This document shows, piece after piece, positions 1 to 64,000 of a stretch of DNA of 64,000 nucleotides. The number at the start of each line of letters is the position of its first letter. Positions within the stretch are counted from its first letter, which is position 1. The notes under the pieces are model-generated. The model was not told the origin of the DNA and searched no databases. It was given only the letters and a program-made list of their open reading frames with translations. Origin of the DNA: Nitrososphaerota archaeon (lineage in GTDB: Archaea > Thermoproteota > Nitrososphaeria > Nitrososphaerales > JACPRH01); assembly GCA_023379805.1 (NCBI GenBank), contig JAMCPI010000012.1, forward strand, positions 95,777-159,776. The letters run 5' to 3'. Made by a program: the position numbers and the translations under genes.

Positions 1-160
1 TCCGACACATATCCGAGTCGCGGTGATGCCTCACACCGTATCTCAACATCTGAAGGTATTCTCAACAGACCTCAAAACGGTGCTGACCCAGCTAAGATAG
101 TGGGTGCTTCCTTTCTAGGCTAGGTTATCGAATCTCTGCCGCTTCGCGCTATCATTTTTA

Positions 161-763
161 TCAGGATACGAGGCTTTCTCGTTCCTTCTTGAAAAGTCCT
201 GCGCAGCTTGTGCAGCAGAAATAAAACTCATGTCCTCCGATGTTCATCTTCACCATGTCACCTCTAATATCCTTCTTGCAGGTTTGACAAGGGATTCTTA
301 CTCCGTACCCGGGTCGAAGAGGTGTGTCGTAGTGCTCTTTGATTGTCCCGGTTACCAGATCGCTACGAATATACTTGAGACCTTGAACCGCGCTTAGCTT
401 CTCGGTCACGAACTCTTCCAGCGCCTTAAGATCAGGAACAGAAACCTTCACCGTCAAGTTATGCTCCCCCGTTGTGAAGTAGGCGTCCGAAACTTCATCC
501 ATCTGCTTAATCCCTTCTCCGACATTCTTCAAATCAGGGACTTCACACTTCAAACTTATCAATGCGGTGACGCCGCCGAATAGCTTCTCCTGATCAAGAA
601 CAGTGGTGAACTGCTTAATCACACCGATGTCGATAAGCCGCTTAATTCTAGTGCGGGCGGTCGGGAGACTCACATTCGCCTCCCGAGCAACATCCTTAAT
701 GGCCATCCGGCTGTCCTTCTGCAGCGATACGAGTATACGGTAATCAACAGCGTCAAGCTCCAA
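161..763 (-). CDS. Lrp/AsnC-family transcription regulator with C-terminal TRASH-type Cys metal-binding domain
   Basis: 200-aa ORF with a TTG start. N-terminal wHTH (DYRILVSLQKDSRMAIKDVAREANVSLPTARTRIKRL) plus a RAM-like core. The C-terminus CQTC-x20-CCTSC fits the C-x2-C-x19-22-C-x3-C TRASH pattern. Confidence 0.8.
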   Translation of the reverse strand: MELDAVDYRILVSLQKDSRMAIKDVAREANVSLPTARTRIKRLIDIGVIKQFTTVLDQEKLFGGVTALISLKCEVPDLKNVGEGIKQMDEVSDAYFTTGEHNLTVKVSVPDLKALEEFVTEKLSAVQGLKYIRSDLVTGTIKEHYDTPLRPGYGVRIPCQTCKKDIRGDMVKMNIGGHEFYFCCTSCAGLFKKERESLVS

Positions 764-947
764 CTGGTTCTTCCTTCCTTACACTTTACGAAACTCATAT
801 CCCCTATATGCTTTTCTCACAGCAAGATAGTTCATCCAACACTTTCCGAATCCTCGCTTACCGCAACCGTCTCCATTCCCAAGGGAAAGCAAAAGACAAA
901 TACCCGATTAATCGGTCTCTGATCTACATTAACTGAGGAAGCATTAC

Positions 948-1352
948 TTGATACGTAAAGTCGCGCCGATAACCGCTCTGATAATACTAATCACCATTGC
1001 AGCTATGCTCCCTCTAGCGTACAGCAAACCCATGTACATGGCGCAGGTACCGCAAGCCTTCAAAGATCAATGCACCCTCTGCCACACCTCAACATCCGGA
1101 ATGAACGGACTCAACCCCTTCGGCGCAGACTTTGAGAGAAGCGGACACTCAATCTCAAGCATCGGCAGCCTAGACTCTGATGGAGACGGGTACTCCAACG
1201 CCCAAGAACTATCTGCAGGCACCTATCCCGGGGATCCGAAATCCTATCCTGGAGCAACATCCATGGGAATCGGGATTGACATGATAGTTTTCCTCGTCAC
1301 AGCGGTGGTAGCCGTAGTTGCCGTTGTGAAATTCGTCATTCTACGGAGATAG
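948..1352 (+). CDS. Exported CxxCH-motif protein with DxDxDG Ca-binding-like motif and C-terminal TM anchor
   Basis: 134-aa ORF with a TTG start. N-terminal signal/TM, a single CTLCH heme-c-type motif, DSDGDGYSNAQE (thrombospondin-type-3-like), and a hydrophobic C-terminal helix ending in RR. Confidence 0.6.
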   Translation: MIRKVAPITALIILITIAAMLPLAYSKPMYMAQVPQAFKDQCTLCHTSTSGMNGLNPFGADFERSGHSISSIGSLDSDGDGYSNAQELSAGTYPGDPKSYPGATSMGIGIDMIVFLVTAVVAVVAVVKFVILRR

Positions 1353-1356
1353 CAAC

Positions 1357-1545
1357 ATGAAAACTATTCTACTGCCTGTAATAATTGCCTCATCTTACCA
1401 TTACAAAAACCTAGGTCTCGACTCTTCCGCCCAAAAGGGGATCCCTGTAGCGTTTGCCCCTATTGTAAACTTGGGGCTTGTAAATTTGCATACAGGTAAA
1501 CCGGAGCCATTACCCAGATTGGTTAAGGTGCCATCACAAGAATGA
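1357..1545 (+). CDS. Small hypothetical protein (operon-internal ORF)
   Basis: The ATG lies 5 nt after the upstream stop, and there is a 4-nt ATGA overlap with the next ORF. No recognisable domain. The alternative frame carries a Cys-rich peptide (see findings). Confidence 0.3.
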   Translation: MKTILLPVIIASSYHYKNLGLDSSAQKGIPVAFAPIVNLGLVNLHTGKPEPLPRLVKVPSQE

Positions 1546-2660
1546 CCCGTCGTGTCACAGATCATGCGGCGTTAACGGGTGCAACAGGTAGTCTTGCCCT
1601 GTTTCTAATATACATCCTAGTCCTGACTGTTTTTGAATCATTCAGCTACGCGATGCAGCAGCTTGCTCAATGGATTTACTGGATCGTGCCGCTAACTATA
1701 GGTTTCGGAATCCAAGTTGGGCTCTACTCACACATTAAAACTGCCTTCCGCACAAGGGTTGACACCGCTGCGACCGGAAGTGTCGCTGCCTCAGGAGGCA
1801 TCTCAACCACCTCAATGATCGCGTGCTGTCTACATCACCTAACCGACGTGCTTCCCATCCTTGGACTGTCCGCCGCGGCTGTAGTCCTAATCAAATATCA
1901 GTCAATATTCATGGCTATGGGATTACTATCCAACATCGTTGGGGTCACCTTTATGCTGATGGTGATGCAGCAACACGGAGTCCCAGTCGAGAACGGGTTT
2001 GCTAAGAAGATATTTCGCTACGATATGAAGCGTGTTAGAAACACCGCGATAGCCGCATCAATCATCATATTAATCGGTCTCACACTTTCATCAATACCAC
2101 CATTCGCTCCAACATCAAGTGGAGGCGTTGCTCAAACAAGCGGGCTTCAACCGGTCACCAATGAAGCAGGGGGCGTCTCATTCGAAATCACTCCACAAGG
2201 CTTCAGCCCGACGGAGCAGGTTGTCTTTAACGTCGGCATCAACACCCATCAAGGCAGCCTTGACTACGACTTCACTAAGATATCGACTCTGGAGACGTCG
2301 AGCGGAGGCAAATACACACCTTTGAAGTGGGACGGTGCTAGCGGAGGTCATCACCTATCGGGCACCCTCACATTCCCACCGGTCGGCGAAACCAACAGTC
2401 TCAAACTCACAATCCGAAACGTCTACGATGTTCCTGAGCGAGTATTCCAATGGAACCTAGGTTCTCAGTCCGGCGGCGCAGCTGCCACAGCCTCCGCACC
2501 ATTAGCTCTCAACATCTACATTTTGGGTATCACGATAGTAGCTGTGTTGATAGCGGTGGTTCTGATTAACCGCCGCCCTAAGAAAGTTGATACCAAGTAT
2601 GAGCAGATGCTGAAGCAAGAGTGTCACAAGGATCAGGCGGATAGCAACATCTCAAGCTAA
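1542..2660 (+). CDS. Polytopic membrane protein with CC-HH motif and extracytoplasmic His-rich beta domain (putative metal handling)
   Basis: 372 aa. N-terminal TM helices include IACCLHHLTD. The middle soluble domain reads ...NTHQGSLDYDF...KWDGASGGHHLSGTLTF. C-terminal TM anchor with a basic tail. Confidence 0.55.
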   Translation: MTRRVTDHAALTGATGSLALFLIYILVLTVFESFSYAMQQLAQWIYWIVPLTIGFGIQVGLYSHIKTAFRTRVDTAATGSVAASGGISTTSMIACCLHHLTDVLPILGLSAAAVVLIKYQSIFMAMGLLSNIVGVTFMLMVMQQHGVPVENGFAKKIFRYDMKRVRNTAIAASIIILIGLTLSSIPPFAPTSSGGVAQTSGLQPVTNEAGGVSFEITPQGFSPTEQVVFNVGINTHQGSLDYDFTKISTLETSSGGKYTPLKWDGASGGHHLSGTLTFPPVGETNSLKLTIRNVYDVPERVFQWNLGSQSGGAAATASAPLALNIYILGITIVAVLIAVVLINRRPKKVDTKYEQMLKQECHKDQADSNISS

Positions 2661-2744
2661 TCGGCTATTCATCCTAAAAATCCCGCTGGTCCAGCACTTA
2701 ACGGCTTTATATCCTGATCATTTGTAAGGCCGTGTAGGTCTCAG

Positions 2745-4313
2745 ATGAAGGTTCTTCTGGTGACGGGGAGGCTGGCGGAGCCTATTGTGAGAAGATACGC
2801 CTCAGAGAGTCGTTTAAAGGCTGAGGTTATTGCTCTTCCATTCGCCGTCGCCGCTCTGATGACCTCCCGCTACATAGCTACCCATCTCAAGAGCCAAGGC
2901 GTAACAGGCTTCGATTTAGTGATGGTGCCGGGTTTGGTCAAAGGCGACGTTTCAACAATCTCTGAAGCGGTAGGTGTCTCAACGTTCAAGGGACCACGTT
3001 ATGCAGCAGATCTGCCCTCAGTGCTTAACCTGCTGAGTGAAGACAAAATCAAGCTATCAACCGCGGTCCCAGCCTGCGACCTCATCCGTGAACAGCTAAG
3101 TCATATCGCGCTAGAATCTATCCGTGAAGCAGAAGCGAATCGGGAATATCTTCTGAAGCGACCGGGGAACATGATGATAGGAAACCTCGCGGTGGGCCGA
3201 GACTTCCCAGCACGAATACTCGCAGAGATCGTCGATGTCCCAAAGATGCTTGACGAAGAAATTAGAAACCGCGCCATTTACTATGCGGAATCCGGTGCCG
3301 ACATCATAGACATCGGAATGATTGCTGGGCTCTCCCAACCTAAAGACGCTTTCCGAGCAGTCAAGATTGTGAAGAGCGCTGTTGATTTACCGGTCAGCAT
3401 CGATAGTCTAGATCCCGCGGAGATCGAATCGGCAGTCTCAGCGGGCGTAGATATGATACTGAGCCTTGACGGAGGAAACATCGAAGCAGTAGCCAGCTTC
3501 GCCTCACATATTCCTGCAGTCGTAATCCCAACAGATTTCAGTCGTTCACTCTTCCCTAAAGAGGCGGCTGCAAAGGTTCAGCTGATTGAACAGAACTTTG
3601 AGCTGGCAAGAAGCGCAGGCTTCACCAAACTGATAGCCGATCCGATACTTGACCCGCTTATTCACCCAGGATCGGTGGAGTCGATTTTGGCCGCGGAGCA
3701 TTTTCGGCGTCTGCATCCTGATTATTTGATGATGCTCGGCGTAGGTAATGCTATTGAGCTTCTCGATGCTGACACACCGGGAGCTAATGCTGTGTTCGCG
3801 GGGATAACTGCGGAGCTGGAAGTGAGCATTTTATTGACAACCGAGGTGAGCGATAAGGCAAGTGGCAGCGTCGCGGAGCTCTCAACACTCTCCGATATGA
3901 TGTTCCTAGCGCGGAGGCGGAACTCTGCTCCTAAAGATCTCGGGCTCGACCTACTCATTTTGAAGGAGAAACGTAGAAATGATGAGCCGTTCAACCAAAA
4001 CCTGCTGTCCGAAGTAACTTCAGTCAAACCTGAAGAGGTCAGCCGCTCCGGATCCGACCCGAAAGGTTGTTTCAAGATTCTCCTAGACCGAAGAGGTAGG
4101 GAAATAGTTCTTCTACACTACACTCGACCTGATCTTGAGAAGCCAGATCTAGCCATAAGAGGAGACAACGCCGCTGCTGTGTACAAGACAGCGGTTCAGA
4201 AGGGCTTGCTCTCCAGCCTAGAGCATGCGGCTTATCTTGGCGCCGAGGTGACTAAAGCTGAAATTGCGTTAAAGCTCGGGCGAAGCTATGTTCAAGACTC
4301 ACCTGTCTTCTAA
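2745..4313 (+). CDS. Dihydropteroate-synthase-like protein of H4MPT biosynthesis (long archaeal/methylotroph form)
   Basis: 522 aa. Central pterin-binding TIM-barrel-like region (ESGADIIDIG...SIDS...ILS), with the N- and C-terminal extensions I recall in the about 520-aa DHPS-related proteins of methanogens. Sits in an H4MPT gene context. Confidence 0.65.
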   Translation: MKVLLVTGRLAEPIVRRYASESRLKAEVIALPFAVAALMTSRYIATHLKSQGVTGFDLVMVPGLVKGDVSTISEAVGVSTFKGPRYAADLPSVLNLLSEDKIKLSTAVPACDLIREQLSHIALESIREAEANREYLLKRPGNMMIGNLAVGRDFPARILAEIVDVPKMLDEEIRNRAIYYAESGADIIDIGMIAGLSQPKDAFRAVKIVKSAVDLPVSIDSLDPAEIESAVSAGVDMILSLDGGNIEAVASFASHIPAVVIPTDFSRSLFPKEAAAKVQLIEQNFELARSAGFTKLIADPILDPLIHPGSVESILAAEHFRRLHPDYLMMLGVGNAIELLDADTPGANAVFAGITAELEVSILLTTEVSDKASGSVAELSTLSDMMFLARRRNSAPKDLGLDLLILKEKRRNDEPFNQNLLSEVTSVKPEEVSRSGSDPKGCFKILLDRRGREIVLLHYTRPDLEKPDLAIRGDNAAAVYKTAVQKGLLSSLEHAAYLGAEVTKAEIALKLGRSYVQDSPVF

Positions 4314-4315
4314 TC

Positions 4316-5257
4316 TCAACGCATCCTCGGCAGGGCTTCCTCTGCAATCAGGTTAACCGCTTCATCCCAAGTCGGTCCAAGCGGTGGTGCGAGAACCAGT
4401 AGCGTAACTCCGCTCTTGATTAGTTGTTGAATCTTCATCAAACAAGCGTCAGGTGTCCCTGCGACCGCCAGCGAGTCAACCATCTCCGACGTCACCGCGC
4501 TAGCAACTGCGTCGCGATCGTTCCGTCTAAGCGCATCTTTAACTCGCTCACGATCCTCCAGCGGGATACTGAGCCGCTCCAAAACCGGGTCAGGACATCC
4601 CGACACGATAACAGCTACTTTCGAGCGAACCTGTTTAACCGCCTCATCCCAGCTTCGAGCCGCTGAGAAAGGCATCTCAGCCCCCCACTCGAAACCGTCC
4701 AGAGTCCTGCCGGTCTCTAAACCACTTCGCCTCACAATCTCCACAGCTCGTTTACACTCACGCGGGTCAGCCGAGTTAATTATGATGCCGTCACCTATTT
4801 CGCCGGCAAGCCTGAGCATCCGATCCCCTTGCGCACCAACTAGAATCGGGATACGGCGGTCGGCTAGAAGCGTGCTGATGGTTTGAGCTGCCTTTCTAAC
4901 AGCTGCAACTGGTCGGACCTGCTCTACGCCGAGTCTTCTGAGGCCTTCCTTATCACCAGCTCCGATGCCGCACACTACTCGGCCAGGTGCGATTTCACTC
5001 AGAGATGCAAGGATCTGAGCCGTAACAGCTGGGTGGATCAGGTAGGGGTTAGTGACGCCTGGCCCTATTCTCACCTTTCGAGTATTCTCTGCAACTATTG
5101 TAAGGGATACATACGCGTTCCTTCCCTTCAGATGATCGCTCATTAACACATAGTCAAACCCAGCCTTTTCAGCCTTCACCGCACGTCTAACGGTGAGACT
5201 GTAATCCTCATCCGGAATAAGCCCAACTCCAAATTTTATCATCAGCTTCAAACTCAC
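4316..5257 (-). CDS. mer: F420-dependent 5,10-methylene-H4MPT reductase (Mer)-like luciferase-family oxidoreductase
   Basis: 313 aa. RIGPGVTNPYLIHPAVTAQILASLSEIAPGRVVCGIGAGDK and GAQGDRMLRLAGEIGDGIIIN closely parallel the Mer motifs I recall. The start may instead be the internal M at 5242. Confidence 0.7.
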   Translation of the reverse strand: MSLKLMIKFGVGLIPDEDYSLTVRRAVKAEKAGFDYVLMSDHLKGRNAYVSLTIVAENTRKVRIGPGVTNPYLIHPAVTAQILASLSEIAPGRVVCGIGAGDKEGLRRLGVEQVRPVAAVRKAAQTISTLLADRRIPILVGAQGDRMLRLAGEIGDGIIINSADPRECKRAVEIVRRSGLETGRTLDGFEWGAEMPFSAARSWDEAVKQVRSKVAVIVSGCPDPVLERLSIPLEDRERVKDALRRNDRDAVASAVTSEMVDSLAVAGTPDACLMKIQQLIKSGVTLLVLAPPLGPTWDEAVNLIAEEALPRMR

Positions 5258-5462
5258 CTCAGCAGCAAAGCAAACTCCTCGAGACTGGCAATCATCTCTC
5301 CATGCTTACTTTAATGTGTTCTCTGATAATGAAACCCTATGACTGTATTATGGCGGTTTAATCCAGTTTGATGCTTGTGGGTGCTGTGAAAAGAAGGTGG
5401 CCGAGCCCCTCCCGCAGTCAGAGCATCTGAGACTCGGATACATATTGAACGCTTGGTTTTTT

Positions 5463-6233
5463 CTAAGAGTGCCTCCAAGTTACGGAGAAGCTACTTCCAT
5501 CTGTTGAGAGCGCAGAGGGCTGTGCCTTTACTGTCCCTGACTGTGTTGTCATGGTTATTGCGTCGTTCTGCCAAGTCCCGTTGTTTATTGTGCCGGTGAT
5601 ACCGTTTATGGTTACTTGTGCATTCTGGAAGTTGACTGTTCCGAAGTTAGCTAATGGAAGTACGCCTCCGGAGGAAGATGGTGCTTCAGCCACCCATTCT
5701 GCTGAAGATCTTTGGGCTCTGGTTGATTTCTGGGTTGTTGTGAAGGTCGCTCCTGTTGTTGTGTCAGTAATTGTTATTCTGAAGCTGCCTTTGCCGATGA
5801 ACTGAACTTCACCGGTCATTAGGTCTCCTGGGCTTATTGTCATCTTTAGATTCACTGGGAATTTGGGGTACATCTCATACCAGGCGTAATACTTTGGTAC
5901 TCCTGAGGAGCAGTCTGAATCTGTCCCAGTCTGCTCAACCGTGCTTGAGGCGTATCCGTCGATGCCCACCCAGAAGGATGAATAGGCGCTCGGTGTGGCT
6001 GAGCAGTCTACTGCTGGCACAGTCCAAGATCCTTTAACATCTGATACTGAGCCCATCTGCGGTGAAGCCAAATTGGTTTCAACAGCGTAGCCGGACCAGT
6101 TTGAGCTGACCCCGCTTCTCAGGTGGATTCTTGGTGCATTTGTGAAGAACGTCACAGATGTTAGCGCATAAGTTGGGGTCAAGAGAACCATTGATATGAT
6201 GACTATTAACGCGAGTTTTCCTCTACTATTCAA
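5463..6233 (-). CDS. Secreted glutamic peptidase (peptidase G1 / eqolisin family)
   Basis: NWSGY, SFWVGIDG, QTG and AEWVAEAP motifs of the G1 beta-sandwich fold. The track ORF runs to 6407, but residues 1-58 are Cys-rich with no signal peptide. An in-frame TTG at 6233 gives a normal signal peptide (NSRGKLALIVIISMVLLTPTYALT). Confidence 0.7.
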   Translation of the reverse strand: MNSRGKLALIVIISMVLLTPTYALTSVTFFTNAPRIHLRSGVSSNWSGYAVETNLASPQMGSVSDVKGSWTVPAVDCSATPSAYSSFWVGIDGYASSTVEQTGTDSDCSSGVPKYYAWYEMYPKFPVNLKMTISPGDLMTGEVQFIGKGSFRITITDTTTGATFTTTQKSTRAQRSSAEWVAEAPSSSGGVLPLANFGTVNFQNAQVTINGITGTINNGTWQNDAITMTTQSGTVKAQPSALSTDGSSFSVTWRHS

Positions 6234-6490
6234 GTTATAATCGCTGCAAGCAAAGGTTCTCAATCGACATATAACTGTTCTTGAATAACAGATGTTACAT
6301 GCATAGAATAGGGGCTCAGCAAAATGTAGCAAACATAAATAGACACTTATGCTTCTATGCCTGCTGATAAATTGGCTGAACCAATTATTCTCGCCCTCGG
6401 TTTTCATCCATGTGAATCAGCAGCATCACCGGCTCATCCTGAAGAATACACAGCTTGCGGTTGATGAGGTGAATAGGCATTACACAGCAC

Positions 6491-7534
6491 ATTTCTCAAT
6501 CAGACTTAGAAGGTCGAGATGGCGACTTCTTTGAGCTTCAAGACGGTGCGATCTTCGAGGTTAAGGGGCATCTTCACCCGCCTAGCAAGCTAATTGCTTA
6601 CCCGCGCTACATCCCTGACGAGCATGGTGACCGAGCCAGAGGGTCACGCAGGTATCGGAAGACCTATCCGCTAGGCGAACGCTACAGCCTCCTGCGGCTA
6701 CGCTATCCCAATTTCCTAACGCATGATCCTGTTTTAGACATGGAGGTTCCTCAAGTCCCCCGGGGCCAAATCACGGTCTACTACCGTCCAGTTGACGCTC
6801 TAGCTAGACTCCTAGGAGAAGCCAAGCCTGATGAAACTGAGCAGTGTGCAGTAGACTTCGCTTCCCTTATCAAAGATCGCTCCGGAGTCCCCGCTTCCAA
6901 CCTCGGCGTCTCAGGCTCCATCAAAATCGGACTCCACACGCCATCTTCCGACATCGATATTATCGTCTATGGTCGCAACGAATCTATGCGTGTCAGAGAG
7001 GCATTGAAGCATCTGCTCAGAGAAGGCGACCCCGTAAGGCACTATCACCCAGATGAGATGAAGCGGCTCTATCATTTCCGAGTGGCAGACACAAAGATGC
7101 CTTATGATCAGTTCGCTCGACATGAGGCGAGAAAAAACTTTCAAGGAATATATCGAGACCGAGAATTCTTCATCCGCTACCTTCCCAACTCATCCGAGAT
7201 CGGTGAAGCCTACGGAGACGTCAAATATCATACCGAAGGTTATGTTAAGGTTAAGGCGTTGGTGACCGACGCCTCAGAATCCTTCTACACTCCCTGCCGA
7301 TACAGATTGACACAAGTAGAATCTCTGAAAGGGCCAACTGTACCTGATATCACTGAGGTAGTCTCTTTCAGAGGACGTTTCTGCGAGCAAGCCGAAACAG
7401 GCGAGAGGGTCGTGCTACAGGGTAAACTAGAGTGGGTTATTACCGCCACCGGCTCACATAGACGAGTTCTGCTAGGAGGCACGCCTTCAGACTCTATGAT
7501 ATCCTTGTCTCTGCTTAACACCAAAAGTAGCTGA
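6491..7534 (+). CDS. Predicted nucleotidyltransferase (Pol-beta superfamily), paralog 1; conserved N-terminus lacks a canonical start
   Basis: GVSGSIKIGLHTPSSDIDIIVYG matches the GS-x9-12-DxD NTase motif. The first canonical start is ATG 6740, but the frame is open from 6473 and residues encoded by 6491-6739 align with the N-terminus of the downstream paralog. ATT at 6491 aligns with that paralog's start codon. Confidence 0.6.
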   Translation: MSQSDLEGRDGDFFELQDGAIFEVKGHLHPPSKLIAYPRYIPDEHGDRARGSRRYRKTYPLGERYSLLRLRYPNFLTHDPVLDMEVPQVPRGQITVYYRPVDALARLLGEAKPDETEQCAVDFASLIKDRSGVPASNLGVSGSIKIGLHTPSSDIDIIVYGRNESMRVREALKHLLREGDPVRHYHPDEMKRLYHFRVADTKMPYDQFARHEARKNFQGIYRDREFFIRYLPNSSEIGEAYGDVKYHTEGYVKVKALVTDASESFYTPCRYRLTQVESLKGPTVPDITEVVSFRGRFCEQAETGERVVLQGKLEWVITATGSHRRVLLGGTPSDSMISLSLLNTKSS

Positions 7535-7576
7535 AGGAAGAAAAATAGGTAGGTATGTAGGTAGGAGACCTGAAAA

Positions 7577-8638
7577 TTGTCGTTATCCGCTGAGGTATTC
7601 AGGGACAGGGAGTTTATTCGCACTGGTGAAAACCTGTACTTCTGCGTAGTAGATGATATCCACCCGCTAGACAGAGTAATATCTTATCTACGCTACGCTC
7701 CGTCAGCTGAAGGTAAGTGGGGGCGCGGTGGACAGAGATTCGCCCGCGCTATGCCGACCTACTCAATCCCTAATCTTCTCAGGAACATCGACTACTTGAA
7801 GACCATGTACCCTGACTATGTTTTTCGCTCAGATGTCTTCGGCGTAGAGATGTCGGCTGTGCCTTTGAACCGGGTCGCGCAGCACTATCTTCCACAAGTT
7901 AAGATGAGGGAGATTTCGGAGATGGAGCGGCCTGACTCTCTGCAGAGGAAGGTGGTTGATCTGGTTGATTACATCTCAGATGCAACAGGCGTGGATCAAG
8001 ATGTCTTCGGGGTCACCGGCTCAATACTGATTGATCTGCATAATCCTGAGTTCTCCGACATCGATCTAACTATTTCAGGTGGCGCGAACGGTCTTCATAT
8101 CAAGAAAATGTTGCCTACTTTGTACTCCGAAGCGGAAGGCTTGGTGAAGAGTATACCGAAGCCGCTGCTGAAGCGATGGTATGAGGACAAGGTGAAGACA
8201 CACCCGTTAAGTCTTGACGAGGCGAAGGATCTTCGGCGGAGGCAATGGAACTACAACTCCTTCAGAGGTACCGTCTTCTCCATCCATACTGTTCGAGCAC
8301 TCTCTGAGATACGTGAAAAGTATGGTGACAAGCATTTTCATTCAGTAGGCATCGTGACCGGTCGGGCAGTGATATCGGATGCTTCAGAGTCACTGTTCAA
8401 CCCGCATATCTACGAGGTGGAGGACTTCAAGGTTGACGAAGGAATGAAGGTTGAAGATATCCTAGAGGTGTCCACATACTCTGGGCTCTTTGGCGGGGTC
8501 TTCGAGGAGGGTGAGGCGATACTTGTACACGGGAAGCTTGAGCTGGTTGAGGATACACGAAGCGGCGATGTCTACCACCGCATCGTAATAGGTTCACCTG
8601 AAGCAGGCGGTCACGACTACATTAAACCCATCAGCTAA
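7577..8638 (+). CDS. Predicted nucleotidyltransferase (Pol-beta superfamily) with C-terminal OB-like barrel, paralog 2
   Basis: 353 aa with a TTG start. GVTGSILIDLHNPEFSDIDLTISG NTase motif. Colinear similarity to the upstream gene over the N-terminal domain, the NTase core and the C-terminal beta-rich region (GRAVISDASESLFNPHIYEV vs VKALVTDASESFYTPCRYRL). Confidence 0.75.
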   Translation: MSLSAEVFRDREFIRTGENLYFCVVDDIHPLDRVISYLRYAPSAEGKWGRGGQRFARAMPTYSIPNLLRNIDYLKTMYPDYVFRSDVFGVEMSAVPLNRVAQHYLPQVKMREISEMERPDSLQRKVVDLVDYISDATGVDQDVFGVTGSILIDLHNPEFSDIDLTISGGANGLHIKKMLPTLYSEAEGLVKSIPKPLLKRWYEDKVKTHPLSLDEAKDLRRRQWNYNSFRGTVFSIHTVRALSEIREKYGDKHFHSVGIVTGRAVISDASESLFNPHIYEVEDFKVDEGMKVEDILEVSTYSGLFGGVFEEGEAILVHGKLELVEDTRSGDVYHRIVIGSPEAGGHDYIKPIS

Positions 8639-8859
8639 CCATCGTTTGATGATTTTCTTCTCGATCCTGAGATATGCTCTTCAGATTGTGATTGTTCAAT
8701 GTTTTTCAGGAATGAGTCTCGTTTCTCGACTCTTTACTGACTGAATAGTTATCTGCGGGTTGAAGCGCAACATTTAATAAAATTGGTTTCATCCTAATTT
8801 CTCTGATCCAGCTGAGACTGCAAAATGCTTATAGTCTCTATATTCTCGGTGAGAAGTGA

Positions 8860-9255
8860 ATGACCAGCCTGCAAGTTACGGTACTGTCAGGCCGAACGCT
8901 GAGGCAAGGCGTAGGGAAAGAGGCCGGGAAAACCTCTGACCGATACCGCACCGCCGTCTCAGTATGCGAGATGCATCCTGAAGATATTACTGCTCTCTTA
9001 ATCAAGCCGGGTGACTATGTGCGGCTGACTACCGCATACGGTACCGTTGTCTTGAAGAGCGCATCCTCAAACCAGTTCCCCAGAAGAGGCGTAGTGTACA
9101 TTGCCTACGGCCCCTATGCAAACCAACTCTTCGGCCCAGACACTGGCAGCTCCGGCATGCCTACATTCAAAGGCTTAATTGCCACCGTGGAACCAGCTGG
9201 TCCTGAACAGTTCAAGAAGATTGAAGAACTGTTTAACGCAGAGGAGAATATCTAG
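8860..9255 (+). CDS. fwdD: Formylmethanofuran dehydrogenase subunit D
   Basis: 131 aa. Molybdopterin-dinucleotide-binding barrel-like sequence (VTVLSGRTLRQG...MHPEDI...GDYVRL...YGP). Lies immediately upstream of fwdB, fwdA and fwdC. Confidence 0.85.
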   Translation: MTSLQVTVLSGRTLRQGVGKEAGKTSDRYRTAVSVCEMHPEDITALLIKPGDYVRLTTAYGTVVLKSASSNQFPRRGVVYIAYGPYANQLFGPDTGSSGMPTFKGLIATVEPAGPEQFKKIEELFNAEENI

Positions 9256-10560
9256 TTGCAGACCTATCAAGACGTGGTTTGCACAGTGTGCGGATGCCTC
9301 TGCGACGATCTCGAAGTCGATGTTGACGGAAACAAAGTGATGAAGGCGCGGAACGCCTGCGCCATGGGCACAAGCAAATTTCTAAGCTACACACACGACC
9401 GAATCGAGACACCTATGATCCGAAAGAATGGGTCACAGCAACCAGCCAATCTTGACGAAGCGATCACGAAGGTAGCTGAGATGCTTGTCAACGCAAAATA
9501 TCCCGCCATCTACGGGCTCGCTCTATCAAGCTGCGAAACAGTGAGAATCGCTCTAGAGCTCACAGAAGAGGTCGGTGGAGTAATGGATAACCAGTCAGTT
9601 GTCTGCCACGGGCCTGGTGTGCTGGGTCTGCACGAAATCGGTGTATCTAGCTGCAGCCTAGGCGAAATCAAGCATCGAGCAGATTTAATTCTCTGCTGGG
9701 GATGCAACCCGGATGAGGCTCATCCACGTCACTTTGAGCGTTACAGCTACACTGCGAAGGGGCGCTGGAGGAACGGAAAAGCAGATAGGAAGCTTGTCGT
9801 GGTTGACGTACGGCAGACCTCTACTGCGCGAAAAGCTGACAAGTTCGTTCAGGTTGATCAGGGAAAAGATTACGAACTCATAAATGCGCTTCGAACCGCC
9901 CTTAGATACGAACAGATCCAGCAGGAGAATGTAGCAGGTATCCCAGTTGAAGAGATCGAGGAGCTTGCTGAACTGTTAAGAAACGCAGAGTTCGGTGTCA
10001 TCCTCTTCGGTCTAGGCGTAACTCAGACCAGTGGAAAGGGACGAAACCTCGACGGTCTCTTCTCCCTAACAAGAGATCTGAACAAATACACAAAGTTCCA
10101 GATAATGCCTGCTAGAGGCCACTTCAATGTCAACGGAGTAAATGAAGTCTCAGCTTGGCAAACAGGCTTCCCATACGGCATTGACTTTAGCCACGGCTAC
10201 CCATGGTACAATCCCGGTGAAACAACCGTAACCGACATTGTCCGCAGAGGTGAAAATGATGCCATGCTTGTCGTTGCCTCAGATCCTATCGCGCATTTCC
10301 CCAAAGCATTAGCTAACCGCATACGCCAATTACCTCTAGCTGCAATAGATCCTGTGCACTCAGTTACAACAATGGTTGCTGACATTGTAATTCCATCAGC
10401 CTTCGCTGGAATTGAGTACGAGGGCACCGCGTACAGAATGGATGGCGTAGCTTTGCCGCTGAAGAAGGTGGTGGAGCCGCCTCAAGGAGTCCTTTCGGAC
10501 GAAGATATTCTGAAGAAAATACTTGATAAGGTTCGTGAAATTAAGGGGAGGTCTGCTTAA
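9256..10560 (+). CDS. fwdB: Formylmethanofuran dehydrogenase subunit B (Cys-type, no in-frame TGA)
   Basis: 434 aa with a TTG start directly after the fwdD stop. N-terminal Fe-S Cys cluster CTVCGCLCDD...C. Molybdopterin oxidoreductase-like body with SVVCHGP at the expected active-site region. Confidence 0.9.
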   Translation: MQTYQDVVCTVCGCLCDDLEVDVDGNKVMKARNACAMGTSKFLSYTHDRIETPMIRKNGSQQPANLDEAITKVAEMLVNAKYPAIYGLALSSCETVRIALELTEEVGGVMDNQSVVCHGPGVLGLHEIGVSSCSLGEIKHRADLILCWGCNPDEAHPRHFERYSYTAKGRWRNGKADRKLVVVDVRQTSTARKADKFVQVDQGKDYELINALRTALRYEQIQQENVAGIPVEEIEELAELLRNAEFGVILFGLGVTQTSGKGRNLDGLFSLTRDLNKYTKFQIMPARGHFNVNGVNEVSAWQTGFPYGIDFSHGYPWYNPGETTVTDIVRRGENDAMLVVASDPIAHFPKALANRIRQLPLAAIDPVHSVTTMVADIVIPSAFAGIEYEGTAYRMDGVALPLKKVVEPPQGVLSDEDILKKILDKVREIKGRSA

Positions 10561-10565
10561 GAGAA

Positions 10566-12275
10566 ATGTCGCAGGATATCATCATCAAAAATGGAACGGT
10601 CTTCGACCCAGTTAACAAGATAGACGGCGAAGTCATGGATATTGCTGTCAGCAACGGCAAAATCGTTGAGAGAGTGAATGAGTCCAGCGCCAAAGTTATC
10701 GACGCTTCAGGCAAGGTGGTCTTGGCTGGCGGAGTCGATATTCACTCGCACATAGCCGGGCCGAAGGTGAACATGGCTCGCATTCTCAGACCAGAAGATC
10801 ATTACAGGAATCTGAAGCCTAAAACTGCTGTAAAGCGATCCGGCGTCGGTACATCCTGCCCATCAACCTTCACAACCGGCTACGATTACTCAGAGATGGG
10901 TTACACAACGGTATTCGAGCCTGCGAACCCGCCTCTGAAGATGCTTCACGTCATAGAGGAGCTTAATGATATACCGATGCTGGACAAAGCCTGCTACCCC
11001 TTATTTGGAAACAACTGGCATGTAATGGAGTATCTGAAGAATAACCAGCAGGACGAGCTTGCAGCATATGTTGCATGGATGCTTAGATCAGTAAAGGGCT
11101 ACGCGGTGAAGCTGGTTAACCCCGGTGGCGTAGAGAACTGGAAGTGGGGTGGCGAATCATCTCCGCTAGACGAACCTGTAAAGCACTTCGACGTAACACC
11201 GCGACAAATCATCCAAGGCATGTGCAAGGCTGTGAAGCAGCTTAACCTGCCTCACCAAATGCATATTCACGCGAACATGCTTGGAACACCCGGAAACTAT
11301 GAGACCGCAGTGGAGACTCTTGACTCAGTTCGGCAGATAGCAGGTGCAAATGACGGAAAACCTGTTATCCATCTCACCCATGTTCAATTCAATATTTACG
11401 ATGGAACCAACTGGATGAACCTCTCCTCAGGAGCTGAGCATCTGGCAAAATACATCAACAACCATAGTCACGCCTCAATAGATATCGGGCAGGTAGTTTT
11501 CTCCGACACAACCACGATGACAGCTGACGGACCCTTTGAGTTCAAACTTCAAGGAATGACTGGGGAACGATGGGTTAACGGCGATATCGAGGCTGAAACA
11601 GGCTGCGGCATCGTCCCTATACATTACAAGAAGAGTAACTACGTTCATGCCATAATGTGGATCACAGGGCTCGAAGCCGCATTAATGGTTGACGACCCGT
11701 GGAAGGTCTGTATGACTACGGACCACCCGAACGGAGGCTACTTCACAACCTACCCCCGAGTAATGGCTTGGCTTATGAGCAAAAAGGCTCGGCAGAAACT
11801 CACCAACAAGGTGAACAAGCGTGCGAGAAGCAAAACTGCGCTTGAAAGCCTCGACCGTGAATACAGCTTCTCAGAGGTGCTTGTCTCAACCCGCGCGGGA
11901 ACTGCCCGCCTCCTCGGATTGAATAACAAAGGCCACCTAGGAGTAGGCGCAGACGCTGATATTGCGATACACGATCTTGACTTCAGAAAGATAGATCCCT
12001 CAACAACCCCAAGAAAGTTCCGCAAGGCAATGCAGAAAGCAATCTACACAATCAAGGATGGCGAAATCGTTGTGAAGGACGGCGAAGTAGTAAAGTCGGT
12101 GCCGGGACGAATATACTGGGCCGACGCAAAGGTTTCAGACGATCTTGCCATTGCAGTTGAATCAGATCTGAGCAAAACGTTCCAAGACTACTACTCAGTT
12201 CAAATGAGCAATTACATAATTGCGGAGAAGCACGTGCTCAACTCCACCCCTGTGAGGGTAACGGCGGAGGTATAG
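10566..12275 (+). CDS. fwdA: Formylmethanofuran dehydrogenase subunit A (amidohydrolase)
   Basis: 569 aa. IIKNGTVFDP...GGVDIHSHIAGPKVN amidohydrolase metal-binding signature, with the length and order typical of FwdA. Confidence 0.9.
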   Translation: MSQDIIIKNGTVFDPVNKIDGEVMDIAVSNGKIVERVNESSAKVIDASGKVVLAGGVDIHSHIAGPKVNMARILRPEDHYRNLKPKTAVKRSGVGTSCPSTFTTGYDYSEMGYTTVFEPANPPLKMLHVIEELNDIPMLDKACYPLFGNNWHVMEYLKNNQQDELAAYVAWMLRSVKGYAVKLVNPGGVENWKWGGESSPLDEPVKHFDVTPRQIIQGMCKAVKQLNLPHQMHIHANMLGTPGNYETAVETLDSVRQIAGANDGKPVIHLTHVQFNIYDGTNWMNLSSGAEHLAKYINNHSHASIDIGQVVFSDTTTMTADGPFEFKLQGMTGERWVNGDIEAETGCGIVPIHYKKSNYVHAIMWITGLEAALMVDDPWKVCMTTDHPNGGYFTTYPRVMAWLMSKKARQKLTNKVNKRARSKTALESLDREYSFSEVLVSTRAGTARLLGLNNKGHLGVGADADIAIHDLDFRKIDPSTTPRKFRKAMQKAIYTIKDGEIVVKDGEVVKSVPGRIYWADAKVSDDLAIAVESDLSKTFQDYYSVQMSNYIIAEKHVLNSTPVRVTAEV

Positions 12276-13115
12276 GTGAACAACAATATGGCAGAAATCA
12301 CCCTAACTTTAAGGGCAAACCCGCCGTCACAACCAGTCGATCTAAGAGAAGTTACCCCCGACAATTTTGCTGGGAAAACCATTGAGCAGGTTGCGTCGCT
12401 GCCTATCTGGATAGGCAACCGACCCTCAACACTAGGCGTGGTGTTCGACGTTAAAGGCGAAACATCAGCTGCACCGCAGGATCAAACTATAATCATCGAG
12501 GGAAGCTTGCCGAACTCGCGAAGAATAGGCGCAAAGATGACTGCAGGTAAAATCATCATTAACGGTAAAGCCGGCATTTACGTCGGAGGCGAGATGAAGA
12601 ACGGCCAGATCACTGTGAACGGAGATGCAGGGGAATGGGCGGGACTAGCCATGAAGGGCGGCTCAATAGAGATAACCGGTAATGCAGGTGATTTTCTAGG
12701 CGCGGCTTACCGTGGAGCCAGAAGCGGCATGAAAGGAGGCATCATAGTGGTGAAAGGCAACGCTGGAAGCGAGGCTGCAGCTTGGATGTCAGGAGGATTA
12801 ATCAAGATATTCGGTGACGCAGGCATATTGCCTGGAATCCATATGACCGGAGGCAGCATTCTCATAGGTGGAAACTGCCCAGGCCGCGTCGGCGCCTCGA
12901 TGACCGGTGGAAAAATTGCCGTTGTAGGCAAAACGGACGATCTGCTCGCAGGCTTCCAGATCGAGGAGATAAAGGATAAAGCGAAAATCGAGAATGACAA
13001 GATCCCGGGGCCATTCTACACTTTCTCCGGGGACAACGCGGAGGCCGGGGTTGGTAAACTCTTCATCCATAAAGAGAGGAACCCCCATCTAGCAGGCTAT
13101 GAAGCCTTCCTTTAA
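12276..13115 (+). CDS. fwdC: Formylmethanofuran dehydrogenase subunit C
   Basis: 279 aa with a GTG start. Repeated G-x-G beta-helix units (GKIIINGKAG, GQITVNGDAG, GSIEITGNAG, GIIVVKGNAG...). Confidence 0.9.
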   Translation: MNNNMAEITLTLRANPPSQPVDLREVTPDNFAGKTIEQVASLPIWIGNRPSTLGVVFDVKGETSAAPQDQTIIIEGSLPNSRRIGAKMTAGKIIINGKAGIYVGGEMKNGQITVNGDAGEWAGLAMKGGSIEITGNAGDFLGAAYRGARSGMKGGIIVVKGNAGSEAAAWMSGGLIKIFGDAGILPGIHMTGGSILIGGNCPGRVGASMTGGKIAVVGKTDDLLAGFQIEEIKDKAKIENDKIPGPFYTFSGDNAEAGVGKLFIHKERNPHLAGYEAFL

Positions 13116-13142
13116 TCCTGCCTGCCCAAATATATGCCACGC

Positions 13143-14780
13143 TTAGGATGATATGTGTCGGGTCTTATGGGACTGAGTGATAGGCAGTTCCATTGTTATG
13201 GTGGTGCCTCTTCCCTTCTTGCTGTCTATATGAATTGCTCCGCCGTGGCTTTCAACGATTCTCTTTGCGCCTGATAGCCCCAGTCCATTTCCTTCAGGCT
13301 TCGTTGTAAAGAACGGTGTGAATATCTTTTCAAGGTTCTCTTCAGGTATGCCTATGCCTGTGTCGCCGATCTTGATGCGGATCAATTTATCTGATGTTGC
13401 TGTGGCAACTGTCAGTTCTCCTCTATGAGGCATTGCCTGCACCGCGTTTTGAACTAGGTTGAACAGTGCTCTTTCCAGCTGCTCAGCATCGATTTCGGCT
13501 GTAGGGATATTGCCGAAGTTTGTCAATACTTTGATCCTGCTCGGCATTATCGTCTGAGCCAATATCCTCTTCAGCAATGTGTTGATATCCGTCTCTCTAA
13601 CGTGGAGTTTTGGTTCGAGTGTGAACTGAAGGAACTCCTTGATGATTCTGTCTGTAGTTGTGATGTTAAGGTTAATTATCTCAAGCATCTTCTCTCCCTT
13701 ATTGCTCAGCTTCTCATTCTTCAGGATGTATGCGGCGGCCTTCATTGATGATAGGGGGTTCCGCAGGTCGTGACCGATGCTTTTCGCCATCTGACTTACA
13801 GCCGAAAGCTTCTCCGCTTCAGTCTGTTTCCGCTCACTAATGTCGGTTATAATATACTCGATGGCTTTTTTTCCTTCGTAGATGATGTTCTTAGCCTTAA
13901 CTGCAACAGGGATCTCGCTGCCGTCTCTACATTTCATAGATATTTCGTAAAGCGGGATACTATTCTCCTTTAACCTTCGTGCAATATTCTCTTTCACTAG
14001 CTGTTGGAACCTTGCTGGTACAGTTTTTACAAGAGGATGAAATGACGGGTTCGTCATCTCCTCGAAGGTCCACCCTAGTTTCTCACACATTGCTCTGTTG
14101 ACGTACCTGTAACTCTCATCTTGGTATATGGCTACATAGATCGGCAGGTTCTCCACAATCGCCCGGTACTTCTCCTCGTTCTCTGCCAGCGCCTTCTCCA
14201 TTTTAGTTCTGGTTGAATGTTCGTCAGCCATCTCAAGGGCTGTTGAGATGTGTGAAGCTAAGCTGATAACAGATGGAGCGAAGTATTCTGCGAGATTAGG
14301 TGCTGACATCGAGAATGCCCCAATTATTTTGCCATGTCTTCTTAACGGGGTTATCACACCTGTAACATTCTCGAAGCCAAAAGTTTTCACTATCAGGTAA
14401 GAGACGGGTTTAGGCATCAGCGCCTTTATCAGATCTTTAAACCTGTAGTGAACAGTCTTACCTTCACTCAATACCTGTTGAAAGACCTTGGATTTGTTAG
14501 GATCAAGCGTGAATCTGTCAAAGTTCATGCCTGTGGCCTTTTCTAGGAACCTAATTTTTTCCGGTCTCGCTATTCTAATCTCGGTTAGCTTTAGTTTAGT
14601 TCCGTCTTCATTTAACAAAAAGAATCCTTCATCGTATTTGCCTGCCTTATCAAACTCCTCCTTCACTCTCTGGTAGATCTGCGATTCGTCAAACAGGCCG
14701 TATATAGCTTCAGAGACCTGCTCGGTAAAATGCATGATATCAACCAGCTCCTGTATAGACGCTTCTAGCGTCTTCGTCAC
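13143..14780 (-). CDS. Cytoplasmic sensor histidine kinase (GAF-like + PAS + HisKA + HATPase_c)
   Basis: 545 aa. H-box SIGHDLRNPLSS, N-box NLVQNAVQA, G-boxes DTGIGIPEE and GNGLGLSGAKRIV. No TM segments and no adjacent receiver gene. Confidence 0.9.
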   Translation of the reverse strand: MTKTLEASIQELVDIMHFTEQVSEAIYGLFDESQIYQRVKEEFDKAGKYDEGFFLLNEDGTKLKLTEIRIARPEKIRFLEKATGMNFDRFTLDPNKSKVFQQVLSEGKTVHYRFKDLIKALMPKPVSYLIVKTFGFENVTGVITPLRRHGKIIGAFSMSAPNLAEYFAPSVISLASHISTALEMADEHSTRTKMEKALAENEEKYRAIVENLPIYVAIYQDESYRYVNRAMCEKLGWTFEEMTNPSFHPLVKTVPARFQQLVKENIARRLKENSIPLYEISMKCRDGSEIPVAVKAKNIIYEGKKAIEYIITDISERKQTEAEKLSAVSQMAKSIGHDLRNPLSSMKAAAYILKNEKLSNKGEKMLEIINLNITTTDRIIKEFLQFTLEPKLHVRETDINTLLKRILAQTIMPSRIKVLTNFGNIPTAEIDAEQLERALFNLVQNAVQAMPHRGELTVATATSDKLIRIKIGDTGIGIPEENLEKIFTPFFTTKPEGNGLGLSGAKRIVESHGGAIHIDSKKGRGTTITMELPITQSHKTRHISS

Positions 14781-14933
14781 TTCTGAAGCCTCCTGCGAAC
14801 CGGTTGATGATACAATCTGGGTGCGCCTTTCTTTTTCTCGATGATAATATTGATATCTCGCTTAAAAGCGCTATTCAAAATTAGGTCTTTTTTGGACAAC
14901 GGTTAAAACAGAGCACTTCTATGACTGGGAGTT

Positions 14934-15914
14934 ATGAGTATTAGCGTTAGCGTCAACCGGCACGGCTTGAATGTAGTTAAAGAGGTGATTAACCGCGCTG
15001 ATGAGCTTGCGGTGAGAGTAGAGGAAAACCGCGACGGCACAACACTAATCGACATGGGCGTAGCTGCTAAAGGCGGCTTCCTAGCAGGCAAATATCTAAC
15101 CGATATCTGTCTAGGCGGTCTCGGGCACACGGAGCTAAGTACCGTCGATATCGGCGGCCTGGTGCTCCCATCCATTGTGGTTACGGCTGATCACCCCTCC
15201 ATCTCACTCTTAGGTTCCCAGTTCGCAGGCTGGCAGATTAAGGTCGGAGAAGGCGAGAACCAGTACTTTGCGATGGGCTCCGGTCCGGCTCGAGCTTTGC
15301 CGTTGAAGCCTAAGGAAATCTATCAAGATATCGGGTACAAGGATGGTTTTGATGCCGCGGTCATCGCGTTGGAGACCGATGTGAAGCCCCCGGAGGCTGC
15401 TACGCAGTTCATTGCTCAGAAGTGTGGTGTAGACCCTAAGAACTTGTATGTGGCGTTTGCACCTACTTCAAGTGTAGCCGGCTCTACTCAGATATCTGGT
15501 AGAATCGTTGAAACTGGGCTTCACAAGCTCTACAAGTCCGGTTTCGACCCTAAGAAGGTGCGGAACGGCCTAGGTGAGGCGCCTATTGCGCCTTTACATC
15601 CCAAATCGATTAAGGCGATGGGCCGCACAAACGATATGATTCTTTACGCTGGAAGAGTTTACTTTGAAGTTGAGGCTGAGAATGATGAGGAGTTGAAGAA
15701 AATAGTGCAGGCTACACCTTCATCTGCCTCCAGAGACTACGGCAAACCCTTCTACGATCTCTTCAAAGCAGCTAACTTCGACTTCTACAAGATTGATGAG
15801 CATCTATTCGCTCCCGCGGTCGTCACAGTTAACAACCTCAAAACCGGGCGCATCACCACCGCAGGAAAGGTTAATGAGAAGATACTTCTCCAGTCGATAG
15901 GCTACGCTGATTGA
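14934..15914 (+). CDS. mch: Methenyl-H4MPT cyclohydrolase
   Basis: 326 aa. LIDMGVAAKGGFLAGKYLTDICLGGLG...GSQFAGWQI...YFAMGSGPARAL matches the Mch signature regions. Confidence 0.9.
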   Translation: MSISVSVNRHGLNVVKEVINRADELAVRVEENRDGTTLIDMGVAAKGGFLAGKYLTDICLGGLGHTELSTVDIGGLVLPSIVVTADHPSISLLGSQFAGWQIKVGEGENQYFAMGSGPARALPLKPKEIYQDIGYKDGFDAAVIALETDVKPPEAATQFIAQKCGVDPKNLYVAFAPTSSVAGSTQISGRIVETGLHKLYKSGFDPKKVRNGLGEAPIAPLHPKSIKAMGRTNDMILYAGRVYFEVEAENDEELKKIVQATPSSASRDYGKPFYDLFKAANFDFYKIDEHLFAPAVVTVNNLKTGRITTAGKVNEKILLQSIGYAD

Positions 15915-16816
15915 ATAATAATAGCAGCAAACCTCTGAGAATAGGTCTACTCACAAGAAACCGGGATGCTTGGCCCTCCACCCAGCTAAGAAGAGCCATA
16001 GTTGAGCACAGCGCAGACCCGGTCTGCTTCACCTTCGCAGATATTACAGCGAAGCTTGGAGAAGGCCCCGAAATAGTCATACAGGACAGCATCGATGCCA
16101 TACAGGAGCTTCAAGCGGTGCTAGTTCGACCTATAGGCCGCGGCTCTCTTGACGAGATAATCTTCAGGCTGGATGTTCTCCATCGGCTAGAGCGCGGCGG
16201 AGTCTTCGTAGTAAACCCGCCGTCAAGTATCGAGAAGGCTGTTGACAAGTATCGTGCGCTCTCGCTGCTGGCTGAGCACGGGGTTAAGGTTCCGAAGACG
16301 GTTGTTACAGAGAACCCTGATTCGGCTCTTGAAGGCTTCCGAGCGATGGAGCGTGACGTGGTGATTAAGCCGCTGTTCGGTTCTCAGGGCTTCGGGATAA
16401 CCCGGCTCTCAGATACGGAGGTTACCCGTAGAATCTACAGTGAGCTCAACTACTTCCGTCACGTTCTCTACACGCAGCAGTTCGTTCACCATGGGCGACG
16501 TGATATCCGCTGCTTAGTTATCGGCGGCAGGGTTGCTGCAGCAATGAGTCGGCAGGCGAGGGGCTGGAAGACTAATGTAAGTCAAGGCGCCAAGCCTGTG
16601 CCGCTTAACCCTCCGGCTGAGGTTGAGGAGATTGCGGTGAAATCAGCTGAGGTTTTGGACTGCAGGGTCGCAGGTGTTGATCTTCTAGAGAGCCCCGATG
16701 GGTACTTTGTGAATGAGGTGAATAGTCAACCGGGCTTCCGGGGTCTCCAGTCGGTGACTAAGGTCGATGTCGCCGGAGCGATGGTGAAGTATGTTTTGGA
16801 AGAGCTGAAGCGATGA
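15911..16816 (+). CDS. RimK-family ATP-grasp glutamate ligase (H4MPT:alpha-L-glutamate ligase MptN-like)
   Basis: 301 aa with a TTG start and a 4-nt overlap with mch. RimK-type ATP-grasp blocks (VVIKPLFGSQGFGI, RCLVIGGRV, VAGVDLLES, VNEVNSQPGFRG). Confidence 0.7.
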   Translation: MNNNSSKPLRIGLLTRNRDAWPSTQLRRAIVEHSADPVCFTFADITAKLGEGPEIVIQDSIDAIQELQAVLVRPIGRGSLDEIIFRLDVLHRLERGGVFVVNPPSSIEKAVDKYRALSLLAEHGVKVPKTVVTENPDSALEGFRAMERDVVIKPLFGSQGFGITRLSDTEVTRRIYSELNYFRHVLYTQQFVHHGRRDIRCLVIGGRVAAAMSRQARGWKTNVSQGAKPVPLNPPAEVEEIAVKSAEVLDCRVAGVDLLESPDGYFVNEVNSQPGFRGLQSVTKVDVAGAMVKYVLEELKR

Positions 16817-16856
16817 GTTTGATGGCCGCGGTATTCGTTGTGCTCACCTCAGTACT

Positions 16857-17594
16857 TTACAGACGAACCGTATCAATTTCACGTCGGCTCAGCAGACCAC
16901 GGTGCAACGCCGTAGTAACAAGCACACCTGACGCCCCAGCGTCTCTAAGCGACCGCATGTCGTCAATAGAGGAAACTCCGCCACCCACGAGCAATGGCAG
17001 ATCAACAGCCCCAACAATCGCTTCAACAAGATGCGCGTCTACACCGGTTTCCGAACCAACGCGCGAAAGATCAAGCAGAATCAACTCACCAACTCCACAT
17101 CCCTCAAGTATCCTAGCCGCCTTCACCGGCTTCGCCTCTACAAGTTCACGACATCTAGACAGTACTTTCCCATCCTTAACATCAACAGAACCGGTTGCAC
17201 TCGTACCCCCAACAGCATCGACTACTCTTCCTAGGCTGTCTAGACTGTTCAACGTCTCACTACCGATAACTACCTTTACAGCACCAATCTCCAGAAGCCG
17301 TTCAGCCTCCTCGGGGCTATTTACTCCCGAGTCAACCATGACGCTTAGATCTTTGGTAGCGAAGATCTTGGAGAGAAGAGGCAGGTTCGCTTCTCCCTTG
17401 GTAATTCCGTCCAAATCAGCCGTGTACAGCTCGTCGAAGCCGAACTGTTCCTTAAGTCCTAGTGCAACCTCGACCGGGTCAGAGGCAACGGATAGAGTGC
17501 TTTTCAGGGGGCGGTAGTCTTCACGGTGACCTCCAACCGCATGGACTGCTGTTCCCTGCATGATGTCAATGACGGGGATTACTCTGAAATTCAT
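16857..17594 (-). CDS. HisA/HisF-related TIM-barrel protein (H4MPT/MFR-associated family)
   Basis: 245 aa. VIPVIDIMQGTAVH...LYTADLDGI...VMVDSGV...VVIGSETL...LLDLSRVG...GGGVSS is the HisA/F beta-alpha barrel phosphate-binding pattern. Sits in the C1-cluster context. Confidence 0.7.
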   Translation of the reverse strand: MNFRVIPVIDIMQGTAVHAVGGHREDYRPLKSTLSVASDPVEVALGLKEQFGFDELYTADLDGITKGEANLPLLSKIFATKDLSVMVDSGVNSPEEAERLLEIGAVKVVIGSETLNSLDSLGRVVDAVGGTSATGSVDVKDGKVLSRCRELVEAKPVKAARILEGCGVGELILLDLSRVGSETGVDAHLVEAIVGAVDLPLLVGGGVSSIDDMRSLRDAGASGVLVTTALHRGLLSRREIDTVRL

Positions 17595-17630
17595 TTTCCG
17601 GCCTTTCCTGAACTCTAAGAGGTATTCAGC

Positions 17631-18857
17631 TTGGTGACTGTAAATATATTTGAGTATGCTTCCGGCGGCGGCTTTCGAGGACAGAGGATTCCCCTCAACA
17701 TATTCTGCGAAGGCTACTCAATGTTGAAGAGCGTCGCAGAAGATTTTCATGCAGCAGGATACACTGTTCGCTGTCTTCTGGACTCCCGGGTGGACTCTTT
17801 GCGAAGTGATTTATCGGTGGTTGACGATGTTGTAGAGGTTTCGCCTAATTCCTCTTCTATTCAGGATATTTTCGTCAAGATGCTTCAGCGCTCCGAGTTA
17901 TCGCTGGTGATTGCGCCTGAAACGGGCGGTGTACTCTCATCTCTAATCCGGCTTGTCGAGGAATCTTCTTCAGCTTCACTGAACTCTGCTTCTAAAACAG
18001 CGGATGAGGTTTCAGACAAGGCTTCACTCTCCGAGCTTCTTGGGCGAAACGGCGTAGCTGTGCCTGAAACAAAGTGTTTCTCCACTGAGGACAGTTTGGA
18101 TGAGGTGTTGTCTGCGTATCTGAGGTTCTCGGAGCCAACCGTGGTGGTTAAACCGGTTGATGGAGTCAGCTGCGAGTCCACCTTTCTAGTCTCTAACCGT
18201 GCTGAGATGATTGATGCTTACAAGAATCTTTCCGAGAATAGGGCAGTGAGCCACTTTATCATCCAGCGTTTTGTGGAAGGGCTTCCTGCGAGTGTCAGCC
18301 TTATCTCAAATGGGCGGAATGCTCAGCCTATTGCTCTGAACCTGCAGCGTGTTACGCTGAACCCACCTGGTGCAAAGGTCTCTTCCTATAGGGGTGGCTT
18401 GACTCCGCTGCATCATCCTGACGCGGAGAAGGCCCTACAGGTTGCTCGACGCGCGGTTCAGGTGTTCGGTGGGCTTCGAGGATATGTCGGCGTGGATTTG
18501 GTTTTGTCTCCTAACGGCCCGGTTGTGCTTGAAGTTAATCCTCGTCTAACCGTTTCTTACGTTGGGCTTAGACAAGTGTTAAAGCAGGGTTTAGCTGAAC
18601 CGATGGTGATGGCGGCCCTAAACGGGGTGCTTCCAGCATCTTTCGACACGACAGGCTTCTCAGTCTTCTCTAAACTTCCCCACGGTAGTGCGAAAAATAG
18701 GGTAGCTGTCGGTAGCCGAGTTATGTGCCCGCCAGTTGAAGTTGACGGAGCAAGTTTGGCTGAGACTCTTCTGGTCTCTTGGAGAGAGCGTGAAGATGAG
18801 GCTTTGAGGCTTCTTTCGGCTCAGGAGAGAATGGCTGTGGAGGCTAGTCGAAAGTGA
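17631..18857 (+). CDS. ATP-grasp ligase, candidate tyramine-glutamate ligase (MfnD-like)
   Basis: 408 aa with a TTG start. ATP-grasp_3-like blocks (VVVKPVDGVSCESTFLV, GYVGVDLVLSPNGPVVLEVNPRLT). Followed directly by MfnF-like and MfnE-like genes. Confidence 0.55.
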   Translation: MVTVNIFEYASGGGFRGQRIPLNIFCEGYSMLKSVAEDFHAAGYTVRCLLDSRVDSLRSDLSVVDDVVEVSPNSSSIQDIFVKMLQRSELSLVIAPETGGVLSSLIRLVEESSSASLNSASKTADEVSDKASLSELLGRNGVAVPETKCFSTEDSLDEVLSAYLRFSEPTVVVKPVDGVSCESTFLVSNRAEMIDAYKNLSENRAVSHFIIQRFVEGLPASVSLISNGRNAQPIALNLQRVTLNPPGAKVSSYRGGLTPLHHPDAEKALQVARRAVQVFGGLRGYVGVDLVLSPNGPVVLEVNPRLTVSYVGLRQVLKQGLAEPMVMAALNGVLPASFDTTGFSVFSKLPHGSAKNRVAVGSRVMCPPVEVDGASLAETLLVSWREREDEALRLLSAQERMAVEASRK

Positions 18858-19930
18858 GGATACTTGGTTTGGATGTCGGCGGCGCGAACCTGAAGATAGC
18901 TTGGGTTGAGGTGCTTAAGGGGAGCATAGTGAATTGCCAAACCGCAGTGGAGTATCTTCCTATGTGGCGGGGAGGAAAGGATCGTCTTCCCGCGACTTTA
19001 CGCGAAGTTTCAGATGCGCTCTCTCAAGGTGAGTTGCCTGACGCGATTGGTGTGACGATGACCGCTGAGCTCTCCGATGTCTTTGAGTCGAAGAGAGAGG
19101 GTGTCGAGTACACTTTGCAGTGCGTTCGACAAATCTACAATGGCATCGACCCAATCTTAGTTGTAGATTACAACGGTGAGCTAGGCACTATAAAGGCGGC
19201 CCAGCAGAACCCTCTTCGATATTCGTCAGCTAACTGGGCGGCCACTGCCAAAGTGCTCTCAGGCATCTTCGCTGACTGCCTGCTAATAGACATCGGAAGT
19301 ACCACCACCGACATTATCCCAATTCTAAATCATAGAATCGCTACCGAGGGCAGGACTGATATGGATAGGCTTGCGACAGGTGAGCTAGTTTACACCGGTG
19401 CTCTCAGAAGCGATATTCAATCCATTACTCATGTTCTTCCAGTTAACGGCAGAGAAACGGAGGTTGCTGCTGAGCGGTTCGCTCTCTCCGGAGATGTTCA
19501 CCTTATTCTCGGAAATATCGCGCCTGAAGAGTACTCAACCGAGACCGCCGATGGCCGTGACACTTCACGACAGCGGTGTTTTGCGCGGCTAGCTAGGACT
19601 GTTTGTGCAGAACCGGAGATGATCGGGGAGACTGGTTTGATCAAAATGGTCTCTTACATTTACGATAAGCAGGTGGATAAGATTCATAAGAGATTGACGA
19701 ATGTGTTGAGGCGGCTTAATATTACGCCGCGCGAAGACATGCCTGTTGTAACCACGGGGCTAGGTGGGCTCTTTCTGGGGCGGGAGGCCGCGTATAAATC
19801 GGGTTTCCGACGCTTCTACAGACTTGAACAGATAGTTGGCGGCGAGAACCCGCAGGCCGCCGCCGCGGTTTCAGTGGCTCTTCTTACAGCGGCGGAGATG
19901 GGTGAGATTGTTAAATGGTCTCCGTCCTGA
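18854..19930 (+). CDS. ASKHA/hydantoinase-like protein of the H4MPT-linked C1 family (MfnF-like)
   Basis: 358 aa. N-terminal ILGLDVGGANLKIA sugar-kinase/hydantoinase fold motif and DIGSTTTDIIP. 4-nt overlap with the upstream gene. Confidence 0.65.
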   Translation: MRILGLDVGGANLKIAWVEVLKGSIVNCQTAVEYLPMWRGGKDRLPATLREVSDALSQGELPDAIGVTMTAELSDVFESKREGVEYTLQCVRQIYNGIDPILVVDYNGELGTIKAAQQNPLRYSSANWAATAKVLSGIFADCLLIDIGSTTTDIIPILNHRIATEGRTDMDRLATGELVYTGALRSDIQSITHVLPVNGRETEVAAERFALSGDVHLILGNIAPEEYSTETADGRDTSRQRCFARLARTVCAEPEMIGETGLIKMVSYIYDKQVDKIHKRLTNVLRRLNITPREDMPVVTTGLGGLFLGREAAYKSGFRRFYRLEQIVGGENPQAAAAVSVALLTAAEMGEIVKWSPS

Positions 19931-20586
19931 AGATAGGCGGCAGCCTTCTTAGCTATCCTGAGGCGTTGAGGGCTCTCTGCCAACGTCTAGGCGAACTTGC
20001 TGGTGAACATGATCTGTTGATTGTTCCAGGCGGAGGGCCCTTTGCTGATGCTGTGCGGAAAATATATTCAGAGATGAAGCTGCCTGAAGCTACAGCTCAC
20101 AGGATGGCTGTCTCAGCGATGGATCAGTACGGGATTCTTCTCCAGAGCATTTTAGGAGACTCTTCGCAAGCGATTGAGTACTTTAGTGAGGCAAAAGCAT
20201 GTTTCGAAGAGGGGCAGATAGCTGTTCTTCTGGCTTCACAGGTGATGCGGGCGGACAGGTCGCTTCCCAAGACGTGGGATGTCACCTCAGACTCGATTGC
20301 AGCTTACGTGGCGAGGAAGGTAGATGCTGAAATGCTTGTTCTAGTGAAGTCGGTGGATGGTCTGTTCAAACGGGGCTCGAAGAGGCTTCTGAACAGGGTG
20401 CCTGTGAGCGTCTTGGCTTCCGGGGTTGAACCTGGATGCGTTGATGCGTATCTGCCTGATCTGCTAGCTTCTTCAGGTCGTTTCCGCTGTTTCATCGTGA
20501 ATGGTCGGTATCCGGATCGTGTCGCCGCTGTGCTGCAGAGAGTGGGGGTAGGAGAAGTTGTCGGTACAGAAATCATGCGTAGTTAA
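19915..20586 (+). CDS. Amino-acid-kinase-fold kinase (MfnE-like furan-methyl phosphate kinase)
   Basis: 223 aa. VLKIGGSLL...LIVPGGGPFAD...DVTSDSIAAYVA...LVLVKSVDG is the aspartokinase/UMP-kinase fold pattern. Confidence 0.65.
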   Translation: MVSVLKIGGSLLSYPEALRALCQRLGELAGEHDLLIVPGGGPFADAVRKIYSEMKLPEATAHRMAVSAMDQYGILLQSILGDSSQAIEYFSEAKACFEEGQIAVLLASQVMRADRSLPKTWDVTSDSIAAYVARKVDAEMLVLVKSVDGLFKRGSKRLLNRVPVSVLASGVEPGCVDAYLPDLLASSGRFRCFIVNGRYPDRVAAVLQRVGVGEVVGTEIMRS

Positions 20587-21445
20587 CATTGGTCGAGTCG
20601 GTGGTAGCCGGTATTATGTTGCAGCGCGTAGAAGCAGGTACTGGAGGCCCGGATCTGACTATGCGTCGTTGATTACCGCGAATGTTTCGGGTCGGCTCTC
20701 TGATGGGGATTTTGTGGTTGTCTCAGAGAAGGCTATATCGATCGCTAAAGGCCGGATTGTGGACGAGGCTCAGGTGAAGCCCGGTTTAACCGCCAAGATC
20801 ATTGCTCGCTTTTGGATGCGTTGGATCTGGGGTTACCCGCTTGGGCGGCTCTGCCATATGAGTCAGTCGACGCGGAGCCGGCTTCGACACTACCCTGTCA
20901 AGGAGGGTGCTGCGCACAAGCAGCTCTGTCTCAAGCATGCTGGTATTCTGCAATCTCTTAGACACGGCTCTGAGGGCGGGGTGGATGTGAGTAACCTCCC
21001 ATACTCATACGCTGCTCTTCCGCTTTCTAACCCGCAGGTTGAGGCTGAACATATCCGTGAGCGAATTAGCCGTGAAACTGGGCGGAGGGTTTCGGTGATG
21101 ATTGTGGACACCGATAAGACTTACAGGCTTGGAAGTCGAAACTATACTCCTCTCCCGCGGGCTGTTCCTGGAATTACTGCTGGAGGCGGTTTGCTGATCT
21201 ACGTGGTTTGCAGGGTGTTTCGGTGCAGGAGAAGATCTACGCTGCTAGGTTCTGCTGGCGAGAATCTAGGTGTGGAGACATTGCTGGATATTGCTGAAAC
21301 CGCTAACAGGGCTAGAGGGGTCGGTGCCGGTCGGACGCCGTGGCACATGGCGGAGCGTTTCAATGTTGAGTTAACTAGGGTTACATGGGAGATGCTAGAG
21401 CAAGTGGCTCACTACCCAGTAGTAATCGTGAAACGGTTGAGTTAG
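20558..21445 (+). CDS. CofE-fold gamma-glutamyl ligase-like protein
   Basis: 295 aa with a TTG start. DGDFVVVSEKAISIAKGRIVD, GGVDVSN and RRVSVMIVDTDKTYR...YPVVIVKR parallel the CofE blocks I recall (DGDILVI.E..VSK.EG, NAGID.SN, VGVIITDT...IPVVIIRG). Confidence 0.6.
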   Translation: MSVQKSCVVNIGRVGGSRYYVAARRSRYWRPGSDYASLITANVSGRLSDGDFVVVSEKAISIAKGRIVDEAQVKPGLTAKIIARFWMRWIWGYPLGRLCHMSQSTRSRLRHYPVKEGAAHKQLCLKHAGILQSLRHGSEGGVDVSNLPYSYAALPLSNPQVEAEHIRERISRETGRRVSVMIVDTDKTYRLGSRNYTPLPRAVPGITAGGGLLIYVVCRVFRCRRRSTLLGSAGENLGVETLLDIAETANRARGVGAGRTPWHMAERFNVELTRVTWEMLEQVAHYPVVIVKRLS

Positions 21446-21471
21446 GCTAGTCTAGGCTAAGTTGGCTCGGA

Positions 21472-22386
21472 TTAGGCTTGGATTTGTTGGACTGCGTCTT
21501 TCAGCCGTATCTGGACTGGTCCGAGTTTTCCGCCGAAGTTTGCGGCTGAAATTTTAACGACTCCGGGTACGCTTGTAGCGGCCTTGATGCCTTTCGCAGT
21601 GGCTTGCATCAGCAGGTCTTGGTCTAGCGCATTGAAGACGATTTCGTAGACGCTGTTTACTTCAGGTGGAACCTGTGTCTCAGGTACTTCGGCGCGTAGC
21701 TTGGGGCAGTAGAGGTGGTTGGTTGAGGCGCCGAGCTTGTATTTTCTTGAGCCTGTCTTCGAGCCGGAGCGGACGATTCCGCCGGGGAACGGCAGGATAA
21801 CTGCTGGGAGCTGCTGAATTGCTTCGACGCTCTTTTCAGCTGCTAACAACGCAGTAGGTTGATCCTTTGCCATGATGAGGAGGTTTCCGCCAGCTATAGC
21901 GTTCTTTATTCCGAATCTTCCTTCAACTAGAAACTCACCCTCCATTACAGGAATACGCCAGATTTTTCGACCGTTCAACACATCCTTCTTCTCAAAGCCG
22001 TCTCCAAACATTCGGATTGCGTCTCCGATGCGGAGTTTGCGGTTGAGTGAGGGAAGTCCATCAAAAGCTGCGGTGGTGGCGCAGGTGAGAATACATTGGC
22101 CTAGACGGGTAATCATCTGACCTTTTAACTCAGGTTTGGTGCGGTGGTAAATCTGAATCATTACTCCGGGTCTTCCATCCGGGGTCTTATCAGCAGGTAT
22201 GCGGGGGCCTTCTATAGCGGCTTCCGCCGGGGACATGATGATCGAGGAGGCGAAGCCGGTGGCAGTTCTAGCTGAGATATCCGCCCACTTTTCGTTCTGA
22301 GCTGTTATCAGGATTCTTCCAGCTACCATTGGAAATGCTTCTGCGAAGGTGTCTTCAATCTCAACGCCGTTGAGCTGCAAGCTCAT
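21472..22386 (-). CDS. ftr: Formylmethanofuran:H4MPT N-formyltransferase
   Basis: 304 aa. NGVEIEDTFAEAFPMVAGRILITA...TATGFASSI...; full-length colinearity with the Ftr family. Confidence 0.9.
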   Translation of the reverse strand: MSLQLNGVEIEDTFAEAFPMVAGRILITAQNEKWADISARTATGFASSIIMSPAEAAIEGPRIPADKTPDGRPGVMIQIYHRTKPELKGQMITRLGQCILTCATTAAFDGLPSLNRKLRIGDAIRMFGDGFEKKDVLNGRKIWRIPVMEGEFLVEGRFGIKNAIAGGNLLIMAKDQPTALLAAEKSVEAIQQLPAVILPFPGGIVRSGSKTGSRKYKLGASTNHLYCPKLRAEVPETQVPPEVNSVYEIVFNALDQDLLMQATAKGIKAATSVPGVVKISAANFGGKLGPVQIRLKDAVQQIQA

Positions 22387-22799
22387 ACGGGGGCGTTACG
22401 TATCCACATTCTTAAAAGCTTACTGCTAAACCTTTCTGTTAAGTCAACTTAACTCGCTATTTGATGTATCGTTTACTAGTACGTCGTTGGTGCGCCGGCA
22501 CCAGTGCTGCCATAGGCCGAGGGGGGAGGTTTAAAGAGCGTTGAGAAGTGCGTATAAAACCAGTTGTTATACTGATGGATATGCATCAAATAGAGTACCT
22601 TGAGCTGCAAGAGATGCAAGGATGCTTGATGCAGGCTTGCAAGACTACTCCCCAATGTTTTCTTCTTCTAAATTGGCAGAATTGCATGTAAAGATTGCTC
22701 GTACATAGCTTGTTGTATTGGGTTGAATGGTTTTTTGAAAGGCTAGACCGACTCGGTGTTAATTTGGTTAGAACGACTGAAAAACGGCTGTATCTCGGT

Positions 22800-23540
22800 T
22801 TAGATTTGTGTTCTTTGGAGGACGTTGACAAACTCTTCTACTAGTCGGTGGTCTATCTTTGGTTCTAGATCTCGCACAGTGCAGACGTTTCGTCTGACTC
22901 CCATAATGTCTACGCCGAGCTTCAGCATTATTCGGAGGTCTTTTTTTCCGAGCGAGCCCGCTAAAGCGATCTTCAAGCCTAGTTGATGTCCTTCCTCTAC
23001 GAAATTTTCGAGATCCTTAACGGACAAGTAGTCAAAGAGTCCCTTCGAGCTCTTCTCTCTCACGTCGATTAGAACCCCCCATGCTCCTGCTTCTGCAGCT
23101 GGTTCAGGTAGCATCAATGGATTTACGCAGCCCTGTAGCTGGTAATCCGCGTACCCAGCTATGACTAGCTTTGTTCTCAGCCGGAACTCCTGCAGTGTCT
23201 GCGCTATTATCCGGGAGAGGTCTCGCGCTTCGTCCGGTGTTTTCGGGCCAAGCATACCCGCTTTGACATAATCTACTCCTAATGAGGCTGCTCCCAGGGC
23301 GGCTAGAGATGCTGTTCCCGGTGTGTTCGGTAGGTCGCCGATGGTTGCGCTTACCTCAGCCTGGTTCCCAGTTTCTTCCTTGATTTTTCTGATCACTAAT
23401 GGTCGGTTTGCGCCGAGTGCTCCTTCACGCGGGTTTTTTACATCAATAATGTCTGCTCCTCCTTTCAGGGCTTCGCGGGCTTCGTCTGGGTTGGTGACGC
23501 TGACCATGATTCTCAGGTGTCCTTCTTCTTGCCTACCCAT
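22800..23540 (-). CDS. mfnB: (5-formylfuran-3-yl)methyl phosphate synthase (MfnB, DUF556)
   Basis: MVSVTNPDEAREALKGGADIIDVKNPREGALGAN matches the MfnB N-terminus. The track ORF starts at 23582, but that ATG abuts the TATA element at 23585-23594, so the M at 23540 (or 23507) is more plausible. Confidence 0.8.
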   Translation of the reverse strand: MGRQEEGHLRIMVSVTNPDEAREALKGGADIIDVKNPREGALGANRPLVIRKIKEETGNQAEVSATIGDLPNTPGTASLAALGAASLGVDYVKAGMLGPKTPDEARDLSRIIAQTLQEFRLRTKLVIAGYADYQLQGCVNPLMLPEPAAEAGAWGVLIDVREKSSKGLFDYLSVKDLENFVEEGHQLGLKIALAGSLGKKDLRIMLKLGVDIMGVRRNVCTVRDLEPKIDHRLVEEFVNVLQRTQI

Positions 23541-23584
23541 TTTTCTCGGCGCCTCGGTGTTGAGCGGTGGTATCTTCGGCAACC

Positions 23585-23594
23585 TTTAAATTAA
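23585..23594. promoter_or_regulatory. Candidate shared TATA element between divergent mfnB and mtd genes
   Basis: TTTAAATTAA in the divergent spacer. It is centred about 30 nt upstream of the mtd ATG (23618; leaderless-compatible) and about 48 nt upstream of the mfnB ATG at 23540 on the other strand. Confidence 0.4.
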
Positions 23595-23617
23595 TTCGCT
23601 TCTAAGACTGCTACAAT

Positions 23618-24529
23618 ATGTCATCCGCTAAACGCGTTATGATATTTCTGGACACCGATAAACACGCAAGCCCCTTCGATATTCTCATCCTAGCCGATCT
23701 GTTCCCTGATGCACAGAGCATCTACTATGGGAATGTTGACCCTGAGGATGTGCAGAAGCTCGTTCAAGACTCAATCTTCCCAAGAGGGCCAGAGGGCTGC
23801 AAGAGTACAAAACTCTTCATCGGCGGCTCCGATGTCGATAAAGCTGACAGAATAGCTGAGGTAGCGTTAAAATCAATGTTCCCACCGTTCGAACTTGCAA
23901 CCGTGATTGATCCAAGCGGTTCACACACAACCTCCTCCGCCGCGGTAGCTAAGACACTGCAGATTCTTTTGAAACAGAATCTCGGCGACTTCAAAGGAAA
24001 GAACGTCACAGTCCTAGCTGCCACTGGCCCAGTCGGACAGATCACAAGCGCCATTTACCAGTCAGAAGGCGCAAACGTCACCATCACCTCAAGACGGAAG
24101 GAGCGGGCTGACAGCCTTGTCGAGCGGCTTAACCGAGACTCCCCGAACAAAGTAGCGGGTCTCCAAGCAGCTACTCCAGAAGAGGTAGGTATTGCGATTA
24201 AAGATGCGGACGTGGTGATGGCTGCAGGATCTGCTGGTGTACAGCTTGTTTCACTGGATGTTCTGAAGAGATACGGAACAAAGTGTAAGGTCATAGCGGA
24301 CGTGAATGCGGTTCCACCGCTTGGCGTTGAGAATCTCAGCGCGCAAGGTGATGGCGTTGAGGTGCTGCCCTGTGTCTACGGTGTAGGTGCATTAGCTATA
24401 GGTAACCTGAAGAACAAGGTTGAAGCGAAGCTAATCACAGCCGCTATGGAGTCTCCTAAAGGAGTCTTCAACTACAAGACCGGCTACCAGCTGGCCAAAG
24501 AACACGTCTACAAGAAGCTCGCAAAGTAA
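23618..24529 (+). CDS. mtdB: NAD(P)-dependent methylene-H4MPT dehydrogenase (MtdA/MtdB family)
   Basis: 303 aa. SPFDILI, QDSIFPRGP, LFIGGSD, ADVNAVPPLG and GVGALAIGNLK parallel the MtdB blocks recalled from methylotrophic bacteria. Confidence 0.8.
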   Translation: MSSAKRVMIFLDTDKHASPFDILILADLFPDAQSIYYGNVDPEDVQKLVQDSIFPRGPEGCKSTKLFIGGSDVDKADRIAEVALKSMFPPFELATVIDPSGSHTTSSAAVAKTLQILLKQNLGDFKGKNVTVLAATGPVGQITSAIYQSEGANVTITSRRKERADSLVERLNRDSPNKVAGLQAATPEEVGIAIKDADVVMAAGSAGVQLVSLDVLKRYGTKCKVIADVNAVPPLGVENLSAQGDGVEVLPCVYGVGALAIGNLKNKVEAKLITAAMESPKGVFNYKTGYQLAKEHVYKKLAK

Positions 24530-24563
24530 TAAGCTGGAGCGGCAAGGGCTTCGGTAAGAAATA

Positions 24564-24968
24564 ATGAGATCCGACGATCGCGCTAGAAAGTTCTTCGACC
24601 CCAGGATGACTGATAGAGAGCGAGCTATCTTCGAAGGCGCCGTCGGGCTGGCCTCTATCTATCACCAGTTCGTCGGAACCCCAGTAAGCAAGGATGAGCA
24701 TTCACTTCATGCCGTCGAAGAGGCGATCAAGCTATCGACCCTCCTCCAACCCTACAAGAAGGAAGTCAAAGCAAAACTAAGCATAACAGACGAGCGCCGG
24801 AAAAGACATGCTTACGACTACCGCTCACTCGAGGGACGAGACTTCGACGTATCTATTGTTACTGAGTACGGCAGCTGCCGAGTCACATCCCGCATGAAAT
24901 ACATCCAAGAGCTCGACTACACTCTAATGTTCGTAGAAAAAATCGAGGACACCTGCCAGCGCGAATAG
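24564..24968 (+). CDS. mptD: Archaeal-type dihydroneopterin aldolase (MptD)
   Basis: 134 aa. DRERAIFEGAVGLASIYHQFVGTPVS matches the MptD core motif. The start may be the internal M 14 codons downstream. Confidence 0.7.
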   Translation: MRSDDRARKFFDPRMTDRERAIFEGAVGLASIYHQFVGTPVSKDEHSLHAVEEAIKLSTLLQPYKKEVKAKLSITDERRKRHAYDYRSLEGRDFDVSIVTEYGSCRVTSRMKYIQELDYTLMFVEKIEDTCQRE

Positions 24969-25006
24969 CTAACTGCAAACGACGCGGCTGATAATTGGCT
25001 ATCAGC

Positions 25007-25783
25007 CTAGCCAATATCGGCAAGTATTCCCCCGAGCTCCTCTGGAAAAATTCTTTCGAAGCCGGAGATATCCTCTCCTCCGCTAGTCAAGTTGAAGAGA
25101 GTCACCTCAGCTGTAGAAGCAAACCACTCTAGAAGATTTTTACCAATTCTTAACTTGGTGACCTTTACCTTCGGCGACGCTACCTGTGTCTTGGAGAACG
25201 GGCCCACGGTTTCGCCCATATCCATGCCCGCCAGCGCCAAAGGATCTCCTCCTAGGGCGCCGGCGAGGAAGACAGCTCGGTCGCCGTCGGTGAAACCTCC
25301 AAAGTTATGTACTCGACCAACAGGCTCGGTCTGCGTGGTTCCCAAGGCTTTGGAGAAGGTTTTGACGTAACGCTCCAGTTTAGGGATGTTGTCGCCGTGA
25401 GCATGCACCACAATATATGCACCTCTACGCTCTGCTTCTTGGATATCCTCAACCACTCCATCTAAATCAGTAACAACTATGTCCGGGACTTTACCCGCTA
25501 TCTTCAGCAGCGCGGTGGTGGCGCCGTCCGCCGAAATTAGGCAGCATCGGCTTAGAAGGGTGGTCTTCAGGATTCTCTTAAGATCGTTTTCAAGCGAAGG
25601 GCCTGCTCCGAAAATTAACGTGGGCCGCCCGTTGACACGTTGTCTAATATCTTTTAACGGCAACGCTCTATCTTTCAGTAAATCGTCAAGGATAATGGCT
25701 GCTCTCCTGTCTTCGTCCGGATCATATTTTAGTTCCTTCACGATTCTTCGGTACTTTGGCAGCCATTGATCCATTTCCATCAT
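25007..25783 (-). CDS. mptE: 6-hydroxymethyl-7,8-dihydropterin pyrophosphokinase, archaeal type (MptE, DUF115)
   Basis: 258 aa. LIFGAGPSL...ISADGATTALL...PDIVVTDLDG...VVHAHGDN is the MptE pattern. Confidence 0.75.
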   Translation of the reverse strand: MMEMDQWLPKYRRIVKELKYDPDEDRRAAIILDDLLKDRALPLKDIRQRVNGRPTLIFGAGPSLENDLKRILKTTLLSRCCLISADGATTALLKIAGKVPDIVVTDLDGVVEDIQEAERRGAYIVVHAHGDNIPKLERYVKTFSKALGTTQTEPVGRVHNFGGFTDGDRAVFLAGALGGDPLALAGMDMGETVGPFSKTQVASPKVKVTKLRIGKNLLEWFASTAEVTLFNLTSGGEDISGFERIFPEELGGILADIG

Positions 25784-25930
25784 ATCTCGCCCCTTTTGCA
25801 GCGATCTTTCGCCGCTGGTAAATAAGGCTTGACTAAAAAATTGACGATCTTGTCATCTCAGTTAGATCAACAGATAATTAATTTCAGATGCGCGATATCG
25901 AATCCGTCAGTCTGACGCTATGCAACAGGG

Positions 25931-26000
25931 GGTGGGATTGTGGCGGCCCGAGACAGGCTGGTCAGTATCTTCCCCACGGAGGCAGGAGCCACATGCCTGC
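25931..26000. ncRNA. Conserved structured intergenic element, copy 1 (unknown class)
   Basis: GGTGGGATTGTGGCGGC...GCTGGTCA...CCCCACGG..GCAGGAGCCACATGCCTGC shares three long identical blocks with 35210-35281. A hairpin shows one compensatory change. A 1-nt indel between the copies rules out a conserved peptide. Confidence 0.45.
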
Positions 26001-26142
26001 TTCCAGCACCCTTAACACTTTAATCGACCAACTTACTCTTCTTGGTAACTCACAAACTTCTCAGCTATTAATGGCGCGAGCATTTTTGCAGTAAAAGTTA
26101 CATTTCCCTTTATTATCTTAAGATTGATGCGGAGACGAGTTT

Positions 26143-26295
26143 ATGAACGAAGACTGGGTAGATGTTTGTGAGGTCTGTAATCTGCGCTTCCCCTGCAAGT
26201 CTGCGCTTCTACTGCACCGGAGATGGGAGCACGGCGAGGATGCAGAGCCTGAAAAGGCCACAGATAATGCGGAGCAAGAAGAGACCAAGCGGTAA
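26143..26295 (+). CDS. Small C2H2 zinc-finger protein (50 aa, below the ORF-track cutoff)
   Basis: Translates to MNEDWVDVCEVCNLRFPCKSALLLHRRWEHGEDAEPEKATDNAEQEETKR, giving C-x2-C-x12-H-x4-H. TATA-like TTTATTAT lies about 30 nt upstream of the ATG. Confidence 0.55.
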   Translation: MNEDWVDVCEVCNLRFPCKSALLLHRRWEHGEDAEPEKATDNAEQEETKR

Positions 26296-26374
26296 TACTT
26301 CAAGAAGACAATAATTGATTGATTGATTCCGTAACCGAAATATCTGGGCGTCGTATTGGGTATGATGATTTAGG

Positions 26375-27310
26375 ATGAGGAAAGTTAGAGATATCGAGCT
26401 CACGGGATCGGAGTCGGTTGACAGTGTTTTGAGGCAGATGGGGCTTGCAGGTGGCTTCACTGCGAGAGATCTTGGTGAGACTGTCGATATCCTTGAAGAG
26501 ATGGTTAAGGATCCTTCCTGTGTAAAGTTTCTTTCATTTCCAGCGGCTCCTGTAGCGACGGGTCTCCGTGGTGTTTTCCGCAAGATGGTGGAGGCGCATC
26601 TGGTGGATGTTATAATCACCACCTGTGGGATGCTGGATCACGATGTTGCGCGTGTATGGGGTGATTATCTTGAAGGCGCCTTTGAGCTTGATGATGCTCA
26701 ACTTTACCGTAAGGGAATTCATCGGCTTGGCAATGTTCTTGTTCCCCGAGACTCATACGGTGTTCTTCTTGAAGAGAAGCTTCAACCATTCTTTGAAGGT
26801 CTCTACAATGAGGGCGTCCGTAAAATCTCATCTGCTGAGCTCTGCCAGCGTCTAGGCCAATTTGTTGATTCGAAGTCATCCATTCTATACTGGGCTAATG
26901 TAAACAAGGTGCCTGTGTTTGTTCCAGGTTTAACTGATGGTGCGGTGGGCAGCCAAATATGGCTCTTCTCACAGAGGCATAGAGACTTTCAGATAGATGT
27001 TCTCAAGGATGAGCAGCAGATCTCCGATATTGTTTACGAGGCTAAGAAGAGTGGTGCTTTAATAATCGGGGGCGGTATCTCCAAACACCACACGTTGTGG
27101 TGGAACCAGTTCCGCGGCGGCTTAGACTATGCTGTACAGATTACTACCGCTGATGAATGGGATGGGAGCTTAAGCGGCGCAGCGGTGAGGGAAGCAATCT
27201 CTTGGGGGAAGGTGCGACCGAAAGCTAAGAAGATGACTGTCCGCGGTGAGGCCACGGCGCTTCTTCCATTCGTCGTGGAGTCGCTTTTACAACGCTTGAA
27301 AACCCATTGA
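26375..27310 (+). CDS. dys: Deoxyhypusine synthase
   Basis: 311 aa. Full-length DHS pattern (GGFTARDLG..., TTCGMLDHD, VPGLTDGAVG, IIGGGISKHH, EAISWGK). Confidence 0.9.
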   Translation: MRKVRDIELTGSESVDSVLRQMGLAGGFTARDLGETVDILEEMVKDPSCVKFLSFPAAPVATGLRGVFRKMVEAHLVDVIITTCGMLDHDVARVWGDYLEGAFELDDAQLYRKGIHRLGNVLVPRDSYGVLLEEKLQPFFEGLYNEGVRKISSAELCQRLGQFVDSKSSILYWANVNKVPVFVPGLTDGAVGSQIWLFSQRHRDFQIDVLKDEQQISDIVYEAKKSGALIIGGGISKHHTLWWNQFRGGLDYAVQITTADEWDGSLSGAAVREAISWGKVRPKAKKMTVRGEATALLPFVVESLLQRLKTH

Positions 27311-27398
27311 ATAGTTGATAGTTGTGCAGAACCTCTGCTGAAATTTGGACAAAAGTTAAATTCTCGTACCCTATCCTTAACATGTAGGTGATAGAGAA

Positions 27399-27605
27399 AT
27401 GGCAGCATGGCACCTCGCATCGCTGATCGTCGGAATAGTGCTGCTCATAATAGGCGGAGGCGCTGTACTAGCAGCGGCAGTCGGCATGGTTCTAATTCCA
27501 TTCCTAACAATCTCAATGGGTTTGGTTACTGGTGCAGTCGTGTTCATCGTTGGAATCGTCATAGCAGGGTACAGCGCTTGGGTGTGGCGCGCGCATAGGC
27601 GATAG
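27399..27605 (+). CDS. Small two-TM membrane protein
   Basis: 68 aa with two strongly hydrophobic helices and a basic C-terminus. Followed by a T8 run at 27625-27632. Confidence 0.45.
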   Translation: MAAWHLASLIVGIVLLIIGGGAVLAAAVGMVLIPFLTISMGLVTGAVVFIVGIVIAGYSAWVWRAHRR

Positions 27606-27624
27606 ACCTAGTGAGCAGCGCCCC

Positions 27625-27632
27625 TTTTTTTT
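27625..27632 (+). terminator. Oligo-T archaeal terminator candidate
   Basis: GCGCCCC followed by T8, 20 nt after the stop at 27605. Confidence 0.45.
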
Positions 27633-27684
27633 CACATAGATTCTTCCGATATATTTTTAGACCTAATAGTACGCTACCACGGCA

Positions 27685-27891
27685 ATGGAGTCATATCATA
27701 AGCTGAGAATATTTGACAAAATCATTCTGCTAGTGATACTGTCAGCACTGCTCACATCGCTCTCCTCAATCACTTTGGTCGGTCAAAACATTTGGGGTAA
27801 TTACATCTTCGCCACAGTAGCAATGGTTCACGGAGTAGCAATCATCTCCTTGGTGAAGAAACGAGGAGACATCTACGACGAAACCCTCTAA
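27685..27891 (+). CDS. Small two-TM membrane protein
   Basis: 68 aa with two hydrophobic segments. No recognisable domain. Confidence 0.35.
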   Translation: MESYHKLRIFDKIILLVILSALLTSLSSITLVGQNIWGNYIFATVAMVHGVAIISLVKKRGDIYDETL

Positions 27892-28234
27892 ACAAAACTC
27901 AGCCAAAGTCTGAAAATTCACGGAACAGAAAAAAGTCGCGTAAAAGCCGCTACTAAGGCGATAGCGGTTGTGCATGTTTTCTTTGATAAAGCTATTGATT
28001 TAACAGGTGTGAAAGTAAACGTTTAGTAAGACATCTATCTTCCAGCACCTATCTTTCTACGTTATAGGTAGGAGGATTATTATGATATCCTCGACAGCCA
28101 AGTTATTATCTAGATATCCACATCTGTTTCTACAACATTTATTCCATTACAATAAAGACAAACAATGTCAAATGTGTTAGGTAATATACGTGGAGCAATA
28201 ATACCCGCATTCTGTTTCTAAATCGATAAAGAAT

Positions 28235-29986
28235 ATGAACGCCATATCTACTCGTCTAAAGAGACGTTTTAGTAGCGTCTCTAAGAGAGAGCTTCTGCTT
28301 GTATTGGGTTTGATTTGTCTGCTTCTAGTCGCTGCCTTCTCTAATAGCAGCGGTGCTCCTGTTGCGGCCGGCTCCTTTTTTTCTGCGTATGGTTTGCAGA
28401 CGTACACCTTGACTTTTCAGGGTTACGACTACAACAATAAGGGGGAGGTGTCTGTGCTGGTCAACAACCAGGTTGTAGCTACGCTGCCCACAAGCTATGC
28501 TTCACAGAACGCCAAGACCTTCGTCAGCTTCACACTCGACATCTCAAACTACATAGTATCATCAGGAAGCAACACCATCACATTCCGCCAGAACCAGTAC
28601 TCCTCAGGAGTACAAAACGTAAAAGTCACAGGACCAAACGGAGTACTATTGAGCGACAGCACCTATCGCAGCATGCGGGTAGGCGGTACAGTCTCAGTCA
28701 CTTACAAGTTCAATACTGGCACAACAACCACGACCAGCTCGTCAAGCGGTACCTATACCCTAGCATTCCAGGGCTATGACTATGATAACAAGGGTGAAGT
28801 CTCTATACTTGTGAATAATCAGGTAGCAGCTACTCTACCTACAGTAGAGTCATCTCAAAATAACAATCTGTGGAAGAGCTTCTCACTAGACATATCCAAA
28901 TACGTAGTATCGGGGAGCAACACTATAGTGTTCAAGCAGAACATGTATTCGTCAGGATTACAGAGCGTTAAGGTAACTGGACCAAATGGAGTACTGTTGA
29001 GTGATAACACCTATCATAGCGTAAGGATAGGCGGTACAGTCTCTGTTACGTATAAATTTAGTACTACAACGACTAGCACTACTACAACTTCTACGACACA
29101 GGCCGGGTTTAGGTTTGTCGTCTTGGGCGATAGCCGTAGCAGTGATTCGACTTCGCAGGTGAATACGAAAGTCTTGTCCTCACTCACAAACGTGGCTAAC
29201 GGGCTTAATCCAGCGTTCGCGATATTTAACGGAGACCTCTGTTACAGCTTTACCAGCGGCAGCGACTGTCCAACAATTTGGAAGAACGCTGTGAACCAAA
29301 ATCTGCTTTCCAAGACTGTGTTAGTGCAGGGCAACCGTGATACGGGTTACAACACTAAATGGCAGAGTGCGTTTAAAATGGCCTCGATAATAACGTCATT
29401 CGGTGGAACAGGTTACTCATTCCGCTCAGGGCAGGACAGCATTGATTATTCATTCAATTACAAGAACAGCCATTTCGTCGGAATTGCCGTTTTGAACGGT
29501 GTCAGTTCCAGCAGTCCTAGCTATGACCAGCTAACTTGGCTTGACGCCGACCTTACAAAAGCCGAGAATACAGGATGCGGAGGTCACGGGTGTGCTCTCA
29601 CGTTCATAGCGTTTCACAGTCCTCTCTACTGCGTTTCACCTGATAGCAGCGTCTGTTCTCAGATACAGACCCCCCCATCTAAATGGACAACGATACTCAA
29701 TGCTCATTCATCCGTTGTTGCGGTCTTTAACGCCCATGATCATGTTATCTCATATGTTCACATTAGTAGCAACGAGATAAATGGTGTAAGCTCTAATCAC
29801 GAGTACGAGCAATTCATATCTGGTGCTTCTGGTGCGCCTCCCGCAAGCTGTGGATCTCGATCAGACTGGTGTACCGACGGCAACTTTGGATTCATAACTG
29901 TAAACGTTAGTGGCTCAACAGCTAAGGTTCGCGCATACAATATGTACGGAACATCTCTTCACTCCGAGTGGAGCTTCAGCAGATGA
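28235..29986 (+). CDS. Secreted protein: two tandem copies of an unassigned ~105-aa beta-rich domain + Thr-rich linkers + C-terminal metallophosphoesterase
   Basis: 583 aa with a signal/TM at the N-terminus. Repeats at aa 57-160 and 174-276. Calcineurin-like motifs: FVVLGDSRS, FNGDL, VQGNRD, FHSPLY, NAHDHV. Confidence 0.75.
   Translation: MNAISTRLKRRFSSVSKRELLLVLGLICLLLVAAFSNSSGAPVAAGSFFSAYGLQTYTLTFQGYDYNNKGEVSVLVNNQVVATLPTSYASQNAKTFVSFTLDISNYIVSSGSNTITFRQNQYSSGVQNVKVTGPNGVLLSDSTYRSMRVGGTVSVTYKFNTGTTTTTSSSSGTYTLAFQGYDYDNKGEVSILVNNQVAATLPTVESSQNNNLWKSFSLDISKYVVSGSNTIVFKQNMYSSGLQSVKVTGPNGVLLSDNTYHSVRIGGTVSVTYKFSTTTTSTTTTSTTQAGFRFVVLGDSRSSDSTSQVNTKVLSSLTNVANGLNPAFAIFNGDLCYSFTSGSDCPTIWKNAVNQNLLSKTVLVQGNRDTGYNTKWQSAFKMASIITSFGGTGYSFRSGQDSIDYSFNYKNSHFVGIAVLNGVSSSSPSYDQLTWLDADLTKAENTGCGGHGCALTFIAFHSPLYCVSPDSSVCSQIQTPPSKWTTILNAHSSVVAVFNAHDHVISYVHISSNEINGVSSNHEYEQFISGASGAPPASCGSRSDWCTDGNFGFITVNVSGSTAKVRAYNMYGTSLHSEWSFSR
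28403..29062 (+). repeat. Tandem intragenic domain duplication (period 351 nt)
   Basis: YTLTFQGYDYNNKGEVSVLVNNQVVATLP...VKVTGPNGVLLSDSTYRSMRVGGTVSVTYKF versus YTLAFQGYDYDNKGEVSILVNNQVAATLP...VKVTGPNGVLLSDNTYHSVRIGGTVSVTYKF. Confidence 0.9.
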
Positions 29987-30133
29987 AGCTCCAACACCAC
30001 ACCGCCCAGCAGCACATTCACCTTATTCTTCCACGAATATGGCTACAACAATAGCTGCGAGGTATCGACGCTTGTGAACAACCAACCCGTAGCGTTCAGA
30101 GGAGCGCTAAGCTTTATATTTGTAAGGTTTTAG
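29987..30133 (+). pseudogene. In-frame post-stop fragment of a third copy of the repeat domain
   Basis: Directly after TGA (29984-29986) the same frame reads SSNTTPPSSTFTLFFHEYGYNNSCEVSTLVNNQPVAFRG...* up to TAG 30131-30133. This matches the first ~25 residues of the repeat unit. Confidence 0.6.
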
Positions 30134-30144
30134 CCTTAGCTGGA

Positions 30145-32244
30145 TTGACAGCTGCAAACCTGCCTATCTTCGAGTTATTAGCACCTGCCGCAGGTGCCTT
30201 CGCTCTCCTGTTCGCACTTTATTTGGCGTATTACGTTAACCGTTTCGAAATCGGAACGGAGAAGATGAAGGACATCTACTCCGCGATTCGAGAAGGCGCC
30301 AAAGCCTATCTCAAACGGCAATACAAGACAATCAGCATAATCTCTGCTGTATTGGCGATTGTACTGTACTTGGCCTTCGATTTGCAGGGTCACCAAGGCC
30401 GACCCCTTGTTTCAGTATCCTTCCTAATCGGCGCTGTCTTTTCACTCGCAGCCGGCTATGTAGGTATGGATGTTGCGACTCGGGCAAACGCTAGAGCCGC
30501 TTACGCCGCGGGAAAAAACATCGACACATCCCTCAAGATCAGCTACTACGCCGGTCTAGTTATGGGTCTCTTCAACGTTGGACTCAGCCTACTAGCTGTT
30601 ACCGGACTCTACTACCTATACGGCGAACCTGAACTGATAGTCGGCTTAGGGTTCGGAGCCAGCCTCGCAGCCCTGTTCGCGCAGCTCGGCGGCGGCATCT
30701 TCACCAAAGCCGCTGATGTCGGTGCGGACATTGTCGGTAAGGTTGAAGCAGGTATCCCTGAGGACGATCCTCGCAACCCCGCTGTAATTGCTGATAACGT
30801 CGGTGACAACGTCGGCGATGTTGCAGGCAGAGGCGCAGACTTGTTCGAGTCAATGACTGCTGAAAACATCGGTGCGATGATTGTCGGTGTCGGACTGTAC
30901 GCTGTGACTCAAAACTTCTTCTTCGTAATCTTTCCTCTACTAGCCAGATCAGTCGGCATCTTCGGCACCATCATCGGTTTACCTTTCGTCCGCGCGCGAA
31001 ACTGGAAAGACCCGATGATCCCGATGCGAAACGGAATGATAGCGACCACAATCATCATCGTTGTTGGACTCTACTTCCTTGTAAGCAGCACAATTCTAAG
31101 CATGAATCTCTACTACGCAGCCGTCACAGGAGTCATTGCCAGCCTCCTGATGTTCCTAGTCACAGAGTACTACACATCACACCGCTACCGCCCAGTAAAG
31201 GAGATATCACAGGCCTCCACCACCGGGTCAGCGGTCAACATCATCACCGGACTATCCGTAGCTTTAGAGAGCACGGCTCTGCCTGTCCTAATCATTGTTG
31301 GCGCTCTTATGCTTGGCTTCCACTTCGGAGGCTTATTCGCTGCAGAAACCAACATAGACTACTCGGTTGGCGGAGTCTACGGCACCGCAGTAGCAACGAT
31401 GGGTATGCTATCTGTCGCCGGTATGATACTTGGCATGGATGGCTTTGGTCCAATCGTTGACAACGCTGCTGGAATTGCCGAGATGTCTGGTGCACCTAAG
31501 GAGCTCAGAGACAAAATTGACATATTCGACGCAGCAGGAAACACCACCAAGGCGTTGACCAAGGGTTACGCCCTAGGCTCAGCCGGACTAGCTGCACTAC
31601 TTCTATTCCAAGCATATCTCGCTGAATACGCTAGAGACGTAGGTATCAAGGCGTCAGAGGTTATCGTGGACTTGGTGAGGCCGGAGGTTATCGCGGCAAT
31701 CTTCATCGGAGGGTTGCTCCCATTCATCTTCTCAGCCTTCGCGATCCGAGCTGTCGGCAAAGCTGCGTTCAACGTCGTGGAGGAAGTGCGGCGCCAGTTC
31801 AAAGAGATACCAGGACTTATGGAGGGAACAGCTCGACCAGACTACTCGCGATGCGTCGACATCAGTACCCTCGCAGCGCAAAGGGAGATGATTATCCCAG
31901 CGTTGATGCCTGTTGTAGTTCCACTGGTCGTCGGGTTCCTGCTCGGGCCACTGGCTGTCGGAGCATTCTTGATCAGCGCAACCGTCAGCGGAACACTACT
32001 TGCATTCATGATGAACAACGGCGGAGGAGCTTGGGACAACGCGAAGAAGTTCGTCGAGACCGGTATGTTCGGCGGCAAAGGCTCTGAAGCCCACAAAGCA
32101 GCTGTAGTAGGTGACACAGTCGGCGACCCATTGAAGGACACAGCAGGGCCATCGCTTCACGTGCTGGTGAAGCTAATCAACACCGTCTCACTAACATTCG
32201 CACTAATGTTCGTCCTCTACAACCTACATCTCTTCGCCCGCTAA
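30145..32244 (+). CDS. hppA: Membrane H+-translocating pyrophosphatase (K+-independent type by GNTTK motif)
   Basis: 699 aa. GGGIFTKAADVGADIVGKVE and DNVGDNVGD motifs. GNTTKALTKG carries the Lys I recall as diagnostic of the K+-independent class. Confidence 0.95.
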   Translation: MTAANLPIFELLAPAAGAFALLFALYLAYYVNRFEIGTEKMKDIYSAIREGAKAYLKRQYKTISIISAVLAIVLYLAFDLQGHQGRPLVSVSFLIGAVFSLAAGYVGMDVATRANARAAYAAGKNIDTSLKISYYAGLVMGLFNVGLSLLAVTGLYYLYGEPELIVGLGFGASLAALFAQLGGGIFTKAADVGADIVGKVEAGIPEDDPRNPAVIADNVGDNVGDVAGRGADLFESMTAENIGAMIVGVGLYAVTQNFFFVIFPLLARSVGIFGTIIGLPFVRARNWKDPMIPMRNGMIATTIIIVVGLYFLVSSTILSMNLYYAAVTGVIASLLMFLVTEYYTSHRYRPVKEISQASTTGSAVNIITGLSVALESTALPVLIIVGALMLGFHFGGLFAAETNIDYSVGGVYGTAVATMGMLSVAGMILGMDGFGPIVDNAAGIAEMSGAPKELRDKIDIFDAAGNTTKALTKGYALGSAGLAALLLFQAYLAEYARDVGIKASEVIVDLVRPEVIAAIFIGGLLPFIFSAFAIRAVGKAAFNVVEEVRRQFKEIPGLMEGTARPDYSRCVDISTLAAQREMIIPALMPVVVPLVVGFLLGPLAVGAFLISATVSGTLLAFMMNNGGGAWDNAKKFVETGMFGGKGSEAHKAAVVGDTVGDPLKDTAGPSLHVLVKLINTVSLTFALMFVLYNLHLFAR

Positions 32245-32283
32245 ACCTGCCGGAACGAAGATTGGGTCAATATACCCGATGGG

Positions 32284-32706
32284 CTAAGGAATGTAGCTGT
32301 AGCCAATGGCCTCTAGGTACTCTAGCCGTCTCATCTGCAGTCCGAGGCGGGTCATGTACTCTAGATTAGCGTGAAATGTGTGAGCGAAGCCTGTGATGGT
32401 TTTGCCGCCGATGTTCTTGAAGCTGGCATCCATCAACTCGTATGCTGCTTCTCCACTCTCCATCGTTTTTCGCACGACGAAGAATATCTGGAATGAAGAG
32501 AAGTCAGGACGCCCAAGTATCTGCTTTAACGTAACTTCCTTCCCAGACTCCTCGGCGTCGAAGAAAACACTCGTAGCCGGGTTGAACCATCGTTTAACGG
32601 CTTCTCTGCGATACTTCAAGCCTAAGTACTTCCGCTCAATATCCGCCAGGTACTTGTTGCTCTCAACAATTTTGTCAGGCAACTCCGACATCTTCAGGTA
32701 CTCCAT
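32284..32706 (-). CDS. Hypothetical protein
   Basis: 140-aa ORF with balanced composition and no recognisable motif. Confidence 0.4.
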   Translation of the reverse strand: MEYLKMSELPDKIVESNKYLADIERKYLGLKYRREAVKRWFNPATSVFFDAEESGKEVTLKQILGRPDFSSFQIFFVVRKTMESGEAAYELMDASFKNIGGKTITGFAHTFHANLEYMTRLGLQMRRLEYLEAIGYSYIP

Positions 32707-32805
32707 CTTTACCTTACACGATTAGCAGTTAAAACTATGCTTAGTCAACCGAAGAATTATTAAAATGTATTAAACGTACTTGATCGCGGAGAACGGCAAG
32801 CAAGT

Positions 32806-32880
32806 GGAGAGGTGGCGGAACGGTTACGCGTTCGCCTGCAGAGCGAATATACGTGGGTTCAACTCCCACCCTCTCCTCCA
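32806..32880 (+). tRNA. tRNA-Cys (GCA), CCA encoded
   Basis: Hand-folded cloverleaf. Acceptor GGAGAGG/CCTCTCC; anticodon stem TTCGC/GCGAA with loop CTGCAGA (anticodon GCA); T arm GTGGG-TTCAACT-CCCAC; discriminator T followed by CCA. Confidence 0.85.
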
Positions 32881-33003
32881 CACGACGCATAAGTGCTTTC
32901 TTCACAACATTGGGTAGTTGTTGAGAATTCTATGTGATTTATTGGTCGTATGGAGACCGTCTTACCCGTCTTTATATCTTGCCACTGTAAAATCGCAACG
33001 AAA

Positions 33004-35127
33004 ATGTTATCCGTAAAATATAGAATAAGCATCTTCGCACTGTTAACAATACTCGCGCTAGGCACATTCGCACCGACACTCGCACTCGCAGCACCTCTCG
33101 CCAACAACGGCAAAGACTGGGAATACGTAAACGGTAACTCTTGGGGCTGGAATTACAGTCCACAAACACAGATAAACAAGGATAATGTAAAGAATCTTGA
33201 AGTGAAATGGATCTTCCCTGTTGGAAGCAAGACACTTGCACCAGCAGCAATGCAAACGGTCGCTTTGACAGAGGGTGCACAAACACCACCAATTGTCAGA
33301 AACGGCATAGTCTACATCACAACCAACTTCCTCAAGACCTATGCCATAGACGGCAAGACCGGTAAACAGGTCTGGACATACGACTATACCTTCGATCCCA
33401 ATGCCACTGCTAGTAAGCTACCTTGGGTCTTCGGTATGCTCGGCTCACACCTGCACGGCTTCAGGTACTGGGAAGGCGGAAACGCACTGCTATTCAACGG
33501 AATGGCATGTGATGTTTATGCAGTAGACGCCTCGACCGGTAAGGAAGCATTCAGAATCCAGGATCTGTGCAAAGATGTTCCCGGAAACCTCTACAAGTAT
33601 AGACCAACACCAACAGATACATCGTCTATAGGAACATATGAGAAAGGCAAGCTGTTCATCACAGTCCTTCCAGGCATGATACACTCTAATATCTGGTATG
33701 GAGACGCACGCCACGTCACAATGGGTATCAACATGGATACCAAGCAAGTTGTGTGGAGAGTATTCAGCTTCCCACCGCACGGAGTACCTGCTAAAGACTG
33801 GGCTACTCAGGAATGCGACATTGGATACTTCGAATCTATTCCATGCAAAGACGTAGCGGCCAAGAACCCGAAGGGACTTGAATGGGACTGGGCAATGCCT
33901 GGTCAAGCACCAAGCCCCTACGGTGGTGTCACAGCTAACTGGGGCCAGCAAATAGTTGATGAAGATACAGGCATCATGTACACCAACACAGGTAACCAAG
34001 GACCTTTCACAAACCTCTCCCTAACACCTGGACCACGTCTATACGGCTCAACCATTATGGCTATTGACCTAACTCAGGGCAAGCGCATATGGTGGATGCA
34101 ACCATTCCCGCATGATCCGTATGACTATGACTGCAACTGGGGTGGAATACTAGCTGAAGTCAAGGGTCTGGGCAAGGTCTACATGAAGGGATGTAAGGAA
34201 GGCTTTCTTAACATCCTTGACGCAAGGACTGGTAAACCAATACAAAGGATAGACGTGACACAAGAACAGATGGCGCTCGGACAAGTAACTCAAGCAGCTG
34301 CTACAGAACCATATCAGGGCAAGGGCGGTGTCAGATACCACCTAACAGATCCAATGAGTGAATATGATCTCAGGGAATGGGGCTGGCCTGACAACGGCAA
34401 ATACGCTCCTTCACCATCAATACTCTACCCATCATATCTCAACGGAGTCTTCGCAACAGATCTATCATACGATCCTGACTCACAAACAGTAATCCACTAC
34501 GCAAACGCACTGATGATTGGATACAGGTCGCTTCCCATAGAAGTAGGAAAGAGCAACGTGGGTCCAGGACCTAAAGGAATGGCTGAGACTGCAAACACCA
34601 CTATTATTGCTCGTGACGTAGCTACCGGCAAAATCAAGTGGTCATGGTTCTACAAGACAAGTGCACAAAGAGCAGCTATAGTTGTAACCGGAGGAATGGT
34701 GTTCAGCGGCTTCACTGACGGAACAGTAAAGTTCCTAGACAAAGACAAGGGAACACTGCTAAACACCGTCAACGTAGGCTCAGGAGTAGTAGTAGCTCCA
34801 ACAATAGGTGCTGACTCTGACGGCAACCAGAAGATATTCCTCATAGCAGGGTCAACTAGCATCGTGGGCGCATTCGCAGGCCCAGGCTTCAACAACCTAG
34901 GCGCAATGGTACCAGGCACACTAGTAGCAGTAGGACTTAGCGAGAAGTCTACAGGCGGAGCAGTCACACAACCCACTACATCAACCACTACAACAACCAC
35001 CACAACAACCTCGATCCGCACCGTGGAAGTCTCATCAGGACTACCTGCAGAAGTAACCTACGCAGCAGTCGGAGTAGCAGTAATAGCAATCATCGGCGCA
35101 GCAGTACTCGTAATGCGGAAGAAGTAG
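33004..35127 (+). CDS. Exported PQQ-type eight-bladed beta-propeller dehydrogenase (methanol/ethanol family-like), Thr-linker + C-terminal TM anchor
   Basis: Signal peptide from ATG 33004 (MLSVKYRISIFALLTILALGTFAPTLALA). Repeated propeller motifs (TPPIVRNGIVYITT, AIDGKTGKQVW, AVDASTGKE, ARDVATGKIKW). T13 linker and a hydrophobic C-terminal helix ending in RKK. The vicinal Cys-Cys of classical MDH/ADH is not evident. Confidence 0.8.
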   Translation: MLSVKYRISIFALLTILALGTFAPTLALAAPLANNGKDWEYVNGNSWGWNYSPQTQINKDNVKNLEVKWIFPVGSKTLAPAAMQTVALTEGAQTPPIVRNGIVYITTNFLKTYAIDGKTGKQVWTYDYTFDPNATASKLPWVFGMLGSHLHGFRYWEGGNALLFNGMACDVYAVDASTGKEAFRIQDLCKDVPGNLYKYRPTPTDTSSIGTYEKGKLFITVLPGMIHSNIWYGDARHVTMGINMDTKQVVWRVFSFPPHGVPAKDWATQECDIGYFESIPCKDVAAKNPKGLEWDWAMPGQAPSPYGGVTANWGQQIVDEDTGIMYTNTGNQGPFTNLSLTPGPRLYGSTIMAIDLTQGKRIWWMQPFPHDPYDYDCNWGGILAEVKGLGKVYMKGCKEGFLNILDARTGKPIQRIDVTQEQMALGQVTQAAATEPYQGKGGVRYHLTDPMSEYDLREWGWPDNGKYAPSPSILYPSYLNGVFATDLSYDPDSQTVIHYANALMIGYRSLPIEVGKSNVGPGPKGMAETANTTIIARDVATGKIKWSWFYKTSAQRAAIVVTGGMVFSGFTDGTVKFLDKDKGTLLNTVNVGSGVVVAPTIGADSDGNQKIFLIAGSTSIVGAFAGPGFNNLGAMVPGTLVAVGLSEKSTGGAVTQPTTSTTTTTTTTTSIRTVEVSSGLPAEVTYAAVGVAVIAIIGAAVLVMRKK

Positions 35128-35137
35128 AAGAGGACTC

Positions 35138-35171
35138 GGCGACCAATGTGGTCGCCAACCACCCTTTTTTT
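35138..35171 (+). terminator. Hairpin + T7 terminator candidate
   Basis: GGCGACC-aatgt-GGTCGCC is a perfect 7-bp stem, followed 8 nt later by T7 (35165-35171). It lies 11 nt after the dehydrogenase stop. Confidence 0.6.
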
Positions 35172-35209
35172 GAAGGGAAATTACGCTCCACGGCTCAAAA
35201 TACCGTGTA

Positions 35210-35281
35210 GGTGGGATTGTGGCGGCTCAGGGTGACAAGCTGGTCATTTTTTCCCCACGGGTGCAGGAGCCACATGCCTGC
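35210..35281. ncRNA. Conserved structured intergenic element, copy 2 (unknown class)
   Basis: Shares the same three identical blocks with 25931-26000. Lies immediately downstream of the terminator-like hairpin/T7. Confidence 0.45.
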
Positions 35282-35629
35282 ACCCAAATTCCCAACTACC
35301 CCTCAGTTATTCATTTCACTGAATTGACTGCTTATTCTTGGTTCTTATCTCGTAAGTTAGTGACAGAACACTTGGGAACTGTTGTAAGGTTAGTGGATAA
35401 CTGATATCAGATCTGAGTCTAAACTGGAAAGAGTATAACTGCAGTCGAGGCGTTTTTCAGGTTTTTACTTTCCTAAAATAGGCATGATTCATCCATAAAT
35501 TACGCGAACAATACATGGATAATTGGTCTATTGTGTTGATACTCTCTGTTCTGCTGGAAATAGATAATTTTGCTATATTTTCATGCTTCATAAATACAGT
35601 TTTTCAAATAGACTGCTCCCGTATGCACC

Positions 35630-37570
35630 TTGGACTTCCCATCATTCAAAGGCAATCACCTTAGTGTCCAGACGATATCGTTGTTAATTATTATCGTGGG
35701 GTCGATTTTCTCAGGAAATATCCTCACGGCCGCATCAGTGCAACCCGCCTCGGATAATGCAGGTCCCAAAAGTTTTGTCCGCGCGTCTCAGGTTGAGGGC
35801 GGCGATGCAAAGATAGGTTCACAAATTAAGAACCACTTGAAGAGCGGTGCTCTGGATAATATCTCGGTTGTAATGAATCTTAGAGGCGAGTATGCTCACT
35901 TGTCCAGCGTCTTGAAGCGGCTTGGTTTTACGGTTGAGCGCGCTCAGGGAACTACTGTTCAGGGACATGTTAAAGCCAATGACTTGGCGCGACTAGCCTC
36001 TTTGAGATTCGTTGACTCTATTCGTGAGCCTGCTAAACCGATTTTCGCCAGCGTCGAAAGTGAAGGAGTCGATGTATTAAAGGCCAACATAGCTCACAGT
36101 ATAGGTCAAACCGGAAAAGGTGTGAAGGTCGCAGTGATCGACGGCGGCTTCGACGTTAACAACCCCAAGATCGCATCGAAAATTGTGGAAGCAAAGTCAT
36201 TCATAAACGGTAAAGATGTGTCCGGTGACTATTCTCACCACGGTACCGCCTGCGCCGAAATAGTTGTGGATGTTGCTCCAGATGTCCAGCTCTACCTTTA
36301 CGCTGTTCGCACTGATTTAGACTTTGTCGCCGCAGTTAACCGCGCAGTAAGCAAGCACGTCAATATCATCTCCACCTCTCTTAGCTTCGCAAACCTTGGC
36401 CCATACGATGGAAGCAGCGACACGTCAAAGGCCTTGGAAAACGCCAGAAAAGCAGGAGTCCTACCGATCGTAGCGGCAAGCAACATGGCTCAGGTACATT
36501 GGAGCGGCACCTTCCAAGACCCCGACTCAAATAACTGGGTGAACTTCGACGGCACAGACGAGACTAACACCTTCCACCTAGACCAAAACAACAAGGTAAC
36601 CGTTTACCTAAGCTGGAACAGATGGTGGCAAACTAATCAAGACTACGACCTATACCTGTACCGAGCAGTTGACGGTAACCTCACCGAAGTATCCAGATCC
36701 ACCAACCGGCAAAACGGTAACTACTGGCCAACAGAAGAGGTCGACTACACCGCTACTGTAAGCGGGCAATACGCTATCAAGATAATTAAAGTGAACGCAG
36801 ACGGCAAAGCCAAATTCGACATGTTCGCCTACGGAGCATCACCGCTAAAGTATCGTAACGAAACAGGAAGTCTAATGAACATCGCCGACGCTAAAGGCGC
36901 AATATCTGTTGGTGCCCTATACTGGAAGACCAATGCGTTGGAACCCTTCAGCTCAAGAGGCCCCACGGCGGATGGGCGGATTAAACCCGACATTATGGGC
37001 CCAGACGGCGTCACAACAACCGGATACACCCCGTTCTTCGGCACCTCAGCAGCTGCTCCACACATTGCTGGACTAGCTGCTTTGATAGCTGGCTCCAACC
37101 CTTCATTGACTGCGGATGAGATTGAAGCAATTCTGGAGAATACAACCACGCATCTAGGTGCAGCTGGGAAAAACGGTGTGTACGGCTATGGTCAAGCTGG
37201 AGCAAGATACGTAACCTTAGATGTCTCACCCAGAACTGTTCCACTGATAGTTGATGGTAACGAACTGTCCCCAACACTACTCCCAAGAAAAATACTTGTA
37301 GACGGAATGCCTCGCAACGTATCCCTACCAATAACTTCAACAGGAACGAACAATACCCGTTACATCTTCAAACAGTGGAGTAGCGGAAACAAATCTCAAA
37401 CAATAACGCTTCGCTTCGACGGGAGAAGGCTGAACGAAACAGCCCAGTTCGCAGCAGAAAATAATAACGAAAACTCAACAAAGGGTGCACCACAGGGAAT
37501 CTGGTACAACCCGAATACGGGTACCTCTCTCTCAAGCTTGCCTACAACCAATAATCAGGACGGCACGTAG
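35630..37570 (+). CDS. Secreted subtilisin-like serine protease (peptidase S8)
   Basis: 646 aa with a TTG start and a signal peptide. Catalytic triad motifs VAVIDGGFD, HGTACAE and GTSAAAPHIAG. Confidence 0.9.
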   Translation: MDFPSFKGNHLSVQTISLLIIIVGSIFSGNILTAASVQPASDNAGPKSFVRASQVEGGDAKIGSQIKNHLKSGALDNISVVMNLRGEYAHLSSVLKRLGFTVERAQGTTVQGHVKANDLARLASLRFVDSIREPAKPIFASVESEGVDVLKANIAHSIGQTGKGVKVAVIDGGFDVNNPKIASKIVEAKSFINGKDVSGDYSHHGTACAEIVVDVAPDVQLYLYAVRTDLDFVAAVNRAVSKHVNIISTSLSFANLGPYDGSSDTSKALENARKAGVLPIVAASNMAQVHWSGTFQDPDSNNWVNFDGTDETNTFHLDQNNKVTVYLSWNRWWQTNQDYDLYLYRAVDGNLTEVSRSTNRQNGNYWPTEEVDYTATVSGQYAIKIIKVNADGKAKFDMFAYGASPLKYRNETGSLMNIADAKGAISVGALYWKTNALEPFSSRGPTADGRIKPDIMGPDGVTTTGYTPFFGTSAAAPHIAGLAALIAGSNPSLTADEIEAILENTTTHLGAAGKNGVYGYGQAGARYVTLDVSPRTVPLIVDGNELSPTLLPRKILVDGMPRNVSLPITSTGTNNTRYIFKQWSSGNKSQTITLRFDGRRLNETAQFAAENNNENSTKGAPQGIWYNPNTGTSLSSLPTTNNQDGT

Positions 37571-37683
37571 CAAACCGCTCCCCCCTCTCTTTACGCTGCC
37601 ATCTACACGATGTGGGTGACCGTAGGGTTCCATCCTCTTGGAACTGTTGATAAGGTTCACTCACGATACAAGGCCGGTCTAGA

Positions 37684-38253
37684 ATGGGAGATAAGCAGCG
37701 GCTTGACGAGAGCAGAAGCAGAGCGATTAAAGCTCCTTTTACATTCGCCTATGTAGAGAAGCAGCTGCGTAGAAAGAATTACGGGGTGCTTAGCACTGTT
37801 ACTCCCAAGGGGCGAGCTCACTCTGCAGGCGTAGCCTACGGGGTATCCCCACCGGGCTCACCTCTCCGCCTCTACCTAATATCTAGACCAAGCTTGAAAA
37901 AGCCAAGAAACATCAAGACGAACCCAAATGTCTCCTTCACAGTGCCTTTCCCGCACTACCTTCTAAGGATGGTACCACCGTCTAGCATCAAGTTCCAAGG
38001 AACTGCGGAAATTCTATCAATTAACGATCCAGAGGCCAGACAAGTGTTTAACAGTTCACTAGTGCTGAGACGTAGCTTGAAGTATGACCTAAAAATCGGT
38101 GAATCCATCTTCATAAGAATAGTGCCTGCAAAAAAGATATTCTCTTGGGGCCTAGGGGCAAGCATATGCCAGCTACTGAGAAATCCGCCACCCACCTATT
38201 ACGTGGATTTTCCCAGTGATCCTCGAGAGAACGAAAATCCCGAACACCCGTAA
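37684..38253 (+). CDS. Pyridoxamine-5'-phosphate-oxidase-like split-barrel flavin/deazaflavin protein
   Basis: 189 aa. KNYGVLSTVTPKGRAHSAGVAYG...NPNVSFTV...G.AEIL is the PNPOx-like barrel pattern. Confidence 0.6.
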   Translation: MGDKQRLDESRSRAIKAPFTFAYVEKQLRRKNYGVLSTVTPKGRAHSAGVAYGVSPPGSPLRLYLISRPSLKKPRNIKTNPNVSFTVPFPHYLLRMVPPSSIKFQGTAEILSINDPEARQVFNSSLVLRRSLKYDLKIGESIFIRIVPAKKIFSWGLGASICQLLRNPPPTYYVDFPSDPRENENPEHP

Positions 38254-38352
38254 ATAACAAACCGCGCAACCAATCCAACCCTGTAAAGAACCATTAGACG
38301 AGAAAGAGTAATAATAGATAGTAGATCTACGTTTGCTGTTGATACGCTGTCT

Positions 38353-39942
38353 ATGAGCAGGAGATCAAAGGCGAGCCACAGGATTCCAGCAACTATGTCA
38401 ACTCAGCACCCTGACAATGCTGCTGTCCCCAAGTGGTGCAACGGAGATGTAATCGACGGTGAAAACGAGATTTACGAAGCGTACTTCGCCTACGAGACCC
38501 TCGGCTGCCAAGAGGTGATGTGGGATGCTGAGGGAAAGGACGTGGATACCCGAGTGGCGCGGAAGCTCCTGACAAAATACAGTGATTTCTTCAAGAAGCA
38601 CATAATGGGTGAAGATGTCTTCCTCACCTACCGCATACCAAACCCGCGGATTGAAGGTGTTGAACGAAAGATCGTGGTTGAAACACTCCAAAACATCCCG
38701 ATCTCCTACGATGTCGCATCCACCTTCTATCAGAAGAAAATCGCCCCAATATTCGAAGTTATCCTGCCGTTCACAACCGACGGACGAGAACTCCTCTGGC
38801 TCTACAACTACTACCGAAAAGCAATCTCCTCAACAGAAAAAATCGATCTAGACGGCTCAACCCGAGTCAGCGACTGGGTAGGCACCTTCAAACCTGAGCA
38901 GATACAGGTCATACCTCTAGTCGAAGACTTCAACAGCCTCCTAACGGTCGACAAAATCGTGGAGCCCTACCTCAAAACCGCCAAGCCGAAGCACCTCAGG
39001 GTCTTCATCGCACGCTCAGACCCCGCCTTAAACTACGGGCTAGTATGCGCGGTTATACTCTCCAAAATAGCTCTCTCAAAACTGAAGAAGCTGGAGGCGA
39101 AGATGCAAATACCTATCCACCCCATTATCGGAGTAGGAACCCTGCCTTTCCGAGGACACCTCTCTCCCCCGAATGTAGACCGCTTCCTAGATGAGCATCG
39201 CGGATTATCCACCGTCACGGTTCAATCAGCCATGCGTTACGATTATCCTCTCCACGAAGCGAAGCGAGCTGTAGATAGGCTCAACGAGCAACTACCAAAT
39301 GGAGACCCAACTCCAATCGAGCCTCACGATGAGAAGATACTCCTGCAGGTACTGCAAAAGTGTCAAATGGAGTACGAGGGGACAGTTGAAGCCCTCGCCC
39401 CGCTGGTGAACAGCATAGCATCGTACGTTCCGTCAAGACGTGCTAGGCGACTTCACATCGGGCTTTTCGGCTATAGTAGAAGCCTACGAGGCATCAGCCT
39501 CCCGCGAGCAATAACCTTCGCAGCGACCTTCTACTCGCTCGGGCTTCCCCCCGAGTTCATCGGCGGTAAAGCTCTAGCTAATCTAGACGACGAAGAGTGG
39601 GATGTTCTCCGTGAACACTACAGTAACCTGACCAATGATCTCCGCACAGTTGGTGGTCTGCTCTCATGGGAAAACATGAATATGCTGATGGAGATGCGTG
39701 AAGATGTCGCGAAGAGATCTAACATAAACATAGCGACTCTGAACAACGCAATCACACAGATCATGGGCGGCTTAGACGCCATCGAAGATCAGCTAGGAAT
39801 TAAACTCGGCTCACAAACTCCTACAGAGCGTAAGCATGAGAACTTCACCAACAACTTCCTCATCTCCTACATCGAGCAGGAGGACGATGAAGCAAGACGC
39901 TTCCTCCTCGAAGCAGCCAAGTTGAGGCGCTGCCTAGGTTAA
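38353..39942 (+). CDS. ppcA: Archaeal-type phosphoenolpyruvate carboxylase
   Basis: 529 aa. IPATMSTQHPDNA N-terminal signature and overall length typical of atPEPC. Confidence 0.9.
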   Translation: MSRRSKASHRIPATMSTQHPDNAAVPKWCNGDVIDGENEIYEAYFAYETLGCQEVMWDAEGKDVDTRVARKLLTKYSDFFKKHIMGEDVFLTYRIPNPRIEGVERKIVVETLQNIPISYDVASTFYQKKIAPIFEVILPFTTDGRELLWLYNYYRKAISSTEKIDLDGSTRVSDWVGTFKPEQIQVIPLVEDFNSLLTVDKIVEPYLKTAKPKHLRVFIARSDPALNYGLVCAVILSKIALSKLKKLEAKMQIPIHPIIGVGTLPFRGHLSPPNVDRFLDEHRGLSTVTVQSAMRYDYPLHEAKRAVDRLNEQLPNGDPTPIEPHDEKILLQVLQKCQMEYEGTVEALAPLVNSIASYVPSRRARRLHIGLFGYSRSLRGISLPRAITFAATFYSLGLPPEFIGGKALANLDDEEWDVLREHYSNLTNDLRTVGGLLSWENMNMLMEMREDVAKRSNINIATLNNAITQIMGGLDAIEDQLGIKLGSQTPTERKHENFTNNFLISYIEQEDDEARRFLLEAAKLRRCLG

Positions 39943-40006
39943 CACGAAGAAAACCAAGTTCCACCTTCCTGACAATAGGTTTATAGTTCATGACACTTCG
40001 GCTTGC

Positions 40007-40162
40007 ATGAGGCAAATGAAGGTCAAAGTGCTCATCAACGGCAAGCCTGTTGAGACTAACCCATATGTGGATCTGGTCTTTTCTAGAGTAATCGATGCGC
40101 TGGTCGGAACTCTACGTGGCGTCGAGGACTGGAAGACTGTACGACTAGAAGTCGAAAAATAA
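40007..40162 (+). CDS. Small hypothetical protein (51 aa, below the ORF-track cutoff)
   Basis: MRQMKVKVLINGKPVETNPYVDLVFSRVIDALVGTLRGVEDWKTVRLEVEK. TTTATA at 39980-39985 is centred about 25 nt upstream of the ATG (leaderless-compatible). Confidence 0.35.
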   Translation: MRQMKVKVLINGKPVETNPYVDLVFSRVIDALVGTLRGVEDWKTVRLEVEK

Positions 40163-40228
40163 AAAAGGACAAATTTTCTTTAACGAAGATACTGCACCTA
40201 TTTTTAAGAGACGGTTTTCTCCGATTCC

Positions 40229-40613
40229 ATGAATAGGATGAAGACCGTAAAGTACAACCGATTGACGCCCGAGGAAGAAGCAGTCATAGTTCACAAGGGA
40301 ACCGAACACCCATTCACAGGTAAATACGAGAACTTCTGGGGAAAAGGAACATACATATGCAAACGCTGCGAAGCGCCGCTGTACCGCTCCGAAAGCAAGT
40401 TTGAAGCCTACTGCGGCTGGCCAAGCTTCGACGAAGAAATACCTGAAGCAGTTAAACGAATACCGGATCCGGATGGCGTCCGCACTGAAATAGTCTGCGC
40501 CACCTGCGGCGCCCATCTAGGACATGTCTTCAAAGGTGAACAGTTAACCGAAAAGAACATTCGGCACCGTGAACTCGATATCGCTGAAGTTTATACCTGC
40601 GGAGAACCCCTGA
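40229..40613 (+). pseudogene. msrB: Methionine-R-sulfoxide reductase MsrB with apparent 2-nt deletion in the catalytic Cys codon
   Basis: Frame 0 gives CKRC...CATCGAHLGHVFKGEQLTEKNIRH and then loses the motif. From 40569 the +1 frame reads VNSISLKFIPAENP-TGA (stop at 40611-40613). The expected RH-C-VNSISLKF needs tgc where only c (40568) is present. Confidence 0.7.
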
Positions 40614-40621
40614 TCAATCAA

Positions 40622-41107
40622 ATGACGGCTGAGCGGGCAATCTTCGCCGGCGGCTGCTTCTGGGGAGTAGAGTACTACTTCAAACGGGCTAAAGGCGTCT
40701 TGACAACTAGCGTAGGCTACACCGGGGGACACAAAGATAATCCGACATATAGAGAGGTTAGCTACGACGACACAGGTCACGCAGAGGCAGTCGAGGTAAT
40801 CTATGACCCTACTGTGACCAGCTACGAAGATATTGCGAAGATCTTCTTCGAAATCCACGATCCAACACAAGTTAACAGGCAGGGACCAGACATCGGTGAA
40901 CAGTACCGCTCTGAAATCTTCTACCTGAATGATGAGCAGAAGAAGGTCGCTGAAAAACTGATACAGAAGCTAAAGGCAAAAGGTTACCGGGTGACAACAA
41001 AGCTCACCAAAGCAGGCAGCTTCTGGAAGGCGGAAGACTACCATCAAAACTACTACCAGAAGACCAACGGCACCCCATACTGCCACCGCTACACCAAGAG
41101 ATTCTAA
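40622..41107 (+). CDS. msrA: Methionine-S-sulfoxide reductase MsrA (own ATG; read as part of the 40229..41107 fusion ORF in the sequence as given)
   Basis: MTAERAIFAGGCFWGVEYYF...GYTGG...EVSYDDTGHAEAV...DPT..NRQG.D.G.QYRS are the MsrA signature blocks. Confidence 0.85.
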   Translation: MTAERAIFAGGCFWGVEYYFKRAKGVLTTSVGYTGGHKDNPTYREVSYDDTGHAEAVEVIYDPTVTSYEDIAKIFFEIHDPTQVNRQGPDIGEQYRSEIFYLNDEQKKVAEKLIQKLKAKGYRVTTKLTKAGSFWKAEDYHQNYYQKTNGTPYCHRYTKRF

Positions 41108-41728
41108 AAGGATAGAAAACCGGCCAATTCAGACAGCACAAATGCGTTCTGCAACAACATCAAAAGAGGTAGTTAAAAACCGCCAAGATTGTTTTTTATG
41201 AGTATTATTCTCATCATAACTGCGATATAGTCGTATTTCCAGCCTATTTCCAGTAATTGTCGATGTGTTAGATATTGTTGAGTTTATGTGTTGTTTTTGA
41301 CTGATAAATTTTTCTGAACGACGACTTTGTTGTTGGGGAGTACACCAATGAATGTGCATCCAGAGAAGAGTGCGTGCTGTTTCCCATTCCTTCGGAAAGT
41401 TTGGGTTTATCTCATCATTCTTCTCTGCCAATTGTTTATCTACCAAAATTTCTATGTCGAAAATGGACTAACTTCAGAATTATTTAATTTGTCTATATAA
41501 ACCTTTATTGTCGCCACGATGCGCTTAATTATTCGCGCCCCCATTCAGCCAACGCACAGAAGTGGTAGACTGTACTGAGCCACGCGGTAAGTGATAAAAT
41601 AGAATTGAATTGTCATTTTTAACAGACTTTTTGGGTGACATTTTCAGGTTTTAGATCCTTGTCGATAAAAGATACTCCGTAGTTGGGCAAAAAGTAAGAA
41701 CATTAACCTTTTAAGGAAGCGATCTCCA

Positions 41729-42121
41729 ATGCATATAGCTTTGAAGCCTGATATTACTGAAAATTTAGATGGTTTTTCTGATAAATTTCTTGGAAAAACA
41801 CAGCTCACTACGAATGAGGATATTAACGGGGTGCAGCAGCCGGATGACTCAGGCAAGGCGATCACAGGCGCGCATAAAGGAGATAATGATGGTGATGGTG
41901 GTAGAGTCGCCATCGCTTATGTGTTTAAGTCTGATGAGGATGATTCCGAGCAAGGTAAAGACATTGGTTCAATGATGCGTGCAGTGAAGGAGATGCTCGA
42001 TGATGGTGACGGCGATGAGTTGGTGATGGAGTTTATTCTTGCGCGGTATCTTTTGCGGCACCAAAGCGGCGGCGGTAATACCCTTTCTCGTCCAGGAACT
42101 CTCTCAGAGCAGCAGCCATGA
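41729..42121 (+). CDS. Acidic hypothetical protein
   Basis: 130-aa ORF, D/E/G-rich. Its 3' end overlaps the convergent RHH gene, so its true extent is uncertain. Confidence 0.25.
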   Translation: MHIALKPDITENLDGFSDKFLGKTQLTTNEDINGVQQPDDSGKAITGAHKGDNDGDGGRVAIAYVFKSDEDDSEQGKDIGSMMRAVKEMLDDGDGDELVMEFILARYLLRHQSGGGNTLSRPGTLSEQQP

Positions 42122-42242
42122 CGTCTGACTGTGAGTCTAGTCCAAGCTCTCTGGCCTCCTCAGTAGCTAGAAACCTCGTTACAGCCTCCTTCATCCCGGC
42201 TGGAATCCTTACAGTGGCTCCCTCGCCTTTAGTTTTGGGCAA
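42033..42242 (-). CDS. Ribbon-helix-helix (CopG/Arc-like) DNA-binding protein
   Basis: 69 aa. TVRIPAGMKEAVTRFLATEEARELGLDSQSDVMAAALREFL has the beta-strand plus two helices layout of RHH proteins. Confidence 0.55.
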   Translation of the reverse strand: MPKTKGEGATVRIPAGMKEAVTRFLATEEARELGLDSQSDVMAAALREFLDEKGYYRRRFGAAKDTAQE

Positions 42243-42475
42243 CCTCTCTCCACACTCTCTACGGTTAAGCTGGTTAAAATACAGTTAACATGATTAATCA
42301 AAGTTTATTCTAGGTCATTTAGGAATCACCTAGAGATAACGTATATACCGGACTGTAGTACATGTGACACCACATGTACACAAATGACACCACAAGAAAT
42401 GGTGTCGTTAAAGCGCAGAAGATCGATGGCGGCCAACCCGCGTTTTTCGGAGCAGCGAAAGTAAGGCTCCGGCAG

Positions 42476-44707
42476 ATGGGTCGACACTCGATCAAAACCG
42501 TAAAAAGAGTAGCACCCAAACTTGCAAGCACAGCAGTAATAACACTGCTAATCGCATCAATCTTCCCACTAACCCTGTTCACTGTGACTCCTTCTATACT
42601 GCCTAAGGCGGCGGCTACAGAGCCCAACATTATATTCCAGAACGGCTTCGAGGCGGGCACTAACACTACTAACTGGGATTGGAAATCTAATGTCCATTAT
42701 GGCACAATATCTAATGACAACAACATCTTCTTTGGAGGAATAAGGTCTTTCAAATTCGCTGCAACTGCGTACAACGGCGATGGCTTCGTCCATGGAAGCA
42801 ATAACTTCAGTAAGATAACGAATACGTTGTGGATGCAGATGTATGTGCGGATTGACCCATACCCAAGTGGATCAGATAAGATGGTCGAGATATTCGAGCT
42901 CAAGAACAGCACAGGTTCTATCGCGGCAGTACGGCTTTACAGCAGTAGTACTGGCGTAGAGAAGATCCAGCTAAAGAGATACATTCCATCGGTTCAGTAT
43001 GACTACTCAACAGATCTAAATCTCGCATCCAACAGATGGTACAGACTTGAGTTCAAGTTGTATCGTAACTCAACAGCCGGCCAATACCAAGTCTACCTCA
43101 ACGGATCACCTGTGATCAACATTACAAATGTCAACACAGCATCATCTGCTACTGTGCCTGCAAGCATGAATGTTGGAGCAACCATAGGATCTCACAGCAG
43201 CTCATCATGGACACTCTGGGCTGATGATGTATCAATCAGCAATACGACAAGAATTCCCTCTGTAAAGCCTCAAGATCCAATATTCCAAGACGGCTTCGAA
43301 TCTGGTAATGCCACAAAATGGGATTGGACTTCTAGCGGAAACGGAGGAACAATATCATACGATACCAGTGTCAAGTTTAACGGAACCTACTCCTTCAAAC
43401 TGGCAGCCACCCAGACCAACAGCTACGGCTACGCTCACGCCAGTAAAAACTTCACACAAATAGGGAATACAGTGACAGTACAGATGTGGGTACGGATCAG
43501 CTCGTTGCCTAGCGGATCAGGCAAAATGGTCGAGATATTAGAGCTCAAGAACAGCACAGGTCCGATTGCTGGAGTGCGGCTTTACAGTCCAGGCGCTGGC
43601 AGAGCGCAGATAGAACTCAAGCGGTATATTCCATCAGTTCAGTATGATCACTCAGCAGACTTGAACATTACATCTAACTCTTGGTTCAAGCTTGTATTCA
43701 AGTTGTATCGTAACTCAACAGCCGGCCAATACCACATATACATCAACGACTCACTCGTGATCAGTATCAAGAATTTGAATACAGATTCTTTAGCTACTGT
43801 GCCTGCAAGCATGAATGTTGGAGCAACCATAGGATCTCACAGCAGCTCATCATGGACACTCTGGGTTGACACTGTATCAGTTAGCCGCCGGGATCCATGG
43901 CTTTACGATAGACGTTATGTAGCTGGCTATATGACTGCAAATGGATGTCCTAGTAATACTTTTTGCACAGCTAGTGAAGCTAAAGCGGCCATAAGTTTCC
44001 CAAACACCTCGGCATCAGTAATTCCTTCTGGGGAATTCTTGGAAGGTTCAATCAACTTGAAGGCCTCTGACAACATACATGACGGCTTGGATTACTCAAT
44101 AAGAGCAACTCACAACCTATATCCAAATGGGACTCACGCAGTTGTTGGGGAAATGTGGGAAACATGTGACGGACTTAGTTGCAATACATTCTTTCCATAC
44201 AAAACATTGCTGTATAAATCCCTCCTAAAGCTAGATGGATTGTCCGCAGATCAAACCGTCTACGTTAGAATACGAGTAATAGGCGATGATCGTGTTCGCT
44301 GGTGGTACTCATACAATGGGACTTCTTGGACGGAGTACGGTATATACACTCCACCTACAACTTTCAACGAATATCTGCAAATAGGTACTAACCCGATCTA
44401 CTTCGGACCATATTTCACAGCCTACGGCTACCAGTTTGCTGCATCGAGTTCGAGCATGGTTCGCATACCTGGCTCATGGAGCGTAAAAATCGCACAGCCC
44501 TCGTATAATCGATCCCTTACTTGGACTGTAGTACCTACTGCAAAAATAATTCAAGGCACTCACTCTCTTTTCTCCGAAGACTGGAAATACGCCGCCTTTC
44601 CGTATAATGATGTTTGGGCGAATTACCCAACTGCGGATCAGTCAGTCACCTTCTACTATAGGCTAGGGTATTTTCTACCAGATCATGATACCCTATGGGG
44701 TGGATAG
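42476..44707 (+). CDS. Large secreted protein with two tandem concanavalin/LamG-like domains and a distinct C-terminal domain
   Basis: The start at M35 of the track ORF gives a signal anchor (MGRHSIKTVKRVAPKLASTAVITLLIASIFPL). There are two ~203-aa repeats beginning IFQNGFE/IFQDGFE, and many N-x-S/T sequons. Confidence 0.75.
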   Translation: MGRHSIKTVKRVAPKLASTAVITLLIASIFPLTLFTVTPSILPKAAATEPNIIFQNGFEAGTNTTNWDWKSNVHYGTISNDNNIFFGGIRSFKFAATAYNGDGFVHGSNNFSKITNTLWMQMYVRIDPYPSGSDKMVEIFELKNSTGSIAAVRLYSSSTGVEKIQLKRYIPSVQYDYSTDLNLASNRWYRLEFKLYRNSTAGQYQVYLNGSPVINITNVNTASSATVPASMNVGATIGSHSSSSWTLWADDVSISNTTRIPSVKPQDPIFQDGFESGNATKWDWTSSGNGGTISYDTSVKFNGTYSFKLAATQTNSYGYAHASKNFTQIGNTVTVQMWVRISSLPSGSGKMVEILELKNSTGPIAGVRLYSPGAGRAQIELKRYIPSVQYDHSADLNITSNSWFKLVFKLYRNSTAGQYHIYINDSLVISIKNLNTDSLATVPASMNVGATIGSHSSSSWTLWVDTVSVSRRDPWLYDRRYVAGYMTANGCPSNTFCTASEAKAAISFPNTSASVIPSGEFLEGSINLKASDNIHDGLDYSIRATHNLYPNGTHAVVGEMWETCDGLSCNTFFPYKTLLYKSLLKLDGLSADQTVYVRIRVIGDDRVRWWYSYNGTSWTEYGIYTPPTTFNEYLQIGTNPIYFGPYFTAYGYQFAASSSSMVRIPGSWSVKIAQPSYNRSLTWTVVPTAKIIQGTHSLFSEDWKYAAFPYNDVWANYPTADQSVTFYYRLGYFLPDHDTLWGG
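42632..43888 (+). repeat. Tandem intragenic duplication (~645-648 nt period) with patches of perfect nucleotide identity
   Basis: 43148-43220 is identical to 43793-43865 (73 nt). ttcaagttgtatcgtaactcaacagccggccaatacca occurs at both ~43052 and ~43697. Confidence 0.9.
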
Positions 44708-44712
44708 GCCAC

Positions 44713-44766
44713 AAATAGAGGGATATAGGCAAAGCGTGAAGGCTTTTGCCTACCCCTCTCTATTTT
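44713..44766 (+). terminator. Long imperfect hairpin followed by T-run downstream of the secreted-protein gene
   Basis: Inner stem TAGGCAAA/TTTGCCTA (8 bp) and outer stem AGAGGG/CCCTCT, then TATTTT. Begins 6 nt after the stop at 44707. Confidence 0.4.
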
Positions 44767-44869
44767 ACCATAAATCGACGAGATAATAATTCGAAGGCGG
44801 TATTATTCGGCTGTGTAAACTTAAGGTACTTGGGAAAGAGATATTTGACTGTCAACGCTTCTATGGTAT

Positions 44870-45100
44870 ATGCCTGAACGAGGATGGTCTGTCCTAACTG
44901 TTAGAGAAGATACAGCCAAAAGGATCAAGGAGATGGCAAAGCTCAAGGGTTTAACTGTTGATGAGACGATTAACAAACTCATCAACCCTAAAGGAAAGGA
45001 AGGATGGTCTACATGCGAAGCCTGCAGTGCAAAGGTCAAGATACCAAACCTTCATGAACACATGAACAAGGTGCATCCAAAGTTGACTGTCAAAGCATAG
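44870..45100 (+). CDS. Small RHH-like + C2H2-like zinc-finger protein
   Basis: 76 aa. WSVLTVREDTAKRIKEMAKLKGLTVDETINKLI has the RHH layout, followed by CEAC-x11-H-x4-H (CEACSAKVKIPNLHEHMNKVH). Confidence 0.5.
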   Translation: MPERGWSVLTVREDTAKRIKEMAKLKGLTVDETINKLINPKGKEGWSTCEACSAKVKIPNLHEHMNKVHPKLTVKA

Positions 45101-45567
45101 CCGTTAAACTCCCCTTAAGTTTACAGCACCTATTATTCATTAGTAGAGTTTATATCAACAGCTCCTCTCCATCATTGCTACTGCTTTGGCAATAGACGGG
45201 TGAAAACTGCCCAGTCAAACGTAGAGTCGTGCTTGCGTATAGTGACGACTGAATCGATAGGCGGTTCAAGTTCAGTAATCCATATTCTGTCCTGCGACTA
45301 GATCAAGTATCTATGGGAGGTCATAATCATTTTCCAATAGATAGCAGAAATTGGAGATCCTATGATTTCAGGTGTCTGGAGCATTAGGATATATCTGAGA
45401 ATTGTTGAAGAACCATCGCGACCCGCTTGAAGTCCTTATGTCATCAGGATAATTTAGACCGATCCTGAGAATCACCTAAGGTGGCTTCATCAACTTCGTA
45501 TGTGTTAGTAACCCTTTTGTTGCTGAACATCGCATAATATAATGTATTAGGGTGTGAATAGACGGTT

Positions 45568-46050
45568 ATGGATCTGAAGGTATTGGGAAGTGTCCTGTCT
45601 GGGACTGGTGTTCTGCTGATTATTGCCACGAATATGTATATTGGGCTATTATCATACTATTACCTTAATCGTTGCTTGGACGTCGTTTGTCAGCCCTTTC
45701 TGAACAATTACTTCCTTAACATCACTATCTCCACATTCGTTTTCACAGCTGGTTGCACAATGCTTTTCCGTGGTGTTTGGTTACTTCAAGGCCGGCCGAA
45801 GAGAATTATTTTGGCAGCAGAAATAATTCCGCTGCTGATCGCCGTGTGTCTGTTTTTCGGTTCGATTATCCTTGGAAATATAGCGTTCGCGGGGCTGGGC
45901 CCGAATGCGTCTCTTCGCCCGCAAGCAAATACAACTATATTTTATGCTAGTATGCTAGGAATCCTTGCTCTGATATCATTCATAGTCAGTGTGACTCTTA
46001 ATGTCGCGATTCTTTTCAAAAGAAGAGCATATCGTCTACACTCATTATAG
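45568..46050 (+). CDS. Four-TM membrane protein
   Basis: 160 aa with four hydrophobic helices. No recognisable motif. Confidence 0.45.
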   Translation: MDLKVLGSVLSGTGVLLIIATNMYIGLLSYYYLNRCLDVVCQPFLNNYFLNITISTFVFTAGCTMLFRGVWLLQGRPKRIILAAEIIPLLIAVCLFFGSIILGNIAFAGLGPNASLRPQANTTIFYASMLGILALISFIVSVTLNVAILFKRRAYRLHSL

Positions 46051-46464
46051 GCTATAGGTAATTCTTCAATTCGATCACTGAACCTGCTCAGGAGTGAGCA
46101 TTACCGCCAGATACTATTTCCTGATCAATATCTTCTGACTCGGCAGCACACTTACGAACTGTCAATGATCCGAATCATCTCCAAAAACAACGGCTGGCTG
46201 ATGACTCCAGCCAAATAGGAGGAGAAGGTTATACTGTATAGAAAGTGATAGACTCCGCTGGGCTACCGCATTATAGGAATAAACCCAAATTACGCTTGAA
46301 CTATGACTAGAAAAAGAGTGAGAGGTGCTTTGTTTGCCGGCACCTATCGGCTGGAAGGAGTTTATACGTCAAAATAGTAAGATATAGTTGAGTTCGTACG
46401 GCAACGATTTTCACTTTTCCAAATAATATTCGATCCTCTCGCTCGATGACTCAGAGATGAAAGT

Positions 46465-47568
46465 ATGACCCTCCCTTCATCGGATAACCTTATCGGAAAA
46501 CAGCTTAGAGATTCCTATGGACGATACTCCGGGATCATCGTTGGAATTAACACGGATGAGTCTGGTAGTGTCTGCTCCATCGGTGTCGATGCTGGATGCA
46601 ACGGCTTCCAGACCATCGGTGTTGATCAAATCACCTTTGTAGACGATAACCCCGTCCTAGTATCAAACTGGAAGCTCAAGGCGGAAAGCCTCATCAAGAC
46701 CAGCGGCGCAGCCCAGAAGCGCATCCAAGCCCTCGAAGAGCTCCATAGAGAAGGCGAGATCAGCCAAACAGTCTACGAGCAGCTCATAAGCCGAAGCAAG
46801 GCTCAGTTCGACCTGTGCCTGAAAAACTGTGACGACGCAGTCGCTAGCCTTAACGAGAAAGCCACCGTTCTCCAGAATGAGCGAAACGTTATCTCAGCCT
46901 TCTTCGGTGTTCTAAAGCTTCAGCATCGGATACAGGAAATCGACGACTCCACATACAAATCAACCTCCGAGCATATTGAAAGCATTCTTCAACGTAACGA
47001 CAAAGAATCCAAGGACATCTCCGCAATACTAGACAGCCTAACGCTGCAGGAGCCGGAACCAGATGTGAGCGCGCCAGTAGCTGCTCCAACCCCTGATGAG
47101 ACTCCTGAGACAAACACCTGCGAACAGGCTGCAGAAGCAGTACCTTCTGCACCCGAGATGGTATCTGCCGCCACCTCCGATGCTACACCAACAACCGTCG
47201 AGGAGGTCGTCTCCGTCGATGCAGGCGCACAGGGCAGCGAAGTCGATGAAAACGTATATGTTGAGGACAATTCAACTTTAGGCTCTGAAATACCAATTGA
47301 GACCCCGGAGACGCTAGAAGCGCACACGGAGCCCGCGTCGAACGAGACCACAGACCTATCAGACCACATGCCGCTGGACGACTCAGTGCATGCGGAGGAA
47401 ACATCAGAAGCTTCTCAAACCGCATCTAGTGATATCGCTGACTCAGTGTCGTTTGAAACTACAGAGACGGCACCAGAATATGCCGCCGTGACCCCTGAAA
47501 AGGTCAACAAAACACCGAGCGATTCGGAGCAGTCAAGCGACGATAACACGGTCTGCCCAACCCAGTAA
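46465..47568 (+). CDS. cdvA: CdvA-like cell-division protein with long acidic C-terminal tail
   Basis: N-terminal PRC-barrel-like LIGKQLRDSYGRYSGIIVGINTDESGSV...IGVDAG..GFQTIGVDQI, then coiled-coil heptads (aa ~75-195) as I recall for thaumarchaeal CdvA, then ~170 aa rich in E/D/S/T/P. Confidence 0.65.
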   Translation: MTLPSSDNLIGKQLRDSYGRYSGIIVGINTDESGSVCSIGVDAGCNGFQTIGVDQITFVDDNPVLVSNWKLKAESLIKTSGAAQKRIQALEELHREGEISQTVYEQLISRSKAQFDLCLKNCDDAVASLNEKATVLQNERNVISAFFGVLKLQHRIQEIDDSTYKSTSEHIESILQRNDKESKDISAILDSLTLQEPEPDVSAPVAAPTPDETPETNTCEQAAEAVPSAPEMVSAATSDATPTTVEEVVSVDAGAQGSEVDENVYVEDNSTLGSEIPIETPETLEAHTEPASNETTDLSDHMPLDDSVHAEETSEASQTASSDIADSVSFETTETAPEYAAVTPEKVNKTPSDSEQSSDDNTVCPTQ

Positions 47569-48074
47569 TCCTACTGGGTTCTTCCCTTTTTGTTTTACCG
47601 GTTAGGCGCGTATAACAATGATGTCTCCCACATATTCTTCTCCGCTTCATCTGTTTAAGGAAGCTACAGATGTCTCTAAGCGTAGCAATCTTGAAATAAC
47701 AGAATCTTGACAGCGCTGATCAAGTGAACATAACATGTGCACAACATCACACAGCGAGAAAAAACATCTCAAAAAAGACGTAACGACAACAATCGTCTAT
47801 AGAGGGATGCCAACCAAACAGACTCCTGAATATGTGGTTGCAGAGTTCAGACGCGCATCGCATATAGCAAGCGCTCGAACAAGTTAGTCGGCTAGTTAGG
47901 AAACTAACTGTCTAACAACTACTTCTGTCAACCTAGTAAGAGATTGTTTGGCGTGTCCGAGTGAATTGGTGACTAGGGCGGTACCGTAATATTGTTGTTC
48001 TCCGCCCTCACCGTTACCCTCGGCTTCTGAGAAGAGAATTAACGAACACGTTTTCACGATTATTCTAACTTTAT

Positions 48075-48305
48075 ATGTTGGCAAATTATATGGGACTGTG
48101 TTTGTCATCTAGTTTAGACAGAATAGGTATTGTGCTCGTCGTGATCGGTGTGTCCGTTTGGGTTCCCTACATAGCGTTGCGGCTCACCGGGGCGTCACCC
48201 TCCATATTCCCATATCTGCCTATTCACCTCTTCAGCATAATCCCCGGCGCATTAATCAGGCAGCGTAGACGTGTTAAGAAGCTCGCGTCGTGGATGAACC
48301 GCTAA
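48075..48305 (+). CDS. Small two-TM membrane protein
   Basis: 76 aa with two hydrophobic helices and a basic tail. Confidence 0.3.
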   Translation: MLANYMGLCLSSSLDRIGIVLVVIGVSVWVPYIALRLTGASPSIFPYLPIHLFSIIPGALIRQRRRVKKLASWMNR

Positions 48306-48364
48306 ACAGCATCACCGGCCGACTAATTACTGCTCCTACTACCTGTGATGACTAACTATTCTTA

Positions 48365-49459
48365 CTAGATGGGTGAAGGCCTATAGGTGCAGTAAGGCTC
48401 TTCGCCTAAATAATTCTCCGATGCGCCTAGAGCTCTTGCGCGGCATCCTCCGCAGACTCTGCGGTATTCACAGGCTCCGCAGCGGCCTTCAAGCTTATCG
48501 TAGTTTCTCAGTGTTTGGAAGAGCGGTGACTCCTGATAGACTTCGCGGAAATGCTGTTTACGCACGTCTCCAGCTTCAAGGGGTAAGAAGCCGCAGCCGT
48601 AGACTCTACCGACGTGCGATATGAAGCAGAATCCGTTGCCAGCCATGCATCCTCTTCCGCCGAGGCGGCCTGCAGGCGCTCTTCCGTGAGCGTGGTCTCC
48701 AGCTGTGACCGGTGACTTGACACCCTTCTTCTTCTCGTTCTGGGTGATTATTCTCATGTAGTGCGGTGCACAGGTCATCTTGATCTGAATAGGCGTGGAA
48801 TGATTCCACTCGTAGATCTTGTCCAGCGTCGCCTCATACTCCTCCGGGGTGATCTCCATCTTGATCTTAGCTCGGCCGGTTGGTACCAACATAAAGACGT
48901 CCCAGTTCGTCGCTCCTAGCTTCACAGCTAGGTCTCGAATGTTCGGCAGATCCTTGATGTTGTGCTGCGTTACTGTGGTGTTGATCTGGAACGGCATTCC
49001 TTCGGCCCGCATAACTTCAAGGGTTGCCGTGGCTGTCCCGAAGGAGCCCTCTACCTTTCGGAAGCCGTCGTGAACCTTGGAGTTTGAGCCGTCTAGGCTG
49101 ATGGAAACCGCTTTTACCCCGTTCTCCTTCATTCTTCTGACTGTTTCAGGCTGGATGCGGCTTCCACTGGGTGACATAACTACTCTGAGTCCTTTTTTAT
49201 CCGCGTATTTGGCGACGTCGAAGATGTCCTTCCTCATAAGCGGGTCGCCGCCTGTGATGATGAAGACCGGTTTGGAGAATTCTGCTATTTGATCGACTAG
49301 TCTGTAGGCTTCTTGAGTAGTAAGCTGAGACGGATCGGGCTGCGTCTGAGCGTCTGCACGGCAGTGGACGCAGGCGAAGCGGCAAGCTCGGGTGGACTCC
49401 CAAGCTATGACGCGGGGAATCGGCTTACTACTATCGTTGCTGATGTTGCTTTTCATCAT
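48365..49459 (-). CDS. NirJ-like radical SAM/SPASM enzyme of the alternative heme pathway (AhbC or AhbD)
   Basis: 364 aa. CRFACVHC radical-SAM cluster motif and a C-terminal Cys-rich SPASM region (CGACEYRRVCGGC). Adjacent to ahbA/B-like genes. Confidence 0.75.
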   Translation of the reverse strand: MMKSNISNDSSKPIPRVIAWESTRACRFACVHCRADAQTQPDPSQLTTQEAYRLVDQIAEFSKPVFIITGGDPLMRKDIFDVAKYADKKGLRVVMSPSGSRIQPETVRRMKENGVKAVSISLDGSNSKVHDGFRKVEGSFGTATATLEVMRAEGMPFQINTTVTQHNIKDLPNIRDLAVKLGATNWDVFMLVPTGRAKIKMEITPEEYEATLDKIYEWNHSTPIQIKMTCAPHYMRIITQNEKKKGVKSPVTAGDHAHGRAPAGRLGGRGCMAGNGFCFISHVGRVYGCGFLPLEAGDVRKQHFREVYQESPLFQTLRNYDKLEGRCGACEYRRVCGGCRARALGASENYLGEEPYCTYRPSPI

Positions 49460-49497
49460 CTTTACTTGTTCAGTCTCCGCTCCGGTTGTTGTTCGTC

Positions 49498-50649
49498 TTA
49501 CGCTTTTAGTCCGATTTCTTGGTCGGTGAGGTAGCAGGCTGGGTCAGGTGCCCAGATGTCGTTGTATGTCGCTTCTGCTCTGACTCTGAAGTTGCCGTTG
49601 CAGATGTCTAGGAACCTGCACTGTGCGCATCTTCCTTTGAGCAGCTTCTTTCTGTTCCGCAGGTTCTTGAGCAGCGGCTCGGTTTCATCTGACCAGATGT
49701 CGCTGAACTTTCGCTCATGGATGTTTCCGACTGAGTAGTGCTGCCAGAACTGGTCTGGGTGCACATTTCCATGGAAGTCTATGTCTGCGAAGCCTAAGCC
49801 CGAGCTGTTTCCTCCGTTGAGTTTGAAGAGACGCATAGCCTCCTCAGCCTTCTTCGGATCTTCGTCAAGTAGCTTCAAGTAAATGTACGGTGCGTCGCAG
49901 TGGTTGTCAACTGTTAATACTTCGAGGTCGCTGTTCTTCTGACTGAGATCTTCAACTCTCTTCACCATGTTGTCGACGAAGCTCCTCGCCTCCTCATGTT
50001 TGAGATCCTCCAACCTTAGGTCAGCGGCTCGTCCTGAGTAGACTAGGTGGTAGAAGCAGACTCTTGGGATGCGTTCTCTTTCGATTAGGTCGAATATCCT
50101 GTAGGAGTCGGCGAGATTGTTCTTAGTTAATGTGTATCTGAGCCCTGTTCGAACTCCGTTAGAGAGGCAGTTTCTGATGCCTTTAACAGCCGCGTTGAAG
50201 GCTCCCTTCTGTGCTCTGAAGTGGTCGTTAGTCTCCTCAAGTCCGTCGAGGCTGATTCCTACGTACGAGAAACCTGTCTTCTTCAGAAGCTTCGCCTTCT
50301 CCTGTGTGATGAGTGTTCCGTTGGTTGACAGGACGATTCGTAACCCTAGATCCTTTGCTAGATTGGCGAGTTCGAAGAGATCCCGTCTCATTAACGGTTC
50401 TCCTCCTGAGAAGAGAAGTACTGGCGCCTCGAACTCTGCGAGATCCTTTATGAGCGCTTTACCCTCCTCAGTTGTCAGCTCGTTTGAGAAGGTCTTGCTG
50501 TCAGCCCTCGCGTAGCAGTGAATACAGTTTAGATTACACTGCTGGGTTGTGTTCCAAACGACGACCGGCCGCTTGTGAACACCTTCTCGGTATCGTAGAT
50601 GGTCTGAAGATCCCTCTAGCCCACACCAAGTCTTTGTGATATTAATCAA
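49498..50649 (-). CDS. NirJ-like radical SAM/SPASM enzyme of the alternative heme pathway (AhbC or AhbD)
   Basis: 383 aa. CNLNCIHC motif and a C-terminal CAQCRFLDICNG SPASM-like region. Confidence 0.75.
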   Translation of the reverse strand: MINITKTWCGLEGSSDHLRYREGVHKRPVVVWNTTQQCNLNCIHCYARADSKTFSNELTTEEGKALIKDLAEFEAPVLLFSGGEPLMRRDLFELANLAKDLGLRIVLSTNGTLITQEKAKLLKKTGFSYVGISLDGLEETNDHFRAQKGAFNAAVKGIRNCLSNGVRTGLRYTLTKNNLADSYRIFDLIERERIPRVCFYHLVYSGRAADLRLEDLKHEEARSFVDNMVKRVEDLSQKNSDLEVLTVDNHCDAPYIYLKLLDEDPKKAEEAMRLFKLNGGNSSGLGFADIDFHGNVHPDQFWQHYSVGNIHERKFSDIWSDETEPLLKNLRNRKKLLKGRCAQCRFLDICNGNFRVRAEATYNDIWAPDPACYLTDQEIGLKA

Positions 50650-50658
50650 ATCTTGCTT

Positions 50659-51189
50659 TCACCTCCTCTCCTTTATTCTTCTTTCTTTAATGTTGCCGGT
50701 ACCTTCAGAGATGATTCGGCCGTTGCTGGTCTTCTTGAATGCGCGTGTACTGAAGAGAAGCAGGTAGTCATTTATCTCTACTTGTCGACTCATCTCCTTC
50801 ACAAGCTTCTCAACAGTAGCTTTGTCATGCGCGTGAAGCACCGTGTAGAGGTTGTATGTCCATCTGCCCGGCACTGTGGAGCGGATGTAGCAGTGAGTCA
50901 CTCTTTCGTTGCCGGCGAAGAGTTCACCCACCTCCTCTATCCGTTCTTGAGGAACCTTCCAGGTCACCATTGCGTTGGCGACTACGCCGACCTTTCTGTT
51001 GTCGATTGACGCGGCGAAGCGTCTCAACACCTTCCTGTCGCACAGGCTCTTCAGCCTTTGGAGAACCTCCTCTTCATCTATGTTGAGGTGCTCAGCAATT
51101 CCCTTGAAGGGTTCAGCCACGAGGGGGATGCCGTTCTGGGCTTCCCGCAGCAACTCTACGTCAACTGTGTCCAGTTTAGTTGTTTCCAT
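50659..51189 (-). CDS. Siroheme decarboxylase subunit (AhbA/AhbB, NirD/L/G/H family)
   Basis: 176 aa. Lrp-like HTH plus the Ahb signature blocks LLREAQNGIPLVAEPF, LRRFAASIDNRKVG and VTHCYIR...YNLYTVLHA. Confidence 0.8.
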   Translation of the reverse strand: METTKLDTVDVELLREAQNGIPLVAEPFKGIAEHLNIDEEEVLQRLKSLCDRKVLRRFAASIDNRKVGVVANAMVTWKVPQERIEEVGELFAGNERVTHCYIRSTVPGRWTYNLYTVLHAHDKATVEKLVKEMSRQVEINDYLLLFSTRAFKKTSNGRIISEGTGNIKERRIKERR

Positions 51190-51191
51190 CG

Positions 51192-52484
51192 TTAATGCTT
51201 CTTCTCCTTTAGATCGAAGTTCACCTTAATCTTAAACAATCTCTCAGTCCGCAGGTTCAAGACATCTTCATCTGAGACTCCGGTTTTCGCCTGTATCTCC
51301 TTGAGGATTCTTGACAGTTCATCTTGGCTTGGCGCGGTGAGTGTGAACCACAGGTTATACTCATGGTTTCTCTCATAGTTGTGAGAGACCTCATCATACT
51401 GGTTGATGATGCTAGCTATCTCCTCGATTTGCTCCGGTGGCACCCGTACCCCCACTAGGGTTGAGGCTGTTAACCCCACTTTTCTCGCATCGATTATGGG
51501 GCCTATCTTCCGTATCATTCCTGCATCGCTTAGCCGTTTCAGCCGTCTCAGCACCTCGACGCCGCTTAACCCCAAGGTTCTTCCAATCTCATCCCAAGGT
51601 CTGGTCGTCAAGGGAACCGCCTTCTGCACCACATCGAGTATCTTGGTGTCAACGTCGTCGAGCGTGATTTTACCCTCTTCTTTCATGAAGTAGGCGTCCA
51701 CCGCGTTCATCATAGCATCAATCGTGTATTCCGAGGGTGTTACGTGAACCTCTACCCCGAGGCTCCTCAGAGTCTTCTCAGTAACCGGGCCTATTGATGC
51801 GACCAGCGTCTTCTCATTCAAAGCCTTTCTCAACCGGTCAGCTGCGCGGTAGGTGTCCGCTATGTGCATAAGGTTCTGGGCTGTGGCTGAGCTGGTAAAT
51901 GTGATGATGTCAACATCTCCCAGCAGAATATCTCTGATGAGATGCAGCACCTCAACAACATCTGAAGGTATCCTAGTTTCGTAAACGGGGAACTGGACAA
52001 CCTTCACCTGTCTCTCCGCAAGCTTCACGTTGAGGTAATCAGTCGGCTTATCAGTCCTCGGCAGCACAATAACCTTGCCGTCAAGATTAATCTGAAGAAG
52101 CGTATCGGCCAACCCGTCAGAACTGAAGTCCTCAGGGGTGATGTCTACCCGGATGCTCTGCTTCTCCAGCCGCGCCTTGGTCTTGCTGCCGATAGCGACA
52201 ACCTGCATCTTGCTAAGCGCCTTCAGCATCTTCTCCTTCACACCAAGCCGCTCAGCGAGGGCGACGAAGCTTGTTACCCCATTCTGGCTCATGAAGACGA
52301 TTAGATCTGCGCCGCCAGAGACTATTAGCTGTAAGGGCTCCCGCACCTCTTCTAGGTTTGAGACCGGTCCTATCTCAACTGTAGGCACGATCCGAGGCTT
52401 GCCTCCTAGCTTAGTCACTATCTGCGCTAGATCGTCAGCTTGGTGCTTCGGTCTGGTTATGACGACGGTTCTTCCTTCAAGCAT
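51192..52484 (-). CDS. Fusion protein: uroporphyrinogen-III synthase (HemD) + siroheme decarboxylase subunit (AhbA/AhbB)
   Basis: N-terminal HemD fold (RTVVITRPKHQADDL...VFMSQNGV...IITFTSSATAQN...ASIGPVTEKTL). C-terminal Ahb domain (ILDVVQKAVPLTTRPW...IRKIGPIIDARKVG...VSHNYERNHEYNLWFTL). The track start of 52526 overlaps cobA by 50 nt, so the M at 52484 is preferred. ATG 51686 sits exactly at the domain junction. Confidence 0.8.
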   Translation of the reverse strand: MLEGRTVVITRPKHQADDLAQIVTKLGGKPRIVPTVEIGPVSNLEEVREPLQLIVSGGADLIVFMSQNGVTSFVALAERLGVKEKMLKALSKMQVVAIGSKTKARLEKQSIRVDITPEDFSSDGLADTLLQINLDGKVIVLPRTDKPTDYLNVKLAERQVKVVQFPVYETRIPSDVVEVLHLIRDILLGDVDIITFTSSATAQNLMHIADTYRAADRLRKALNEKTLVASIGPVTEKTLRSLGVEVHVTPSEYTIDAMMNAVDAYFMKEEGKITLDDVDTKILDVVQKAVPLTTRPWDEIGRTLGLSGVEVLRRLKRLSDAGMIRKIGPIIDARKVGLTASTLVGVRVPPEQIEEIASIINQYDEVSHNYERNHEYNLWFTLTAPSQDELSRILKEIQAKTGVSDEDVLNLRTERLFKIKVNFDLKEKKH

Positions 52485-53247
52485 CTCCTTTACCATCTTC
52501 CCCTTCAAACCAGGACAGTTTTTCATGGAGGTTCACAACGTCTCCTACGACAATTATCGCTGGAGACTCAACCTTCTCAGACACAACTTTTGCAGCAATG
52601 TTTCCTAGGGTTCCTACTACTGTTCGCTGCTTGCTTGTAGCTCCCCACTCAATTGCGGCTGCAGGTGTTTTCTTGCTACGGCCACCTCGGATTAACGCAT
52701 CTGTAATCTTGTCCAGTCTACCGACACCCATCATCACCACAATTGTGTCAACGGCAGTGGCTAACTTCTCCCAGTCGACGCTGCTCTCATCTTTATCAGG
52801 ATCCTCATGACCTGTGACCGCTGCAAAGGATGAGGAGAAGCGTCTGTGAGTAACCGGTATCCCCGCGTACGCTGGGACAGCAATTGCAGAGGTGACCCCT
52901 GGGACAATTTCAAACTCAATCCCAGCAGCTTCAAGCTCCTCAGCCTCCTCGCCTCCTCTTCCGAAGAGGAAGGGATCGCCTCCCTTTAATCTCACAACTT
53001 TTCTACCCATCTGAGCCTGCTTAACCAGTATCTGGCTGATCTGATCCTGCGGAACCGTGTGGTCACCAGAGATTTTGCCGACGTAGATTCTCTCAGCTGA
53101 CTTTGGCACCAGATCAAGGATTTCAGGTGAAGCCAGCCGGTCGTAGACGACTACGTCAGCTGCCTTCAGCACTTTTACAGCCTTTACGGTAATGAGATCA
53201 GGGTCTCCCGGTCCTGCTCCTACGAGATACACTATGCCGCTACGCAA
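52477..53247 (-). CDS. cobA: Uroporphyrinogen-III C-methyltransferase (SUMT)
   Basis: 256 aa. [18 protein letters not shown]...[16 protein letters not shown]...VPGVTSA motifs. Confidence 0.9.
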
Positions 53248-54157
53248 CTCTTCTCACCATCTCCACCACTCTTCCAGCTTCACGAAGCATCTCATCAGCA
53301 ACCCGTCCCCCTAACGCCTCGGGATCATCCGCATCGCCTGTGCGAACCAGATAGAAGCGTTCACTACCATCTGGGGCGACAACCATCGCATGAATAGTTA
53401 GAACGTCTCCTGCCAAACGGGCGACTGCTCCGATAGGCACCTTGCATCCTCCGCCAGTTTTTGCGAGAAAGACTCGTTCAGCCGTAGTCTCTACTCGACT
53501 AGGCTGATGATCGATTCTGCTGAAGATTTTCAGCAGATCCTTCCTATCCTTTCTAACCGTGACCGCAAGGGCTCCTTGACCGGGGGTCGGTGTAAAATCT
53601 TCAAGCGGCAGCCGTTTCATCTTGCTGTTGATTTCCAGCCGGTTCAGCCCCGCCTCAGCCAGCAGCACCGCATCGTAAAGTCCCTCGTCGAGTTTTCGAA
53701 GCCTGGTATCCACGTTTCCCCGGATGGGTTCTATCTTCAAATCGGGTCGCACATATCGGATCTGAGCCTCACGTCTGGGGCTTCCCGTGCCGATGGTGGA
53801 TCCAGCTGGGATATCCTGTATGCTGTATCCCTCCTTAGTCACAATAGTGTCGTGCGGTGACTCTCTGGGAGGAACCGCCGCAATGACAAGGCTTGGGTCG
53901 AAGTCGTTTGGGAGATCTTTCATGCTGTGGATGGCAAAGTCCACCTTCTCCTCAGCAACAGCTCGATTAACCTCCTTTTCGAAGACCCCTTCACTTTTTA
54001 TTGAGAGAATGTGTTGACCGGTTACAACGTCGCCGGTGGTCTTGATTATCTCCTTCTCAACCTCTAGATCTTTTACCGAGGCTTTGAGTCGTTGAATAAC
54101 GGTCTCAGCCTGAGTAAGCGATAGTTTGCTTCCGCGAAGCCCTACTACAATTCTCAT
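53240..54157 (-). CDS. hemC: Hydroxymethylbilane synthase (porphobilinogen deaminase)
   Basis: 305 aa. RGSKLSLTQA...IKTTGD...AIHSMKDLP...RGNVDTRLRKL...GGCKVPIG motifs. Confidence 0.9.
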   Translation of the reverse strand: MRIVVGLRGSKLSLTQAETVIQRLKASVKDLEVEKEIIKTTGDVVTGQHILSIKSEGVFEKEVNRAVAEEKVDFAIHSMKDLPNDFDPSLVIAAVPPRESPHDTIVTKEGYSIQDIPAGSTIGTGSPRREAQIRYVRPDLKIEPIRGNVDTRLRKLDEGLYDAVLLAEAGLNRLEINSKMKRLPLEDFTPTPGQGALAVTVRKDRKDLLKIFSRIDHQPSRVETTAERVFLAKTGGGCKVPIGAVARLAGDVLTIHAMVVAPDGSERFYLVRTGDADDPEALGGRVADEMLREAGRVVEMVRRVA

Positions 54158-54180
54158 ATCTTTACATTTCCACCTACTAC

Positions 54181-55485
54181 TTACTCTTCTCTTGACGTCT
54201 TGATTGCTGTGCCCATTGCTTCTAAGGTCATGTTCAGATCCTCATCTGTATGTGCGGTTGAGAGGAAGCAGGTTTCAAACTGTGATGGAGGTATGAACAC
54301 CCCTTTCTGCAGCAGATTCCTGTGGTATCTGCTGAACCGTTTTGTATCCGAAGTTTTTGCCGAAGCGTAATCTTTCACAGGTTTGCCTGTGAAGAATATC
54401 TGGAACATTGAAGCCACGTTGTTTACCTGCGCCTCTACTCCAGCATCACTAGCATAGTCTCGGAGACCTTTCGCCATTTTGTTGCCGTTCTTCTCCAGTC
54501 CCCCGTATATTTCGCGCCGCTTCTCCATTAGAATCTTCAGGACAGTTAGACCGGCTGTAACTGACACTGGGTTGCCGCTGAGAGTTCCAGCCTGATATAT
54601 AGGGCCTACTGGGGATATCTTTGACATTATCTCTCTCTTTCCTCCATAGGCGCCGATGGGGAAGCCTCCCCCGATGATTTTGCCAAGAGTCACTAAGTCA
54701 GGTTTTACCCCGTAGTATTCTTGGGCGCCTCCTAACGCTAGCCTGAAGCCTGTGATGACTTCGTCGAAAATTAGGACGATGCCGTTCCTCTCAGTGATTC
54801 TTCTAATCGCCTGCAGATAGCCTTTCTCAGGCAGAATTACCCCTGCGTTTCCGACGACCGGTTCAAGGATGACTGCTGCAATCTCGTTCTCCTCCTTCCG
54901 CACAGCCTCTTCGAAGGCTTCGACGTCGTTGTAGGGTAACACAACAGTGTTTTTCACAGTGTCACGGGGGACTCCTAGCGAGTCTGGTGAGCCGAAGGTC
55001 GCTGCACCTGAGCCTGCCTTAACAAGAACGTAATCATGGGCTCCGTGGTAGCATCCCTCAAACTTGACTATCTTGTCTCGACCAGTGTGGCCTCTCGCGG
55101 CTCGGATAGCATGCATAGTTGCCTCAGTTCCGCTGCTGATAGCCCGCATCATTTCGATGCACGGAACCGCTTTTGCAACGGTCTCAGCGAACTCTATCTC
55201 AAGCTCAGTGGGGGTACCGTACATTGTTCCGTCCTTCAGCTTCTCCTTGACCGCTTCTATGATTACAGGGTTAGCGTGGCCAAGAATTAACGGGCCGTAT
55301 GATAAACAGTAGTCGATGTAGGTTCTTCCGTCCACGTCAATGAGTTTTGAGCCTTCAGCGCGCGCGGTGAAGAACGGATACGGTGAGAAGGCTCTGACTG
55401 GGCTGTTAACTCCACCGGGTATTACTTTTTTAGCTCGTTCAAAGAGTTCCTTCGATCTTGTTTCCCTTATCTTCTGTTGAGTCAT
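54181..55485 (-). CDS. hemL: Glutamate-1-semialdehyde 2,1-aminomutase
   Basis: 434 aa. GGVNSPVRAF...SGTEATM...DEVITGFR...LGKIIGGG (PLP Lys) motifs. Confidence 0.9.
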   Translation of the reverse strand: MTQQKIRETRSKELFERAKKVIPGGVNSPVRAFSPYPFFTARAEGSKLIDVDGRTYIDYCLSYGPLILGHANPVIIEAVKEKLKDGTMYGTPTELEIEFAETVAKAVPCIEMMRAISSGTEATMHAIRAARGHTGRDKIVKFEGCYHGAHDYVLVKAGSGAATFGSPDSLGVPRDTVKNTVVLPYNDVEAFEEAVRKEENEIAAVILEPVVGNAGVILPEKGYLQAIRRITERNGIVLIFDEVITGFRLALGGAQEYYGVKPDLVTLGKIIGGGFPIGAYGGKREIMSKISPVGPIYQAGTLSGNPVSVTAGLTVLKILMEKRREIYGGLEKNGNKMAKGLRDYASDAGVEAQVNNVASMFQIFFTGKPVKDYASAKTSDTKRFSRYHRNLLQKGVFIPPSQFETCFLSTAHTDEDLNMTLEAMGTAIKTSREE

Positions 55486-55573
55486 CTACACTATCACACA
55501 CCAATTACTGTATTCTTTTCTATTTCCTTTTCCTACTTCTTTCTATTAGTTGGCTGTTTGTTTAACCACTGCC

Positions 55574-56875
55574 TCACTTCTGTTTTTCTGCTGTCTTTAC
55601 ATCGAATAGTTCGCGGAGTAACGCAATTCTCTCATCATCTTTGTCAAGCTCTCTGCTTCTTAGATTCAGGAGCGGGTGAAGCATCATCTGCTCCATCAGT
55701 GTTCTTGATAAATCGTCCATTACCTTCTGGCAGTGACCGCACTTCTCTTCACTCGGATCTGTCTTCATCAGGCAGTACGCCTTCTTGAGCTCTCGCTGCC
55801 TAATCTCATTCGCTTTTCTACTGACCGCGCTGATAAGCGGCTCAACATCAGCCTGCTTCTCTGAAACGGCTAGACGCTCCATCTCCTTCTGAATCATCGC
55901 TTCGGCTTTGCTTGCTTCTTGGAGACGCATCTTCAGGTTTGCATCCGCTATTTCTCTTAGGTTATCGATGTTGCGGAGCTCCACTCCAGAAATCGTTCCA
56001 ACCTCTTTCTCGACAGCCCTAGGGTTCGAGAGATCCATTATGAGGAGGTTGCTGGCAGCGTTGCCTCTGAGCTTCATCGACTCTTTGACCTTCTCCTCGG
56101 TTAGAACATAGTGTGGGGCTGCTGTAGTGACGATTGCAATATCTACTCCGGCGAGGGACTCGATGAGCTTATCAAACTTCACTGCTTCTGCGTTCAGCAT
56201 CTTCGCGAGAGATGCGGCTCTCTCATAGGTTCGGTTAGCCACGAAGATGAATGCGAGGCTCTTCGCCGCTAATGCTTTGCCTGTTAATGCTCCGATGCGG
56301 CCTGCCCCAATAATGAGTACCTTTTTGCCGTGGATGTCTCCAGCCACTTCTTCAAGCAGGTTAACTGCGATTGAGCCGATGGAGACTGCTCCTTTGTTAA
56401 TGTTGGTTTCGACACGTACCACTTTACCCATCTTCACGGCGCGACCGAATACTTTTCTCAGCACCGCTCCAGATGCACCGCACTCATTCGCCTTATCGAA
56501 AGCATCCTGTATCTGACCTAAAATCTGGTCTTCACCAACAATCATCGACTCCAAACCTGATGCTAGTCTCATCAGGTGATGAATAGCATCTGCGCCGTAG
56601 GCTACCTCTAGGTAACCGTTGAAGTCCTCTTTATTGAAACCGGCTCTCATCCGCCAGCAGTCGGCGACAGATTTCGCCGTGGTTGCAGTCATGCCTTCTG
56701 AGACTGAGAGATATATCTCAACGCGGTTGCAGGTCTGAAGTATCAGGCACTCATCTATGCCTTTGACCATCTGTATCTCTTTAGAGGTTTTCTCAACGTC
56801 TTTGAAGCCGATTGCTTCCAGCACAGGGATAGGTGCTTTTTTATGGGTGATTCTGAGGTTGATTATATTTCCCAT
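55574..56875 (-). CDS. hemA: Glutamyl-tRNA reductase
   Basis: ITHKKAPIPVLE...LQTCNRVEIY...GAGRIG motifs. The track ORF starts at 56950, but M26 (56875) aligns with the usual HemA N-terminus. Confidence 0.9.
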   Translation of the reverse strand: MGNIINLRITHKKAPIPVLEAIGFKDVEKTSKEIQMVKGIDECLILQTCNRVEIYLSVSEGMTATTAKSVADCWRMRAGFNKEDFNGYLEVAYGADAIHHLMRLASGLESMIVGEDQILGQIQDAFDKANECGASGAVLRKVFGRAVKMGKVVRVETNINKGAVSIGSIAVNLLEEVAGDIHGKKVLIIGAGRIGALTGKALAAKSLAFIFVANRTYERAASLAKMLNAEAVKFDKLIESLAGVDIAIVTTAAPHYVLTEEKVKESMKLRGNAASNLLIMDLSNPRAVEKEVGTISGVELRNIDNLREIADANLKMRLQEASKAEAMIQKEMERLAVSEKQADVEPLISAVSRKANEIRQRELKKAYCLMKTDPSEEKCGHCQKVMDDLSRTLMEQMMLHPLLNLRSRELDKDDERIALLRELFDVKTAEKQK

Positions 56876-57124
56876 TTCTCGAGCAGTTAGGAAGCGGTCA
56901 TTACCTTGCAAAAAAGACTCCTCCTTGATCAACGGTGTATCTTCGGACAATCATCTGACTGTTTAGGTTTTCTATGCGCCGACCCCTAACGCTGCAGTTC
57001 TCCTTTTTACCGGTTTTATCTGCGAAGTGTTTCGACTTTAATGAGGCGCGTGGATGCGTTGAGAACATTAGTCTGAACATGCGGCCGGTGGCTATTTACT
57101 TATTTCGTATAAACTTTTCATATT

Positions 57125-57141
57125 ATTGCGGATTCCGCAAT
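57125..57141. promoter_or_regulatory. Perfect 8+1+8 palindrome between lrp stop and heme-operon promoter region
   Basis: ATTGCGGA-T-TCCGCAAT. On the minus strand it lies 12 nt downstream of the lrp stop and upstream of the AT-rich TTTATACGAAATAAG segment that precedes hemA. Confidence 0.35.
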
Positions 57142-57152
57142 TATACCCGCCT

Positions 57153-57605
57153 CTAAAGTTTGAATATCGGATTCGACTTGAGAAACTCGGTGGTCACCGA
57201 GATTCTTACATCCTCAACTCCCTCAAGCATCTTAATCCCCTTTACAAGGGCGTTAAAATGCTGCATATCATGCGCATAGATAACTGCGATAACGTCATAC
57301 TCTCCTGTGCTTCTGTAGATGTAAGATATCTCTGTGTATTCTATCAGTGTAGAGACGATGTCATCAGTGTGCGTAGGGTTGAGCTTGAGCAGAATTGCAC
57401 CGCTTACAGTGAACCCGATCTTAGTTGGGTTAAGAAAGGCGACGAAAGCACTGATTACTCCCTCTTTAACCAGCCGTTTAACTCGGAACCGGACGGTCGC
57501 CTCCGCAGTTCCGTACTTCTTAGCTATATCGGAGTAGGATGTTCTAGCGTCTCTTTGAAGCATGTTCAAAATGGCTCGGTCTAGGTCATCAAGGCGAACA
57601 GACAC
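57153..57605 (-). CDS. Lrp/AsnC-family transcription regulator
   Basis: 150 aa. LDRAILNMLQRDARTSYSDIAKKYGTAEATVRFRVKRL HTH plus a RAM domain. Confidence 0.85.
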   Translation of the reverse strand: MSVRLDDLDRAILNMLQRDARTSYSDIAKKYGTAEATVRFRVKRLVKEGVISAFVAFLNPTKIGFTVSGAILLKLNPTHTDDIVSTLIEYTEISYIYRSTGEYDVIAVIYAHDMQHFNALVKGIKMLEGVEDVRISVTTEFLKSNPIFKL

Positions 57606-57664
57606 TCCACTATCTTCTCCGACGCTACAGCTGTTTTACCCTAGTTCCTTTTGAACCTTTACCA

Positions 57665-58273
57665 TTATCGGCGCAAAAAGTGGCTTTGACGCCGCGCATC
57701 GCTCACTCTCCACCTGAGGTAGAGGCCGAAGGCAACGCCGAGGAACAGCCCGCCTAGATGGGCTCCATGCGCGATCCCGGAGGTGTCGAAGAGCCCGATA
57801 TAGTCAAGCAGACCCCAGAGAACCGCTGCAACGACCATAGGAAGCGGTATGATGCCGTAGATGAAGATCAGCATCAGCGGCGCGAGAGTAGCGAGGGTGC
57901 CAATTACACCGTAAATGGCTCCGGACGCACCGATAGCAGGGGTCATAGGATCGCTGGCCGTGAGCATGTAACCGACGTTCCCAACTACTCCCGAAGCGAT
58001 GAAGAGCATTGCAAAGGCCTTATGCCCAATCATCCGTTCTAGGCTCATTCCCATGAAGAACAACGCAAGCATGTTGAAGAGAAGATGCTCGACACCGGAG
58101 TGAAGAAAGATGGATGTGACGAACATCCAAGGCATATTTACAGCCAGCGCGGGAAAGAACGCAAAGTAAATCCAAAGATCAGTAAACTGCTGAATAACGA
58201 AACAGACAACTGCCACCGCAATAAAGATGAACGTCCACTTCGGCGTCTCAGCCTGCAACTCAATCGACTCCAC
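57665..58273 (-). CDS. Rhomboid-family intramembrane serine protease
   Basis: 202 aa with six TM helices. HLLFNM, GASGAIYG (catalytic Ser) and AHGAHLGG (catalytic His) motifs. Confidence 0.9.
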   Translation of the reverse strand: MESIELQAETPKWTFIFIAVAVVCFVIQQFTDLWIYFAFFPALAVNMPWMFVTSIFLHSGVEHLLFNMLALFFMGMSLERMIGHKAFAMLFIASGVVGNVGYMLTASDPMTPAIGASGAIYGVIGTLATLAPLMLIFIYGIIPLPMVVAAVLWGLLDYIGLFDTSGIAHGAHLGGLFLGVAFGLYLRWRVSDARRQSHFLRR

Positions 58274-58320
58274 TACACCGAAGCCGTTTCTTTAAAGATT
58301 GCCGGCAAAATCCTTTCTTC

Positions 58321-58776
58321 TTAGATCAAGCTCTGCCCAAGCTTCCTGAACGCATCCTCCGCCATACGCCTATGATCAAAGGCAATATCCAGCTCTGCGA
58401 GCTCCTCCTTATCGAAAGCATTCACCTCACTCACATTATGACCCGGCTGCTCCTCACCACCAGATATGCCGCAGAGATAGGTCAGAGCAATCACATGCTC
58501 GCGAGCATCTCGAGCAGGGTCATCGTAAACTCCTACTAGGTCGCCGGTGAGCGACCCAGTTAACAACCTAATTTCGAAACCGATCTTCATCTTCGCCAGC
58601 CTCTTCATCGCATCCTCAACCCGCTCTCCAACCATCAACCTCCCACCGGGAAGATGCCACCTACCTCCCTCGAACACATCAGTCTTCCTCTTCGCCAAAA
58701 CCACCTTACCGTCAGGAGTCAATATCACCGGGTTAAGATCTATATGCGCGTAATCCTGCTGTTGCTTCTCGCCCAT
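58321..58776 (-). CDS. Nudix-fold protein with degenerate Nudix box
   Basis: 151 aa. GGRLMVGERVEDAMKRLAKMKIGFE aligns to G-x5-E-x7-REUxEExGU, but reads RL for RE and MK for EE. Confidence 0.7.
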   Translation of the reverse strand: MGEKQQQDYAHIDLNPVILTPDGKVVLAKRKTDVFEGGRWHLPGGRLMVGERVEDAMKRLAKMKIGFEIRLLTGSLTGDLVGVYDDPARDAREHVIALTYLCGISGGEEQPGHNVSEVNAFDKEELAELDIAFDHRRMAEDAFRKLGQSLI

Positions 58777-58884
58777 ACCCTGAAGAATATCTCCACACCG
58801 ATTTAACGTTAAATTGGATCCTAAAGCAGTAGTGTTAGTAAAGTTGAAAAGTCTCGAGGTGGTGAAGAGACTACTGAACTGTCC

Positions 58885-59319
58885 ATGATGCCGCTGCTCT
58901 CCAGCGCCGCCATCTTCTCCCCGGCTGGACTGGTAGTGGTAGTGGTTGGACTCATCATTATCTGGGCTGTCCTCTCTCTTCCAGTCTATATCGCAGCTAA
59001 GGTTGTAACCGGCGGTAAAGCGACACTCCTCGCAGCTATGGGTGCTACCCTTCTCGGTCCCATCGTCTATTTCATCACAGCTATACTGGCCGCCTTCTCT
59101 ATAGGTGCAGTACTCGGCTTCACTGCTGCACCCATTGCGCTTGTCATAGCCTTCATCGCGTGGCTTGCAGTATACAAAGCAGCATTCTCAACAGGTTGGC
59201 TCGGCGCATTACTCATAGCGGTTATCGCGGCAATAGTGTTCGTCATTATCGCTCTCATAATCACCGCTTTACTTGGACCTGCTGTTCCAAACGGCTTCTT
59301 CGACGTAAAGTCCTTCTAG
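58885..59319 (+). CDS. Polytopic membrane protein
   Basis: 144 aa with four hydrophobic helices. No recognisable motif. Confidence 0.45.
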   Translation: MMPLLSSAAIFSPAGLVVVVVGLIIIWAVLSLPVYIAAKVVTGGKATLLAAMGATLLGPIVYFITAILAAFSIGAVLGFTAAPIALVIAFIAWLAVYKAAFSTGWLGALLIAVIAAIVFVIIALIITALLGPAVPNGFFDVKSF

Positions 59320-59349
59320 CGCGCTGAGAGAACGCCCGCCTGTTCTCTG

Positions 59350-59979
59350 CTACTTTTGGAGTGGAGCGATAGCGTCTTTGATGTCTTGTTGTATCCGCGC
59401 GACCCAGTAGGCGTCGAATTTTCTGAGGTCATCGTTAATCTGCCAAGTCAGCGAGAAGCCTTTGTTTAGCTCTGTAGCCGCTTCAGATGCTGTCATCTGC
59501 GGCTTGCTTTTGAGGTTGTCAAGCCACGCGAAGTGCTGCTTGTAGTCTCTGAGAAGGTTGTCAATCATTGGCTGAAGCTCCGGATCGAACCGTTTCGCCT
59601 CCGGCATCACGTCTTGCCATAGCGCCAGCTCATCGTCAAAGCTGCTCGTAGTCGTGTTGATCTGCTTATACATCTTCGCTAGAAATGCTCGATCAACTTC
59701 AAGTCTCTCAGATTTACTTGAGATATTGTTCAACCGGTCGGAGAGTTGACGGTAAAGCACCGTTTGGTTCGCCAGCTCCGCCTCCAATCCTTGAGTCCTG
59801 TTACCCGCTTCACTCAGCTTCGCCTCAAGACTAGAGACCTGCTGTTTATACCCGTCCATCTGAGGCTGATAGTACAGGACAGACAAGCCGTATGCGGCGC
59901 CAGCTGTGATAACTACTGCTGCAACAAACCCTGCGATAAGTAGCCTGCTTGACATAGCCCGGTAATGAAACGCCGCCAC
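59350..59979 (-). CDS. N-terminally anchored coiled-coil protein
   Basis: 209 aa. A single TM (LLIAGFVAAVVITAGAAYGL) followed by a heptad-rich segment. Confidence 0.4.
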   Translation of the reverse strand: MAAFHYRAMSSRLLIAGFVAAVVITAGAAYGLSVLYYQPQMDGYKQQVSSLEAKLSEAGNRTQGLEAELANQTVLYRQLSDRLNNISSKSERLEVDRAFLAKMYKQINTTTSSFDDELALWQDVMPEAKRFDPELQPMIDNLLRDYKQHFAWLDNLKSKPQMTASEAATELNKGFSLTWQINDDLRKFDAYWVARIQQDIKDAIAPLQK

Positions 59980-60033
59980 TTAATAACATGCCTAACTAAC
60001 TCAGATGAAGTACCCTTGCCGATCGCTAAAGAG

Positions 60034-60429
60034 CTAAACCGGTTCTGCTGGGTGTCTTCCACGCCAGAAGTAAATCGGCAACAGGATTACTAGTGTGATT
60101 TGAAGCGCTGAGCCTCCTATGAACGTTAAGCATGGAAGCGGATTAACACTGTTTATGAGCGTATAATGCCTCGGCTCAGGCAACGACACTAGTAGCGTGA
60201 TGATTACGAGTATAAACGCAACTGAATATGCTTCTCTTCTACCTGCGACCACCGCTACGGCTGTGAAAAGATAAGCTACCCATCCGGTGAGAAGTGCATA
60301 GACAATCTGCTGAGGAACAATTCCTGATATCTGTGCGATAAAGAGAACGCCTAATGCTACCGAAAGATAGATCGCTAAATCGATCAGCCGTCTCAATCGC
60401 TTCTGCGTTACCAAACGGGGTCTCTCCAT
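60034..60429 (-). CDS. Four-TM membrane protein
   Basis: 131 aa with four hydrophobic helices. Confidence 0.4.
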   Translation of the reverse strand: MERPRLVTQKRLRRLIDLAIYLSVALGVLFIAQISGIVPQQIVYALLTGWVAYLFTAVAVVAGRREAYSVAFILVIITLLVSLPEPRHYTLINSVNPLPCLTFIGGSALQITLVILLPIYFWRGRHPAEPV

Positions 60430-60556
60430 TCTACCCGTCAGTATGATACATTGGGCTACAAGTTGTTTGCCGTAGCATCACTAAGTATGGCTTCATTTTT
60501 ACCTATTAATTTGATTTACCTAGGTATTAGTTCAACGCTGGATTCGGTTAATTTGT

Positions 60557-61279
60557 CTAATCGTATCCTTCGAACTCTTCCGTCCTAACGTTGTCTTCGT
60601 CTATTCCTCCTTCTACCAGCATCTTTTGCATCGCCTCTACCATCCCAGGGGGACCTGCTATGTAGTATATCGGAGTGGCGAGGTCTGGAACATGCTTCTT
60701 CAACATCTCTATGTTGATGCGACCTGTCTCGCCTCGCCAACTTGGGTCTTTCTCTATCCTGGTCATAGTTGCGATTAGTTTGAGGTTCCGGTTTTCTTTC
60801 TCTAGGTTCTGAAGGTCTTTAAGGAACGCTGCGTCCTCAGGTTTTTGATCCGAGTAGAACAGATACATGGTGTGCGGTAGCTTCTCCTTTGTTGCCTGTT
60901 TAGTTATGCTGTAGAACGGAGTGACACCTATGCCGCCTGCGAGGAACACTGCTGGTTTAGACGCGTCTTTGTGGAGGCGGAAGGAGCCTGATGGGCCTTC
61001 CAGTTCAACTTCTGCACCTAATGCCATTGTCTTTAGCGAGCGTTTGAACGCGGTGTCACGCATTCTGGTGGTGATGGTGAGGTTGTCTTCAAAGGGGGCG
61101 CTGGAAAGAGTATATGTGCGGGTGTTGCCTTCTTCATCCGTTTCTGGCGGGTTGATTAAGGTGATGTCAACATGTTGTCCCGCCTTATGTTGGAACCCTC
61201 TTGGCTTTTCGAAGTCGAAGGACATTGTGGCAAAACATACCTCTTTTCTTCCTGTTAAACGGGTCTTGTAGTCAGCCAT
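60557..61279 (-). CDS. Ferredoxin-NADP reductase-like FAD/NAD(P)-binding oxidoreductase
   Basis: 240 aa. RTYTLSS (RxYS FAD motif), GPSGSF and FLAGGIGVTPF (NAD(P) motif). Confidence 0.8.
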   Translation of the reverse strand: MADYKTRLTGRKEVCFATMSFDFEKPRGFQHKAGQHVDITLINPPETDEEGNTRTYTLSSAPFEDNLTITTRMRDTAFKRSLKTMALGAEVELEGPSGSFRLHKDASKPAVFLAGGIGVTPFYSITKQATKEKLPHTMYLFYSDQKPEDAAFLKDLQNLEKENRNLKLIATMTRIEKDPSWRGETGRINIEMLKKHVPDLATPIYYIAGPPGMVEAMQKMLVEGGIDEDNVRTEEFEGYD

Positions 61280-61722
61280 CTAAACAATCAACTTCTTCTC
61301 TTCCTTATTCGAGATTTAGCGCATATAGCTCTGCTGGGCTTAATGCGGATGATCTAGTCATAATGAGAATCGTTCGTTTAATATGGTTCGAATGATATAA
61401 GTTTGGTGGGTATACATGGAAAATTTTTGTAATTAATTCATTCCAGTTTTATAGATTATTATTTCTCATTTAATTCACATATTTTAATCCGAATCGAAAA
61501 TAGGATGCGGTATGTTGATATAATTTGACGAATAGTACTTAACTATTTATGCGGATAGTTTAATATGAACCTCTAGCCTATTATTTGGAAGCCTTCTATA
61601 TTGAGGTTGTGGAGTCTGACCGCTGCTAATCTTAACATTTCTGGGCATCAAGTTATCATGCGGGGTCAGGAAGAACTCGAGGTCTTCTTGACAAATACCG
61701 TGGATGGGGAGTTGGATTAGGG

Positions 61723-62058
61723 TTGAAAAGTCAGTGTGTTTCACGAACCTACCGTGACCAAATTGAGATAATTGAGAATATTCTAACTAAGACAGGAAAT
61801 GGTTGTCGAAAGACCCGCATTATGTATGCCGCGAACCTAAGCAGTAGCCAGATGAGACGGTATCTTACGCTACTGGTGGATGCGAAGTGCCTTCTGTTTG
61901 AGCCTGAGGAACGGTTATTCATGATGACACCTAAAGGATCCGAGCTGCTCCAAGCTATCCATGAAATCGCACGTGCAAAAGAGAATCTTCATAGATCAAA
62001 AGAAAAACTTAGGTCGTTAATCGACATCAGAACTCTAGCGTACATCGATTCAGAGTAG
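61723..62058 (+). CDS. Sso10a-like winged-helix DNA-binding protein with C-terminal coiled coil
   Basis: 111 aa with a TTG start. IEIIENILTKTGNGCRKTRIMYAANLSSSQMRRYLTLLVDAKCL...TPKGSELLQAIHEI parallels the Sso10a pattern I recall. Confidence 0.65.
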   Translation: MKSQCVSRTYRDQIEIIENILTKTGNGCRKTRIMYAANLSSSQMRRYLTLLVDAKCLLFEPEERLFMMTPKGSELLQAIHEIARAKENLHRSKEKLRSLIDIRTLAYIDSE

Positions 62059-62287
62059 CAAACAGTAATCGTTAAGCCGTCTGTGCGTAGTTGTTTGCTT
62101 GGATACAGGTGTAGTTATAGGTATAACTACAGATCTTTCAGCCTGTTGTTATAGAAAAAAAATGCAGAACTTGTTTACACTTGGGTTCTTCAAATTGTAA
62201 AGTATTAATCGACTGCAATTAAAGGTGAATCTGGTGCTGTTTGTTGCGTAATACTATAATTACAGTTCTCTGCTAAACTGCTATGAA

Positions 62288-62710
62288 ATGTCTACAAAAC
62301 TCCCACCGATTAACAGTTGGGACAGTATTAATCTCAAGGGGCCGCCAAGCATGACCGCGAATATTAGAAACCGTAAGAACCGTCGTCAAGCCGACATCGT
62401 TGCGGATATTCTAAGAGTCTGCTGTGAAGGAGATGCGAAAACTCACATAATGTACAAGGCTGGTCTCAGCTACCCGCTGCTCAAGAAATACCTCAGTCTA
62501 CTGATGGACAAGCGGCTAATCCTGCAGGACGGCGACCAGTACCGGATAACCGAGCTGGGACAAAACTATCTCGAGATCTACGGAGAAATCGGGAAAACCC
62601 AGACCATCCTACAGCAGCGAGAGGAGGATATGCAACGGCTATTCTGCTCAACCACCGCCGTTCCCGAAGACGAGTTCTACCGAGGCATAACCACCAGACC
62701 CAAAGAATAG
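62288..62710 (+). CDS. Sso10a-like winged-helix DNA-binding protein, paralog
   Basis: 140 aa. IVADILRVCCEGDAKTHIMYKAGLSYPLLKKYLSLLMDKRLILQDGDQYRITELGQNYLEIYGEI. Confidence 0.65.
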   Translation: MSTKLPPINSWDSINLKGPPSMTANIRNRKNRRQADIVADILRVCCEGDAKTHIMYKAGLSYPLLKKYLSLLMDKRLILQDGDQYRITELGQNYLEIYGEIGKTQTILQQREEDMQRLFCSTTAVPEDEFYRGITTRPKE

Positions 62711-62834
62711 CTTTCCACCCCATTTCCCTCTCTTTCCCCAATTCAAGCGGCGCAAGGCTCACGGGATCCGAATGCCCTAGAGGCTAGCTGATGCTACGCT
62801 ACGAGTGAAGAGATCCAGGAATGTACTGTGTATC

Positions 62835-63512
62835 TTATTTTTTCACGATTATGTATCTGGGGTAGAACCGTCCGCTTCTCCTGATTTCTCCTTTCGATTC
62901 AAGGATCTTGCATCTATTTACAACCTCTGAGGCCGGAATATCTCTTCCAAGGGTCTTTGAGACCTGCTTCGTAAGATCTGCGATATGCTTCTCCGAGCCG
63001 TCTTCTAAAGCTTTCAAGACTGCTTCGTCAAGATCCTTCAACTGCTTCTCCACCCCCTCAGTATCCTTCTTCACTAGAAGCCTAGGGCCTGTGACTGGCA
63101 TCTCACTCGGAAACATAGAGAAGTGTTCATGAACTATCTTCCACGCTGACCCAGACCTAGATCGAGCCAGAACCATTGACACTCTGGATCTGATGTCGAA
63201 GCTCTTCTTCCTTATTGTACCGTTATAACCGAAGTAGAACGAAACCCAAGCAAAGTCACCTTTAACCTTCACCGCAAAATCATCCAGCTTATAGCTGTAC
63301 TCCTCCAAAACCTTAATCGCATCATCCTCGCCTCGAAGAGCCTCTTCCCCCTCCATACGTGTACCAGGCGGCCAATCATCAAACTTTGAGTACAGACTCG
63401 CGTCAATAGATTCTCGTATAAGCTCAGGTTTCTTCAGCTTAATACCGTCTATCCTTCGCCGAACTACCTCTTCAATAACTGAAGGATCATCGTTATTCGC
63501 CTTCTCGCTCAT
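62835..63512 (-). CDS. NTF2/SnoaL-like (DUF4440-type) domain protein with C-terminal wHTH-like domain
   Basis: 225 aa. ...FAWVSFYFGYNG...SRVSMVLARSRSGSAWKIVHEHFS is a cone-shaped alpha+beta barrel pattern. The C-terminus LKALEDGSEKHIADLTKQVS...VVNRCKILESKGEI is wHTH-like. Confidence 0.45.
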   Translation of the reverse strand: MSEKANNDDPSVIEEVVRRRIDGIKLKKPELIRESIDASLYSKFDDWPPGTRMEGEEALRGEDDAIKVLEEYSYKLDDFAVKVKGDFAWVSFYFGYNGTIRKKSFDIRSRVSMVLARSRSGSAWKIVHEHFSMFPSEMPVTGPRLLVKKDTEGVEKQLKDLDEAVLKALEDGSEKHIADLTKQVSKTLGRDIPASEVVNRCKILESKGEIRRSGRFYPRYIIVKK

Positions 63513-63661
63513 CTGCTGCTGTCACCACCGCTACTACCTGTTTTCAGATGATCGTCAGAAACTCAAAGAGGTATATGTGTATCGCAGAGCACCGCGTTAG
63601 TCTGCCTATGCTGCTTGACTAAGACACACTACTGATTATTCGGGACGTAACTAGCAGCTTC

Positions 63662-64000
63662 TCAGCGGCGGTATCGTCGTTGCTGCTGGTGTTGCTGTTG
63701 CTGTTGCTGTTGCTGTTGTTGGTGTTGTCGCCGACGTTGCCATCTCGGGCCGGATTTAGATTGTCTGAATCCTCTTGATCTGCGTCGGTTGTCGTCTCTT
63801 CCTCTTCTCCGCTCTATTCTGTTGCTGTATTGTGTGTGCGAGCCAGATGGGGCTGTTTTTTCATCTTCCGGTCTAAGTGGCTTGATTTCTGCTTTGGTTA
63901 GGCTGCGTATGTGTACGAAGTCACCGTATTCTCTTTCGGAGACTAATGTGAATGCTTTTCCTGTGTCACCTGCTCTGGCGGTTCGCCCGACGCGATGGAA
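63662..64000 (-). CDS. DEAD-box RNA helicase, 3' end (partial, continues beyond the window)
   Basis: The reverse frame from 64000 reads FHRVGRTARAGDTGKAFTLV... (motif VI HRxGRTxRAG), then an R/Q-rich tail. The stop is the complement of tca at 63662-63664. Confidence 0.8.
   Translation of the reverse strand, partial: FHRVGRTARAGDTGKAFTLVSEREYGDFVHIRSLTKAEIKPLRPEDEKTAPSGSHTQYSNRIERRRGRDDNRRRSRGFRQSKSGPRWQRRRQHQQQQQQQQQQHQQQRRYRR
63680..63730. repeat. Hexanucleotide microsatellite (GTTGCT)n within the helicase tail
   Basis: gttgctgctggtgttgctgttgctgttgctgttgctgttgttggtgttg encodes a poly-Q run on the minus strand. Confidence 0.85.

Follow-up and report, generated by a model that had tools for sequence, protein, structure and literature searches.

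A predicted archaeal-clade methylene-H4MPT dehydrogenase of the MtdA/MtdB family within a one-carbon gene region of a Nitrososphaerota archaeon

We consider it quite probable that the gene at 23618-24529 (+ strand) of the window, by which we mean the whole 64-kb stretch of DNA that was analysed, encodes a methylene-H4MPT dehydrogenase (Mtd) of an archaeal clade within the MtdA/MtdB family, probably using NADP, and that it belongs to an H4MPT/methanofuran one-carbon (C1) module in a non-ammonia-oxidising Nitrososphaerota (Thaumarchaeota) archaeon. The predicted reaction is methylene-H4MPT + NADP+ <-> methenyl-H4MPT + NADPH, and the enzyme would most likely fill the place taken in methanogens by the F420-dependent Mtd or by Hmd. 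The module would consist of a redox-type formylmethanofuran dehydrogenase (Fwd), Ftr, Mch, Mtd and an F420-family Mer. The finding is unsurprising in that the GenBank annotation already gives the gene this function, the identical protein MCL4436245.1 being named "methylenetetrahydromethanopterin dehydrogenase", and the family is widespread.

The Mtd open reading frame is intact, running from an ATG at 23618 to a stop codon at 24529 and encoding 303 aa. The blocks from which the family was originally recognised, SPFD (aa 18), QDSIFPRGP (aa 50), ADVNAVPP (aa 227) and GVGALAIGN (aa 255), are all present and far above chance. Pfam reveals a match to PF09176 (Mpt_N) at aa 33-100 with 71.9 bits and E=5e-20 (curated cutoff 27), followed by a Rossmann domain whose GxGxxG motif, A-T-G-P-V-G (aa 135-140), aligns with G-T-G-P-V-G of MtdA, and by a loop at the end of beta2, T157-S-R159-R160-K161; NCBIfam has no MtdA/B model. 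In phmmer searches residues 4-302 align over the full length of Methylorubrum extorquens MtdA (1LU9, 6TGE and 6TLK; E=4e-45 to 5e-44). The AlphaFold model (pLDDT 94.5) has MtdA as its best Foldseek match in the PDB, with a TM score of 0.88-0.93 and an rmsd of 2.1-2.2 A to 6TLK and 1LU9, and the next fold reaches a TM score of at most 0.57. The protein has no Pfam match to F420-Mtd or Hmd, neither is among the top 50 Foldseek PDB matches, and no match to F420-Mtd (PF01993) or Hmd was found among the ORFs scanned in the 64-kb window, which is part of a source contig of 461 kb. The gene product is thus a member of the MtdA/MtdB/MtdC superfamily of pyridine-nucleotide methylene-H4MPT dehydrogenases and, as the original prediction had it, neither an F420-Mtd nor an Hmd. 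The gene is under purifying selection, with pN/pS = 0.14 relative to its orthologue in a related Nitrososphaerota contig (L004).

The Mtd gene is transcribed divergently from mfnB (22800-23582, - strand), which encodes 4-HFC-P synthase of methanofuran biosynthesis; the TTG listed as the start of mfnB probably lies too far upstream, as the Pfam match does not start until aa 26. Within the short divergent spacer we note a TATA-like sequence, TTTAAATT (23585-23592, + strand), read from the sequence 26-33 nt upstream of the Mtd ATG, a putative archaeal promoter that would give a leaderless or short-leader mRNA. A scan of the region for sigma-70 promoters and terminators gave background levels only, and these models are irrelevant to an archaeal host. 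Thirty-four nt 3' of the Mtd stop codon is a gene for an archaeal-type, MptD-like dihydroneopterin aldolase (24564-24968, + strand) that is probably co-transcribed with Mtd, and a profile match identifies an MptE-like 6-hydroxymethyl-dihydropterin diphosphokinase at 25007-25783 (- strand). The order MfnB, Mtd, MptD, MptE is also found in L004.

The Ftr, Mch and FwdDBAC genes and the Mpt/Mfn biosynthesis genes all lie within 15 kb of the Mtd gene. Formylmethanofuran dehydrogenase is encoded on the + strand (8860-13115) by fwdD (8860-9255), fwdB (9256-10560), fwdA (10566-12275) and fwdC (12276-13115). The match of FwdB to 5T5I_B reaches 464 bits and the equivalent of Cys118 is conserved, against 41 bits for the match to the Fhc-type 6S6Y_B; the window Fwd is of the redox type. 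Methenyl-H4MPT cyclohydrolase (Mch) is encoded at 14934-15914 (+ strand; PF02289, 414 bits) and formylmethanofuran:H4MPT formyltransferase (Ftr) at 21472-22386 (- strand; PF01913 and PF02741). Between them is a cofactor-biosynthesis block of six ORFs on mixed strands (15911-21445), comprising an MptN-like ATP-grasp protein (15911-16816, +), a HisA/F-related protein (16857-17594, -), an MfnD-like ATP-grasp protein (17631-18857, +), a TIGR03123/MfnF-like protein (18854-19930, +), an MfnE-like kinase (19915-20586, +) and a CofE-like protein (20558-21445, +) that scores below cutoff. Beyond this CofE-like protein no F420 biosynthesis genes were identified in the window. Further to the left, a dihydropteroate-synthase-like protein with pterin-binding and DUF4346 domains (2745-4313, + strand; TIGR00284, 377.7 bits) is likely to act in H4MPT biosynthesis. 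No Fae, CODH/ACS, Mtr or terminal oxidase was found within the 64-kb window. The window does contain hints of a respiratory lifestyle, namely a heme pathway (with a bona fide HemA at 55574-56950), a PQQ dehydrogenase and MsrAB. For the PQQ dehydrogenase, identity with a methanol dehydrogenase (XoxF/MxaF) was considered and rejected, its matches to any quinoprotein alcohol dehydrogenase being of just ~50-73 bits.

The predicted partner of Mtd is encoded 19 kb away by a Mer-like gene at 4316-5257 (- strand), which GenBank begins at an internal ATG (4316-5242, 308 aa) and for which PGAP gives just the name 'LLM class oxidoreductase'. As originally proposed, the product is of the F420/luciferase family (Bac_luciferase, E=1e-49), and it is closest to real Mer: its best PDB matches are all F420-dependent Mer (~215 bits), with other F420-dependent LLM enzymes at 56 bits, and it scores 279 bits on NF002619 (3 bits above the cutoff of 276) and 263.1 bits on TIGR03555 (below the cutoff of 348.7). 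The protein is an atypical Mer in that it also lacks a hairpin segment of 22-27 residues after approximately aa 134. Relatives at 70-100% identity lack this segment too, and all Mer proteins at or below 59% identity and the solved structures have it; we read this as a lineage-specific deletion. A close relative, P0121, is a natural Mtd-Mer fusion with an Mpt_N domain and a Mer domain scoring 447.6 bits on TIGR03555 (cutoff 348.7), and this fusion, together with the best matches of the window protein to solved Mer structures, supports the pairing of this type of Mtd with an F420-type Mer. A gene for an FrhB-family F420-binding protein adjoins the fusion, and glycine-cleavage P-protein genes lie near it in locus L084. 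For the N-terminal domain of the 550-580-aa Mtd fusions, sequence searches of Pfam, NCBIfam and the PDB gave no match. The mixture of NAD(P) and F420 redox steps originally proposed for this pathway is supported as regards the pairing, but it is not peculiar to the window, as the same Mtd type is also found beside Ftr, Fwd and Mch in Bathyarchaeia and Thermofilaceae.

The direction in which such a module would run can be considered from its energetics. The methenyl/methylene-H4MPT couple lies at approximately -390 mV and NADP at -320 mV, values that come from the biochemistry of methylotroph MtdA and MtdB, and from this gap of ~70 mV we infer a net oxidative flux, in which C1 units would be converted to CO2 with a yield of NADPH; the respiratory hints in the window point the same way. 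The type of enzyme is not enough to settle the direction, because close homologues are present in anaerobic Bathyarchaeia with a presumed reductive pathway. Most of the described hosts of the archaeal homologues are anaerobic sediment or hot-spring archaea, whereas the window carries genes for heme synthesis and a PQQ dehydrogenase. A different role for the same chemistry, which we regard as possible if somewhat doubtful, is anabolic C1 interconversion, with Mtd supplying methenyl- and formyl-H4MPT for purines and other products from methylene-H4MPT derived from serine or glycine, and Mer directing C1 units to methyl groups such as that of methionine. The position of Mtd among cofactor-biosynthesis rather than catabolic genes is consistent with this, as are the lack of Fae, CODH/ACS and Mtr in the window, the typically anabolic character of NADP(H), and the P-protein genes near the Mtd-Mer fusion. 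However, the redox-type FwdDBAC encoded here is complete and is joined by Ftr and Mch, a set that exceeds biosynthetic need and would permit full oxidation to CO2, or CO2 reduction. The anabolic and the oxidative roles are compatible and not mutually exclusive, and these data do not separate them.

Phylogenetic placement bears on the original description of the enzyme as being of bacterial-methylotroph type. In a neighbor-joining tree of the MtdA/B family (200 bootstraps), the window Mtd groups with proteins of Nitrososphaerota, Bathyarchaeia group 1 and Vulcanisaeta and with the P0121 fusion in an archaeal clade with 98% bootstrap support, and it falls outside both the MtdA clade (94%) and the proteobacterial MtdB clade (99%), for which references were defined by synteny in Azoarcus (L001) and Paraburkholderia (L002). 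Its identity to MtdA (~35-38%) and to MtdB (34-39%) is equally low, and the archaeal clade stands apart from the bacterial MtdA and MtdB enzymes that have been characterised. The neighbouring pathway proteins are also closer to their archaeal than to their bacterial homologues, with Ftr at 56-61% versus 44-51% identity and FwdB at 46-51% versus 22-28% (proteobacterial FhcB). In no fewer than 12 archaeal loci the archaeal Mtd gene adjoins Ftr, FwdDBAC or Mch, and neither the window nor the archaeal loci gave a match in tblastn with two bacterial Fae proteins. In view of the archaeal clade, the lack of an Fae or fch neighbour and the affinities of the pathway neighbours, the bacterial-methylotroph label does not apply.

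It is accordingly very unlikely that the gene is an mtdB (or mtdA) that came by horizontal transfer from a bacterial methylotroph and whose product, together with Fae, oxidises formaldehyde in the manner of Methylobacterium. Several features do recall that system: the pterin-side motifs SPFD, QD-IF-RGP and PPFE are MtdB-like at an overall 34-39% identity, the block of HisA/F-like, ATP-grasp, hydantoinase-like and AA-kinase genes is syntenic with bacterial methylotroph loci, and a PQQ dehydrogenase lies 8 kb from Mtd. Against these stand the exclusion of the protein from both bacterial clades and its equally low identity to each, the absence of Fae from the window and from beside the archaeal orthologues when it is adjacent or nearby in many bacterial loci, a beta2 loop that is MtdA-like and not MtdB-like, archaeal affinities of Ftr, Mch and FwdB with a redox-type rather than Fhc-type FwdB, and the ~70 bits that the PQQ enzyme scores to any quinoprotein alcohol dehydrogenase.

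The likeness to the two bacterial enzymes is divided between the cofactor side and the pterin side. MtdA of M. extorquens AM1, an NADP-dependent methylene-H4MPT/methylene-H4F dehydrogenase (PDB 1LU9, 1LUA, 6TGE and 6TLK), shares with the window protein its two-domain fold, the GxGxxG motif, an (S/G)-R-(K/R) loop at the end of beta2, and the D-x-N-A-x-P-P and G-A-L-x-I-G motifs. Its pterin-side motifs SVFD, GTIYTRGG and GPFR differ from SPFD, QDSIFPRGP and PPFE of the window Mtd, and it belongs to another clade and a bacterial host, whereas the window Mtd has an archaeal host and lacks an fch neighbour, and the window shows nothing of a folate pathway; the gene neighbours of the window Mtd are MfnB and MptD, and an MtdA reference from M. 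bullatum has an fch-like ORF directly downstream. MtdB of proteobacterial methylotrophs, which is NAD(P)-dependent and H4MPT-specific, has pterin-side motifs resembling those of the window (SPFD, QDAIFSRGP and PPFE) and is likewise encoded within an H4MPT pathway and cofactor cluster with mch and ATP-grasp genes. It differs in its clade and in its His-containing loop, where the window has the MtdA-like TSRRK, and bacterial mtdB loci commonly have fae and mptG adjoining, both of which the window lacks. The flanking H4MPT and methanofuran biosynthesis genes, together with the MtdB-like pterin-side motifs, point to H4MPT as the probable pterin substrate.

On the cofactor side, R159 and R160 of the window Mtd align opposite R152 and K153 of MtdA, which we take to contact the 2'-phosphate of NADP on the basis of the general Rossmann rule and the MtdA structure, and beta2 does not end in an acidic residue. 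The loop reads TITS-RRK-ER in the window and LLGH-HAKL and TIAS-HSDA in the two synteny-defined MtdB references, where it contains His and a one-residue insertion, features common to many other members of the MtdB clade; within the archaeal clade 'TSR' is invariant. From the alignment of this TSR-R-K loop with the Arg152/Lys153 loop of MtdA, and from the lack of an acidic residue, Mtd probably prefers NADP(H). The assignment rests on alignment and the Rossmann rule because no published MtdA cofactor-site residues were found in the literature searched. The F420-dependent Mtd (PF01993) and Hmd of methanogens catalyze the same step, methylene-H4MPT <-> methenyl-H4MPT, but are unrelated to the window Mtd in sequence and fold, and its carrier is predicted to be NADP and not F420 or H2.

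We see hardly any prospect that the archaeal clade has instead switched to F420 or another deazaflavin-type cofactor on the MtdA fold, such that the pathway would be all-F420 as in methanogens. Some relatives have matches to PF03807 ('F420_oxidored'), and the Mtd-Mer fusion has its FrhB-family neighbour. The PF03807 matches are weak, however, and fall on the Rossmann domain alongside other dinucleotide-binding models, PF03807 itself being a model of the NADP-binding domain of Fno. The clade keeps the GxGxxG motif and the Arg-rich loop for the 2'-phosphate exactly as in NADP-bound MtdA, and the FrhB neighbour is equally well explained by the Mer half of the fusion. That the protein is a Rossmann dehydrogenase for another substrate (glutamyl-tRNA reductase-like, shikimate dehydrogenase-like or FolD-like), as weak hemA, aroE, THF_DHG_CYH_C and SDR matches over aa 105-230 and the database names of two homologues (P0090 and P0124) might suggest, has a negligible probability, since those matches reach 16-27 bits where the cutoffs are 200-430 (for glutamyl-tRNA reductase and shikimate dehydrogenase, ~20-27 bits with cutoffs above 200) and cover the nucleotide-binding half only, since the Mpt_N domain, full-length MtdA alignment and fold match are all specific, and since the window has a separate HemA and the synteny with the H4MPT pathway is conserved. 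The NCBIfam hemA, aroE and SDR matches were rejected as identifications and regarded as Rossmann noise.

The closest counterparts of the window Mtd are uncharacterised homologues in Bathyarchaeia, Thermoproteota, Vulcanisaeta and other Nitrososphaerota, which share its 98% clade at 50-96% identity, its TSR loop and its neighbourhood of Ftr, FwdDBAC and Mch, and nothing essential sets the window protein apart from them. They are named 'Mpt_N domain-containing protein' or 'methylene-H4MPT dehydrogenase' in the databases, and some are misnamed, the Bathyarchaeota BA1 protein P0090 as 'glutamyl-tRNA reductase' and P0124 as 'precorrin-6B methylase 2'. In Bathyarchaeia and Thermofilaceae the Mtd gene is kept beside Ftr, Fwd and Mch, and the same Mtd type also occurs in Hadarchaeota, in an Asgard MAG and in others. 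The archaeal branch is widespread and biochemically uncharacterised, and the window gene is ordinary for such archaea. No paper describing the MtdA/MtdB enzyme type in archaea was found in the open-access literature, nor was an enzyme assay of any member of the archaeal clade found in the literature. Adam and colleagues reportedly surveyed such enzymes across archaea and bacteria in a 2019 study of H4MPT-branch evolution (Nat Microbiol).

A broader interpretation may be advanced tentatively, as something we think rather unlikely to hold in full: that the archaeal clade forms a fourth, functionally separate class of pyridine-nucleotide methylene-H4MPT dehydrogenase, in which an H4MPT site like that of MtdB is joined to an NADP site like that of MtdA, and that it replaces F420-Mtd throughout the non-methanogenic archaea that use H4MPT, forming a unit with F420-dependent Mer that is fused in some lineages. 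In this organism it would then drive the aerobic conversion of C1 units to CO2 by way of the redox-type Fwd and independently of Fae, as the archaeal equivalent of formaldehyde oxidation in methylotrophic bacteria, and the shortened Mer would be a lineage-specific adaptation.

There is a modest practical gain in that misnamed homologues, such as the BA1 'glutamyl-tRNA reductase', can be corrected, and the 303-aa Mtd, well defined and easily expressed, is a candidate with which the biochemistry of the archaeal clade could be opened up for the first time. Which electron carrier is coupled to the methenyl/methylene step at -390 mV depends on the type of methylene-H4MPT dehydrogenase. With NADP the oxidation is exergonic by ~13 kJ/mol and yields NADPH, and an F420-linked step lies close to equilibrium. 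In metabolic reconstructions of uncultured archaea, Bathyarchaeia and Thaumarchaeota included, the enzyme usually appears as a generic 'Mtd', and one preprint has 'F420-dependent mtd'. The presence of an MtdA/B-type enzyme in these lineages would alter both the electron bookkeeping of such reconstructions and the plausibility of reductive versus oxidative flux.

The gene at 23618–24529 (+) is an uninterrupted open reading frame of 303 codons, and all four of the sequence blocks from which an MtdA/MtdB-type methylene-H4MPT dehydrogenase (Mtd) was originally predicted are present in its product (at residues 18, 50, 227 and 255), together with a dinucleotide-binding motif, ATGPVG, at residue 135. 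The protein matches Pfam PF09176, the N-terminal domain of methylene-H4MPT dehydrogenase, at 71.9 bits (cutoff 27), and M. extorquens MtdA (PDB 1LU9, 6TGE and 6TLK) aligns over its entire length (E=4e-45 to 5e-44). An AlphaFold2 model with 28 homologues as input (mean pLDDT 94.5) superimposes on the MtdA structures with TM-scores of 0.88–0.93 and an rmsd of about 2.1 Å; the similarity to MtdA and MtdB is beyond chance. Neither F420-dependent Mtd nor Hmd appears among the top 50 structural matches of the model, as had been expected, and the runner-up fold, that of shikimate dehydrogenase and its relatives, reaches a TM-score of no more than 0.57. Identity as a glutamyl-tRNA reductase, shikimate dehydrogenase or SDR can be dismissed, as the NCBIfam matches to these cover the Rossmann half only and score 16–27 bits against cutoffs above 200, reflecting the lack of an MtdA/B model in NCBIfam, and the genuine HemA is encoded separately at 55574–56950. 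An identical protein is already in GenBank (MCL4436245.1 / MCL5318710.1) as 'methylenetetrahydromethanopterin dehydrogenase [Thaumarchaeota / Nitrososphaerota archaeon]'. Comparison with the orthologue on Nitrososphaerota contig L004 gives a low pN/pS (0.14; nominal dN/dS is about 0.03, with dS near saturation), which indicates strong purifying selection. A TATA-like TTTAAATT lies 26–33 nt 5' of the ATG, as would suit a putative archaeal promoter producing mRNA with a short leader or none.

More than 4,000 homologues are present in the database, the closest being Thaumarchaeota/Nitrososphaerota MAG proteins at 96% and then 75–83% identity; these include Tara Oceans sequences (about 77%), which show that this type of Mtd occurs in marine samples. 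The next set, a large one at 54–61% identity, has named members mostly from Bathyarchaeota/Bathyarchaeia. An exhaustive search of 50%-identity representatives gives 877 clusters when E≤1e-3 is required and 103 when the limit is E≤1e-30. With GTDB sampled at one genome for each species, at least 591 relatives emerge. The archaea that carry them include Nitrososphaerota (82%), two groups of Bathyarchaeia (about 50–55% and about 40% identity), Vulcanisaeta, Thermofilaceae, Hadarchaeota, Ca. Methanolliviera, a Halobacteriota MAG, the Asgard Ca. Borrarchaeum and Altiarchaeales; the bacteria include Chloroflexi, Methylomirabilota, Longimicrobiales and proteobacterial methylotrophs at 34–45%. Some public names are misleading, with P0090 of Bathyarchaeota BA1 listed as 'glutamyl-tRNA reductase' and the homologue P0124 as 'precorrin-6B methylase 2'.

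Reference MtdB sequences were set by synteny (mptG, mtdB, ATP-grasp, mch and fae in Azoarcus and Paraburkholderia), and reference MtdA by the PDB entry and a Methylobacterium bullatum gene that has an fch-like ORF downstream. In a neighbor-joining tree of 79 sequences (200 bootstraps), the window Mtd falls in a clade (98%) with Nitrososphaerota, Bathyarchaeia group 1, Vulcanisaeta, other Thermoproteota and a natural fusion protein, P0121; the MtdA-type (94%) and proteobacterial MtdB (99%) sequences form separate clades, and the tree does not settle the order of its deep branches. The window protein is about equally distant from MtdA (35% identity) and MtdB (37–38%), and the term 'bacterial-methylotroph-type' in the original prediction is therefore a misnomer for what is an archaeal branch of the MtdA/MtdB family. 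In agreement with this placement, the window Ftr is closer to archaeal (56–61%) than to bacterial (44–51%) homologues, as is FwdB (46–51% to archaeal FwdB, 22–28% to proteobacterial FhcB). The Mtd has the MtdA/B/C superfamily features checked in silico and lies outside both the MtdA and MtdB subfamilies, grouping with hundreds of archaeal homologues already labelled methylene-H4MPT dehydrogenase or Mpt_N-domain proteins, the function being predicted. Elsewhere in the family, gammaproteobacterial methanotrophs (Methylococcaceae/Methylobacter MAGs) carry two tandem paralogues 30–1000 nt apart (L045, L047, L053, L056, L057, L062, L063, L072, L078 and L080–L082), and in each of the three pairs sampled for the tree the two copies occupy different sub-branches within the 99% proteobacterial clade holding the MtdB references. 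The 484-residue P0219, an MtdA-clade member, has a fused N-terminal DUF447 domain (PF04289/PF20766).

Where Rossmann strand beta2 ends, the window Mtd has V-T-I-T-S-R159-R160-K-E-R, aligning with V-V-L-C-G-R152-K153-L-D-K of the NADP-dependent MtdA; across the clade of the window protein 'T-S-R' varies little or not at all, and no acidic residue closes beta2. Since a basic, non-acidic beta2 end generally specifies NADP(H), the alignment predicts NADP(H) as the cofactor. Both synteny-defined MtdB references, in contrast, have His-containing loops one residue longer, common to many MtdB-clade members, and several other clades, including many fusions of 550–580 aa, have acidic 'VETW', 'VD' or 'IAD' ends, which are typical of NAD binders. 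On the pterin side, SPFD, QDSIFPRGP and PPFE resemble motifs of the H4MPT-specific MtdB, whereas MtdA has SVFD, GTIYTRGG and GPFR; these motifs, together with the flanking H4MPT/methanofuran biosynthesis genes, make H4MPT the likely substrate. In the archaeal clade, then, an NADP loop of the MtdA kind occurs together with pterin motifs like those of MtdB.

The window encodes a CdvA-like protein, an archaeal-type PEP carboxylase, deoxyhypusine synthase, Lrp/AsnC regulators with TRASH domains and a siroheme-dependent (Ahb) heme pathway, which together point to a TACK archaeon; annotation covered all but one of the 57 non-overlapping ORFs that reach 90 aa. A complete H4MPT/methanofuran C1 module surrounds the Mtd gene, comprising a DHPS-like protein (2745–4313), a Mer-like protein (4316–5257, –), FwdD/B/A/C (8860–13115), Mch (14934–15914) and Ftr (21472–22386, –), with cofactor biosynthesis genes for MptN-like, HisA/F-related, MfnD-like, TIGR03123/MfnF-like, MfnE-like and CofE-like proteins (15911–21445), MfnB (22800–23582, –) immediately before Mtd, MptD-like (24564–24968), starting 34 nt past the Mtd stop codon, and MptE-like (25007–25783, –). 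FwdB is of the redox-active type, scoring 464 bits against M. wolfeii FwdB and only 41 bits against the hydrolytic Fhc-type subunit of M. extorquens; both its metal-ligating cysteine (Cys118 in 5T5I) and the Fe-S cysteines near its N-terminus are conserved. No F420-Mtd, Hmd or Fae match was found among the ORFs scanned in the 64-kb window, nor are Mtr or CODH/ACS visible there. The order MfnB-Mtd-MptD-MptE is identical on L004 (Mtd 82% identical), and Ftr, FwdDBAC and/or Mch adjoin the Mtd orthologue in at least 12 Bathyarchaeia, Thermofilaceae and Thermoproteota loci; Fae is near it in none of the archaeal loci examined, whereas many bacterial loci have Fae nearby. The block at 16857–20586 (HisA/F-related on the minus strand, MfnD-like ATP-grasp, MfnF-like TIGR03123 of hydantoinase type, and an MfnE-like amino-acid-kinase relative) largely retains its order and orientation in proteobacterial methylotroph loci L046, L060, L065 and L069, the kinase-like gene being detected in L065 only, and this is consistent with a common origin of the cofactor-biosynthesis cluster.

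The Mer-like protein (GenBank MCL4436227.1, named only 'LLM class flavin-dependent oxidoreductase' by PGAP) is encoded on the same 461-kb contig as MCL4436245.1, and the 18 accession numbers between the two agree with the number of genes counted in the window. It is a luciferase-like TIM barrel, and its assignment to the F420/luciferase family holds: the solved structures that match it best are without exception F420-dependent Mer (1Z69, 8QPL/8QPM/8QQ8, 1F07 and 1EZW; about 215 bits), whereas other F420 enzymes in that family reach about 56 bits. It exceeds the NF002619 Mer cutoff by 3 bits and falls below that of TIGR03555 (263 vs 348.7), a shortfall explained by the lineage-specific loss of a 22–27-residue hairpin segment after about residue 134 (around codons 130–137). 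The deletion is common to relatives at 70–100% identity, and its presence in those at 70–84% shows that it is no assembly artefact; the segment is present in Nitrososphaerales/Bathyarchaeia Mer of 59% identity or less, in the solved structures and in every other Mer examined. Independent support for an Mtd-Mer link comes from P0121 (647 aa; L084 2703–4646, NCBI contig CAZJUU010000011.1), the nearest representative outside the window Mtd's cluster (55% identity), in which an archaeal-type Mtd is fused to a C-terminal, bona fide F420-type Mer domain that passes both curated cutoffs (455 bits, and 447.6 for TIGR03555) and is 35% identical to the window's Mer-like protein. P0121 belongs to a cluster of three members of 640–665 aa; genes for an FrhB/FdhB-family protein and for NiFe-hydrogenase subunits follow the fusion gene, and glycine-cleavage P-protein genes are close by. 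The proposed pairing of an NAD(P)-Mtd with an F420-Mer is thus supported as a general property of the archaeal clade; in the window's own organism the atypical Mer leaves it short of proven. Homologues of 550–580 aa from Bathyarchaeia group 2 and Hadarchaeota (including P0126, P0130, P0132, P0137, P0143, P0145 and P0148; loci L024, L029, L038 and L039) carry about 250 additional residues at the N-terminus, forming a domain that gives no Pfam, NCBIfam or PDB sequence match, and the acidic 'VETW' beta2 end of several suggests NAD rather than NADP.

Other window genes include a 725-aa PQQ beta-propeller dehydrogenase (32950–35127, +) just downstream of a tRNA-Cys (32806–32880), only distantly related to characterised quinoprotein alcohol/methanol dehydrogenases (about 50–73 bits). 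A contiguous tetrapyrrole cluster (48365–56950, –) encodes HemA, HemL, HemC, SUMT, HemD fused to an AhbA/B-like (NirD/L-type) domain (51192–52526), a second AhbA/B-like protein and two AhbC/D-like radical-SAM/SPASM proteins, together a predicted siroheme-dependent alternative heme pathway. A peptidase A4 (scytalidoglutamic-type) family protein (5463–6407, –) and a subtilase (35630–37570, +) may be secreted proteases, which would fit a heterotrophic way of life. ORFs 1542–2660 (372 aa), 7577–8638 (353 aa; after the Mer-like gene and before the fwd operon) and 28235–29986 (583 aa), all +, have no Pfam match at E≤1e-4.

The most likely reaction of the Mtd would be methylene-H4MPT + NADP+ <-> methenyl-H4MPT + NADPH. 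The pterin couple has a redox potential of about -390 mV and NADP one of -320 mV, which gives NADP-linked oxidation an advantage of about 13 kJ/mol, the situation also in methylotrophic bacteria. The direction of flux does not follow from the enzyme alone, since this Mtd type is also found in presumed reductive, anaerobic Bathyarchaeia, and a purely anabolic role in C1 interconversion is a tenable alternative. The potentials, together with the redox-type Fwd, heme synthesis genes, PQQ dehydrogenase and MsrAB, favour a net oxidative or amphibolic C1 flux that would yield NADPH.

H4MPT-type Wood-Ljungdahl genes have been mentioned in non-AOA Thaumarchaeota (PMC10773090), and a preprint about basal marine Thaumarchaeota speaks of an 'F420-dependent mtd'; we found no explicit discussion of an MtdA/B-type enzyme in Nitrososphaerota/Bathyarchaeia-type archaea in the open-access literature. 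The original observation of the Mtd is correct; such a gene is nothing unusual in this lineage, and its function is already annotated in GenBank. The added interest is modest, and lies in the combination of the MtdA-like loop for NADP and the MtdB-like motifs on the pterin side, the natural Mtd-Mer fusions and the shortened Mer of the window lineage.

Follow-up and report, generated by a model that had tools for sequence, protein, structure and literature searches.

Two intergenic segments on the + strand of the window, by which we mean the whole 64-kb stretch of DNA analysed here, are so alike that the question arises what kind of element they represent and how it is expressed. A sequence-only reading had described copy 1 (25931-26011) and copy 2 (35210-35292) as three identical blocks separated by variable spacers, and had interpreted them as a structured RNA. 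Reading and aligning both regions confirmed all of the blocks and spacers. The 17-mer GGTGGGATTGTGGCGGC occurs only at 25931-25947 and 35210-35226, and the 19-mer GCAGGAGCCACATGCCTGC only at 25982-26000 and 35263-35281, in each case on the + strand; two or more matches to the 17-mer were found in 0 of 100 shuffles, and the 19-mer had no match in any shuffle. Both copies also contain GCTGGTCA and CCCCACGG, with spacers of 9 versus 12 nt and 7 versus 6 nt. A covariance-model scan of the window recovered these two copies only (101.4 and 96.2 bits), and the runner-up reached 11 bits.

Copy 1, a c1-type (syntenic) copy, consists of a 5' hairpin, a 3' hairpin, and a C-rich tail. Its 5' hairpin (25932-25977, delimited by the MFE fold and covariation) is closed by P1, in which GUGGG(A) at 25932-25937 pairs with CCCCAC at 25972-25977. 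P2 is formed by UGGCGGCC (25941-25948) and GGCU-G-GUCA (25956-25964), with a variable loop at 25949-25955 and a U-rich internal loop at 25965-25971. The 3' hairpin, P3 (25978-26004), pairs 25978-25986 with 25996-26004 in 9 bp around the invariant 9-nt loop AGCCACAUG (25987-25995), and is followed by the C/A-rich tail AGCACCC (26005-26011). In copy 2, the 5' hairpin (35211-35258) has P1 at 35211-35216 with 35253-35258 and P2 at 35220-35227 with 35238-35246, enclosing the loop 35228-35237. The 3' hairpin GGGUGCAGG/CCUGCACCC (35259-35285) presents the same loop, AGCCACAUG, at 35268-35276. The GCAGG/CCTGC stem around a 9-nt loop that had been noticed earlier is present and forms part of the longer 9-bp P3 (GGAGGCAGG/CCTGCTTCC in copy 1, GGGTGCAGG/CCTGCACCC in copy 2), where two extra both-sided changes, A-U to G-C and G-U to U-A, distinguish the copies. 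Likewise, the proposed replacement of CGGCC/GGCTG in copy 1 by CGGCT/AGCTG in copy 2 is real.

Outside the hairpins, several features recur on the + strand. A motif of the form ATTA-N-GCT(T/A) precedes 17 of the 18 copies described below, that is, all those with upstream sequence at hand, and may mark the 5' end or the start-site region; its local forms are TGACGCTAT (25913-25921) before copy 1 and ATTACGCT (35180-35187) before copy 2. An additional 5' hairpin, P0, abuts P1 in copy 2 (CACGG at 35189-35193 with CCGUG at 35203-35207). Hairpins in the P0 position, each with a different sequence, were also observed at loci L008, L014, and L148 and in both copies of L020 (L020a, L020b), and the c1-type copies have either no P0 or only a vestige of it. 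The tail of most orthologues reads AACUCCCC and leads into a U-run; window copy 1 has no clear U-run.

The element does not belong to a catalogued family, as had been suspected from the sequence. A search of the whole window with the 4227 covariance models of Rfam 15 at the gathering threshold returned only a tRNA-Cys (32806-32877), and Rfam searches at E<=10 with 401-nt and 221-nt slices around both copies gave chance hits of 10-21 bits, none of which covered the element meaningfully. A tRNA or tRNA-like element was rejected, since ARAGORN and RF00005 found the single tRNA-Cys elsewhere and nothing at either copy. An archaeal C/D-box sRNA was set aside because the + strand of the element lacks both UGAUGA and CUGA. 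For an archaeal H/ACA sRNA, a conserved ACA 3' of either hairpin and a GA/AG tandem were both missing; P1 is followed by GG and then by P3. Topologies of the K-turn, sarcin-ricin, and HDV-like kind were inspected by eye, and the required boxes or strand order were absent. No description of this RNA was found in the literature searched, which included work on heterotrophic marine Thaumarchaeota and metatranscriptomes, and neither Rfam 15 nor the full-text literature searched contained a structured RNA from the uncultured heterotrophic lineages, which abound in deep-ocean water and groundwater and are ecologically important. With no description in Rfam or in these searches, the family is uncatalogued and represents a new family of structured small RNAs. 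To our knowledge, very few structured non-coding RNAs are known from Thaumarchaeota. An 18-sequence alignment and a covariance model exist, so the family is a ready candidate for Rfam.

A search for further copies and a scan with a covariance model had both been named as checks on the structured-RNA reading, and both turned out in its favour. At least 11 thaumarchaeal genomes or metagenome populations contain the element, in 18 distinct copies and one decayed copy; the helices are kept through compensatory changes, and all 18 copies, those of the window and those of relatives, score 72-104 bits with a single covariance model. Orthologous intergenic regions between an MptE-like gene (- strand) and the deoxyhypusine synthase (DHS) gene (+ strand) were obtained via DHS homologues, and the element was found in L001, L004/5/6, L141, L142, L144, and L145. 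Copies in the same position as copy 1 are present in L001, L004, L009, L141, L142, L144, and L145, and a syntenic copy lies between the MptE-like and DHS genes wherever this gene pair is kept. According to the pattern search, some genomes have one copy only, at the syntenic site.

Other copies were reached by different routes. An exact-pattern scan of species-representative genomes yielded three copies in XS84Bin3, three in JACPRH01 with a fourth nearby, and one in a marine MAG, along with 7 bacterial chance matches, a number near expectation. Loci reached via PQQ-protein homologues contained copies in JACPRH01 (L147), JAMCWH01 (L148), and JAIYTM01 (L149) as well as the decayed copy. The groundwater MAG JACPRH01 thus carries at least five copies (L009, L011, two in L020, and L147), XS84Bin3 three, and the window two. 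A looser metagenome pattern, GGCGGC..GCTGGTCA..TCCCCAC, gave 3 real copies among the 120 matches listed, the others being chance matches in GC-rich bacterial DNA. In 577 kb of unrelated contigs, many of them partly pattern-matching, no covariance-model match was found outside L022, L031, and L114, which carry sequences already among the 18 copies, and a scan of viral contigs gave 0 matches. The distant DHS loci L143 and L146 (65-67% identity, different synteny) have no copy within 10 kb, and the family seems to be restricted to those relatives in which the MptE-like and DHS genes remain paired.

The evidence for a conserved RNA fold comes from the alignment of the 18 copies. Overall, 95.8% of the cells are paired, versus 31-51% with the partners slid. 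In P3, 95.7% of the cells are paired and both-sided changes occur in 7 of the 9 pairs; in upper P2, they occur in two of the four pairs (C-G/U-A/U-G and G-C/A-U). The GTGGG/CCCAC pairing proposed earlier is kept in the copies as P1, but it is near-invariant, with one G-U change and an A-U in L141 where most others have G-C. By covariation, therefore, P3 is strongly supported, upper P2 is supported, and P1 is weakly supported. The covariation observed was reached by 0 of 500 shuffles, a control that overstates the significance because the sequences are related; more weight attaches to the slid control and to the number of compensated pairs. Related sequences are able to beat a shuffle control even without genuine structure. 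The minimum free energies of the two window copies are unexceptional compared to shuffles (z of -0.95 and -1.40). RNAalifold, applied to 8 orthologues, found no closing helix between the flanks, and pairings of single copies were not conserved there.

The same alignment identifies the strand. Columns 22-44 and 24-41 each form a G-U pair in 18/18 copies, and P3 contains further G-U variants. Because all of these would be C.A mismatches on the - strand, the + strand is the functional one, and the fold of the - strand is no better than that of shuffles. Compensated helices specific to one strand, the generic sign of a structured RNA, are thus present. The element is very probably a functional structured RNA of some kind, read from the + strand.

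Conservation extends well beyond the compensated pairs. Across 8 orthologous sites the element is approximately 80% identical, versus 34-39% for the flanking intergenic DNA, and the flanking DHS protein is 70-79% identical (closest hits 95%). The P3 loop AGCCACAUG is the same in 18/18 copies. Because the sampled clade is shallow and there is hardly any variation in P1, in lower P2, or in any loop, it is conservation and not covariation that underlies much of the fold. Among the PQQ-linked paralogous copies, the PQQ paralogue proteins are 41-56% identical and the spacers and P0 sequences differ, yet the core of the element is kept. Similarity among paralogous copies is possibly inflated by gene conversion between the conserved PQQ 3' modules. 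The family is among the most conserved non-coding sequences of its host genomes.

The gene neighbourhood bears on both host and expression. Pfam identified the neighbours in the window as an MptE-like kinase, DHS, an H+-pyrophosphatase, an archaeal PEP carboxylase, methanopterin-related genes, and a PQQ-propeller protein. The DHS homologues carry Nitrososphaerales or Thaumarchaeota names, and the window PQQ protein is 100% identical to a protein of a Thaumarchaeota MAG. Because of these neighbouring genes and the DHS homologues, the host is taken to be a non-ammonia-oxidising thaumarchaeon. The host clade consists of kin of the heterotrophic marine group and of groundwater and terrestrial relatives, and the marine relatives with the element belong to that group, which has many highly expressed PQQ dehydrogenases (PMC7300363; PMC13374868). 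These enzymes are thought to be central to the energy metabolism of the hosts, and the position of the family beside them is non-random.

Copy 1 is flanked by the MptE-like gene (25007-25783, - strand), from which it is divergent, and then by a zinc-finger ORF and the DHS gene, both on the + strand. In the paralogous copy 2, P1 starts 84 nt after the stop codon of a PQQ-propeller gene (32950-35127), and the subtilase gene (35630-37570) follows after approximately 340 nt. All extra copies in groundwater-type genomes (7/7: window copy 2, L011, L020a, L020b, L147, L148, and L149) lie 80-250 nt 3' of a co-oriented PQQ-propeller gene. The upstream genes of paralogous copies end in their own hairpin, CCC, and T-run before the element. 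Before copy 2, the PQQ gene ends in the terminator-like hairpin GGCGACC-AATG-TGGTCGCC with AACCACCC and T7 behind it (35140-35171, + strand); this is context and lies outside the RNA proper. A similar module follows every PQQ paralogue in L147-L149, and the 3' ends of the PQQ genes are near-identical in DNA. The three XS84Bin3 copies lie beside unrelated genes, such as thermosome and kinase or methyltransferase and alcohol dehydrogenase, and none adjoins a PQQ gene. On the 3' side, a promoter-like motif, AAA(G/T)GTTTACAT, was found between the element and the next gene in 8/8 syntenic copies; it resembles AAAGTTTATATA, seen before PQQ genes. Because this motif separates the two, the DHS 5' UTR probably does not include the element. 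The next gene is on the opposite strand in the case of the L011 and L020b copies. A TATA-like box at a constant distance upstream of the copies was not found.

With slightly better than even confidence, we read both stretches as genes of a family of independently transcribed, trans-acting small RNAs, and not as a riboswitch. This reading draws on sequence comparison, and an independent gene is favoured because of the upstream terminators, the promoter-like motif, the convergent genes, and the unrelated downstream genes, and also because c1-type copies have no upstream gene on their strand. The RNA would be approximately 85-110 nt long and read from the + strand. It would begin with a long, irregular 5' hairpin, in which P1 closes a U-rich internal loop and the G-U-containing P2, and P3 would follow directly, presenting the invariant loop A-GCCACA-UG. 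A C-rich, G-free tail, usually with a U-run, comes after P3, and P3 and the tail together probably end transcription. One copy would be ancestral and syntenic in the MptE-DHS intergenic region. The extra copies would have arisen by duplication, in the groundwater lineage along with the conserved 3' ends of PQQ-dehydrogenase genes. Such an RNA would be transcribed on its own and not as a UTR, and would act in trans, either bound to protein or as a base-pairing regulator in the manner of "sibling" sRNAs. Its near-invariant loops may serve as a recognition surface, with the P3 loop docking on UGUGGC or pairing with a target. Any functional tie to the expression of PQQ dehydrogenases is a guess from position, and duplication or gene conversion through the near-identical PQQ 3' ends may be all that lies behind the association. 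The family provides a concrete, testable handle on gene regulation and RNA-protein biology in organisms that are not yet cultivable.

Multi-copy sibling sRNAs include the bacterial Qrr, LhrC, and RsaE-type RNAs, and archaeal trans-acting sRNAs occur in Methanosarcina and Haloferax. The present family resembles sibling sRNAs in that short intergenic genes occur in several near-identical copies at unrelated sites and share a near-invariant core; several conserved copies at unlinked intergenic sites were indeed found. It also shares with them a 3' hairpin with a U-run and an unpaired, G-free, C-rich stretch that could pair with G-rich ribosome-binding regions. As to signals of its own, most copies have P3 with the C-rich tail and the U-run, and there is no fixed TATA box. 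Unlike the sibling sRNAs named, it has no sequence or structural homology to them, its host is archaeal, and no target complementarity was found in the window, where complements of the P3 loop or tail are not enriched. Nearly the whole element is conserved and not just a seed, which suggests protein or tertiary contacts. P3 with AACUCCCC and a U-run is also comparable to the hairpin and U-tract ends of this lineage, of the form GACGAUCC..GGAUCGUC, UCCUCCC, and U5-7, that follow PQQ genes. P3 is more than a terminator, because its loop is invariant in 18 copies and the 5' hairpin always precedes it.

Among the alternatives, the one that survives best is a cis-acting element at the 3' end of the upstream mRNA, reached by read-through past a leaky PQQ terminator; it would stabilise the mRNA, mark it for processing, or yield a small RNA derived from the 3' UTR. 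The invariable position of the seven groundwater-type extra copies after a co-oriented PQQ gene is as compatible with such a cis role or with read-through as it is with an independent gene, and the decayed copy also follows a PQQ gene. However, the c1-type copy, which is the most widely conserved (8 genomes), has a divergent MptE-like gene and no upstream gene on the same strand, and the XS84Bin3 copies are away from PQQ genes. A hairpin, CCC, and T-run terminator stands between each PQQ stop codon and the element, and only a minority of tandem PQQ genes carry it (1/6, 1/3, and 1, plus 1 decayed, of 5). We consider this explanation rather improbable, but a serious rival to the independent small RNA.

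It is doubtful, though conceivable from the sequence, that the element represents a compact pseudoknotted RNA class, ligand- or protein-sensing or catalytic and mechanistically tied to the PQQ-dehydrogenase system that would power its hosts, instead of an ordinary base-pairing sRNA. If this were true, the near-invariant loops would form a tertiary core in which the P3 loop docks on UGUGGC, and the RNA might sense a cofactor, a metal, or the redox state and set which PQQ-dehydrogenase paralogues are expressed. 

As to the pseudoknot itself, the sequence-only reading had pointed out that GCCACA in the 9-nt loop is exactly complementary to TGTGGC, and as a statement about sequence this is correct. 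With the exception of L001 and L145, every copy has the exact complement UGUGGC 45-50 nt upstream of the P3 loop; the probability that a 9-nt loop would match 6 nt elsewhere in the element by chance is estimated to be approximately 0.06. In the 18 copies, UGUGGC:GCCACA has 98.1% of its cells paired. Its 12 positions are near-invariant: four of the six pairs are constant, a fifth shows a U.G wobble, and the sixth is disrupted (C.A) in L001 and L145, where a T to C variant creates an uncompensated C.A in the pseudoknot and in lower P2 alike. The UUGUGGC segment has three candidate pairings, namely lower P2, an alternative register proposed by RNAalifold, and the pseudoknot; each is 96-98% paired and includes no compensated pair. 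In the RNAalifold register the sole variable base is a bulge, and under either nested option L147 has a mismatch at column 45, which is C, U, or A. The two nested alternatives thus fit the data for this segment as well as the pseudoknot does, and the register of lower P2 is ambiguous. A known kissing-loop geometry is that of the HIV-1 DIS, where the hairpin loop has 9 nt and its complementary core 6 nt. The P3 loop, A-GCCACA-UG, is similar in having a 6-nt core flanked by one and two unpaired bases, but it differs in that its pairing lacks covariation, has a mid-helix C.A in two copies, and competes with the base of P2.

A riboswitch or another cis-regulator in a 5' UTR, with the near-invariant junctions and loops as a putative ligand pocket, is decidedly unlikely. 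Covarying stems with invariant unpaired nucleotides are aptamer-like, and the mutually exclusive pairings of UGUGGC might act as a switch. The genes downstream are unrelated, however (a zinc-finger ORF with DHS, a subtilase, a kinase, an alcohol dehydrogenase, a hemerythrin, and another PQQ gene), several copies face convergent genes, and no expression platform is conserved. In c1-type copies, moreover, the conserved promoter-like motif stands between the element and the gene that it would have to control.

It is more unlikely still that the segments are a DNA-level repeat, such as a protein-binding or recombination site of the attC kind, or a gene-conversion passenger of PQQ 3' ends. Copies do sit at the 3' end of genes from a family in which these ends are themselves near-identical in DNA, and binding sites typically show invariant blocks as long as the 17-19 nt seen here. 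Like attC, the element is a structured repeat of approximately 60-130 nt that directly follows some members of a gene array in the same orientation. In attC, by contrast, only structure is conserved, whereas here the sequence is conserved as well. Compensatory changes keep the helices, and G-U rather than A-C is tolerated, on one strand only, which argues for RNA. An integron attC was rejected on the further grounds that a minority of tandem PQQ genes carry the element, that no integrase is among the genes called in the fetched loci, and that one copy is syntenic in the core genome. The site between core genes is conserved even in single-copy genomes, and the adjacent spacers have diverged but the core has not.

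A small peptide, whether encoded by the overlapping ORFs or starting at the P3-loop AUG, can practically be dismissed. The ORFs 25888-26094 and 35219-35404 do exist (68 and 61 aa) and the loop AUG is invariant, but the copies have spacers that vary in length by 1-3 nt, which puts the conserved blocks into different frames. A peptide is excluded because loop lengths differ by non-multiples of three and because one orthologue (L004) has a stop codon, TGA, inside P3. The earlier reading had likewise held that these ORFs are not a conserved peptide; they have no Pfam match, and gene calling placed no gene across the element in any of the fetched loci. The element is independent of the neighbouring reading frames. 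Reading frames that open at the loop AUG are between 7 and more than 30 codons long, and the substitutions within the element are pairwise-compensatory, not synonymous.

Every one of the 17 element copies with available upstream sequence (18 copies in total) is preceded by the motif ATTA-N-GCT(T/A), which lies at 25913-25921 and 35180-35187 in the window and is placed 9-38 nt upstream of P1, the closing helix of the 5' hairpin. Between this motif and P1, most paralogous copies carry P0, a hairpin of variable sequence with the base CUU…AAG. In c1-type copies, which occupy the syntenic position between the MptE-like and DHS (deoxyhypusine synthase) genes, P0 is reduced to its base alone.

Further conserved sequences flank the element at the c1-type locus. 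In all eight orthologous loci, the interval from the MptE-like gene to the element contains the block TTGAC-N-TTGTCAC-N-GTTAGA(GAA)-N-(G)TAAT(A/T)AAT (window ~25828-25885), which may represent a bidirectional promoter or operator. On the other side, the stretch leading from the element to the DHS gene holds an ORF of 50 aa (26143-26295, + strand) that bears a C2H2 zinc-finger signature (CxxC…HxxxxH), with weak matches to Pfam zf-C2H2; this ORF is kept in locus L001, and L145 has a called gene of 53 aa at the equivalent position. Upstream of this ORF and the DHS gene, the motif AAA(G/T)GTTTACAT (26091-26103) is promoter-like (BRE/TATA-like), and it is conserved at the corresponding position in L001, L004, L009, L141, L142, L144, and L145. 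In MAG JACPRH01, an inserted TnpB-like gene with a Cas12f1-like TNB domain (E = 2e-20; L009 1327-2511) separates the element from DHS; the window and the other orthologous loci lack this insertion.

Gene ends in the window genome frequently show a hairpin followed by CCC(C) and a T-run, for example at 27621-27632, 35162-35171, and 47584-47591. This layout looks like a termination signal typical of the lineage, in an archaeon, and the same arrangement is present in P3, the 9-bp 3' hairpin of the element, and its tail.

In related MAGs, PQQ-propeller genes form tandem arrays of 3-6 genes each (L147 1-14525; L148 9292-16493; L149 335-12793), in which each gene appears to have a separate AAAGTTTATATA-type promoter. 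The PQQ-propeller gene of the window lies immediately downstream of a tRNA-Cys(GCA) gene (32806-32880), the sole Rfam or ARAGORN match within the window. Another PQQ gene, in L149, is followed by a decayed element copy (10239-10350; 11 bits) that has lost the P3 pairing, which demonstrates gain and loss of copies.

All PQQ-propeller paralogues (window 35100-35171, L147, L148, L149, L011, and L020) share near-identical terminal DNA (…GCAGCAGCAGTACTAGTAATGCGAAAGAAGTAG), coding for AAAVLVMRKK*, despite an overall protein identity of just 41-56%. A conserved hairpin, GACGATCC-N3-6-GGATCGTC, follows 10-25 nt past these gene ends, with a variant at 35140-35158 in the window, and is itself followed by TCCTCCC(A) and then T5-7. 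Possible readings of this conserved 3' module are a common terminator, a trace left by gene conversion, and a signal at the RNA level.
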